Source of the DNA: Macrostomum lignano
Taxonomy: Eukaryota
Length of the DNA stretch: 64,000 nucleotides
Direction: 5' to 3'
Assembly: GCA_002269645.1 (NCBI GenBank)
Contig: NIVC01001678.1
Span: 62,001-126,000 of the forward strand
This document shows, piece after piece, positions 1 through 64,000 of the stretch. Both the position numbers and the translations under genes were made by a program. Every line of letters begins with the position of its first letter. Positions within the stretch are counted from its first letter, which is position 1. The notes beneath the pieces are model-generated. The model was given only the letters and a program-made list of their open reading frames with translations. It searched no databases and was not told the DNA's origin.

Positions 1-23
1 AATTGGGGTTAGTTAGTGGGAAC

Positions 24-350
24 CAGTTAATTTGGCGATAGGTTGACTTGGTGACAGCCAATTCGGCACCAAGTCAATTTGGCGACAGTCAGTTCAGCAA
101 TTAAAATAATCGTGAATTAAATATGATATGCATGCATACTTCTCTAATAAATAATTAATGCGTCAAAATGCGACTCGTAGGCCGGGCATACATGTAACCT
201 CTTTGAAAACGTGGCAAGGATGAATGGCAATATGTTAAATTTCATTTTCTAGTTTCGTAGCTTTTGTAACATTCGCCAAATTGGCTGTCGCTAAACTGAC
301 TTATCACCGAGTTGGTTGTTACCAAATTAGCTTGTTGCCAAATTAACTAG
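24..350. mobile_element. Degenerate MITE-like element with ~15-bp subrepeats in inverted arms
   Basis: cagttaatttggcga (24-38) is inverted to tgccaaattaactag (336-350). Both arms are built of ttggcgac/gtcgccaa-like units. Confidence 0.55.
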
Positions 351-1107
351 AAGCTGTTAGAGCTAGGCATATGCCTAAGTCTAAGACAATGTGCAATGTC
401 AAATTAGGATAACAAACAAGAGGCCTATTGGGCCTAAAAATTCAAATCTTAAGTTGAGCTGAATGAAAGGCCAAGACTCAAGATTCCTTTTAAGATTTAA
501 GTTTGAAACATGATGATATTTAGGGGTTCCTAGACACTTTAGGCCTATTGTTTTACCAAACACCCATTGCCGAACTAGTTTATGGGTGAAACGGACTATG
601 GGCAAAATGGTCTAGGGGCAAAATGTACATGGCTGAAATGGTTTGGGGGCAAAACAACCAGAATTTGTATTAGGCAATTAAGCCTACTACAGGTTATAAT
701 TGCAGTTATTTATTATGCTTAGGCCTTTTATATAGCTAGGCCTATTTACATATTCTTTTAGAATAGTAGGCCTATCTTTTAGATTCAAGACTATTTATTA
801 ACTTTGATTTTTTTATATATTAATTTTTTCATACCCTTATACTAGACCCCATAGGCCTAGCCCTTTATAAGAGAAATATAGCCTATCTCTTTATTTCCCC
901 TATTGCCTATATTATTGATAGGTCCCTATGTAGGTCTAATGATAGACAATGTTTGTCTAGTCTATACTTTATCTAAAGCATTGTTGGCAAACTCTTGTCC
1001 CTAGTCTCTGGCCTTGTTCTAGCTTTTGGCTTTTGGCACTAGCCTCTTTTTTATTTTACTTTATTCTTTTTTACCTTTTTTTCTCTCTTCTTTTTCTCTT
1101 TTCTTTT

Positions 1108-2012
1108 ACGAGTATAACTTTGGCTGTCAACTTTTCCGTCAACTTTTCCGTTAACTATTCCGTCAACTTTTCATGTTAGTAGGATAAATAACTTTTTCCA
1201 TTAACTATTCCGTCAACTTTTCCGTCAACTTTTCCGTTAACTTTTCCATCAAGTATTCCGATAAATTTTTCCGTTAACTCTTCCGTCAACATTTCGGTTT
1301 ACTATTCCGTTAACTTTTCCGCCAAATATCTCATTACTTTTCCGTTAACTATTTTATCAACATTTATGCAAGTCCGTAAAATATATTCTATCAAATTTTT
1401 TGTGTACTCTGAATGGAAAGTGTTAATTTTTTGCATAAGTGCAGTTTCCTTAGCAATTTTTTATACATGCTTTAATTTTGTTAAGTATATACACAATGTA
1501 CATATATAAATTAGAAATAAAAAATACACGCAAAAATTTCCTGCGCGACATGTTCCAGAATTTAATTGGTATTGCTGCACTACCTGCACTACAACATCTG
1601 CACTTGTTCATCAATTTATCTTTGTGAAATAAAGCGCTGGTACTAGGGAAAATGGAAAAGATGTATGTTGTTACTAACGCAGGCTTGTTTTTTCATTGAT
1701 ATATATAAGCATGCAAACACAATAAATGATCAAAGAGCTACTTGCATGATGATCCTATTTGAGAAAGTCACATATGTTTTTTCAGAACAATAAATTGTTG
1801 ACGGAAAATTTTATGGAATACTTTACGGAAAAGTTGACGGAATACTTGACGGAAAAGTTAACGGAAAACTTGACGGAAAAGTTGATGGAATACTTGACAG
1901 AAAAGTTAACAGAAAACTTGACGGAAAAGTTGACAGAAAACTTGACAGAAAAGTTGACGGAAAAGTTAATGGAAAAGTTGACGGAAAAGTTGATGGCCAA
2001 AGTTATACTCGT
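1108..2012. mobile_element. Foldback-like non-autonomous DNA transposon (905 bp)
   Basis: Perfect 17-bp terminal inverted repeat ACGAGTATAACTTTGGC. Arms are made of 12-bp units ttttccgtcaac / gttgacggaaaa. Flanks match as an 8-bp direct repeat tttctttt (1100-1107, 2013-2020), though this is low complexity. Confidence 0.8.
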
Positions 2013-2145
2013 TTTCTTTTTTATTTTCTTTTTTTCTCTCATATTTTATTTTTTTGATTTTCTATTTTTTTCCTTTTAGTTTTTTGCTTTTATTCTCTCT
2101 CACATATTATATTTCTCTTTTCTTTTCCCTTTATTCTCTTTCCTC

Positions 2146-2505
2146 TGCTCTAGGTTCTCTAACTGGTCCTTCAGGTAAAAAAAGTTTGCAGACCCTATGC
2201 TCTAGGTTTTCTATCTGGTCCTTGAGGTAAAAAAAGTTTGCCAACCCCATGCTCTAGGTTCTCTATCTGGTCCTTGAGGTAAAAAAGTTTGCCAACCCTA
2301 TGCTCTAGGTTCTCTATCTGGTCCTTGAGGTAAAAAAGTTTGCCAACCCTATGCTCTAGGTTCTCTATCTGGTCCTTGAGGTAAAAAAGTTTGCTGACCC
2401 CATGCTGTAGGTCCTCTATCTGGTCCTTGAGGTAAAAAGGTTTGCTGACCCCATGCTCTAGGTTCTCTATCTGGACCTTGAGGTAAAAAAGTTTGCTGAC
2501 CCCTG
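2146..2505 (+). repeat. Seven tandem ~51-bp units resembling a hAT-type MITE right end
   Basis: Unit tgctctaggttctctatctggtccttgaggtaaaaaagtttgccaacccca. The last unit ends gtttgctgacccctg. Confidence 0.85.
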
Positions 2506-2688
2506 TTATAAACTCTTAAGATTTAATAACGAGTCCAACAGACATTATGGTATAGTAAAATAAAATCCAATCAAAAATACCTTATTTAAATTATTATTAA
2601 ATTATTTAATATGAAAGAAATGTATTTTTAACACCTGGCATAATTTATCATTTTCAGACTCTGGTTTCTTGTAAAAAACATCATAAAA

Positions 2689-4284
2689 ATGAAGCCAAGA
2701 AATTCATCAGTGCAGCAGCAAGAAGCGCTGCGCCTGATTAACAACCACAAGCAGACTGCGCGGCCAATGCAGCCATATACTGAATCTCCCCAGAAGCAGC
2801 AGCAACAGAAACAGACAGTTGCGCCAATGTCACCTCTGCCTTTGCCCAGAGAAGTAAAAGAAGAGTGCGAACAGATTATGCTGCTTCAGAAGCAGAAACA
2901 GCTACATGCTATCCCAGATATTTATCCTTGCGGTTTGTGCGCAGAAAATTTTCTGAGCAAACAGGAGCTTGTGCAGCATTTTCTTGTTTGCTGCCGCAGC
3001 GTCTGTTCTCCACCAAGGCCTTTGTTGCCGCCGATCAGTCAGGAGCGCAGTCTATTTAATGCCGGATTAAACCTTCGCAGCGTGCAGCAGCCTGACAGGC
3101 TTAGCACAGTAGACATTGACAGTGGGGATCTGTTGAACAGGCGGTGTGGCGACCGGGACAGTATCGAATCGGCTTGCATTAGTCCGGACAGCGAGCTGTT
3201 CTGGCAGCCAATGCTGGCCGTTAGTCGGGTTGGCGTCACCAGCGAATTTGGCTGCCGTGTGCCCGGCCTGTTCCCCAGGCAGATTGTCGATCCGCACGGC
3301 TATGAAAAGTTCTGCGCCGCCGCTCCTGGCAGTCGATTTCCTACTGGTCGAATTCCGGCCACTGGGTATAGCGGATCAAGCCGAATAGACCGGCTGCGGC
3401 TGAGCAGTCGCTATTGTCATTTCTGGTCCTATCAGGGCTGCAAGTCGCGAGTGCTTCGAGCTAGGCGTGAAAAGAAACTCACCAAAATTATTAAAGATTG
3501 TCAAGCTTTGAAACGGCGACAGCTTCTTAAACAATCCAAGCAGCCGATTAAAGCGGCGCCGCAGATTAAAGATTGCAGCGTTGTGCTGGAACGCCTGCCA
3601 GTTGAAGCGTTCCCGTCGTGTAGCGTTGTTTTGAATCGACTTCAACTACCGAGCTGTAGCGTTGCACTGACTAGGATTGACGAACAACAGCCTAGTGCTC
3701 GCTCGAACAGTAGCAGGGTGATTGAGGCTGAACAGCCGGATCTACAGACTACTAACAGTAGGCGATTGCGTAGCAACAGCAGGAGCAGAACCGACTCCGA
3801 TGTTAGTTTATCGAGAGACCGGTTGAGTTTGTCTGGTACTGACGTTGGCAACAAGCCAACGTCAATTGACAAACAACAGCCTAGTGCTGGCTCGATCGGT
3901 GGCTTGGCGATTGAAGAAGAGGCGAAGAGTAGGCGATTGCGTAGCAGGAGCAGAACTGACTCGGATGTTAGTTTATCGAGCGACAAACTCGATAAAATGT
4001 CTACTCACGTTGGCAACAAGCGACCGCGTCAAGTTAATAGAAAATGGCGTAACAGACGCCAAAGTCCGTCGGTGCAACAGCTGCAGTTTCCATCACCGCC
4101 AAGTCCAACTCGAGCCGCTTTTAAAGCTCAACGGCTTAGGCTTGAGCAGCTAGCGTCCGCTAGGGGCTGTTGGCGTGTGAACTTGCTGCCTATGAACACC
4201 GATCAGGTGCTCTCTGCCGCTGGCTGGCAACAGGCAAGAGATCAAGAAGATGAATCAGCATTCTTATATAAGTTTTTCAACTGA
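2689..4284 (+). CDS. Intronless 531-aa protein with one C2HC-type zinc finger, Q-rich N-terminus, three CSVxLxR(L/I) motifs and an S/R-rich internal duplication
   Basis: Long non-repetitive ORF. YPCGLCAENFLSKQELVQHFLVCC fits C-x2-C-x12-H-x3-C. An acceptor-like ttttcag (2651-2657) lies 31 nt before the ATG. Family not recognised. Confidence 0.8.
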   Translation: MKPRNSSVQQQEALRLINNHKQTARPMQPYTESPQKQQQQKQTVAPMSPLPLPREVKEECEQIMLLQKQKQLHAIPDIYPCGLCAENFLSKQELVQHFLVCCRSVCSPPRPLLPPISQERSLFNAGLNLRSVQQPDRLSTVDIDSGDLLNRRCGDRDSIESACISPDSELFWQPMLAVSRVGVTSEFGCRVPGLFPRQIVDPHGYEKFCAAAPGSRFPTGRIPATGYSGSSRIDRLRLSSRYCHFWSYQGCKSRVLRARREKKLTKIIKDCQALKRRQLLKQSKQPIKAAPQIKDCSVVLERLPVEAFPSCSVVLNRLQLPSCSVALTRIDEQQPSARSNSSRVIEAEQPDLQTTNSRRLRSNSRSRTDSDVSLSRDRLSLSGTDVGNKPTSIDKQQPSAGSIGGLAIEEEAKSRRLRSRSRTDSDVSLSSDKLDKMSTHVGNKRPRQVNRKWRNRRQSPSVQQLQFPSPPSPTRAAFKAQRLRLEQLASARGCWRVNLLPMNTDQVLSAAGWQQARDQEDESAFLYKFFN

Positions 4285-5879
4285 AGCCAAGTTCTTATTT
4301 TGCTTATCCATTTTCCTGTTGAACTTTTGTTGGAAAGTATAATCGGAATCACGCTCTATATGGTTATATAATTGTTGTTTAGTTTGTCTTCAACTTTCGG
4401 ATTCGGGCTTCAAACACATATTGTCGGATAATTACTCGTAATTGTACTTTATAGCCATGCCTTCACTGTAATTTGTATGGTCGTTTAGCATGCTGCTTGG
4501 TAATACTGCACAAGCAATTATTCTAATTAGTCTTCGGCACTTGTCCAGTTTTCCAATCGCATTCGTCTGCCTGCTCGTGCTCATTGAGTTCATTTGCTTG
4601 TGAAACATATTGACTATATTTTTTGTATAAATTAGAGAACTATATATTTTGCCTATATTTCTTTATCCAACATGTTTGCCCTAATTAATGCACTCCTCTG
4701 CCATTAGCGTTAACTTCAAGGCTACCACATACAGTCCAAATTTAGAGATTCGCACAGAGAGCTTATAGAATAATGACAACCCTAGTAACCCTAATTCCTA
4801 AAGCCCTAACCTAATTCGTCAATTGTCGTGTCCCATACTTTGTGCAATTTTGTTTCAACTATCATAAAAACCCAATTTATTTTTGTCTCCATTCTTGTAC
4901 AGTAACAATTTTTCGAAATGAAACGCCACATAGTTAAGAGTATGCTTTTGCCTATTATCAGCCATGGTTCGTTGTTTTTTTGCATTTTCTAATCCATCCA
5001 AGTAATGATCATTATCGAAAAAAATATAAATCAAAAAACGTCAAAACGGTATTAACGCTTATTACGTACCCGTCGCCTGCAAACACGCACACACAAACGC
5101 ATATTTCAGTAATTTCGATTCTATTATTTATTAGCAAAAGCAAACTATGTACGGCTCGTACAAATGTGCGGATTTATGGGCTTATAAATAAATGAATGAA
5201 ATCAGATGTTGAGCAGGTAAACTTTTACTGCTATTGCCAATCAGCTAGAACCCCACGTAACAGGTAAACAAATGGTTCAAGTGCATATTTTGTACAAAAA
5301 GTGCAGGCTGTAAGGAAAACTAACATATCTGGGCTGATTTAGAATATATACATCCACTGGCGGAACCAGGCAGGAAGGTCAAGGGGTCGTCTGACCCACG
5401 AGGAAAAATCCTGTGTCCGCCAATATAAAATTCTATACGCTTGTAGACACGATTTAAAAAAAAACGATGCTGTCTAAAATTACAACACGTTTTTAAAGAG
5501 GAATTCAATTATGAAACAATCTGCTTTGTTAAACTTGAGAGAGCTCCGAATTTGCACATATTGAGTCATTATCGTTCACGATTAATTATGGCTGGCGTAT
5601 GACTTGGCCTTAATTATTGGGATTTCTAACTAACCTGTTTAAGAACTTCCACGTCCATATCTAATTTCATTACGCACTTGAATCTTTGAATGACAATTTC
5701 TGGGTGCAAAGCACAAAAAATTAGTTTTAATGACGACTTGCTCCGAGCGGTCTTGGTTTAAACCCATCCATCGCCTGTTCCCCTGTGTTCTAGCGTTCAC
5801 CGGAGGTTAAGATGATCGAGAAAATTACTTTTAGAACACGGGGCGTGGTCGTGGAGAAGGACGCTTTAAAGACAGCTTG

Positions 5880-8800
5880 TCAGTCTTGCAGCAGTTTGTC
5901 AATCGTTCTCTGCTTATACGAATCAAAGATAATGCCGCTTTTGCCGCCGCTGGCTGGCGCGGTCGCACTCGCTGAACTGAGCTGGTACTGATGCTGCTGC
6001 TGGTGCTGCATCTCAACGTAGAGCAAAGTGTCGTCCGAGTACACAGAGTCTGTGTCGCCAGGCTGACGTAGCTGGGAAGATTGCCCATCCACATCTGTCG
6101 ATGCTTGAGAGACGAAGCTGAGCTCCGAGGTGAGCAGCGGCGGCTTGTTGGCTGGCGATTTCGGCTCCTCGGCTACAAGCGGTACCGCTGCGGCGTTGGA
6201 CTTTCGCTGCTTCTGTTGCGGTTGCCGCTGGTTGCTATTGGCGCCAGCAGCTTCGGGAGCCGTTGCTGCGGCTTCTGGTGCCAGCTGCGCCAGACGAGCC
6301 TCGCTGTCTCGCAGTTGCGTGCGCAGCCGGCGTATCTCTTCGGCTTGGTCGCTTAGCTGCGTTGATAACTCAACGATTAACGACTTGCTGCCGCTGTTGT
6401 TGTTGTCGTTACCATTGCCGGCATTGTCAGGGTTGGCGGCGGCTCCAGCTGGCGGCCGCGGGCTCGTCACGGACACGAGGGCCGTCTCTGACAGGCCTAG
6501 TCGCTCTGTAGGTTAGATACGAGTTTGTTCAGCCGGATCTACAGGTAGTGGTAAAAGACTAGCAATCTGCGCCCCCCCCCCCCCCTGTTTGCAGACTTCT
6601 GTAAATTCCGTGGGTCAGAGAGGCATAGGAGGGGAAAGGGTAGGGGTAGAGAGAGATGCTGCTATTTTATTTGATTTTGAACTTTTACTTGATGCCAGCT
6701 GGCAGCCTGATGGTTTTTGACTTGGCATCCTGGATTCACTGTGACTTAGATGCTTTAAAACAGGGGTCGGCTATCTGGCCCTCAGGGTCCTTAAAAATTA
6801 ACAATAGCAAACCGGCCTGCTCAGATTTGTCTCTTCTCAGCTCTCTTTTCTTTTTTTCTACTGTCCCCTCCTCTCCTCTCTCTTCTCTTCTCTCCTCTCT
6901 CATCTTCTCTCTCCTCTCTCCCCCCTCTCTCATCTCCTCTCTCCCCTCCTCTCTCCCCTCCTCTCTCATCTCCTCTCTCTTCTCTCTCCCTCGTCTCTCA
7001 ACGCTGCCCTCCTCTCTCTTCTCTCCCCTCTCCTCCTCTCATCTCCACTTTCTCTCCTATCTCCCCTCCTCTCTCCTCTGTCCCCTCCTCTCCCCTCCTC
7101 TCTCATCTCCACCCTCTCTTCTCTCCCCTCCTCTCTTCTACAGTATATCTGCATGGCTCTTAAGTTAAAAAGGTTTTCCGACCCGTGCTTTAAAAAATCC
7201 AACCCCACACCTACTAGCTCGATCGAAGACTTTACAAGTTTACATGCGTTAGCTGCATGATGTCAACGATGCAAAAAGGCGTCACCTTTGAGCTGTCTGT
7301 TCTCCAGGTTAAGCTGGTGCACCTCCTGTCGCAGCTCCATGATGCGGATAGTGGTCGATTGTCGCAGTTCAGCCACTTGGCCAACTAATTCTCGAATTTT
7401 CTTTTTGTGACGAGATTTCTGCGGAATTGCAAAGTGAAATTGCGCCCTTCAGGTGATTCTGAACAGATTAGGACAGGATTATTGTGACCGATTTTGGTGT
7501 CCGAGGAGAGTCAATTGGGATGTCAGAAAGGGATGCGATTTAGGTGTCCGAGGGAAGGAATTCGTGTCTACAAGGGAAGAAACTCGGGTGTCCGAAACGG
7601 AGGAATTTCGGCGTCCGAAGGTGAGGAATTTGGGTGTCCGAAAAGGAGGAATTTGGGTGTCCGAGAGGGAGGAATTTGGGTGTCCGAAGTGGAGGAATTT
7701 GGGTGTCAAAGAGGAGGATTTTGGGTGTCCGAGAGGTAGGAATTTGGGTGTCCGAGGGAAGGAATTCCGGTGTCCGAGGGGGAGAAATTTGGGTGTCCGA
7801 GGAACCCAATGGATTAGGGCCGATTGGAGTGGCCAAAGAGAGCTCACCTGTTTCGCCGCTTCCGCTCGCTCCTTGGCTGCGGCCTCCTCAAGCTGACGGA
7901 TGCGCAGGTCGCGCAGTCGGAGGCTCTCGTCCGGCGTGGCCGGCTCCTCCCGGGTGCGCAAGTCTCGAATCAGTCGGAGCTCTTCATCGCGTCTCCGCAA
8001 CTGGCTGGCCAAGTCTGACAGCTCTTCCTGCTGGCGCTGGATCTGACCGAGATGAATAGGATTAGTGCTGACAAGGGGAATCTTCCCAAAATACCCCCAT
8101 TAGTAGTGGGAGTAGCTATCCTGCATTCCCTGTTCTCTACCACCAGTGAGTAGCTATCCTGCATTCCCTGTTCTCTACCACCAGTGAGTAGCTATCCTGC
8201 ATTCCATGTTCTCTACCACCAGTGAGTAGCTATCCTGCATTTCCTGTTCTCTACCACCAGTGAGTAGCTATCCTGCATTCCCTGTTCTCTACCACCAGTG
8301 AGTAGCTATCCTGCATTCCCTGTTCTCTACCACCAGTGAGTAGCTATCCTACATTCCCTGTTCTCTACCACCAGTGAGTAGCTATCCTGCATTCCATGTT
8401 CTCTACCACCAGTGAGTAGATATCCTGCATTCCCTGTTCTCTACCACCAGTGAGTAGCTATCCTGCATTCCCTGTTCTCTACCACCAATGAGTAGCTATC
8501 CTGCATTCCCTGTTCTCTACCACCAATGAGTAGCTATCCTGCATTCCCGTTCTCTACTGCACTAGTGAGTAGCTATCCTGCATTCCATGTTCTGTACCAC
8601 CAGTGAGTAGCTATCCTGCATTCCCTGTTCTCTTCTAACCAGTGAGTAGCTATCCTGCATTCCCTGTTCTCTTCTAACCAGTGAGTAGCTATCCTGCATT
8701 CCCTGTTCTCTTCTAACCAGTGAGTAGCTATCCTGCATTCCCTGTTCTCTTCTAACCAGTGAGTAGCTATCCTGCATTCCCTGTTCTCTACCACCAGTGA

Positions 8801-10488
8801 GTACTATCCTGCATTCCCTGTTCTCTTCTAACCAGTGAGTAGCTATCCTGCATTCCCTGTTCTCTTCTAACCAGTGAGTAGCTATCCTGCATTCCCTGTT
8901 CTCTACCACCAGTGAGTAGCTATCCTGCATTCCCTGTTCTCTACCACCAGTGAGTAGCTATCCTACATTCCCTGTTCTCTACCACCAGTGAGTAGCTATC
9001 CTGCATTCCATGTTCTCTACCACCAGTGAGTAGATATCCTGCATTCCCTGTTCTCTACCACCAGTGAGTAGCTATCCTGCATTCCCTGTTCTCTACCACC
9101 AATGAGTAGCTATCCTGCATTCCCTGTTCTCTACCACCAATGAGTAGCTATCCTGCATTCCCGGTTCTCTACTGCACTAGTGAGTAGCTATCCTGCATTC
9201 CATGTTCTGTACCACCAGTGAGTAGCTATCCTGCATTCCCTGTTCTCTTCTAACCAGTGAGTAGCTATCCTGCATTCCCTGTTCTCTTTTAACCAGTGAG
9301 TAGCTATCCTGCATTCCCTGTTCTCTTCTAACCAGTGAGTAGCTATCCTGCATTCCCTGTTCTCTTCTAACCAGTGAGTAGCTATCCTGCATTCCCTGTT
9401 CTCTTCTAACCAGTGAGTAGCTATCCTGCATTCCCTGTTCTCTTCTAACCAGTGAGTAGCTATCCTGCATTCCCTGTTCTCTACCACCAGTGAGTACTAT
9501 CCTGCATTCCCTGTTCTCTTCTAACCAGTGAGTAGCTATCCTGCATTCCCTGTTCTCTTCTAACCAGTGAGTAGCTATCCTGCATTCCCTGTTCTCTTCT
9601 AACCAGTGAGTAGCTATCCTGCATTCCCTATTCTCTACCACCAGTGAGTACTATCCTGCATTCCCTGTTCTCTTCTAACCAGTGAGTAGCTATCCTGCAT
9701 TCCCTGTTCTCTTCTAACCAGTGAGTAGCTATCCTGCATTCCCTGTTCTCTACCACCAGTGAGTACTATCCTGCATTCCCTGTTCTCTTCTAACCAGTGA
9801 GTAGCTATCCTGCATTCCCTGTTCTCTACCACCAGTGAGTACTATCCTGCATTCCCTGTTCTCTTCTAACCAGTGAGTAGCTATCCTGCATTCCTTGTTC
9901 TCTACTCAAAAAGTAGCTACCGTTTTGAATGTGTTTTACAGTGGTATTCGCAGTGATTAGGTATGCAATAACGTATAACCGAAGATTTAAACAATATAAT
10001 AAACTGTTATAATCAACCCATACCGTATTCAATGCTCGCAGATGTTCCTGCTGTGGGTCATCTGCTGTCCACGCGCCCGCTGCTGTTGCTGTTGAATAAT
10101 TTCGAGACTCATCCTTAAAAAAGCATCAAATTAATCAACAAGTTTTTTTTCGAAATATGTATTTTCAACGTAACGAATAAATGCTTTTTAATTAAAGGAT
10201 AAGAAAGCTTACAGATTCATTCGTACGACCATCGCTGCTGGTTGTCCTAAGTTTTGAATCATTTCTACAACAAAATAAGTGAAAGCTTAGCAAACTAATT
10301 GCAAATTGGCAAGGCAGGCGGCACAAATTAGTAGCATAAATTTTCGTAAATCGATTTATTTTTTTTACAAACGGAAACCCAATGTATGCAGTACAAATAG
10401 CTATAGAAAAATTAGCCTACCTTATTCTTGATCTATCAACAGACGGCGGCAAAGGTTCGCCTTTTTCAAGGCTTGCAGAAGTTCCCAT
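5880..10488 (-). CDS. CCDC192: Coiled-coil protein with N-myristoylation-type start (MGTSAS), CCDC192-like, 387 aa, 6 exons
   Basis: Exons 10421-10488, 10213-10264, 10024-10113, 7848-8042, 7286-7418, 5880-6505. All introns are GT-AG, phases are consistent and the total is 1164 nt. KQKSRHKKKIRELVGQVAELRQSTTIRIMELRQEV and KSLIVELSTQLSDQAEEIRRLRTQL resemble CCDC192 as I recall it. The gene model is firmer than the symbol. Confidence 0.7.
6761..7187. mobile_element. hAT-type MITE with CT-rich interior, in the last intron of the CCDC192-like gene
   Basis: Ends caggggtcgg ... ccgacccgtg. Exact 8-bp target-site duplication ctttaaaa (6753-6760, 7188-7195). Confidence 0.85.
7490..7805. repeat. ~20-21-bp intronic minisatellite (gaggaatttgggtgtccga)
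   Basis: Tandem units between exons 7286-7418 and 7848-8042. Confidence 0.9.
8110..9905. repeat. 38/39-bp intronic minisatellite (agtgagtagctatcctgcattccctgttctctaccacc)
   Basis: Fills most of intron 8043-10023. The rare variant ctactgcactag recurs at a 615-bp offset, indicating a higher-order block duplication. Confidence 0.95.
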
Positions 10489-10606
10489 TACCTGTATCAA
10501 GCGATCACAGTGAATATATTATTAGAGTCTCGTTCTTAGTCTGTTGGACTAAGTCCTTAATAAGAATTGTATAATATTTGTAGCTAGCTATGGCTTGAAA
10601 ACCGAA

Positions 10607-10638
10607 ATGCATTGGACTGTTGTTGGTTTATCTTAACG
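10607..10638 (+). CDS. Candidate first coding exon of the TTC31-like gene (out of frame by one base as written)
   Basis: ATG CAT TGG ACT GTT GTT GGT TTA TCT (MHWTVVGLS) resembles J-domain helix I and is followed by a gtaag donor at 10639. As written it is 32 nt with an in-frame TAA, whereas 31 nt are needed to join the phase-1 exon at 16211. Confidence 0.4.
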
Positions 10639-13306
10639 GTAAGAAGAGAAACGAGTGTGTAGTAATTTTTTTCAGACAATAGGGCATTGCTTTTGCAGGA
10701 CAATCATCCAAATAAAAGCACAAATTCAAAAACATCTTACCCTTTTTTCGCAAAATACCCTGTCCTGTAACTTTAGCCACCAAACTCCTAGGTCCTTACA
10801 GCACTAATCACTAATTGAGCTGAGCATTGATTGATCCTGAATCAGGAATAACGTATGCTGCAGGGAGCAGCAAAGCTCAGTTCTTTGATGTGAAAGCTAC
10901 CCCGATCACCTAGAAAGAGATAAGCAATAATCAGATTTAAAGTATTAAAAAAGAATGCACTCCGGGTTCCTGGCTTAAGGCTTGGCTTAAGGGTTAGAAA
11001 ATTCGAGTATTGTAAAAATTTTAAATAAGCCCTCGAATCTAATAAAGCTAAGTCATTAGCATTTTTATTAAAAATATTTTTGGTAACTGATTTATTATGC
11101 TTTATGTAACTGTTTGCACAACCGTAAAAAAATCCCCCTATTTTTAAAGACTGCATTTGTTAATATCCACTGCACAAAAGTTTTACGTTTTTTAAACTTA
11201 CGAATTAGTGAGCTTTTTTGAAGGAAGTTTGAAGGTCAATATTGTTATTTCCTAATTTAGACAATATAAAGTAGCGAGGTATTTGCAAAACTAAGAATTT
11301 TTAATCGGTCTGTTGTGTTGCAGTTAAAGCGTATCAAATTTTACCTTCGCTTCAACTGTTTCTTGTTTTTTAATTTCTACAATGACACAAATGGTTCATT
11401 CGAAAGCTAAAGCTTTAGAAATATTAAAGCTTGATCCAAGTAAGTTTTCTTAAACCATCCCCTCTTGTGCCGTGGCTAAACTTGCATATGCCATATGAGG
11501 GGGGAGTATTGTAATTTTAATCTTATTTGGGGCTTATTTTTGGCCAGCCTAAAAAGTTGGGCCAATCTGCCCCCCGCCCCAACTTAAAAATCCTGGATCT
11601 GCCACTGCATGGAGTGGTGGCCAGTGGGAAGTGTTGGGCAAAGTTTTAGCACTTCTGGCACTTTCAGTACCAGAAGTTACTATTTCTTTAAGTGGCACTT
11701 TTTGGTTCGTTTTTTAGAATGCCAGACTTAGCATTAGCAGTCACTTAGGTAATGAAAGTTAATTTTTGATAAGTCTAATACACACAGTAGGTCACTGGTC
11801 AGATCGTCATATTCCATTTCGTCATATCAGATGACAAAGTGACCAGAAGCAAAGAAGCTTGAAAAATAATATGACAAAGTGACCAAATATTTTGTTTTAC
11901 TGGATACTTTGTCATCAACCAATCAATCTGTGCATGATTTGAGTTAGTGTAAACTAACACTTTTTTGTTTAATAACTAAAAGCTGCGGCAAGCAGAACCG
12001 ATCTATTGACAGGTTTTATCAATCAAGATGACAAAATGATTGGGATCATTAGGATTCCAAGTAAATATATTTAATTGCCACAATAATTCACTAATATGAT
12101 TGGTGGATAACGAAATGACTTTCTTCAGGTAGTGCATGGTAATTAAGATGACGAAGTGACCATAGTTGAGGTGAGCACCCCAGACACCTAGATGACGAAA
12201 TGGCAGATGACAAAATGACTAGGAACCACACAGTACATCCGGTAATTGAAAAAGAAAACTTAGGTGCTTAACTGCCAATTTAGCACTGAATATAGGCCTA
12301 TCCTTAAAAAACAAAACTTTAAAAAACAATTATTAAAAAATAAATTATAAATTATATGGTTTTTGCTTTTTAAGTTATTTGCATAATTTAAACATTATAA
12401 AATCATGAATAAAAGAATTATTGGTATCTACTTGAATAAGGTTATAGAATGATAGCTCCAGTGAAATAAAAAAAGATTAACTAACTTAGGCTTTGATAAG
12501 CTATGAACTTAACCTTGTGATGCCAAAATTAAGAGTGTGTAATTAAATTTTCTATGAGGAATTACAAAGTATTTTTTATGCATTATTGTTTCTTTTGCTT
12601 ATAAATTATTTTGCATAACCCAACTAATGCAAAAAGACATTCAGACAAATATATCCTGGCTTAACAACAAGCTTAAACAATGAAATATTTATTTAAATAC
12701 TTTTAACTGGCAGTTCTTTAAAACTAGAAAGGATTAGTAATACTAATAGAAGTACCGAAGTACCAATAGTTACTTTTAAAACAGATGCCAGAAGTTATTT
12801 TTCTTGGAATCAAAATTGTTTTTTAATTTCTACAATGACACATTGATAACTAAGAACAAACCTGCCCAATACTATTAGTAAGTGTTAGAGGTAGATAAGA
12901 TTAAAGTGATTGGGCAAGTTTGGGAATACTTTTTTTGTAGGTTTAAAATTGGGATCAGATCTTTCAATGTGCTACAGTTTGTAGGTCTATATAGAGTTGT
13001 AGAAAAGAGATATACAATGATATAGACAAAAATATCAGCTATTAAAATTGAAATATAGAAATATTGATTGATTGTGATAAGCTAGTAATAAATAGGGTAA
13101 TTATGTAATAAATATAAGTTAAAACAAAATATAGTCAAGTAATGATTCATTCTACAAATTTTGAATCAAACAACCTATTCTCTACTCCTATTTTAAAGGT
13201 TGGGAATTTTGGGATCTTAAAATTTTTAAGAATATGATCAGCTAAAATTCAACTCAAATTTTGTTTAAGTCTTATGTCAATTTATTGATATGATAAAATA
13301 GTCCTA

Positions 13307-14837
13307 TCCTATATACTAAGAATGAGTTGTCTGTGGGTATGCGATAGATTTAAGAAAAATTAGCTCAACCAATTTTCTTCAAACTTGCACCATTCGATCA
13401 GAAATTTTCCTGGGATGGTACATGCATCCTGGCTAAGAAATTGCTCAATGTTAAAGGGATTAAATATAAAAAAACATGCTTTTTTTGCAAAGGTCAAGCA
13501 ATTTTTTTGGCAAAAGCCAAAGCCAAACTCTTATTGAAATGAGATAGCCTAGATGTGAATAGACTAGGCTACTAATGTAGTGACCTGGGTTCAAATCTTA
13601 GTAGTGCAAAATCATTTTTTTAAAAACACCTTAAAACACAAAATGCTAAACATAAAACAAGCAAAATGTCAAACATCAAAAATGGCACCATGTCAAACAT
13701 AAAAGTGGCACCATGTCAGACATAGAGCCACCATGTCAAATATAAAAGAGCCATCATGTCAAAAATAAAAGAGCCACCATATCAAACATAAAAGAGCCAC
13801 CATGTCAGACATAAAAGAGCCACCATGTCAAACAAAAGAGCCACCATGTCAAACATTAAAGAGCCACCATGCTAAACATAAAAGAGCCACCATGCCAAAG
13901 TGCCAAACATTAAAGAGCCACCATGTCAAACGTTAAAGAGCCACCATGTCAAACATAAAAGAGCCACTATGCAAAATATAAAAGAGCCACCATGTCAAAC
14001 ATAAAAGAGCTACCATGTCAAACATAAAAGAGCCACCATGTCAAACATAAAAGAGCCACCATGTCAAACTTAAAAGAGCCACCATGTCAAACAAAAAAGC
14101 CACCATGTCAAACATTAAAGAGCCACCATGCCAAACATAAAAGAGCCACCATGCAAAACATAAAAGAGCCATAATGTTGAACATTATAGAGCCACCATGC
14201 CAAACATCAAAGGGCCACCATGTCAAACATTAAAAAGCCACCATGTCAAACAATAAAGGCCACCATGCAAAACATGAAAGAGCCACCATGTCGAACATAA
14301 AAGAGCCACCATGTCAAACATAAAAGAGCCACCATGCCAAACATTAAAAAGCCACCATGCCAAACATAAAAGAGCCACCATGTCAAACATAAAAAAGCCA
14401 CCATGACAAACATATGTGCCTCCATGTCAAATGTTAAAGAGCCACGTTGTCAAACAGTAAAGGGCCACCATGTAAAACATATAAGAGCCACCAAGTCAAA
14501 CATATACGTGACTCCATGTCAAACATTAAAGAGCCACCATGTCAGACAACTGAGCCACCAGGTCAAAAATAACAGAGACACCATTTTAAATGTAAAAGGG
14601 CCGCCATGGCAAACATAGAAGAGCCACCATGTCAATATTAAAGAACCCATGTCAAACATAGAAGAGCCACCATGTCAAACATTAAAGAGCTATCATGTCA
14701 AACACAAAAGAGCCACCATGTCAAACATAGAAGAGACGCCATTTCAAACATAGAAGAACAACCGTTTAAAACATAAAAGGAAGTGTCATGCCATACAAAA
14801 TGGAGCCACTATTAAGCTAAGGAACTTATTGCACTAG
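13307..14837 (+). mobile_element. Helitron-like non-autonomous repeat containing a tRNA-like segment and a ~23-bp minisatellite
   Basis: Begins a|TCctatatactaagaatgagttgtctgtgggtatg and ends near CTAG at 14834-14837. Homologous, in inverted orientation, to 46516-47267 (shared gctaagaaattgctcaatg...catgctttttttgcaaaggtcaagc). Minisatellite aaacataaaagagccaccatgtc at ~13660-14810. Confidence 0.55.
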
Positions 14838-14849
14838 CTACTTGTTCTC

Positions 14850-15350
14850 TGGTGGATGTTTGCTATTTAAGGATGGATACTTGCTATCAGGGGGATGCTT
14901 GCTATCTGAGAGATGCTTGCTATCTGAGGGATGCTTGCTATTGGGGGGATGCTTGCTATTGGAAAAATGCTTGCTACTGGGGTAACTTGCTATTGAGAGA
15001 TGCTTGCTCTTGGGGGGTGGAGGGTACTTGCTATCTGAGAGTGGGTTGCTAGATATCTATAAGGTCTCTTTGTGTCCAGGTTATGCTTGCTATCTGGGGT
15101 TGCTTGCGGTCTGGGGAATGCTTGCTATTTGGGGGATGCTTGCTATCTGAGGATGCTTGCTATCTGGGGTCTGGGGAATGCTTGCTATCGGGGGTCTGGG
15201 GAATGCTTGCTATTGGGGGTATGCTTGCTATCTGGGGGATGCTTGCTATCTGGGGGATGCTTGCTATCTGGGGGATGCTTGCTATCTGGGGGATGCTTGC
15301 TATTTGGGGATCGATGCTTGAATGCTGTCTAGGGATGCTTGCTATCTTGG
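14850..15350. repeat. ~18-bp minisatellite (ggggatgcttgctatctg)
   Basis: Degenerate tandem units directly after the Helitron-like repeat. Confidence 0.85.
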
Positions 15351-16210
15351 GATGTTTTGTTTTTAGAGGGAATGTCTGTTGCTTTTTTATAAAAGCTTTA
15401 TTTTGCTGTCTATTTGTTATTTGTCTTGGAGTCTTTATTTGTAAAGAACAAGGATTCTATCCAGATGTCCCCCATCGGCAAAGATTGCTAGTAGATAACC
15501 TAAAAACTTATCAATGACAATTAGCTGTCTCTGGCTTTAATAGTTATCCAATCATTAGTGCCAACAAAATAGAATATTAGTTTCAATAAAATGAATTTGT
15601 CTAATATAGTATTTTGTGTCAACTAGATAAAAAAGAATTTATTACCATTGCACCCACTATCCTACCCTCTCCCATGACAATAATAAAATTGAATGCACTA
15701 GTTGTATACATACAAAAATTTTTATCCCATTGAAAAAAATGTACCATTGTTAAAATAGAACCAGAATTCACTTTTGTTAAAATAGAACTAGAATTCAATT
15801 TTGTTAAAATAAAACTAGAAAACCATGCAATATGGCAATGGGCCTAGATAAATCATTTAAGTTTGTCATTTATCTATGGTAGCATTTACTTTGCCACTCC
15901 AAGGTTCATTTAAATTGTTGCAAAATTGTCCTATTGGGTCCAATTGTATTTAAATTTCTTTAAATATATTTAAATATTAAATATATTTAGCTTGGCTTAT
16001 CTGAAATAACAAGGTAAAAAGTCAATGGCCTAAGACCTAAAATTGGCCATTTTTGCCATTATTCTTGTGTATTGAACATATAAATTTTGTTGTTTAATAC
16101 AATAACAAATTCTGGAGTCTTAATCAGTTGGTATTTGTGGCAAACTTTGTAGGCTTATTTGTATGTTTGGCTTGGTAATGTTAATAATAATATCTCTAAA
16201 CAACTTTTAG

Positions 16211-18351
16211 ATGCATTGCTCACTCCAGCAGATATTAAGGCTGCTTATAAAAACCAGGCTATCCAGTTGCATCCTGAAAGACTCAATCAGTCTGAATTGG
16301 AGATTGTTGCCTCTGTAAGTTGAAATTCAGAGACTTGTATAATTGTATTGATAATGTAAACATTAACTTTTCAGTATTTTTTGCTATTTTTTCTCTTATT
16401 TCTTTGTAGAAATTTCGGCTACTGACATTGGCTTTCAAAAAGCTAACAGGTACAGAACAGGAGGTGAAAGATTTGGATGAAAAGTTTAAGGATCCAATGT
16501 TTATGTGGTACCTGTTCAGTGCTCTATTTGATGAAGATGGTAAGTTTACGAGCGTATGCTTGTTAAAATTTAATGCATTAGTATTGAATTAAATACATAC
16601 TTGTTGACATTTATCTAACTGGCATTGTTGCAGTTCCATCTGACTCCGATACAAGTGACGATGATGATTATGGTAAGTGATTGAAAAGAAGTTTTTAATT
16701 AATATATGATTTCCTTTATTTCATGTTAGAAATTGGGCTTTCTACAAACTATTTGCTCAACTTTCTCATTCCCCATCAGACTACCATCGTCCATGGCAGC
16801 TAAATGGTCATGGCGCTGCGTCCCAGTCATCGGAGTCCAATGACCATCGCAGTCCGACATATCATAATAGAGAAAAAGTGATAAGAACTGCTGAGGTAAA
16901 CTGGTTTTACCACCTTTGCCCTTGATTTGGCTGAGTTTCTGCTTTAGAATGCGTTCCTACACCCTCAGTGCTTGAGAATCTGCCTCTCCCATTCCCTCAG
17001 TGCTTGAGAATCTGCCTTTCCGCTCTCACTCAGTGCTTGAGAATCTGCCTCTCCGCTCTCCCTCAGTGCTTGAGAATCTGCCTCTCCGCTCTCAATCAGT
17101 GCTTGAGAATCTGCCTCTCCGCTCTCCCTCAGTGCTTGAGAATCTGCCTCTCCGCTCACTCAGTGCTTGAGAATCTGCCGCTCCCATTCCCTCAGTGCTT
17201 GAGAATCTGCCTCTCCCATTCCCTCAGTGCTTGAGAATCTGCCTCTCCATTCCCTCAGTGCTTGAGAATCTGCCTCTCCATTCCCTCAGTGCTTGAGAAT
17301 CTGCCTCCCCATTCCCTCAGTGCTTGAGAATCTGCCTCTCCGCTCTCCCTCAGTGCTTGAGAATCTGCCTCTCCATTCCCTCAGTGCTTGAGAATCTGCC
17401 TCCCCATTCCCTCAGTGCTTGAGAATCTGCCTCTCCGCTCTCCCTCAGTGCTTGAGAATCTGCCTCTCCATTCCCTCAGTGCTTGAGAATCTGCCTCCCC
17501 ATTCCCTCAGTGCTTGAGAATCTGCCTCTCCGCTCACTCTCGCACCCCAATGCGCCGGTCCGCAGGAAGCAGAAAAGAATGCCAACGAGCTGATTGAGGC
17601 CGAGGAGCAGAGAAAGGAGCAGCTGCTTAAACGAGATGAAAAAAAGCGAAAAAAGAGAGAAAAAAAGCTGCGCAAAAAGCAAAATCTTGAGCTGCAATCG
17701 TCTTTTGCTAATGCGAATGGCAGCGGTGGTCACCATGGAAAAGGTGGCTTATCTCACGAAGCTGGCAGTTCAAACGGATCTGCAGACCACGGTGAAAACA
17801 ATACAGATGGAAATATAGAAGAGGTTAGTGCGCATTTGTTCAAATTTACTTGGAACTTTATTCAACCTATTTACACATGCTACTTTCTCTACTCTAAGTA
17901 GCTATATAAGAGACGAGCTTTTTGTCGTCTATTGATGAAAATAATAAATTTTGAACTTTTGTAATACCCTACTAATAGTAGTCGAAAAAAGGGTTGAATA
18001 ACAAATCAATTTCTTTCTCGATCTACTTTTTAAATTCTTTAGGAAAATTTCGACTCAAACAGCGCATTTGTCGTGTCTGGTATAAAATCCGGTGGGTCGC
18101 TATCCACTAATTATGACAAGCAGCCGCTACAGCAGCAGCAACAGCCAATATATCCTGTTGATAGTGTACAAGCTGTCAATCAATTGTCTACCCAGCTTCA
18201 TCGTCAGCATCTTCATCAACATTATCATCAGCAGCAGCAGCAGTTGCAGCCGATTGTTCCCCAGTCGTTAGCTTTCGTATCTGAGTCGTCTGAGCCGCCG
18301 AAACCGAAGCCCCGACCGCGGCAAATTCATCTGCTTCAGCAGCAGCAGCAG

Positions 18352-18383
<32 letters not shown>

Positions 18384-21297
18384 GCAACAGCAACAGCAGC
18401 CAATAGCTAACCCTACAGTAGAGCCCATAGCCACATCCCGTGAACTGGCTAAAGCTGCTAATGCGTGCATGGCTGCTGGCGAGCTAAACAGGGCCCTGCA
18501 ATTATATTGCAATGCTATTAGTTTGAATCCCACCGACTGTCGCTACTATGGCAGCAGGGCCGCTTGTTTGTATCAGTTGGACAGATTTCAGGTTAGTTGG
18601 TACACTGCTAATCAACAATACAGTGGCATTTCTTAGAACTGGATTGAATTCAATATCTGAAAAATTGGAATTGTAAGCCACTGAAGCACCTGAGGGTTAA
18701 AAGCAATTCACTCAAGTACCTGTGAGTTAGAGGCAACCTATTGAAGGCCCTGAAGGTTAGAGGCAACCCACTGAAGCACCTGAGGGTTAGAGGCAACCCA
18801 CTGAAGCACCTGAGGGTTAGAGGCAGACAACCCACCGAAGCACCTGAGGGTTAGAGGCAACCCACTGAAGCACCTGAGGGTTAGAGGCAACCCACTGAAG
18901 CACCTGAGGGTTAGAGGCAACCCACTGAAGCCCCTGAAGGTTAGAGGCAACCCACTGAAGCACCTGAGGGTTAGAGGCAACCCACTGAAGCACCTGAGGG
19001 TTAGAGGCAACCCACTGAAGCACCTGAGGGTTAGAGGCAGACAACCCACCGAAGCACCTGAGGGTTAGAGGCAGACAACCCACCGAAGCACCTGAGGGTT
19101 AGAGGCAGACAACCCACCGAAGCACCTGAGGGTTAGAGGCAACCCACTAAAGCACCTGAGGGTTAGAGGCAACCCGCTGAAGCACCTGAAGGTTAGAGGC
19201 AACCCACCGAAGCACTTAAGGGTTAGAGACAACCCACTGAAGCACCTGAAGGTTAGAGGCAATCCGCTAAACTGACAAATTCCAGGAATGCCTAACAGAC
19301 GCCAACGAGGCCGTCCGCCTCAGCCCTGTCTACGCCCGCGGATTCTACATGCGCGGCCTGGCCCAGCTGCGCCTGGAGCAGCCGGCCGAGGCCTGCGCCA
19401 GCTTTGCCCACGTGCTGGCGATCGACCCGAACAGTTCAGACGCGGCCGCTAGGCTGAACGAAGCCAAAAAACTTCAGTTAGAGTCCATGGGTTTTACAGC
19501 CGCTCGGTGCGAGGAAGCTTTGAATAGAAATAATGGCAACATGCAGCTGGCCGCTGACTGGCTGATGACGGTGGCCACCGCCGCCTCGCCTCACGGGAAT
19601 GTACAGCCTCGGACCGCCGTGCCAGCTGTTTCCCAGCAGGTGAGGCTTCTAAAGTTGCTGGAGCTTGTATCGTCTGTGAAAATTGTATAGTTTGTGAAGA
19701 TCCTATAGTTTGTGAAGATTCTATAGTTTGTGAAGATTCTATAGTTTGTGAAGATTCTATAGTTTGTGAAGATTCTATATAGTTTGTGAAGATTCTATAT
19801 AGTTTGTGAAGATTCTATAGTTTGTGAAGATTGTATAGTTTGTGAAGATTCTATAGTTTGTGAAGATTGTACAGTTTGTGAAGATTGTATAGTTTGTGAA
19901 GATTGTATAGTTTGTGAAGATTGTACAGTTTGTGAAGATTGTATAGTTTGTGAAGATTGTATAGTTTGTGAAGATTCTATAGCTTGTGAAGATTCTATAG
20001 TTTGTGAAGATTGTACAGTTTTTGAAGATTCAATAGTTTGTGAAGATTCGATAGTTTGTGAAGATTCAATAGTTTGTGAAGATTCTATACTTTGTGAAGA
20101 TTCTATAGTTTGTGAAGATTCTATAGTTTGTGAAGATTGTACAGTTTGTGAAGATTGTATAGTTTGTGAAGATTCAATAGCTTGTGAAGATTCTATAGTT
20201 TGTGAAGATTGTACAGTTTTTGAAGATTCAATAGTTTGTGAAGATTCGATAGTTTGTGAAGATTCTATAGTTTGTGAAGATTCGATAGTTTGTGAAGATT
20301 CAATAGTTTGTGAAGATTCTATAGCTTGTGAAAATTGTATAGTTTGTGACGATTGTATAGTTTGTGAATATTCTATAGTTTGTGAAGATTGTATAGTTTG
20401 TGAAGATTGTATAGTTTGTGAAGATTGTATAGTTTGTGAAGATTCTATAGTTTGTGAAGTTTGTATAGTTTGTGAAGATTGTATAGTTTGTGAAGATTCT
20501 ATAGTTTGTGAAGATTCTATATAGTTTGTGAAGATTGTATAGTTTGTGAAGATTGTATAGTTTGTGAAGATTGTATAGTTTGTGAAGATTGTATAGTTTG
20601 TGAAGATTCTATAGTTTGTGAAGTTTGTATAGTTTGTGAAGATTGTATATTTTGTGAAGATTCTATAGTTTGTGAAGATTCTATATAGTTTGTGAAGATC
20701 CTATAGTTTGTGAAGATTCTATAGTTTGTGAAGATTGTATAGTTTGTGAAGATTCTATAGTTTGTGAAGATTCTATAGTTTGTGAAGATCACTTTCACTT
20801 GCGATCACTCAATATGTCGGATTGGTTCAAAATGCTCCATTCTTTCATCGCCTCGCCCTCTGCAGGCCCGTCCATCATCAGCGGCTCAATCGTACACAGC
20901 TGCAGCCAAATCTTCCTATGCTCAAGCCATCGGGCAGAGCAAGCCGCAGCTGCAGCATCATCAGCAGCCGCTATCTCAGCAGAAAAATAACTATAACTCT
21001 CATTCTCCGACCGAGCAGCAACCGCAGCAGGAGCAGCAACAAACAGAAATGAAAATCACCGCTCTGTGGGTTGGCAACGTCATGCCTGACGTCAGTGAAG
21101 AGCAGCTGTGCGCCGCTTTCGCCCGTCACGGCAGCGTCGTATCGGCCAGGCTGCTCAGGCAGTCCTGCTGCGCTTTTGTCAACATGCGCAGCCAGGAGGA
21201 CGCCAGGCGGGCCATGATGGCGCTGAACGGCCAGGCGGTTGGCTCCCGACGGCTGCTGGTTAAGTTCAGTGCTAGTGGGCCGAAGAAGGGGCCGTGA
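16211..21297 (+). CDS. TTC31: TTC31-like protein: J-domain-like (HPE) / coiled coil / polyQ / TPR / UBA / RRM (exons 2-9; first exon uncertain)
   Basis: Exons 16211-16314, 16410-16539, 16634-16672, 16780-16895, 17566-17823, 18043-18591, 19286-19639, 20866-21297, all GT-AG with consistent phases. Motifs: TAEEAEKNANELIEAEEQRK and ENFDSNSAFV (TTC31-type); TPRs (ALQLYCNAISLNPTDCRYYGSRAACL, GFYMRGLAQLRL); UBA (LESMGFTAARCEEALNRNNGNMQLAADWL); RRM (ALWVGNV, CAFVNM); J-like DIKAAYKNQAIQLHPER...KFRLLTLAFKKL. Confidence 0.85.
16965..17540. repeat. 31-33-bp intronic minisatellite (ctcagtgcttgagaatctgcctctccattcc)
   Basis: Within TTC31-like intron 16896-17565. Confidence 0.95.
18670..19270. repeat. 30/34-bp intronic minisatellite (cccactgaagcacctgagggttagaggcaa)
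   Basis: Within TTC31-like intron 18592-19285. Confidence 0.95.
19680..20790. repeat. 18-bp intronic minisatellite (tatagtttgtgaagattc)
   Basis: Within TTC31-like intron 19640-20865. Confidence 0.95.
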
Positions 21298-21429
21298 ATG
21301 TCGGGTAGTCATGATGAGGACAGGGATTGCTGGTTTTATTGCTATCGCATCGTCAGATCCATGCTTCAATTAGCCAGGCTTTGTAGCACTTTTCATTTCT
21401 CATTATTATGGTTAGATACTCGAGATCAG

Positions 21430-21840
21430 ACTGGGCCACTGCCGCCCTTCCCAGATCCTTAGGTGCTGGGCCAGCCTCCCAGATCCCCAGTTGCTGGGCC
21501 AGCCTCCCAGATCCTCAGTTGCTGGGCCAGCCTCCCAGATCCTCAGTTGCTGCTGGGCCAGCCTCCCAGATCCCCAGTTGCTGGGCCAGCCTCCCAGATC
21601 CCCAGTTGCTGGGCCAGCCTCCCAGATCCCCAGTTGCTGGGCCAGCCTCCCAGATCCTCAGTTGCTGGGCCAGCCTCCCAGATCCCCAGTTGCTGGGCCA
21701 GCCTCCCAGATCCCCAGTTGCTGGGCCAGCCTCCCAGATCCTCAGTTGCTGGGCCAGCCTCCCAGATCCCCAGTTGCTGGACCAGCCTCCCAGATCCCAG
21801 TTGCTGGGCCAGCCTCCCAGATCCTCAGTTGCTGGGCCCC
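21430..21840. repeat. 28-bp minisatellite array 1 (cccagatcctcagttgctgggccagcct)
   Basis: Tandem units downstream of the TTC31-like stop codon. Confidence 0.95.
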
Positions 21841-23065
21841 TCCTGTCATATAGACAAATGTGAGCAGTGCTACCGGGCTTCCATAGTCAATATGTGCTGC
21901 GCTTAAACAGGTACTGAATTTATCATTTTGATTATTCAATAATTTTTTTAGATTAAGGCCGTAGAAAATGAGTGGTTCGATGTTTCAGCAGTAGACACAG
22001 GCAGTTGTCTTTAAACCCAACATGCCTTCGCAGTGTTCTTATTTCTAATGCTGTCTGCTGTTAAGCTTGTAAGAAATTCCATTTGCTTGGATTGTTTTTC
22101 GACATGTTTGATAACTCTTTTGTTTGAATATCTTGGAAAACCACCGTCTGTAACCTGTCTGTCAGGAGTATCCCAGCGTATTTATTTGTTTTAGCATTCA
22201 TACAATAATTTAATGCTTTGTTTTGCTCTGATGCTATTTTTGTAAGCTTGTTAAGCTATTTTTTCAAATCTATAAAACTCAAGGACTGCAACTATTAAAA
22301 TAGAAGGACGGGTAAACCACGAATTTTAGAAAGTGTTAAGGAGGCTGGTTTTTGCCGAAAAATATACTACAGAGATAAGAACTGTCACCTTTTTTCAGAT
22401 TAAAATCGTTATTGCTTTTGATAGGAGGCAGACCCAGTGATCATCTTTTGGTATGTTTGGCCTTTCAAAGCTGTTTGTTCAGAAAATAAGGACTCTTTGT
22501 TTATTTATTATTCTACGCACATGCCCTGCTTTTGGTTTTATGCATCAATTTGATCATCTCTGTTGCACATATTGTTACAGTCAGCTAAGAATAAAAATTA
22601 ACATATATAGAATCCTAATTTTCTGAACAAAAAGCTTTATTAATATCAATAGAGCTATAAGGCAGAAGAAAATTACCTTCCTGTCCTTCTAGTTGAGTTG
22701 TCCTTGAGTAGTTCAACAAGATACTTCCCTTCTTATCCAAGTATTAAAGCCTTATGTTTTACGAGTGTGTTTTATTTTTTGTCAAAGCGTTTGCTCGTTC
22801 TGATGTTTTTAAATAACAGCCTGAAATTTGTAGACCTGTGCCGTGGCTTGAAACTTTTTAATTTTTGCGGCCTTTTCTACCTGCTTCAGTTGGATGCTTT
22901 TTTGTTTTTTTGGTCTGGGCGCTGCTCTGTTGTTTTCCTTCAGTTTCGTTGGTCACTGTTTTTTGTCTTCTTTGTACCAGTTTATGGGGATTTGTTGATT
23001 CCATTCTGTGATTATGCTGCGTCACTACTTTAATCATATGCTGCGGTTGTTGAGTTTGGACATAC

Positions 23066-23941
23066 CTGGCAGTTGCTGGGCCAGCCTCCCAGATCGCCAG
23101 TTGCTGGGCCAGCCTCCCAGATCCTCAGTTGCTGGGCCAGCCTCCCAGATCGCCAGTTGCTGGGCCAGCCTCCCAGATCCTCAGTTGCTGGGCCAGCCTC
23201 CCAGATCCTCAGTTGCTGGGCCAGCCTCCCAGATCCCCAGTTGCTGAGCCAGCCTCCCAGATCCCCAGTTTCTGGGTAAGCCAGCCTCCCAGATCCTCAG
23301 TTGCTGGGCCAGCCTCCCAGATCCTCAGTTGCTGGGCCAGCCTCCCAGATCCCCAGTTGCTGAGCCAGCCTCCCAGATCCCCAGTTTCTGGGCCAGCATC
23401 CCAGATCCCCAGTTGCTGAGCCAGCCTCCCAGATCCCCAGTTGCTGAACCAGCCTCCCAGATCCCCAGTTGCTGGGCCAGCCTCCCAGATCCCCAGTTGC
23501 TGAACCAGCCTTCCAGATCCCCAGTTGCTGGGCCAGCCTCCCAGATCCTCAGTTGCTGGGCCAGCTTCTCAGATCCTCAGTTGCTGGGCCAGCCTCCCAG
23601 ATCCCCAGTTGCTGGGCCAGCATCCCAGATCCTCAGTTGCTGGGCCAGCATCCCAGATCCTCAGTTGCTGGGCCAGCATCCCAGATCCTCAGTTGCTGGG
23701 CCAGCCTCCCAGATCGCCAGTTGCTGGGCCAGCCTCCCAGATCCTCAGTTGCTGGGCCAGCCTCCCAGATCCCCAGTTGCTGGGCCAGCCTCCCAGATCG
23801 CCAGTTGCTGGGCCAGCCTCCCAGATCCCCAGTTGCTGGGCCAGCCTCCCAGATCCCCAGTTGCTGGGCCAGCCTCCCAGATCCTCAGTTGCTGGGCCAG
23901 CCTCCCAGATCCTCAGTTGCTGGGCCAGCATCCCAGATCGT
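23066..23941. repeat. 28-bp minisatellite array 2 (same unit)
   Basis: Same unit as array 1, separated from it by ~1.2 kb of unique DNA. Confidence 0.95.
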
Positions 23942-24749
23942 CAGCGTTTGCGTGTGCTAATTAATCTGATTACAATATTATCCAATAGAAACCCAGAGTG
24001 AAATTCACAACCTGTTTCATCAATATTATTTTTCATCGAGAAATTTTAAGCAGAATCAGCGCTGAAAGTTTTCATTTTTCGCTCCTTCATTTGTTAATTC
24101 CGCAATCTGATGCAGGCTGTTCTCTCTGCAAAATGTTTTGTTTTCGTCATCCGGTTATTCGCAGCCGCCGAGGTTGCGCGCACCGCTTGAATTACAAGTA
24201 TGATTTTTTCTCTTGGCAATGCTAATTTTATTCTGTGCTGTTTTTTTCTAATAGTATTTCATTCGTATTTATTAACACTATTGGCTACTGAATGGATAAT
24301 ATGTAAGTAGTAGATGTTCAATTTCTCAAGCTGCACCACTGTAGATACATGTGGCTACTTTTAAGACAGAAGGATTTGCATGTAAATTGTAAATTTTACA
24401 GCTCCAAAGCAAAATAAGAAAATTTGTTTTCGCGAATTCTCTGCTCCTTACATCTGTTCCTATGAGTAGCGTGATGTGACCGAACTATATATAGATATAT
24501 ATTATCAGCTGTGGCGGCCCTACTCTCGTTTGTGAAAAATTCTAATCTAATATAAATAATTATAATTCAGAGAATCAATTATTCAATTTTCTGTCTAATT
24601 TGTTTCAGTTTTGGCGGTGACCGTTAAACGCAAAATATACTCGCATAGTAAACACGTTCTACCCGCAATTTGCTGGCTGTCTCATCACATGTAGCTGCAT
24701 TGTGGACGCTTTTTTAATGTTTGTCATTTGTTCACTTTCATCCTGTGCC

Positions 24750-25652
24750 GCCAGCCTCCCACATCCTCAGTTGCTGGGCCAGCCTCCCAGATCCTCAGTT
24801 GCTGGGCCAGCCTTCCAGATCCTCAGTTGCTGGGCCAGCCTCCCAGATCCTCAGTTGCTGGGCCAGCCTCCCAGATCCTCAGTTGCTGGCCCAGCCTCCC
24901 AAATCCTAAGTGGCTGGGCCACTCCCAGATCCTCAGTTGCTGGGCCAGCCTCCCAGATCCTCAGTTGCTGGCCCAGCCTCCCAAATCCTAAGTGGCTGGG
25001 CCACTCCCAGATCCTCAGTTGCTGGGCCAGCATCCCAGATCCCCAGTTGCTGGGCCAGCCTCCCAGATCCTCAGTTGCTGGCCCAGCCTCCCAAATCCTA
25101 AGTGGCTGGGCCACTCCCAGATCCTCAGTTGCTGGGCCAGCATCCCAGATCCCCAGTTGCTGAGCCAGCCTCCCAGATCCCCAGTTGCTGGGCCAGCCTC
25201 CCAGATCCCCAGTTGCTGGGCCAGCCTCCCACATCCTCAGTTGCTGGGCCACTCCCAGATCTTCAAGTGCTGGGCCAGCCTCCCAGATCCCCAGTTGCTG
25301 GGCCAGCCTCCCAGACCCTCAGTTGCTGGGCCAGCCTCCCAGATCCTCAGTTGCTGGGCCAGCCTTCCAGATCCTCAGTTGCTGGGCCAGCCTCCCAGAT
25401 CCTCAGTTGCTGGGCCAGCCTTCCAGATCCTCAGTTGCTGGGCCAGCCTCCCAGATCCTCAGTTGCTGGGCCAGCCTCGCAGATCCCCAGTTGCGGGCCC
25501 AGCCTCCCAAATCCTAAGTGGCTGGGCCACTCCCAGATCCTCAGGTGCTGGGCCAGCCTCCCAGATCCTCAGTTGCTGGCCCAGCCTCTCAAATCCTAAG
25601 TGGCTGGGCCACTCCCAGATCCTCAGTTGCTGGGCCAGCCTCCCAGATCCCG
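24750..25652. repeat. 28-bp minisatellite array 3 (same unit plus cccaaatcctaagtggctgggccact variants)
   Basis: Same unit, separated from array 2 by ~0.8 kb of unique DNA. Confidence 0.95.
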
Positions 25653-27139
25653 TTGCCAGGCGGCCCATTCGGAAAGGACTAGCCAGCAAGAAGAGCCGTG
25701 CATCGGCAGCTGTGTGTGTATTCTGGCATCTCGTATCACTGCAGTAGCCGCATCTCTCAAACGAATCAGCAGATCTTGTTGTGTTAATTATAGTTATGCA
25801 TATTTTTATTTATTCATATATAAAAACGGAACTAGGCTTCGTAATGGCGTGTTAGTGTGCAAAAATATAAATACATGTACAGGTTTTAGATATGTTTCCA
25901 TTTTTTCACGCAAAGCAGACAAGCACAGTTTTTTAATGTAATTTTCTCCAAGTCAGCAATAGTTGAGCGATGACTGCATGAGGATTAATACGGATTTCTG
26001 AGACTTAATTGGACTGGAATTGGACTTTGAAGCAGACCAACGGCAACGAGGAGGGTAGTGGCAAAGCAAAAATTAAAACAAAAATTGAGCAGGGGAAAGG
26101 CTGATTGATCAGGTGCACAGCTATATACTCGTAATAAAAACAAATAATTCATTTCGTTAGTTATGACTGTAATTAAGGTAGTTTTGAAGGCAAACAGGAA
26201 ACACACTGCAGTCTGGAAGCCGCTGTGAAATGAACAAAGAAAAAGTTTCTAAACAAAACTCGAGATCGAACAACGCAAAATTACAAACAATGATTTATGA
26301 TTTATTATAATAGGATAGCATGGCTGTTGCACGCGGGGAAGCTAATGAAATTACCTGTATATGCAGCCCCTCCCAAACCGGTGATTATAATCGATAAAAA
26401 CGATGCTACGCAGAGAAAAACGCGCTCGCAACAAAATACTACTACTGCTACTACTATAAGTAATAAAAATAGCGAAGAAAAACTTATTGAAAAATTGTTT
26501 TCCTAACTAAGCTACTAAAATGTAGCAAAACATTTTGACTTTTAACGAGCCTTGCATATCGGATCAGGCACTTTCAAAGATTGACACAACCCACAGCGCT
26601 TATAGTACACAATGTACTTATAAATATGCATATATTTTAGCCACATTTACAGACAAAAGTACACGGGATGAAAGCGCACACGAAGCCGATTACATGCAAT
26701 ATTACTTAATCATAATAATATTTTAAGTAGTGCTTACTGTTCTATTCTTATAATACTTGCCAAGTTATAATACATAGGCATTATTAGAAAATAGAAAAAA
26801 AGATGTTCAATTTTTTTAAATGAATATATTGTGCTTGTAATTTATTTTTCAATAAAAATCATCAGCTAGCTACTGTTAGTAACACAAGTTGGATTCGGGG
26901 GTAAGCACACAGTTTAATCAAATTTTAATTACAGTTAAGAATTTAAATTAAAAAAAGTTTAATTTGGTGCTAATCACAGCACCGGGCCAGCCGGGACTCA
27001 GGCTAGGATAGCGGGGGCAAAGAAAGCCTGAAGCAATTATAAGTACTTTTCAATTGATGGCGAATGCAAATTAAAACAAAATATAGAGCAGATTTAATTT
27101 TTGCGTTTGTGAATCGGGGTGCCTTATTAGCGATATGGG

Positions 27140-27920
27140 TAGCTGGTTCCTCAATCTTCAGTCCTACATAGTCCTACATGGTTCCCTAACCATCAGTTCC
27201 TCAATGGAAGCTGGTTCCCTAACCATCAGTTCCTCAATGGAAGCTGGTTCCCTAACCATCAGTTCCTCAATGGAAGCTGGTTCCCTAACCATCAGTTCCT
27301 AAATGGAAGCTGGTTCCCTAACCATCAGTTCCTCAATGGAAGCTGGTTCCTTAACCATCAGTTCCTCAATGGAAGCTGGTTCCTTAACCATCAGTTCCTC
27401 AATGGAAGCTGGTTCCCTAACCATCAGTTCCTCAATGGAAGCTGGTTCCTTAACCATCAGTTCCTCAATGGAAGCTGGTTCCCTAACCATCAGTTCCTCA
27501 ATGGAAGCTGGTTCCTTAACCATCAGTTCCTCAATGGAAGCTGGTTCCTTAACCATCAGTTCCTCAATGGAAGCTGGTTCCTTAACCATCAGTTCCTCAA
27601 TGGAAGCTGGTTCCTTAACCATCAGTTCCTCAATGGAAGCTGGTTTCTTAATTCTCAGTTTCTCACGGAAGCTGGTTCCTTAACCATCAGTTCCTCAATG
27701 GAAGCTGGTTCCTTAACCATCAGTTCCTCAATGGAAGCTGGTTTCTTAATTCTCAGTTTCTCACGGAAGCTGTTTCCTCAATCCTCAGTGGAAGCTGGTT
27801 CCTCAATCCTCAGTTCCGCATGGAAGCTGGATCCTCAATCTTCAGTTCCTCAACGGAAGCTGGATCCCCAATCCTCAGTTCCTCAATGGAAGCTGGTTCC
27901 TCAATCTTCAGTTTCAAACT
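27140..27920. repeat. 33-bp minisatellite (ggaagctggttccttaaccatcagttcctcaat)
   Basis: Tandem units just downstream of the ROCK stop codon. Confidence 0.95.
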
Positions 27921-28059
27921 TAATAGCAAAAATTATTAAAAACCCAGTAAAACAGAAGAAGCAGCCAAGGCCACTCTAAAGATAAATTCACGCATCAGAG
28001 TATCGTTGCAAAATCTCAACAGACACCTTGAACAGAAGAGAATTGAACAAATCAATCAA

Positions 28060-31000
28060 TCAAAAATTGCTGTTACTAAACGAAGACTCACGATTGAGTG
28101 TGCCGCCCTTGCCCCGGCCGCTGCTATAGTGCTCCTTGTGCCGGTTCGGCCGGACACTGTCCAGCGCCTTCACCCGGCGCTCAATCTCCTTCACCCAGCG
28201 GGCCATCTCCGCGTCGCTGCCGGCCAACAGCAGCAGACTCTTGGCCTCATCGTAGACTTTGCAGTGATGGATTGGCCGGTCGGCCAGTTCCACGTGGTCC
28301 CGATGGATCCTGGTGTGACACTGACGGCATTCCAGAGCCGGCGGCGGGTTCAACACGGCGAAGCACGGCTTGGCGCACACGTCGCAATGGGTTGGCATCC
28401 GGTAGGTGATTGGCACGAATTTGTGCCCATTGTGCAGCACCATCAGAGAGCTGGAGTCTGGGCCGCCGGCGCCGCCACCTGCCGCGCTGCCAGATTTCAC
28501 CTCGCGAGACACTTTGTCCTTGGCCTCGCCGTCAGCTTCGTACAGCAGCTGGCAGGGGGGAGTGCGGGCGGTGGCTGGCATTGGGGTTGGCTCTGGGCCA
28601 AGCTGTGTGGCATTGGGTTTGGCTCTGGGCCAAGCTGTGTGGCATTGGGTTTGGCTCTGGGCCAAGCTGTGTGGCATTAGGGGGGCTATTTATAAGCCAC
28701 AGGTAGGATTTGGGGCGATTTTGAAGCCACAGGTAGGATTTGGGGCGATTTTGAAGCCACAGGTAGGATTTGGGGCGATATTTAAGCCACAGGTAGGACT
28801 TGAGACAATTATTATTCATAGATAAGGGTATTTCCTCTGCCTTAGATACTTTAGGCTCATTTATCCATTTCTTTGAATCAAGAACACACACGACAAGCCC
28901 CCCCCCCCCCCGGAAGAAAGCCGCACGCACCTGCAGAATCCTTGGGATATCCTTCTTATCAGCGTGCAAAGCGTCATTCTGCGTGATGGGTCTGGCATGG
29001 AAAATCTTGGCCAACTCCAGCACCATGGCCGGGCGCTCCTGGGAGTCCTTCTCCTCCTTAGTCCGATAGAAGGCCACGCTGCGCTGGCTGACAACAACGT
29101 AGCGCTCCTCGAATGCCAGATTACCGCGGCGGCGATTGGCCTTGGGCACCGATAGAAAGCCTTCCCAGTTGCTGGCGCCTGGCAACTCAATAGATGACAG
29201 GGTAGCCGTGTCCGAGGCTGTAGTGGACGCGGCGCCACCAGTGGCCGTCCGATTGTCCGACGATGCCACGGAAAAGGTGTCCACATGCGAAGAGTTGGCC
29301 AGGCGCCGTTCGTATTCTTCAATCATGGACTCCCTCTGCTCCAGCACGAGTTGCAGTTCCTGCAGTTCGACTTGCATCCGGTCAAGATTGACTCGCAGGT
29401 CTTGAATTTCTACATCTTTCTGTTCCACTTTGCGGCGATGAATTTCGCGTTCGCGTTTCAGCTCGGCGTCCAGCTCCCTGCGGCGATTGGGTAGACAGGA
29501 CGCTAGCGATTAGAATCTATGATGCTCAAGTTCTCAACATCTATTCGGGTGCCCGCAGCCCTCCTTTGTCTGTTTGCTTTCTTTGAAAGCTATAGTTGGT
29601 AACTTTGACTGGAATATCGCAACAATTAGACTCTCATCTCTAAAAATAATTGTGTGTGATAGCAAATAAAACCTAAATATGTGGGCCGGAACTCACCCAG
29701 TCAATCAAACAATGAATGAATGAATGAATGAATGAATGAATAAATCAATGAATGAATGAATAAATCAATCAATTAATAAATCAAATAATCAATAAATTAA
29801 TAAACCAATCAATGAAAAAATCAATGAATCATCGAATGAACTAATCAATGAATGAATGAATCAATCAATCAATATCAATGAATCAATAAATCATCGAATG
29901 AACCAATCAATGAATGAATAACTGAATTAATCAATGAATTAATAAATCAATCAATAAATCAAACAATAAATCAATAAATTAATACAACAATCAATGAACC
30001 GATCAATGAATCATCGAATGAACCAATCAATTAATCAATCAATAAACCAATCAATGAATCAATCAATATGAATGAATCAATAAATCATCGAATGAACCAA
30101 TCAATAAATAAATAAATTAATGATCTAATCAATAAATGAATGCATGAATTGATCAATGAATCAATGAATATACAATTCAATCAATCAAATAATCAGCAAA
30201 CGCAGATTCAACTCAAAGTCGTAAAAAGATTTCTATCCATGCTACATGCTACTACTTGCAAGTAGTCTCACTCACCTAGCCTTCCTGTTGCTCTGACCCC
30301 GCCTGCCGCTGTCCATAGCGTCGGACCGCGCAGCCTTCTGCACCGTAGGGTCCTGCATCAGCCGGATCAGTTTATTCACCGCTTCGTTCTTCAGCACGGC
30401 CTCCTCGCTCACGCGCTTCTTCAACGAGGTCACCTCGGCCAGCAGGGCGGATTTGTCGGACTCCAGACTGGTGATCTGCTGGCTGAGCTGACTCAGCTGC
30501 TGCTCAACTGACTCCTTCTGCTTAGCCAGCTCTGAGCAGGCGTCCGCGTGTTTGTCCCGCTCGAGTTCCAGCAGCAGCAGGCGGCGCTCCTGTTCGGTTT
30601 TCTGAGTTTGCAAAGCGTTGCGCGCCGACTTCTCGGCCTGCAGCTCGTCCTCAGTGGCTTTGGCCGAGGAGCGAAGCTTGGCAGCCTCGGCCGCTAGCGA
30701 GTCCTTCTCGGCTTTCAGCGCCTCCGCCTCTTTGGCTGACTCTTTCTTCAGCTCGTCCAGCTCGGTCTTGTACAGCTCCAGGAAGCAGCAGTCCGTGTCG
30801 TATTTCTCGCCCAGCTCTTTTAGTTCGTTGGTCTTCTGCTTCAGTCTGGGTTGCGGATAAGGGTGGGGAAGGATTGTGGACATGGGGTCACAAATCCGGC
30901 ACTTTCGGGTCACCAATCACACTGAGGTCACGAACCCGGCAGTCTCGGGTCACCAATCACACTGAGGTCACAAATCCGGCACTCTCGGGTCACCAATCTC

Positions 31001-34000
31001 ACTGAGGTCACGAACCCGACACTCTCGGGTCACCAATCTCACTGAGGTCACGAACCCGACACTCTCGGGTCACCAATCTCACTGAGGTCACGAACCCGAC
31101 ACTCTCGGGTCACCAATCTCACTGAGGTCACGAACCCGACACTCTCGGGTCACCAATCTCACTGAGGTCACGGACCCGACACTCTCGGGTCACCAATCTC
31201 ACTGAGGTCACGAACCCGACACTCTCGGGTCACCAATCTCACTGAGGTCACGAACCCGGCACTCACCTATCCGCCAGTTTTTTGTGCTGCGCCGCCTGAG
31301 CATCGTGGCGCTCCTTCAGACTCGCCAGCTCCGCCTCCAGCTCGCCGATCCGGGTGCGCCCGGCCGCTATCTCGGCTTCGCCCGCCCGCTGCCGCTGCCG
31401 CTCCTCGGCCAGCTGTCCGGCCAGTTCCAGTTCGCGATCTCTGGCCTTCCGCAGCTCGGCCTGCACGCCGGAAAGCTGCTCGTTGGCTCTGGCCAGCTCG
31501 ACGGACAGCTCCTGCTTAGCGGATTCGCTGCGATCCTTGGCCACGGCCTCCAGTTCAGCCTGGCGCAGCCGCCGGTCCAGCTCGTCTTTCTGGTGCTCCA
31601 GTTCGGCGGCCTGCTTGCGCAGCGCCTCCTTCTCGTCGCGTACGGAGCGCAGCTCCTGTTGAAGATCGCGCGTCTCGGCCTGGTGGCCGGACAGAAGCTC
31701 CTGACGCTCCTGAGAGTGCCTGGAAAATTTTTATTGAAAGACGCATGTAGATGCATTCTACTTACAGTAGAATATTAGCTAGTTAAAAGATGATAAAAAG
31801 AATACAATTGAAGTACACATAGACCTTGGAAATTATGGTCACTACCCCGAGTAGGGGAGGAGGTCACGACCATGTGAATAGTGTCAGGTCACAATGTTGT
31901 GAATAGTGTCAGGTCACAATGTTGTGAATAGTGTCAGGTCACAATGTTGTGAATAGTGTCAGGTCACAATGTTGTGAATAGTGTCAGGTCACAACCTTGT
32001 GAATAGTTTCAGGAGTCAGTACAGGGGTCATGACCTTGTGAATAGTTTCAGGAGTCAGTACAGGGGTCATGATCTTGTGAATAGTTTCAGGAGTCAGTGC
32101 AGGAGGGGTCATGACCTGGAAGAAAATGAGAGGCCTCAATCTTAACAAAGTAGGCTTACTTGGCCTCAGCCTGCCGCACCCGCTCCTCCAATTCGGTTTT
32201 GCTCTTCTCCAGACTGGCTAACTGAGCTCGCAGATCTTCCAATTCCAGCATTGCCGCCTCTTTCTCGGCTGTTAAAGCTTTCAAAGTTAACTCGGCGTTG
32301 CGCAGAGCGGCGCGCTCGTCGTCCAGCTGGCGGCGCAGCTGCTCGGCCTGCTGTCCGGCGTCGCGAAGCTTCGCCAAGGCCGCGTCGGCCTCCTGGTGCA
32401 GCCGCTGGGACTCGTCCTCGGCTTGTCTGCAATGATGAAGCCATGGCCAATACTCAGCCTCAATTTGAGCCCCTACTCAGCCTCAATCTGAGCCCCTACT
32501 CAGCCTCAATCTGAGACCCTACTCAGCCTCAATCTGAGACCCTACTCAGCCTCAATCTGAGCCTCTACTCAGTCTCAATCGGAGCCCCTACTCAGCCTCA
32601 ATCTGAGCCCCTACTCAGCCTCAATCTGAGCCCCTACTCAGCCTCAATCTGAGACCCTACTCAGCCTCAATCTGAGCCTCTACTCAGTCTCAATCGGAGC
32701 CCCTACTCAGCCTCAATCTGAGCCTCTACTCAGTCTCAATCGGAGCCCCTACTCAGCCTCAATCGGAGCCCCTACTCAGCCTCAATCGGAGCCCCTACTC
32801 AACCTCAATCTGAGCCTCTACTCAGCCTCAATCTGAGCCTCTACTCAGTCTCAATCGGAGCCCCTACTCAGCCTCAATCTGAGATCCTACTCAACCTCAA
32901 TCTGAGCCCCTACTCAGCCTCAATCTAAATCCCAGCCTGAAATCCTGGCCCCCAGCCTATCCCCAGACAACGCACCTAAGCGAGTTCAGCTGAGCCTCCA
33001 GCCGCGACTTTTCCTGCCGCAGGTTGTGCAGCGAAGTCTCAGCCTCCATGAGGCCCAGCTTAGCTTTGGACTCGGCCTCCCTTAGCCGGCTAATCTCGGC
33101 GGACAGCGCCTGCTCTTTGGCGCGCAATCTGTCCAATTCGTCGCCATTGGCGCCCGCGCCGGCGCCGGCTCCAACATTGGCGCCGCCGGCTATAGCGCCG
33201 GCGCCACCGCCTGCGCCCGCGGCGCCGCCTCCGCTGCCGCTGAACCATTGCTGCTGACGAAACGAGAAACCAATAAACGGTAAATTGCCGCCCTGATAGG
33301 CCTTGGGCTCGCTCTCCAACAACTCCCTATTAGCTTTTCTAGACGGCTCCGGATCGTCGACAAAAAAATAGCGCGTGTCGATGTCGGATGTCAGCTCGAT
33401 TGGAAACGGCGCGTCAATAGCCCGGATTCGATCCCAGGTCCATTGGGAATTAACAAAGAAATTGTGATTCTTCACATCTTTAGCCAGACGCAATCGTTTA
33501 GTTCGCTCTTCAAGCAGCTGGCGAACAATGTCCAGGCAAGTCTTCGAAAGTTCCTGCGGCAGGCCTTCGTCGAGTCGTTTCTGCAACGAATTCTTGTGAT
33601 CCATGATGCAGCTGTAGGTCTCCAGAAGGTCGTCTCCAGCGAATGGAGTGTAGCCGCAGACCAGTTCGAATAGCACTACGCCGACGCTCCACCAGTCGAC
33701 TTCAAAGGAGTAGGTGCTGGACTTGCCCTGATTGGTGAGCATCTCCGGGCAGATGTAATCCGGCGTGCCGATCGTAGTCGAAGTGGTCACAGTTTTAGTT
33801 TTCGGATCGAGCCGAACTGCGGTGCCGAAATCCGCCAGTTTGAGATGCCCGCGCGAGTCCAGCAAGCAGTTCTCCGGCTTGACGTCGCGATGAACGAAGC
33901 CCAAATCGTGGAGAGCCTCCAGTGCCAGCACCAGCTCGGCAATGTAGAACCGGGCCGTGTTCTCCGGCAGACAGGGCGAGTCCTCGTCCTCTGGCAGCAG

Positions 34001-37000
34001 GGCGGTCATGTCGCCGCCTTGCAGGAACTCCATCGCCATGTACAGGTACTTCTCGTCCTGGGATTGGTGGCGGTTGTGGCGGAAGACTGGAAGGCTGCAA
34101 CGCTACGCTATGGATCAAAACAGACTTGAAGGGGGAACAAGGAGGGTTATAATATGTATATGTAGATTATGGGATCAAACTAGGTTATGGGATCATAGTT
34201 GGGGATGGGATCAGAGTGGGATATGGGATCAAAGTAGGTTACGGGATCAGAGTAGGTTATGGGATCAAAGTAGCTGGTTATGGGATCAGAGAAGAATATG
34301 GGATCAGATTAGGTTATAGGAGCAGAGTAGGTTAAGGGATCAAAGTAGCTGGTTATGGGATCAGAGAAGGTTATGGGATCAGATTAGGTTATAGGAGCAG
34401 AGTAGGTTATAGGATCAGAGTAGGTTATGGGATCAAAGTAGGTTATAGGATCAAAGTAGGTTATAGGATCAGAGTAGGTTATGGGATCAAAGTAGGTTAT
34501 AGGATCAGAGTAGGTTATGGAATCAAAGTAGGTTATAGGATCGGAGTAGGTTATGGGATCAGAGTAGGTTATGGGATCAAAGTAGGTTATAGGATCAGAG
34601 TAGGTTATGGGATCAAAGTAGGTTATAGGATCAAAGTAGGTTATAGGATCAGAGTAGGTTATGGGATCAAAATAGGTTATAGGATCAGAGTAGGTTATGG
34701 GATCAAAGTAGGTTATAGGATCGGAGTAGGTTATGGGATCAGAGTAGGTTATGGGATCAAAGTAGGTTATGGGATCAGAGTAGGTTATGGGATCAAAGTA
34801 GGTTATGGGATCAAAATAGGTTATAGGATCAGAATAGGCTATGGGATCAGAGAAGGTTATGGGGTCAGAATAGGCTATGGGATCAGAAGGTTATGAGATC
34901 AGAGTATGTTATGGGATCAGAAAAGGTTATCGTATCAGAGTAAATTATGAGATTGAGTTATCATACCAAGCTCGGGGACCATATAAAAGTACACAACAGA
35001 CGCATAAATTCGCACCTGAAACGCATAGTGCAGCTGCACAATCCAGTCAGAATTAGACGTGGCCATAATTTCTCGTTCCTCCCAGAAAAACGTGGACTCG
35101 CTCCGTTTGAGCACGTCCGCCTTGCTCAACAGTTTCAAAGCGAACAGCTGCTGCGAGTCTTTCTTTCTAACTAATTGCACCTCGCCGTAGGCGCCTCGTC
35201 CAATCACTTTGATCAGCTCGAAGTCCGTGTATCGAATCCGCCAGCGCTTGATCTGCTTGGACAGGTCCTCGTACCTGCGAGGGTGGAGTTGGTGACGGTG
35301 GGTTGGAGTGACGTCACTTTTCTAACTAGCCTTGTGACCCCGTGCTTGCATAGGTCACTTAGACCCACTGAAGGACCTGGGGAAATGGCGGTAGACCCAC
35401 TGAAGTGCCTGAGGAAATGGCGGTAGACCCACTGAAGGGCCTGAGGAAATGGCGGTAGACCCACTGAAGTGCCTGAGGAAATGGCGGAAGACCCACTGAA
35501 AGACCTGAGGAAATGGTGGTAGACCCACTGAAAGACCTGAGGAAATGGTGGTAGACCCACTGAAAGACCTGAGGAAATGGTGGTAGACCCACTGAAAGAC
35601 CTGAGGAAATGGTGGTAGACCCACTGAAAGACCTGAGGAAATGGTGGTAGACCCACTGAAAGACCTGAGGAAATGGTGGTAGACCCATTGAATGAACTGA
35701 AATTCCTGTAGTTAATAGATTTCTTACTGGAAACACGCTAATAATAGTATCATAGCGCGAGAGTAAATAACGCAAAATTATAAAAATAATCTAAATTTTA
35801 CTTATACTTCAAAAGACAAATTTATCACATAAAAGCAGAGGGCCCAGCATAAAGCATACGACCTTGGATAGAAGCAGAGAAAAGATCCAATTATTTGCCA
35901 GATTTATTTGAATAATGAAAAAATAGAAGAAGACTTAGACTGGCTGCAGGCAAGCACATCTAGGAAAGTTCCTCTCGCTACACAGCGATAGCAAAAGCAG
36001 AAATTTTAAAGAAATTATTGTAATTACTATTTTTATTAAGAGACCCAAGTTTGCGACTCTACAAACTTAAGCCGATGAGCGAAATTTGTGCTAAGCTAGA
36101 AGATATTGCGCATCGCAGGCTGAAATATCATAATTCTTTATATATTTTCTTTGTTGCTAAGCCGTTAGTTTAGGAAATTAGTTTACAAAATCAAATTCGT
36201 GACACCAGAGCAGATCGCTTTCTTTACCCTAAAGCGGAACTGGTTATTATCCGTTTCCTATCATTCTTGCTCGAACCAAAAAAGAGTAACTAAGCTTAAT
36301 ACAACAGTAATGACCCTGGACTGCCAACTGCCTCAGAGGGGCAGGCAAGAAAGAACGCTTAGATACCAGACTAGCATTGCAGGCCAATTAACAAACACAA
36401 GCGCCGGGCGAATTCTTGAAATAAATTGGGGCAGACTAGAACAGCGGCTAAGGCAACAGCGGCTGCATGGATACGAGATATATTGCATGGCCTCTAATGC
36501 ATTGTGCGTGCGTTTCCAATGTACTTTTATTCTAACACATTTGGGAAGCTTAGGGACGTATGGGAAGGACTGAGAGACCATAAACCAATCCACTGTCGAA
36601 GTCTATTGCGGCTAAACTGAGGACTCGGGAAGCAAATGGCGCTAAACTGAGAACTCTGGAACCAGATGGCGCTAAACTGAGGACTCGGGAAGCAAATGGC
36701 GCTAAACTGAGAACTCGGGAAGCAAATGGCGCTAAACTGAGGACTCGGGAAGCAAATGGCGCCAAACTGAGAACTCTGGAACCAGATGGCGCTAAACTGA
36801 GAACTCGGGAAGCAAATGGCGCTAAACTGAGGACTCGGAAAGCAAATGGCGCCAAACTGAGGACTCGGAAAGCAAATGGCGCCAAACTGAGGACTCGGGA
36901 AGCAAATGGCGCCAAACTGAGGACTCGGGAAGCAAATGGCGCCAAACTGAGGACTCGGAAAGCAAATGGCGCCAAACTGAGGACTCGGGAAGCAAATGGC

Positions 37001-37850
37001 GCCAAACTGAGGACTCGGGAAGCAAATGGCGCCAAACTGAGGACTCGGGAAGCAAATGGCGCCAAACTGAGGACTCCGGAAGCAAATGGCACCAAACTGA
37101 GGACTCAAAAAGCAAATGGCGCCAAACTGAGGACTCGGGAAGCAAATGGCGCTAGACTGAGAACTCTGGAACCAAATGGAGCTAAACTGAGAACTCTGGA
37201 AGCAAATGGCGCTAAACTGAGGACTCGGGAACCAAATGGCGCCAAACTGAGAACTCTGGAACCAAAAGGCGTCAAACTGAGGACTCGGGAACCAAAAGGC
37301 GTCAAACTGAGGACTCTGGAACCAAAAGGCGTCAAACTGAGGACTCGGGAACCAAATGGCGCCAAACTGAGAACTCTGGAACCAAAAGGCGTCAAACTGA
37401 GGACACGGGAACCAAATGGCGCCAAACTGAGAACTCTGGAACCAAATGGCACCAAACTGAGAACTCTGGAACCAAATGGCACCAAACTGAAAGCTCTGGA
37501 ACCAAATGGCGCCAAACTGAGAACTCTGGAACCAAATGGCACCAAACTGAAAGCTCTGGAAGCAAATGGCGCCAAACTGAAAGCTCTGGAAGAAATGGCG
37601 CCAAACCGGAAACCACATTTAAACGCCATATTTGGTACACAGACAAACATTAAAAAAGAGCAAAAATAGTTTTTTTCACTCACCGTTCCAGAAACTGCGA
37701 GACATTCTTTGACTTTCGTATCAATGGATATTTCAAATCGTCGCACAGGGCGCTAACGCAGTCTAGCAGGCTATCAATATTGATAGCTGAGCTATTGCGC
37801 AGAATCTCGGACTCAATAGCCTGCTGACCGCCTGTATTGTTGCTGCTCAT
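28060..37850 (-). CDS. ROCK: Rho-associated protein kinase (ROCK), 1277 aa, 8 exons
   Basis: Exons 37684-37850, 35016-35274, 32976-34057, 32160-32426, 31267-31719, 30276-30845, 28931-29477, 28060-28548 (3834 nt, phases consistent). N-terminal [13 protein letters not shown]; kinase motifs [33 protein letters not shown]; long coiled coil; Rho-binding LKNEAVNKL; PH domain split by a C1 domain (HKF...CDVC...ECRQC...H...C). Confidence 0.97.
28590..28800. repeat. Two short adjacent arrays (~32-bp x3 and 30-bp x4) in ROCK intron 7
   Basis: Units ttggctctgggccaagctgtgtggcattgggt and aagccacaggtaggatttggggcgatttt. Confidence 0.85.
29705..30190. repeat. Degenerate (AATG/AATC)n microsatellite tract in ROCK intron 6
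   Basis: tgaa/tcaa runs. Confidence 0.9.
30880..31264. repeat. 39-bp minisatellite starting at the ROCK intron 5 donor site
   Basis: Unit actctcgggtcaccaatctcactgaggtcacgaacccgac. It abuts the donor at 31265-31266. Confidence 0.95.
31870..32115. repeat. ~25-36-bp minisatellites in ROCK intron 4
   Basis: tgtgaatagtgtcaggtcacaatgt units, then longer variants. Confidence 0.85.
32450..32930. repeat. 24/25-bp minisatellite in ROCK intron 3
   Basis: Unit cccctactcagcctcaatctgagc. Confidence 0.95.
34160..34930. repeat. 18-bp minisatellite in ROCK intron 2
   Basis: Unit gggatcaaagtaggttat. Confidence 0.95.
35360..35690. repeat. 32-bp minisatellite in ROCK intron 1
   Basis: Unit gacccactgaaagacctgaggaaatggtggta. 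Confidence 0.95.
36610..37600. repeat. 30-bp minisatellite in ROCK intron 1
   Basis: Unit agcaaatggcgccaaactgaggactcggga. Confidence 0.95.
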
Positions 37851-38329
37851 TATTATAAGCAAATTATAAAAAGAATTTGTTTTTTTATCAGTCTGGCAAA
37901 TATGGCAGCATGCAACAAATTGATAAATAAAAGTCGATGAATGAATGAACTAAATTTGATAAGAAACAGGAGCCTTTCTTTAATCGAAATTCTACTTTTC
38001 ATCTCCGTTGCTTTCGCATTCAAGAAACAAGTGGAGACGCTGGTTACGGCCGGCAGAAGCAGCAACAGAAGTTGCAATGCGCAAAAAAATTCGGCCTTTA
38101 GACTGCATGCACAATAACTGTGTACCCACACTATAACTGAACAGCAGCTAGTCAAGGTAGTAAACAAAAATAATACGGTTCAAAGCTAATATTAATAATA
38201 CCACTTGACTCTAGTACTTTATTGCACAGCACAATATGATACATTGGTTTTATAACTGCGTCTACGTTGGAATTCACTTTACTCCACTTTTAGAGGGGCA
38301 ACTCTTTACTCCTGCCTACCCATTACTCA

Positions 38330-39310
38330 CCAATCTCTACTCTCCCCTACCCTACTCTACCTGGTCTCTACTCTCTCCTGCCCCACTCTAACGGGTCTCT
38401 ACTCTCCCCTACCCTACTCTACCTGGTCTCTACTCTCTCCTGCCCCACTCTAACGGGTCTCTACTCTCCCCTACCCTACTCTACCTGGTCTCTACTCTCC
38501 CCTACCCTACTCTACCTGGTCTCTACTCTCCCCTACCCTACTCTACCTGGTCTCTACTTTCCCCTACCCTACTCTACCTGGTCTCTACTCTCCCCTACCC
38601 TACTCTACCTGGTCTCTACTCTCCCCTACCCTACTCTACCTGGTCTCTACTTTCCCCTACCCTACTCTACCTGGTCTCTACTCTCCCCTACCCTACTCTA
38701 CCTGGTCTCTACTCTCCCCTACCCCACTCTAACGGGTCTCTACTCTCTCCTACCCTACTCTACCGGGTCTCTAGTCTCTCCTACCCTACTCTACCTGGTC
38801 TCTACTCTCTCCTGCCCCACTCTAACGGGTCTCTACTCTCCCCTACCCTACTCTACCTGGTCTCTACTCTCCCCTACCCTACTCTACCTGGTCTCTACTC
38901 TCCCCTACCCTACTCTACCTGGTCTCTACTCTCCCCTACCCTACTCTACCTGGTCTCTACTCTCCCCTACCCCACTCTAACGGGTCTCTACTCTCTCCTA
39001 CCCTACTCTACCGGGTCTCTGCTCTCTCCTACCCCACTCTAACGGGTCTCTACTCTCCCCTACCCTACTCTACCTGGTCTCTACTCTCCCCTACCCTACT
39101 CTACCGGGTCTCTACTCTCCCCTACCCTACTCTACCTGGTCTCTACTCTCCCCTACCCTACTCTACCTGGTCTCTACTCTCTCCTGCCCCACTCTAACGG
39201 GTCTCTACTCTTCACTACGCAATCTGTCGGTCTCTACTCTACTCTGCCGGGTCTGTACCCCCCCCAATCCCACTCTGCCGGGTCTCTAACCCTCCATCCC
39301 ACTCTACTCT
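38330..39310. repeat. 31-bp CT-rich minisatellite upstream of ROCK (partial second copy 49481-50140)
   Basis: Unit ctactctcccctaccctactctacctggtct. It contains the left breakpoint of the duplication. Confidence 0.95.
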
Positions 39311-39796
39311 CCTCTTCCGCAGCTTCTTACGTTGACACATTTTTTCTTCAACTTACACTTTTGAACTAATAAAATGTAAATATTAATAAAAAATGACCAA
39401 GTCAGACACTTCCCAGCAAATGCATCCGACACGGGAACGGAAATGCACCATTTTTATTTGAATCATTTTTTTATCTGTTCTTTAAAGCAAATAGCGAAAA
39501 CAGCGAACTGTAAAGCGTATCTGGCATTTATCAACATCGAATGACTGGCTTATTAAGCAAGCGCCAGTGTTTAGGCTCACCATTGAAACAAACAACACAA
39601 AACTGCAGCTGCTGCTGAAATCGAAATTTAACAATATAATTAACCAGGTATGTCTGAAAATAGAATTCACGACGCAGGTAGCTACTTACGTGTTTCTCGA
39701 ATTATAGGATATAAGGAAATCCAGAGGAATAGCTAGAAGATACTTTCTGCCTTTTTGTCAGAAGTAAGTTCAAAAGTTCAATTCAAAGCGGGAGTT

Positions 39797-42555
39797 GTAT
39801 CCCATAGGACCCGAGCTCGATTCCAGGTATCCCATAGGACCCGAGCTCGATTCCAGGTATCCCATAGGACCCGAGCTCGATTCCAGGTATCCCATAGGAC
39901 CCGAGCTCGATTCCAGGTATCCCATAGAACCCGAGCTCGATTCCAGGTATCCCATAGGACCCGAGCTCGATTCCAGGTATCCCATAGGACCCGAGCTCGA
40001 TTCCAGGTATCCCATAGAACCCGAGCTCGATTCCAGGTATCCCATAGGACCCGAGCTCGATTCCAGGTATCCCATAGGACCCGAGCTCGATTTCAGGTAT
40101 CCCATAGGACCCGAGCTCGATTCCAGGTATCACATAGGACCCGAGCTCGATTCCAGGTATCCCATAGGACCCGAGCTCGATTCCAGGTATCCCATAGAAC
40201 CCGAGCTCGATTCCAGGTATCCCATAGGACCCGAGCTCGATTCCAGGTATCCCATAGAACCCGAGCTCGATTCCAGGTATCCCATATGACCCGAGCTCGA
40301 TTCCAGGTATTCCATATGACCCGAGCTCGGTTCCAGGTATCCCATAGGACCCGAGCTCGATTCCAGGTATTCCATAAGACCCGAGCTCGGTTCCAGGTAT
40401 CCCATAGAACCCGAGCTCGATTCCAGGTATCCCATATGACCCAAGCTCGGTTCTAGGTATCCCATAGGACCCGAGCTCGATTCCAGGTATCCCATAGAAC
40501 CCGAGCTCGATTCCAGGTATTCCATATGATCCGAGCTCGATTCCAGGTATCCCATATGACCCGAGCTCGATTCCAGGTATTCCATAGGACCCGAGCTCGA
40601 TTCCAGGTATCCCATATGACCCGAGCTCGATTCCAGGTATTCCATATGACCCGAGCTCGATTCCAGGTATCCCATAGAACCCGAGCTCGATTCCAGGTAT
40701 CCCATAGGACCCGAGCTCGATTCCAGGTATCCCATAGGACCCGAGCTCGATTCCAGGTATCCCATAGAACCCGAGCTCGATTCCAGGTATCCCATATGAC
40801 CCGAGCTCGGTTCTAGGTATCCCATAGGACCCGAGCTCGATTCCAGGTATCCCATATGATCCGAGCTCGATTCCAGGTATCCCATATGACCTGAGCTCGG
40901 TTCTAGGTATCCCATAGGACCCGAGCTCGATTCCAGGTATCCCATATGACCCGAGCTCGATTCCAGGTATCCCATAGAACCCGAGCTCGATTCCAGGTAC
41001 CCCATATGACCCGAGCTCGATTCCAGGTATCTATGACCCGAGCTCGATTCCAGGTATTCCATAGGACCCGAGCTCGATTCCAGGTATCCCATAGAACCCG
41101 AGCTCGATTCCAGGTATCCCATATGACCCGAGCTCGATTCCAGGCATTCCATATGACCCGAGCTCGATTCCAGGTATTCCATAAGACCCGAGCTCGGTTC
41201 CAGGTATCCCATATGATCCGAGCTCGATTCCAGGTATTCCATAGGACCCGAGCTCGATTCCAGGTATCCCATAGAACCCGAGCTCGATTCCAGGTATCCC
41301 ATATGACCCGAGCTCGGTTCTAGGTATCCCATAGGACTCGAGCTCGATTCCAGGTATCCCATAGAACCCGAGCTCGATTCCAGGTATCCCATATGATCCG
41401 AGCTCGATTCCAGGTATCCCATATGACCTGAGCTCGGTTCTAGGTATCCCATAGGACCCGAGCTCGATTCCAGGTATTCCATATGACCCGAGCTCGATTC
41501 CAGGTATCCCATAGGACCCGAGCTCGATTCCAGGTATCCCATAGAACCCGAGCTCGATTCCAGGTATTCCATAAGACCCGAGCTCGGTTCCAGGTATCCC
41601 ATATGATCCGAGCTCGATTCCAGGTATTCCATAGGACCCGAGCTCGATTCCAGGTATCCCATAGAACCCGAGCTCGATTCCAGGTATCCCATATGACCCG
41701 AGCTCGGTTCTAGGTATCCCATAGGACCCGAGCTCGATTCCAGGTATCTATGACCCGAGCTCGATTCCAGGTATCCCATAGGACCCGAGCTCGATTCCAG
41801 GTATCCCATAGAACCCGAGCTCGATTCCAGGTATTCCATAAGACCCGAGCTCGGTTCCAGGTATCCCATAGGACCCGAGCTCGATTCCAGGTATTCCATA
41901 GGACCCGAGCTCGATTCCAGGTATCCCATAGAACCCGAGCTCGATTCCAGGTATCCCATATGACCCGAGCTCGGTTCTAGGTATCCCATAGGACTCGAGC
42001 TCGATTCCAGGTATCCCATAGAACCCGAGCTCGATTCCAGGTATCCCATATGATCCGAGCTCGATTCCAGGTATCCCATATGACCTGAGCTCGGTTCTAG
42101 GTATCCCATAGGACCCGAGCTCGATTCCAGGTATCCCATATGACCCGAGCTCGATTCCAGGTATCCCATAGGACCCGAGCTCGATTCCAGGTATTCCATA
42201 AGACCCGAGCTCGGTTCCAGGTATCCCATATGATCCGAGCTCGATTCCAGGTATCCCATAGGACCCGAGCTCGATTCCAGGTATCCCATAAGACCCGAGC
42301 TCGGTTCCAGGTATCCCATAGGACCCGAGCTCGATTCCAGGTATTCCATAGGACCCGAGCTCGATTCCAGGTATCCCATAGGACCCGAGCTCGATTCCAG
42401 GTATCCCATAAGACCCGAGCTCGGTTCCAGGTATCCCATAGGACCCGAGCTCGATTCCAGGTATCCCATAGGACCCGAGCTCGATTCCAGGTATTCCATA
42501 GGACCCGAGCTCGATTCCAGGTATCCTATAGGACCCGAGCTCGATTCCAAGTATC
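39797..42555. repeat. 30-bp minisatellite, ~92 units, each with the palindrome CGAGCTCG (second copy ~50626-53384)
   Basis: Unit cccataggacccgagctcgattccaggtat. Two 27-bp units lie 717 bp apart (41031, 41748). Confidence 0.97.
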
Positions 42556-42713
42556 AAATAGAATTCCAATTCGATTTAAGGCGAGAATTGTTTGGGATGC
42601 TATTAAAATTTTGGACAATTTAAATCTCTAGAGACGACGAGATAACTTTGCTGTATTAGGAAGCATTTAAAACAAGATTTTCCTGTCAGATCAAACCGCT
42701 ACCATATTAAATC

Positions 42714-45646
<2,933 letters not shown>

Positions 45647-46515
45647 TCTCTCTTTGTCCACTTTTGATTGCAATTTAGAACAAGTTTCACTAAAAATAAT
45701 ATAAATCAACTCAGTTAATCAGTGCAAAATGGTAATAAAAACGTTAAAATTCAATTAAAAATGACTTCAAAATTTATACTTTAACCACATGAATGAAATA
45801 TTCTTGGCTATTTTAATACTTGGTAGCCATATATAATTTGGTACCATGAAACATTTAAATAAACTTGAATCAAATTAAAATTGTATATTCAAAATATCCC
45901 AAGAAAACTGATATTTCAGAAATATATAAATACAAAGATAGCCTCAAATATACACACTACTTTTGCTTTTACTCTGACAATTGAAAAAGAGATGCAATAG
46001 AAAATACAATTTGAAAAAAGCTAAGCCTAGATCATGAATTACTGTTTTATTTATTTAGAAAGAAGTTTTAAATATTGCATTAAAATCCAACTTGGACTAG
46101 AAAATATTTAGGCAAGCTTGAATTGACAAAAATGAGGGATTATGATTGCTTTTGCAAACATTTTTGTTGCCATGGCCTTTCAATAACCCTAGGTAGAACA
46201 CTAAAATAATATAAGTACATCATTGAGTTTTAGAAAAGCAAAAGTTGTAAGCCAAAGCCATATAATATAATTTTTGTGCAACCATTTTACTAAAATAGGC
46301 CTGCTTTGTTAAAAAACATTTTATAATAAATAAGGGGTAAAAGAGACACTTCTGTAATAAAATATTATTGACATATTCTAATAAGTTATTCTAAGTTATA
46401 TTTTTCAATATTATGCCTTTAGCATGAATTTTTTAATTAAATTTCAATATTTTCTAAATGTCAAAGCTTATAGGAAAGGGGAATAGCTGAGATGTCAAGG
46501 CTCTTTGGGGAATTG

Positions 46516-47267
46516 CTAATTGCAAAGCACTATAGCTTCATTTAATTTTTATATGACATTTCTTTCATGGCTGACATGACACTTCTATGATTTTTTCATG
46601 ATGCTTCTATGATTTTTTTACATGACGCTTCTATGATTTTTTACATGACACTTCTATGATTGTTTACATGATGCTTCTGATTTTTTGACATGATGCTTCT
46701 ATGGTTTTTTCATGATGCCTTTAGTCCTTTACTAGTCTTTTAATAAAAGCTTTCAATAAGAATTTTCACTAGTAAGATTCAAACCCAGGTTGCTGCATTA
46801 GCAGTCCAGTCTGTTCACATCTAGGCTAGCTCGTAACAAATTTATAAATAAAAATGTAGCACTTATAATTCAACACTCACTCACTGAGCAGTTATGACAT
46901 AATCAATATCTCAGGCAATTCAGTATCAGTCTCAATTAAAGTTGACAATATAGTTATGCAATCTAAATCAAGTCTAGTGCTATGTGATGTAATCTACTCC
47001 AGAATCAGAATTCAACCAGTCAGTTTTTTCTCTAGCATTCTTACAATATATTTAAAGTTGAAAGAGCTGCTTGACCTTTGCAAAAAAGCATGTTTTTGAA
47101 TATTTAATGCCTTTAGCATTGAGCAATTTCTTAGCCAAGACACATGTACCATTACAGAAAATTTCTGATTAAACAGTGCAAGTCTCAAGAAATTTGGTTA
47201 AGCCATTCAGGAGATAATCGATTGCGCAATAACATACATACAAGATTTTCTTTTTTGGTATATTGGA
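46516..47267 (-). mobile_element. Second, diverged copy of the Helitron-like/tRNA-like repeat (third copy ~57343-58094 via the duplication)
   Basis: Same order as 13307-14837: TC start with gtatgtatgt, conserved core, tRNA-like segment (46767-46833), short ~22-bp minisatellite, and a small hairpin aagc-tatagt-gctt near the 3' end. Confidence 0.55.
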
Positions 47268-48420
47268 AAAGCAAGCAAGCATATAAACCTTAGAGATTTA
47301 GTATATTTAGATTAGTTGACAAGGCATTTGGCCTTAATAAGACAGTCATAGTTACTCCTGCTGTTTATATAAATCCATACTAAACTACAATACAAACTGC
47401 CTTAACTCTAGCTAGGACATGATATTAAAAAATTCCAAAATGGCAATAGATGGTTAGATGCCTTTTGTCTACTTATTCTAATAGGAGGCACACTTTAGTG
47501 CTTTGCTAAAAAGATCAGCTGCTGAATAGTCACTTGATAAGCCATTAAAGAATTCAATTGGTAGGAAGTATATCTTATATCTAAAGTTGAGTGGATCAAT
47601 CGACTGGCTGGGTTTAACGTGTATCTCCTCCTAGACGGCTGGCAACTCAAATGTGAGACTTATATATATCAATGTATAATTTTCCTACACAACAAATAGG
47701 CAATTTTAATGTTGAAAATTTAAAATTTAAGTCTGTTAAAATAGCAGAAAACTGTTTTCTTAACCTTCTTTGGCCACTTTGCCTCTCTAGTGGCATAGTT
47801 GTAAAAACAACCACCCCAACCTACCCCTGCAGGTCGCTGTGTTTTGGAGGGGTAGGTGAGGCATGTTCTGGGTTCAATGCAAATAAAACCCCCAGTGTTG
47901 GGGGTGCAGTAAAATTTAATGATTCCCCCGGAATAGGGGGTGGTTTGGGCTGAGTGTACATAGCAAAGTACATTGTAAACAGATAGATAGGACTGTGTCA
48001 AGATTCAATTGGTTTTATTACTGGCACCTTTCAAAAGGCAGCCTTGTGTATTAGCTGGACAGTGAAATTCAATGAATAAACAGCAGGCAGGTGAATGTAC
48101 ATGCGATACTTAATGCTTTAAATTGTGAATTTCAAACGTTAAATGTTCCTTAAGTTTTAAACTTTGAGAAAAGAGACTTATATTGCTGGAAGGATCTTGC
48201 AACGCTGAATTCGGGGATATAAGTTATTTGCTATAAATATGAAAACAAAAAGCACAGTATTGAAAAATCAATTTCATACTTTAAAACTTTCTACTAAGAT
48301 TGTAGTTGGGGGGTTGTGTATACAAATTCAAGCCAGCTATCATTTGAGTAATTTCAGTAATGGAAGGAGGCGGGTGACAAATTTCAATTGGTTTGATTAT
48401 TTGCGCTTTCAGTCTGTCAG

Positions 48421-49480
48421 ATAAAAGAGTAGAGAGAAGAGAGATTTTAGGGAGAAGAGAGGATAGAATGATAGAAAAGACAGTAGATATGAGAGATTAA
48501 AGTCAACAGAGGGGAGAGAAGAGGGGAGTGAGGCGGGAATGAAGACAGAGAGCAAAAAGAAGAGAATGTAGAGGGAAGGAAGGAGGGGAGAGAGGAAAAA
48601 TGAGAGAGCAAAGGAGGGAAAAAAGATGGGAGGAGAGACGAGAGAGAAAAGAGAAGAGAGAGAGAGGATAAGTTAGAGGAGAGGCAATAGATAAGTGAGT
48701 AGAGATTAGAGATGAGAGAGAAGAGGAGAGATAAGAGAGAATTGAGAGAAGACAGGAGAGAAGAGATAAGAGAAAGAAGCGAGAAGAGAAGGGAGAGAGG
48801 AGAGAGATGAGAAAAGAAATGAGAGAGCAAAGGGGAAAGATGAGAGAATAGAGATGAGAAAATAGAGATGAGAGTGCAGAGGAGAGATGAGAGATGGGAG
48901 ATGATTGATGAGAAAGTAAGAGTAGAGATGAGAGGAGATGAGAGCAGAGAGAAAAGAGAAGAGATTAGATAAAGGAGCAAAGAGGAGAGAGGAGACAGGA
49001 GAAAGTCGCAGTCTGGACGATGGCAGTCAATTTTTGCAAATAGAGAAAGCATGCTATGATATTTCAGAGGTTTTATGGAGGATTTGAAAGATTTGGAAGA
49101 TTTTTTGACGTATACCCAGACAAGTAAAAAGCATATTTTTATAGACTTCAGTTTCATAGTCTTGATTGACTGAAATTTGATAGAGATAATATTTTTTTAA
49201 TTGATGGATTGTAGCTTGAAGGAGATGATACATGCTGGATTTCAGTTTAACAGAGGATTTTGATGATATCTGTTTCATGGAGAGGATGAAATGGCTAAAT
49301 GAAAGGGAATAGAGAAAAGAGAAAAGGAAAGAGAAGATAAAAGATTAGATGAAAAAGAACATGAAAAGAGAGAATTAAAAGGGACAGATTAGAGAAAAGA
49401 AAAAGAGAATAAAGGCGAAAGAAGAGATGAGGGAATTGAGAGAAGAGAGAAGAGGGGATAAGAGAGGAGAAAAAGGAGAC
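48421..49480. repeat. AG-rich low-complexity tract with an internal unique spacer (full version 59249-60480)
   Basis: Purine-rich + strand. The motif cagtctggac(g/a)atggcag...caatttt follows each AG block (~49005, ~59835, ~60480). Confidence 0.85.
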
Positions 49481-52400
49481 CCCCTACCCCACTCTAACGG
49501 GTCTCTACTCTCTCCTACCCTACTCTACCGGGTCTCTAGTCTCTCCTACCCTACTCTACCTGGTCTCTACTCTCTCCTGCCCCACTCTAACGGGTCTCTA
49601 CTCTCCCCTACCCTACTCTACCTGGTCTCTACTCTCCCCTACCCTACTCTACCTGGTCTCTACTCTCCCCTACCCTACTCTACCTGGTCTCTACTCTCCC
49701 CTACCCTACTCTACCTGGTCTCTACTCTCCCCTACCCCACTCTAACGGGTCTCTACTCTCTCCTACCCTACTCTACCTGGTCTCTACTCTCCCCTACCCC
49801 ACTCTAACGGGTCTCTACTCTCTCCTACCCTACTCTACCGGGTCTCTGCTCTCTCCTACCCCACTCTAACGGGTCTCTACTCTCCCCTACCCTACTCTAC
49901 CTGGTCTCTACTCTCCCCTACCCTACTCTACCGGGTCTCTACTCTCCCCTACCCTACTCTACCTGGTCTCTACTCTCCCCTACCCTACTCTACCTGGTCT
50001 CTACTCTCTCCTGCCCCACTCTAACGGGTCTCTACTCTTCACTACGCAATCTGTCGGTCTCTACTCTACTCTGCCGGGTCTGTACCCCCCCCCCAATCCC
50101 ACTCTGCCGGGTCTCTAACCCTCCATCCCACTCTACTCTCCTCTTCCGCAGCTTCTTACGTTGACACATTTTTTCTTCAACTTACACTTTTGAACTAATA
50201 AAATGTAAATATTAATAAAAAATGACCAAGTCAGACACTTCCCAGCAAATGCATCCGACACGGGAACGGAAATGCACCATTTTTATTTGAATCATTTTTT
50301 TATCTGTTCTTTAAAGCAAATAGCGAAAACAGCGAACTGTAAAGCGTATCTGGCATTTATCAACATCGAATGACTGGCTTATTAAGCAAGCGCCAGTGTT
50401 TAGGCTCACCATTGAAACAAACAACACAAAACTGCAGCTGCTGCTGAAATCGAAATTTAACAATATAATTAACCAGGTATGTCTGAAAATAGAATTCACG
50501 ACGCAGGTAGCTACTTACGTGTTTCTCGAATTATAGGATATAAGGAAATCCAGAGGAATAGCTAGAAGATACTTTCTGCCTTTTTGTCAGAAGTAAGTTC
50601 AAAAGTTCAATTCAAAGCGGGAGTTGTATCCCATAGGACCCGAGCTCGATTCCAGGTATCCCATAGGACCCGAGCTCGATTCCAGGTATCCCATAGGACC
50701 CGAGCTCGATTCCAGGTATCCCATAGGACCCGAGCTCGATTCCAGGTATCCCATAGAACCCGAGCTCGATTCCAGGTATCCCATAGGACCCGAGCTCGAT
50801 TCCAGGTATCCCATAGGACCCGAGCTCGATTCCAGGTATCCCATAGAACCCGAGCTCGATTCCAGGTATCCCATAGGACCCGAGCTCGATTCCAGGTATC
50901 CCATAGGACCCGAGCTCGATTTCAGGTATCCCATAGGACCCGAGCTCGATTCCAGGTATCACATAGGACCCGAGCTCGATTTCAGGTATCCCATAGGACC
51001 CGAGCTCGATTCCAGGTATCCCATAGAACCCGAGCTCGATTCCAGGTATCCCATAGGACCCGAGCTCGATTCCAGGTATCCCATAGAACCCGAGCTCGAT
51101 TCCAGGTATCCCATATGACCCGAGCTCGATTCCAGGTATTCCATATGACCCGAGCTCGGTTCCAGGTATCCCATAGGACCCGAGCTCGATTCCAGGTATT
51201 CCATAAGACCCGAGCTCGGTTCCAGGTATCCCATAGAACCCGAGCTCGATTCCAGGTATCCCATATGACCCAAGCTCGGTTCTAGGTATCCCATAGGACC
51301 CGAGCTCGATTCCAGGTATCCCATAGAACCCGAGCTCGATTCCAGGTATTCCATATGATCCGAGCTCGATTCCAGGTATCCCATATGACCCGAGCTCGAT
51401 TCCAGGTATTCCATAGGACCCGAGCTCGATTCCAGGTATCCCATATGACCCGAGCTCGATTCCAGGTATTCCATATGACCCGAGCTCGATTCCAGGTATC
51501 CCATAGAACCCGAGCTCGATTCCAGGTATCCCATAGGACCCGAGCTCGATTCCAGGTATCCCATAGGACCCGAGCTCGATTCCAGGTATCCCATAGAACC
51601 CGAGCTCGATTCCAGGTATCCCATATGACCCGAGCTCGGTTCTAGGTATCCCATAGGACCCGAGCTCGATTCCAGGTATCCCATATGATCCGAGCTCGAT
51701 TCCAGGTATCCCATATGACCTGAGCTCGGTTCTAGGTATCCCATAGGACCCGAGCTCGATTCCAGGTATCCCATATGACCCGAGCTCGATTCCAGGTATC
51801 CCATAGAACCCGAGCTCGATTCCAGGTACCCCATATGACCCGAGCTCGATTCCAGGTATCTATGACCCGAGCTCGATTCCAGGTATTCCATAGGACCCGA
51901 GCTCGATTCCAGGTATCCCATAGAACCCGAGCTCGATTCCAGGTATCCCATATGACCCGAGCTCGATTCCAGGCATTCCATATGACCCGAGCTCGATTCC
52001 AGGTATTCCATAAGACCCGAGCTCGGTTCCAGGTATCCCATATGATCCGAGCTCGATTCCAGGTATTCCATAGGACCCGAACTCGATTCCAGGTATCCCA
52101 TAGAACCCGAGCTCGATTCCAGGTATCCCATATGACCCGAGCTCGGTTCTAGGTATCCCATAGGACTCGAGCTCGATTCCAGGTATCCCATAGAACCCGA
52201 GCTCGATTCCAGGTATCCCATATGATCCGAGCTCGATTCCAGGTATCCCATATGACCTGAGCTCGGTTCTAGGTATCCCATAGGACCCGAGCTCGATTCC
52301 AGGTATCCCATATGACCCGAGCTCGATTCCAGGTATCCCATAGGACCCGAGCTCGATTCCAGGTATCCCATAGAACCCGAGCTCGATTCCAGGTATTCCA

Positions 52401-53542
52401 TAAGACCCGAGCTCGGTTCCAGGTATCCCATATGATCCGAGCTCGATTCCAGGTATTCCATAGGACCCGAGCTCGATTCCAGGTATCCCATAGAACCCGA
52501 GCTCGATTCCAGGTATCCCATATGACCCGAGCTCGGTTCTAGGTATCCCATAGGACCCGAGCTCGATTCCAGGTATCTATGACCCGAGCTCGATTCCAGG
52601 TATCCCATAGGACCCGAGCTCGATTCCAGGTATCCCATAGAACCCGAGCTCGATTCCAGGTATTCCATAAGACCCGAGCTCGGTTCCAGGTATCCCATAG
52701 GACCCGAGCTCGATTCCAGGTATTCCATAGGACCCGAGCTCGATTCCAGGTATCCCATAGAACCCGAGCTCGATTCCAGGTATCCCATATGACCCGAGCT
52801 CGGTTCTAGGTATCCCATAGGACTCGAGCTCGATTCCAGGTATCCCATAGAACCCGAGCTCGATTCCAGGTATCCCATATGATCCGAGCTCGATTCCAGG
52901 TATCCCATATGACCTGAGCTCGGTTCTAGGTATCCCATAGGACCCGAGCTCGATTCCAGGTATCCCATATGACCCGAGCTCGATTCCAGGTATCCCATAG
53001 GACCCGAGCTCGATTCCAGGTATTCCATAAGACCCGAGCTCGGTTCCAGGTATCCCATATGATCCGAGCTCGATTCCAGGTATCCCATAGGACCCGAGCT
53101 CGATTCCAGGTATCCCATAAGACCCGAGCTCGGTTCCAGGTATCCCATAGGACCCGAGCTCGATTCCAGGTATTCCATAGGACCCGAGCTCGATTCCAGG
53201 TATCCCATAGGACCCGAGCTCGATTCCAGGTATCCCATAAGACCCGAGCTCGGTTCCAGGTATCCCATAGGACCCGAGCTCGATTCCAGGTATCCCATAG
53301 GACCCGAGCTCGATTCCAGGTATTCCATAGGACCCGAGCTCGATTCCAGGTATCCTATAGGACCCGAGCTCGATTCCAAGTATCAAATAGAATTCCAATT
53401 CGATTTAAGGCGAGAATTGTTTGGGATGCTATTAAAATTTTGGACAATTTAAATCTCTAGAGACGACGAGATAACTTTGCTGTATTAGGAAGCATTTAAA
53501 ACAAGATTTTCCTGTCAGATCAAACCGCTACCATATTAAATC

Positions 53543-56473
<2,931 letters not shown>

Positions 56474-59400
56474 TCTCTCTTTGTCCACTTTTGATTGCAA
56501 TTTAGAACAAGTTTCACTAAAAATAATATAAATCAACTCAGTTAATCAGTGCAAAATGGTAATAAAAACGTTAAAATTCAATTAAAAATGACTTCAAAAT
56601 TTATACTTTAACCACATGAATGAAATATTCTTGGCTATTTTAATACTTGGTAGCCATATATAATTTGGTACCATGAAACATTTAAATAAACTTGAATCAA
56701 ATTAAAATTGTATATTCAAAATATCCCAAGAAAACTGATATTTCAGAAATATATAAATACAAAGATAGCCTCAAATATACACACTACTTTTGCTTTTACT
56801 CTGACAATTGAAAAAGAGATGCAATAGAAAATACAATTTGAAAAAAGCTAAGCCTAGATCATGAATTACTGTTTTATTTATTTAGAAAGAAGTTTTAAAT
56901 ATTGCATTAAAATCCAACTTGGACTAGAAAATATTTAGGCAAGCTTGAATTGACAAAAATGAGGGATTATGATTGCTTTTGCAAACATTTTTGTTGCCAT
57001 GGCCTTTCAATAACCCTAGGTAGAACACTAAAATAATATAAGTACATCATTGAGTTTTAGAAAAGCAAAAGTTGTAAGCCAAAGCCATATAATATAATTT
57101 TTGTGCAACCATTTTACTAAAATAGGCCTGCTTTGTTAAAAAACATTTTATAATAAATAAGGGGTAAAAGAGACACTTCTGTAATAAAATATTATTGACA
57201 TATTCTAATAAGTTATTCTAAGTTATATTTTTCAATATTATGCCTTTAGCATGAATTTTTTAATTAAATTTCAATATTTTCTAAATGTCAAAGCTTATAG
57301 GAAAGGGGAATAGCTGAGATGTCAAGGCTCTTTGGGGAATTGCTAATTGCAAAGCACTATAGCTTCATTTAATTTTTATATGACATTTCTTTCATGGCTG
57401 ACATGACACTTCTATGATTTTTTCATGATGCTTCTATGATTTTTTTACATGACGCTTCTATGATTTTTTACATGACACTTCTATGATTGTTTACATGATG
57501 CTTCTGATTTTTTGACATGATGCTTCTATGGTTTTTTCATGATGCCTTTAGTCCTTTACTAGTCTTTTAATAAAAGCTTTCAATAAGAATTTTCACTAGT
57601 AAGATTCAAACCCAGGTTGCTGCATTAGCAGTCCAGTCTGTTCACATCTAGGCTAGCTCGTAACAAATTTATAAATAAAAATGTAGCACTTATAATTCAA
57701 CACTCACTCACTGAGCAGTTATGACATAATCAATATCTCAGGCAATTCAGTATCAGTCTCAATTAAAGTTGACAATATAGTTATGCAATCTAAATCAAGT
57801 CTAGTGCTATGTGATGTAATCTACTCCAGAATCAGAATTCAACCAGTCAGTTTTTTCTCTAGCATTCTTACAATATATTTAAAGTTGAAAGAGCTGCTTG
57901 ACCTTTGCAAAAAAGCATGTTTTTGAATATTTAATGCCTTTAGCATTGAGCAATTTCTTAGCCAAGACACATGTACCATTACAGAAAATTTCTGATTAAA
58001 CAGTGCAAGTCTCAAGAAATTTGGTTAAGCCATTCAGGAGATAATCGATTGCGCAATAACATACATACAAGATTTTCTTTTTTGGTATATTGGAAAAGCA
58101 AGCAAGCATATAAACCTTAGAGATTTAGTATATTTAGATTAGTTGACAAGGCATTTGGCCTTAATAAGACAGTCATAGTTACTCCTGCTGTTTATATAAA
58201 TCCATACTAAACTACAATACAAACTGCCTTAACTCTAGCTAGGACATGATATTAAAAAATTCCAAAATGGCAATAGATGGTTAGATGCCTTTTGTCTACT
58301 TATTCTAATAGGAGGCACACTTTAGTGCTTTGCTAAAAAGATCAGCTGCTGAATAGTCACTTGATAAGCCATTAAAGAATTCAATTGGTAGGAAGTATAT
58401 CTTATATCTAAAGTTGAGTGGATCAATCGACTGGCTGGGTTTAACGTGTATCTCCTCCTAGACGGCTGGCAACTCAAATGTGAGACTTATATATATCAAT
58501 GTATAATTTTCCTACACAACAAATAGGCAATTTTAATGTTGAAAATTTAAAATTTAAGTCTGTTAAAATAGCAGAAAACTGTTTTCTTAACCTTCTTTGG
58601 CCACTTTGCCTCTCTAGTGGCATAGTTGTAAAAACAACCACCCCAACCTACCCCTGCAGGTCGCTGTGTTTTGGAGGGGTAGGTGAGGCATGTTCTGGGT
58701 TCAATGCAAATAAAACCCCCAGTGTTGGGGGTGCAGTAAAATTTAATGATTCCCCCGGAATAGGGGGGTGGTTTGGGCTGAGTGTACATAGCAAAGTACA
58801 TTGTAAACAGATAGATAGGACTGTGTCAAGATTCAATTGGTTTTATTACTGGCACCTTTCAAAAGGCAGCCTTGTGTATTAGCTGGACAGTGAAATTCAA
58901 TGAATAAACAGCAGGCAGGTGAATGTACATGCGATACTTAATGCTTTAAATTGTGAATTTCAAACGTTAAATGTTCCTTAAGTTTTAAACTTTGAGAAAA
59001 GAGACTTATATTGCTGGAAGGATCTTGCAACGCTGAATTCGGGGATATAAGTTATTTGCTATAAATATGAAAACAAAAAGCACAGTATTGAAAAATCAAT
59101 TTCATACTTTAAAACTTTCTACTAAGATTGTAGTTGGGGGGTTGTGTATACAAATTCAAGCCAGCTATCATTTGAGTAATTTCAGTAATGGAAGGAGGCG
59201 GGTGACAAATTTCAATTGGTTTGATTATTTGCGCTTTCAGTCTGTCAGATAAAAGAGTAGAGAGAAGAGAGATTTTAGGGAGAAGAGAGGATAGAATGAT
59301 AGAAAAGACAGTAGATATGAGAGATTAAAGTCAACAGAGGGGAGAGAAGAGGGGAGTGAGGCGGGAATGAAGACAGAGAGCAAAAAGAAGAGAATGTAGA

Positions 59401-62400
59401 GGGAAGGAAGGAGGGGAGAGAGGAAAAATGAGAGAGCAAAGGAGGGAAAAAAGATGGGAGGAGAGACGAGAGAGAAAAGAGAAGAGAGAGAGAGGATAAG
59501 TTAGAGGAGAGGCAATAGATAAGTGAGTAGAGATTAGAGATGAGAGAGAAGAGGAGAGATAAGAGAGAATTGAGAGAAGACAGGAGAGAAGAGATAAGAG
59601 AAAGAAGCGAGAAGAGAAGGGAGAGAGGAGAGAGATGAGAAAAGAAATGAGAGAGCAAAGGGGAAAGATGAGAGAATAGAGATGAGAAAATAGAGATGAG
59701 AGTGCAGAGGAGAGATGAGAGATGGGAGATGATTGATGAGAAAGTAAGAGTAGAGATGAGAGGAGATGAGAGCAGAGAGAAAAGAGAAGAGATTAGATAA
59801 AGGAGCAAAGAGGAGAGAGGAGACAGGAGAAAGTCGCAGTCTGGACGATGGCAGTCAATTTTTGCAAATAGAGAAAGCATGCTATGATATTTCAGAGGTT
59901 TTATGGAGGATTTGAAAGATTTGGAAGATTTTTTGACGTATACCCAGACAAGTAAAAAGCATATTTTTATAGACTTCAGTTTCATAGTCTTGATTGACTG
60001 AAATTTGATAGAGATAATATTTTTTTAATTGATGGATTGTAGCTTGAAGGAGATGATACATGCTGGATTTCAGTTTAACAGAGGATTTTGATGATATCTG
60101 TTTCATGGAGAGGATGAAATGGCTAAATGAAAGGGAATAGAGAAAAGAGAAAAGGAAAGAGAAGATAAAAGATTAGATGAAAAAGAACATGAAAAGAGAG
60201 AATTAAAAGGGACAGATTAGAGAAAAGAAAAAGAGAATAAAGGCGAAAGAAGAGATGAGGGAATTGAGAGAAGAGAGAAGAGGGGATAAGAGAGGAGAAA
60301 AAGGAGACAGGAGGGATTAGAGCCGAAAGACGAGAGAGAAGAGATAAATGAGTAGAAATAAGGGGAGAGAGAGGAGAGAGAAGCGAGAGGATAAGGGAGA
60401 GAGGAGAGAGGAGAAAGTAGAGAGACAAGAGAGCAAAGAGTAGATAAAGGAGAGGAGAGAGAGGGACAGACGAGAGTCTCAGTCTGGACAATGGCAGGCA
60501 GTCAATTTTTACAAACAGGTAAAACAACATGGTTTTTGGGAGGTTAATAGAGGATTTGGAAAGGATTTGGATGATGGGATTCGTGTCATTGGATTCAGCT
60601 AATGGATTTCAGGGAATGAAATTCTGGCAATAGGAGTTCTATCCCCTTACTCTGCCAATGGAGGAGTTGGCCTTGTAGGCCTATAAAACTTTGGTTTGGT
60701 AGATTAGTTTTTATTGACATTAAATCAATGTAAAAATATATATAATAGGAATGAGATGGCTGCACATTAGACAACAAGCAGAATGGGATGGCTAACTAAA
60801 TGGTGAGGGATAAATGAGTCATCATGCAGAATCACATCATCTGTTTAGTTTGTTATAATAGGCCTAGCTATATAGATATGCCATGGATATTAATTTAAAT
60901 TATATAAGTGGCTATCATATCAAACAAGATCATAAACAATAATTTATGACTTTAAAAGTAGCAAAAAACATGCCTATGTTATTATGACTACATGTATGGC
61001 AAAATCATATAGCTAAAAATCCTACTACTAGGCCTAGGCCTATAAATTCTAGAAAAAAAAATAAAAAAGAGAAAAATGCCGATAGCCTATTGTTTGTAAG
61101 CTAACAAGTTCAGAATCAATATTTTCTAAATTCCAAAATCATACTAGTAGCATTTTTGTAACTATATGAGTTTGCCATACTCGTGTCGTGATAATATTAA
61201 TATAGTAGGCATGGTTTTTGCTAGGCCCCTACTTTTGGGATCATAACTCATTGCTTGTGTGTGAGCTTATCTGATAACCATTTGTGCAAACTAAATTAAC
61301 ATTTACATCCACTTCTGTAAATCTGTAATTTAGGAAAACATTCCATATTCTGCATTTTAGCAAACATTTTGCATCCACTTCCACATTTTTGTAGATGCCA
61401 AATTCTAAACTTGTTTAGGCAATAAGACTCTTATATTGGTTATATAAGACAAAGTTAGGCCTAAATTAAAGTTAGGCTATTGATATAATTGCTTCAGCTT
61501 AGGCCTCAGGGCTTAGGCCTAGCTTGGTAAGAGTAAGATAGGCTTAGCCTAGCATTTGATTTAATTCAATTACTATAATAGGCTCCCTACTAGGGCTACA
61601 ACTTGGCCCTAGGCCTACTGCTGATTTTTTGCATTAAACCTAAAAATTAATATATAATATATATATAATATGTTGCCAACAAAATTGTTATTGACTTTGA
61701 CTGTTCCTAAAATGGACTTGATTGGTAAATCATCATTGACATTTGCTTATTGCCTAATTATCACCTCGACCTTTCTTTAATAAGGTTTAGCCTTGAGAAA
61801 TTTCCAATCTTAGGCCTACAAGATACAATTTTACTTATCATCATAGAATAGCTATATACAATAATATGAATTTTCCCTCTATGAACAGGCCCTGTGCTCC
61901 ATATTCTTCGTAATGGTCAGTCTGCTCTGCAGTCAATCAATTGCGATTGGTCGGATGGCGGCCGCGGAAAGGCTGACTGAAATCCTAGATTCAAAAAATA
62001 TCCGGAAAAGACGTCAAAGTGTCACAATACAATACGCCTGTGGCGAAGTAACCTATGAAAATACTTACTTCAAAAATCTAACTGAGATGTGAATTTCCTA
62101 AGTACGTTGCTATGAATTAAGCAAAAATAGCTGATAATAAAATAATTTGCATAATTTGCAATTAAAAAGGACATGTATTACGAAACGTCAAAGTGATATT
62201 AGTAAGGGATATCTTCAGAAAAAACAAATCGAACTTCTTTAGGAGTTTAATTAAACTACTCAAGTAACTCCTCCTGAATTAGGACAGCTCAAGGGGAGTC
62301 ACTAATCCTAAACTTCTGTTCGATAGAAATGTAGGAAGCCTCGGTCTAATTGTGTTGTTTACGGGTTTATAATTTATATGATTACAAGCTGTTGAAACCC

Positions 62401-62469
62401 GCGGATTTTGAACCCGGGGAATTCCAATACCCGGAACTACTTTTGCATGTATTCTGAAATCTAAGGCCA

Positions 62470-62822
62470 TCTCTCTCGTCCCTCGTCTCTCCTCTCTCCT
62501 CTCTCCCCTCTTCTCTCGTATCTTCCCTCATCTCTCTTCTCTTCATTCTCTCTTATCTCATCTCTTGTCTCTTCTTTTCTCTCTCCTCTCCTCTCTCCTC
62601 TTCTCTCTCCTCTCTCCTCTCACCCCGTCTTCTCTCTGATCTTCATTCTCCTTTCTATTCTTTTCTCTCTTCTCTTAACTCTCTCCTCTACTCTCTACTC
62701 TCTCCTCTCTTCTCTCGTCTCTTCCCTCACCTCTTTTCTCTCTCGTTTTTGCTCTCTCATCTTTCCTTTCTCTTCTTTTATCTTTTCTCTCTTATCTCTT
62801 CTCATTTCTCTCTGCTCCCCCT

Positions 62823-62894
<72 letters not shown>

Positions 62895-62923
62895 ATCTCT
62901 TCTCATTTCTCTCTGCTCCCCCT

Positions 62924-63018
<95 letters not shown>

Positions 63019-63770
63019 TATCTCCCCTCCTCTCTCTACTCTCTCCCCTCTCCATTCTCCTCTTTCCTCTCCTCTCTTCTCACTCACTTCTCTACCTTTG
63101 TCTCTCCTCTCTCCTCTCGTCTCTGTAACCTCTCCTCTGTTCTCTCTACTCTCCCATCTTTTATCTGTTCACTCTCGTCTCTGCTCTCTCATCCCCCTCT
63201 TTAATCTGGCATCTCTGTCTTATATATTCTCTCACCTCTCTCCTCTGTACTCTTTTCTTTCCCCTCTTTTGACTCCTCACTTTCCTTTCTCCTTTCTTCT
63301 TTTTTCTTCTCTTCCCTTTTCTATACTCTGTCTCCCTCTCTTCTCTCACTCCACTCTCCTCTCTCCGTTATCTCTCATCTCTCATTTCTCATCTCTCCTT
63401 CCACTTCTCTCATCTCTAAAACCTTAGAGATGTAGAGATGTATCTTTATCTCTTCTCTCTTCCCTTTACTCTCTCATCTCTTCTTTCACCTGTTTCCTCT
63501 CTGCTGTCTCCTCTCTCCTCTCATCTGCAGCTCTCTGCTCTCTCATCTCTCATCTCTCCTCTCGCTTTTCCTCTCTCCCCTCTTCTCCCCTCTCTCTCAT
63601 CGTCCTCACCCCCTTATCTCTCCTATTATCTTTTATCTTTTCTTTTATCCGCTCTGTCGCCTCTCCTCTCTTCGAATCGTCTATTCGTTCTTCTTTCCAC
63701 TTTCATCTGCCCCTCAGCTATGAGCTGGATTCTTTATCTGGCCTTTGAGGTAAAAGTATGCCCATCCCTG
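62470..63770 (+). mobile_element. CT-rich tract with (CT)n microsatellites, ending in a hAT-type MITE right end
   Basis: End ggattctttatctggcctttgaggtaaaagtatgcccatccctg (63727-63770) matches the 51-bp unit at 2146-2505. No left end or TSD was found. Confidence 0.55.
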
Positions 63771-64000
63771 CTTGGAAAGCCAGTTTGTGGGATGTAGTAC
63801 TCTCATGGTTGTTCTCATGCTTTGATCACGTCATCTTTCTTGCCAATTTGCAGCCCTGAAAGGAATTTGTGTATCTTCAGCTCCACTGCAGTCTTCATCG
63901 GTCTAACAACCAAGGAAATACGCATTTCTTAGGAGGCCATTTAAATTTTAAAGTACCTTTAAGAGAAAACCTAAATTTCCATGGTGTGTCTAATTTAGTA

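Follow-up and report, generated by a model that had tools for sequence, protein, structure and literature searches.

A nine-exon gene for a J, TPR, UBA and RRM protein

A 64-kb stretch of Macrostomum lignano DNA, referred to here as the window, carries a gene whose full model has nine GT-AG exons on the + strand (11382-21297) and encodes 679 amino acids. To judge from its sequence, the locus is probably (probability about 0.8) the Macrostomum lignano orthologue within a family of class-C J-domain proteins that is pan-metazoan and experimentally uncharacterised, and whose jawed-vertebrate members are annotated TTC31. The exons are as follows.

11382-11439, + strand: exon 1, MTQMVHSKAKALEILKLDP plus 1 base; start codon and J-domain helix I; ATG, GTAAGT donor and a phase that fits exon 2
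16211-16314, + strand: exon 2, (N)ALLTPADIKAAYKNQAIQLHPERLNQSELEIVAS; J-domain helix II and the HPE loop; helix 25-38 and then a loop in the AF2 model
16410-16539, + strand: exon 3, KFRLLTLAFKKL...; J-domain helices III/IV, then a conserved hydrophobic post-J helix, MFMWYLFSALF
16634-16672, + strand: exon 4, acidic Ser/Asp run VPSDSDTSDDDDY, which aligns with the acidic run of the fish protein P0002
16780-16895, + strand: exon 5, linker, found in the models P0011 and P0001
17566-17823, + strand: exon 6, family motif EAEKNANELIEAEEQRKE, then a Lys/Arg-rich coiled coil (about 17566-17688)
18043-18591, + strand: exon 7, low-complexity/polyglutamine region, then TPR1 and most of TPR2; TPR start at about 18442 (Pfam, family TPR HMM)
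19286-19639, + strand: exon 8, remainder of the TPR module (to about 19432) and UBA domain (about 19475-19570); Pfam TPR_2, UBA_7 and UBA
20866-21297, + strand: exon 9, Gln-rich linker, RRM (about 21064-21255), TGA at 21295-21297

A preliminary description of this DNA had placed the whole gene within 16211-21297. Eight exons do lie there, with AG acceptors and GT donors, and they can be joined in frame as had been proposed, GT-AG signals being present throughout and the frame staying open until the TGA. The J-domain peptide quoted in that description is also present where it was placed, in the exons at 16211-16314 and 16410-16539. What has to be revised is the start of the gene, because the real first exon (11382-11439) lies outside that span. 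An ATG at 16211 was considered as the start codon and rejected; it is out of frame, the exon beginning in codon phase 1.

Two other models overlap the gene. The public model P0011 (BOX15_Mlig018795g4; partial, 176 aa) matches exons 1-6 at 100% identity, exon 1 included. It comes from an independent annotator working on the same assembly as the window, and it joins the J exons to exon 6 with its TTC31-type motif. P0001, a paralogue or allele model, overlaps exons 3-9 and joins exon 3 through exon 9, so the two models overlap each other across exons 3-6. The joins between exons 6, 7, 8 and 9 are predicted ones: the frame is kept, splice signals are present, P0001 predicts them and the orthologues are collinear. 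The public annotation of the contig holds only the 176-aa partial J model and leaves the TPR, UBA and RRM exons without a gene call. The nine-exon, 679-aa model corrects this shortened annotation.

Pfam matches on the spliced protein bear out the domain set and order that had been proposed, J, TPR, UBA and RRM. RRM_1 is matched at 2.2e-12 (47.1 bits) and TPR_2 at 6.7e-12, with UBA_7 at 29.5 bits (cutoff 27) and UBA at 26.1 bits (cutoff 22.4). The expected TPR pair was right as to the kind of repeat but not its number, which is three. The RRM, a predicted RNA-binding domain, has LWVGNV as RNP2 and CCAFVNM as its RNP1 region, with the central Phe retained, and is also matched by a family RRM HMM (75.9 bits) and by PDB RRM structures. 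No CCCH finger was found after it with a regular expression and a family HMM in six frames of the whole 64-kb window. The exon 6 coiled coil scores 32-34 bits with the family coiled-coil HMM and is a long helix (148-175) in the AF2 model. A polyglutamine insertion of about 25 residues is present in the Macrostomum copy.

In the PDB the TPR module is nearest to the TPRs of Hsp70/Hsp90 co-chaperones (SPAG1, HOP, RPAP3, PP5, SGT and CHIP), and binding to Hsp70/Hsp90 tails had been suggested for it. With HOP TPR1 as the reference for the carboxylate clamp (K8, N12, N43, K73, R77), the residues are K, N, N, K, R in HOP, A, N, N, K, R in the family consensus and A, N, S, R, M in Macrostomum. The Macrostomum changes N43S, K73R and R77M leave the five-residue clamp of the EEVD type incomplete, and two of the four family-conserved clamp residues survive. 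The case for tail binding is weaker than in the orthologues, since two of the five positions are altered non-conservatively in Macrostomum only, and this clamp composition argues against EEVD binding.

An ancestral animal architecture

The family was delimited by an exhaustive phmmer search with P0001 as the query, which gave 402 matches at E<=1e-10. About 90 relatives have collinear TPR, UBA and RRM domains, and about 30 of these also have an N-terminal J domain. Pfam DnaJ is found in 26/26 aligned sequences, RRM_1 in 25/25 orthologues and TPR in 24/25, while UBA is conserved family-wide, fish included. Among the representatives, J-CC-TPR-UBA-RRM-CCCH is the most frequent architecture (23 cases). 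The J domain is absent from 119/119 teleost relatives examined. The ancestral layout is an N-terminal J domain, a short hydrophobic helix, an acidic run, a basic coiled coil, three co-chaperone-type TPRs, a UBA domain, an RRM and a CCCH finger.

The affinity to TTC31 suggested in the preliminary description stands, since collinear teleost proteins carry that name in NCBI/UniProt. TTC31-like features are present in the Macrostomum protein: a collinear basic coiled coil followed by the three-TPR module, and UBA and RRM domains after the TPRs as in non-mammalian members. A phmmer alignment with the fish protein P0002 is collinear over residues 94-671 (111 bits). BLASTP with the full model found no match to the same protein, because composition-based adjustment on low-complexity sequence suppressed it. 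When the full protein was used in a word-indexed homologue search, most of the matches were bacterial TPR proteins, probably via low-complexity polyglutamine words.

What if a small J-domain gene and a neighbouring TPR-UBA-RRM gene had simply been fused by reading across repeat-filled introns? The introns are indeed long tandem-repeat arrays, the model was built from genomic sequence, and a contig annotation with a J model but no gene over the downstream exons is what two genes might look like. However, P0011 already links the J exons to the family motif in exon 6, and P0001, overlapping it at exons 3-6, continues to exon 9. In at least 24 orthologues from other phyla a single polypeptide carries these domains, ordered as here. 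Moreover, P0011 stops inside an A-rich stretch of exon 6 (gaaaaaaagcgaaaaaagagagaaaaaaag), which would fit internal oligo-dT priming. An artefact of this kind is very improbable. Less credible still, to the point that it can be practically discounted, is the idea in the preliminary description that the protein is a novel fusion specific to the flatworm lineage. A literature search for J, TPR, UBA and RRM domains combined in one protein found nothing, and human TTC31 is reported to have a coiled coil and three TPRs only (PMC7279152; human TTC31, Q49AM3, is linked to the family via the teleost proteins of that name, and its layout is taken from this source). These points are outweighed by the finding of the same architecture in sponges, coral, echinoderms, hagfish, an ascidian, molluscs, an annelid, a bryozoan and arthropods. 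The claim that a J and a UBA domain together are new to TTC31 fails because the arrangement is already common among orthologues, from sponge to hagfish. J, TPR, UBA and RRM are the ordinary ancestral layout of an animal-wide family, and the Macrostomum copy is a divergent member of it by sequence, having acquired HPE, a degraded clamp and a polyglutamine tract and having lost the CCCH finger.

The J domain and its HPE tripeptide

Recognition of the J domain depends on exon 1. Without it the Pfam DnaJ profile (PF00226) scores 21.5 bits, below the cutoff of 27.8; with it the domain alone (residues 1-73) reaches 31.3 bits and the 176-aa P0011 28.1 bits. Even so, at 28-31 bits, against a best family E-value of 1e-18, this is among the weakest Pfam matches of the family. 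Sequence matches to the region in the PDB are nearly all J proteins. A single-sequence AlphaFold prediction of P0011 was uninformative (pLDDT 50), and an AF2 run with a 26-sequence alignment was used instead. Its model has helices I-IV at residues 8-14, 25-38, 46-67 and 70-79, with block-mean pLDDT of 86-97 over residues 11-90. The best 19 Foldseek matches in the PDB are all J domains (probability 0.51-1.00; >=0.94 in 17/19). The J-like domain proposed for the N-terminus is therefore upheld by the profile match with exon 1 and by the fold, which is, as modelled, a four-helix J fold with the helix II-loop-helix III hairpin.

The replacement of HPD by HPE was also read correctly. The codons CAT CCT GAA stand at 16270-16278, and the invariant HPD tripeptide is absent. 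GAA is one base away from an Asp codon, and the sole second source, P0011, stems from the same assembly. HPD is the majority state among orthologues and, by this sequence comparison, the ancestral one in the TTC31-like family. HPE recurs in Elysia, Candidula and two further transcripts. Elsewhere HPD has decayed to HPT in ticks, YPE in a spider and LPK in an ascidian, and in a lobster there is none. Is this decay coupled to that of the TPR clamp? A comparison across orthologues gave no consistent link: the gastropod HPE members keep the clamp, ticks (HPT) alter N12 only and Macrostomum alters N43, K73 and R77.

HPE had been taken to mark a non-catalytic or inhibitory Hsp70 dock. One version of this is that the Macrostomum domain is a pseudo-J ('type IV') module that keeps the fold without stimulating Hsp70 and has only a structural, docking or inhibitory role. 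Besides HPE itself, the loss of basic residues from helix II (YKNQAIQL vs YKRLALKW in the family consensus), a two-residue insertion ahead of that helix, a Pfam score only just over the cutoff, the decayed clamp in the same protein and the plain HPD decay of other lineages would all fit. However, HPE is reported to be the sole tolerated replacement of HPD, and DjlC, which has HPE, stimulates the ATPase of HscC (PMC13254874, PMC8215388). HPE accounts for about 1% of all J domains (PMC10410713). Gastropod orthologues carry it in a J domain (WHPEKH) and alongside a clamp that are otherwise intact, and in Macrostomum Y32, K33, F56 and the helix III pattern KF...A(F/Y)..L are retained within a confidently modelled fold. 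Recurrence in gastropods and reported tolerance therefore leave the non-catalytic dock unsupported, and loss of Hsp70 stimulation in Macrostomum is on the unlikely side, if far from negligible. The HPE J domain of Macrostomum is probably still competent, and possibly tuned. Part of what the TTC31-like family does evidently needs no Hsp70 stimulation, because several lineages have lost HPD altogether or the whole J domain.

A possible function, and known systems

The analysis shows how the gene is built, which domains it encodes, its J fold, its orthology and its phyletic spread, while each biochemical step of the candidate mechanism that follows is inferred. Through the RRM, with the CCCH finger where present, the protein would be brought to RNA or RNP particles. 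The J domain would recruit Hsp70 there and trigger its ATP hydrolysis, the TPR module might add a second point of contact to a chaperone or other partner, and the UBA domain may bind ubiquitin or a UBL. Perhaps, then, TTC31-like proteins (J, TPR, UBA, RRM and CCCH) are ancient, unrecognised RNA-tethered Hsp70 co-chaperones in RNP or co-translational quality control, whose chaperone-contact sites have repeatedly been weakened or lost: J in jawed vertebrates, HPD in arthropods, and in Macrostomum through HPE and a broken TPR clamp. This proposal is tentative. It nevertheless offers an uncharacterised family a testable hypothesis, that Hsp70 is recruited to RNA or RNPs, and natural HPD, HPE and degenerate variants are at hand for comparison. 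According to the survey, TTC31, an obscure gene of vertebrates, descends from an RNA-binding protein with a J domain, of a type found from sponges through to hagfish. No paper on such a descent was found; in the literature TTC31 is mentioned only in screens or disorder surveys, and nothing was found on si:dkey-33c12.4. The locus itself carries little weight, being an ordinary if divergent orthologue in which the supposed new fusion is the ancestral state of the family.

Among characterised proteins, DNAJC7 (TPR2) and DNAJC3 (p58IPK) likewise combine co-chaperone-type TPRs with a J domain. Their TPRs are N-terminal and their J domain C-terminal, and they have no UBA, RRM or CCCH, whereas the Macrostomum J domain is N-terminal. 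No specific sequence relationship to either protein was seen, the TPR matches being generic (HOP, SPAG1, RPAP3, PP5). Class-C J proteins include a recognised 'DnaJ-TPR' architecture (PMC10410713). HPE within an otherwise J-type helix II, loop and helix III also occurs in natural HPE J domains such as those of E. coli DjlB/DjlC (PMC13254874, PMC10410713). However, DjlB/DjlC are tail-anchored proteins of bacteria whose partner is the divergent Hsp70 HscC, with no homology beyond the J domain.

Closer parallels are found within the family. Teleost TTC31 (zebrafish si:dkey-33c12.4) shares with the Macrostomum protein the acidic run, the EEA..A.ELI.EEE coiled-coil motif, three TPRs, UBA and RRM, but it has no J domain (0/119) and nearly always has a C-terminal CCCH finger. 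The uncharacterised orthologues of Antedon (XP_071947047), Corticium (XP_062512680), Porites (XP_073239504), Eptatretus (A0A8C4N6M9) and Elysia (GFR71074, 'TTC31') represent the invertebrate and hagfish members, in which the domain order is that of Macrostomum: J, hydrophobic helix, acidic run, coiled coil, three TPRs, UBA and RRM. In most orthologues the HPD segment is WHPDKH, the N-N-K-R clamp is intact and a CCCH finger stands at the end, whereas Macrostomum has LHPERL, N-S-R-M, no CCCH finger and the polyglutamine insertion. Its HPE is shared with the gastropod orthologues.

Gene model and genomic surroundings

A single open frame runs through eight exons, from 16211 to a TGA at 21295-21297, in a region of the window that is eukaryotic. 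The preliminary description had placed a TTC31-like gene here, and three-frame translation with splice-site inspection found the peptides it quoted encoded precisely at the positions it gave; the HPE codons (CAT CCT GAA) lie at 16270-16278. Its span and its J-like, TPR, UBA and RRM domains hold, apart from a missing first exon and a TPR pair that is in fact three repeats. The ATG at 16211 is out of frame and was rejected as a start. Because the exon beginning there is in codon phase 1, an upstream exon is required, and it was located at 11382-11439. In full, the model comprises nine exons and encodes 679 residues, and this correction is the first part of the value that remains.

Exons of the gene (forward strand). 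Exons 2-9 come from three-frame translation and splice-site inspection; exons 2-8 each have an AG acceptor and a GT donor.
11382-11439, exon 1: ATG, MTQMVHSKAKALEILKLDP plus one base, GTAAGT donor at its end
16211-16314, exon 2
16410-16539, exon 3
16634-16672, exon 4
16780-16895, exon 5
17566-17823, exon 6
18043-18591, exon 7
19286-19639, exon 8
20866-21297, exon 9: TGA at 21295-21297

The 5' part of the gene is already public. BOX15_Mlig018795g4 (P0011; NCBI, partial, 176 aa; contig NIVC01001678.1, assembly GCA_002269645.1) is 100% identical to model residues 1-176, including exon 1. It ends with KRDEKK, within an A-rich coding stretch of exon 6 (gaaaaaaagcgaaaaaagagagaaaaaaag, 17640-17690). 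To us this looks like internal oligo-dT priming, which would account for the shortened public model and for the unannotated TPR, UBA and RRM exons, over which the public annotation of NIVC01001678.1 calls no gene. P0001, a 504-aa UniProt model of a paralogue or allele (94% identical), starts at exon 3 and reaches the stop codon, although parts of it are spliced wrongly. Exon joins after exon 6 are predicted. Could the whole be an artefact that fuses separate genes? This is very improbable, given that P0011 and P0001 overlap over exons 3-6 and that residues 94-671 are collinear with a fish relative (P0002; 111 bits).

The introns are full of tandem repeats (arrays at 16962-17539, 18678-19262 and 19675-20789), as is the 3' region (21449-21838). 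Each long intron and the 3' flank has its own unrelated minisatellite, with periods of 31, 30, 18, 28, 23 and 18 bp and up to 61 copies. Further arrays lie at 13648-14779 and 14875-15309, and minisatellite arrays open spurious long ORFs in several frames. A 27-nt exact direct repeat (TTGTTTTTTAATTTCTACAATGACACA) occurs at 11363-11389, spanning the exon 1 start codon, and at 12816-12842 in intron 1; the second copy, which reads ATG ACA CAT TGA, is thus non-coding. A 1.45-kb insertion may lie between the two. Just upstream, public annotation has a CCDC192-family gene (387 aa, minus strand, ~5880-10488) with an array of ~38-bp period inside its span (8110-9905), and further upstream a 545-aa gene (plus strand, ~1652-4284) with no Pfam hit. 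Elsewhere, 38654-49480 and 49481-60308 form a 10.83-kb head-to-tail tandem duplication (99.7% identity), each copy opening with a ~31-bp repeat array. Either it arose very recently as a segmental duplication, or the assembly produced it.

Domains and the J fold

Pfam, run on the protein minus exon 1, recovers RRM_1 (2.2e-12), three TPR repeats (TPR_2, TPR_1, TPR_8; 6.7e-12), UBA_7 (29.5 bits; cutoff 27) and UBA (26.1 bits; cutoff 22.4). The UBA (LESMGFTAARCEEALNRNNGNMQLAADWLM) and the RRM (RNP2 LWVGNV, RNP1 region CCAFVNM) are well preserved. A polyglutamine tract lies ahead of the TPRs and the protein ends directly after the RRM; no frame of the 64-kb window encodes a CCCH finger.

DnaJ scores 21.5 bits in the same run, below its cutoff of 27.8, and with exon 1 included it scores 31.3 bits (domain alone) or 28.1 bits (P0011). 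The N-terminus matches nearly exclusively J domains among PDB sequences, including DNAJB8, DNAJB2, DNAJC8 and DnaJ. AlphaFold gave a poor model from the single sequence and, with a 26-sequence orthologue alignment, block-mean pLDDT of 86-97 over residues 11-90. The modelled helices span 8-14, 25-38, 46-67 and 70-79, and a fifth (83-95) is a conserved hydrophobic motif. A Foldseek comparison with the PDB has only J domains as its 19 best hits, at probabilities of 0.51-1.00; 17 of the 19 reach 0.94 or more. Together, the DnaJ score, sequence matches, model and structural matches show that the J fold is real.

Spread of the architecture in animals

P0001, itself without a J domain, served as query for an exhaustive phmmer search over 1.84 billion cluster representatives, and 402 hits reached E<=1e-10. 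Among the matches listed, ~90 representatives have TPR-(UBA)-RRM in the same order, ~30 of these start with a J domain (residues ~5-65), and the complete arrangement met most often, in 23 representatives, runs J, coiled coil, TPR, UBA, RRM, CCCH. Pfam run independently on the alignment found DnaJ in 26/26 sequences (P0011 plus 25 orthologues), and RRM_1 in 25/25 and TPR in 24/25 orthologues. J-bearing members come from sponges (Corticium, Halichondria), a coral (Porites), a crinoid and an urchin (Antedon, Diadema), a hagfish (Eptatretus), an ascidian (Phallusia), gastropods (Elysia, named TTC31, and Candidula), a bivalve (Sinanodonta), an annelid (Dimorphilus), a bryozoan (Watersipora), ticks (Rhipicephalus, Dermacentor), a spider (Oedothorax) and a lobster (Panulirus). 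Nearly all named ones are labelled "uncharacterized protein". This spread refutes a lineage-specific new fusion: the preliminary description had itself named an architecture already common among TTC31 orthologues as grounds for dropping the idea, and that is what the search shows.

Searching with the fish protein P0002 added 119 teleost proteins, of which many carry the name TTC31 or si:dkey-33c12.4. All 119 lack the J domain, whereas the CCCH finger is retained in nearly all. Human TTC31 is described as only a coiled coil plus three TPRs (PMC7279152). The spread from sponges to hagfish, together with the J-less teleosts, shows that the J-TPR-UBA-RRM architecture is ancestral to animals and that jawed vertebrates have since lost its J domain. 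TTC31 derives from a J-domain RNA-binding protein, the second part of the remaining value. The Macrostomum lignano gene is best explained as a divergent orthologue within a class-C J-domain protein family that is ancient and unstudied; its structure, domains and fold, and the family's phyletic range, are shown directly. The earlier proposal that one polypeptide joins chaperone, ubiquitin and RNA recognition is partly supported, and the family's probable role is to connect Hsp70 with RNA or RNPs.

The HPE triad and the TPR clamp

WHPDKH is the majority state in the family alignment. HPE also occurs in both gastropods and two unnamed transcripts, and more degenerate triads occur elsewhere (HPT in ticks, YPE in the spider, LPK in the ascidian; also HPS, FPD, FPN, LPD and HPG). 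The lobster and bryozoan members have no triad at all. HPE had been taken to mark a non-catalytic or inhibitory Hsp70 dock. However, it is apparently the sole tolerated replacement of HPD, as in E. coli DjlB/DjlC with HscC (a 2026 review; PMC13254874), DjlC stimulates the HscC ATPase (PMC8215388), and among ~280,000 J proteins HPE accounts for ~1% of J domains, ~1,200 of them eukaryotic (PMC10410713). The dock is therefore unsupported, though still conceivable. What if the Macrostomum lineage nevertheless carries a pseudo-J domain? Helix II has lost basic residues (YKNQAIQL vs consensus YKRLALKW) and the score of the domain is weak, but the tolerance of HPE and the activity of DjlC count against this, which leaves it possible but rather unlikely.

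The closest TPR modules are of the Hsp70/Hsp90 co-chaperone type (SPAG1, HOP, RPAP3, PP5, SGT, TOM70, CHIP). At the clamp positions of HOP TPR1 (K8, N12, N43, K73, R77) the family consensus reads A, N, N, K, R, whereas Macrostomum has A, N, S, R, M. Among full-length members N43 and R77 are changed only in Macrostomum, and their replacement makes binding of EEVD tails doubtful in this species.
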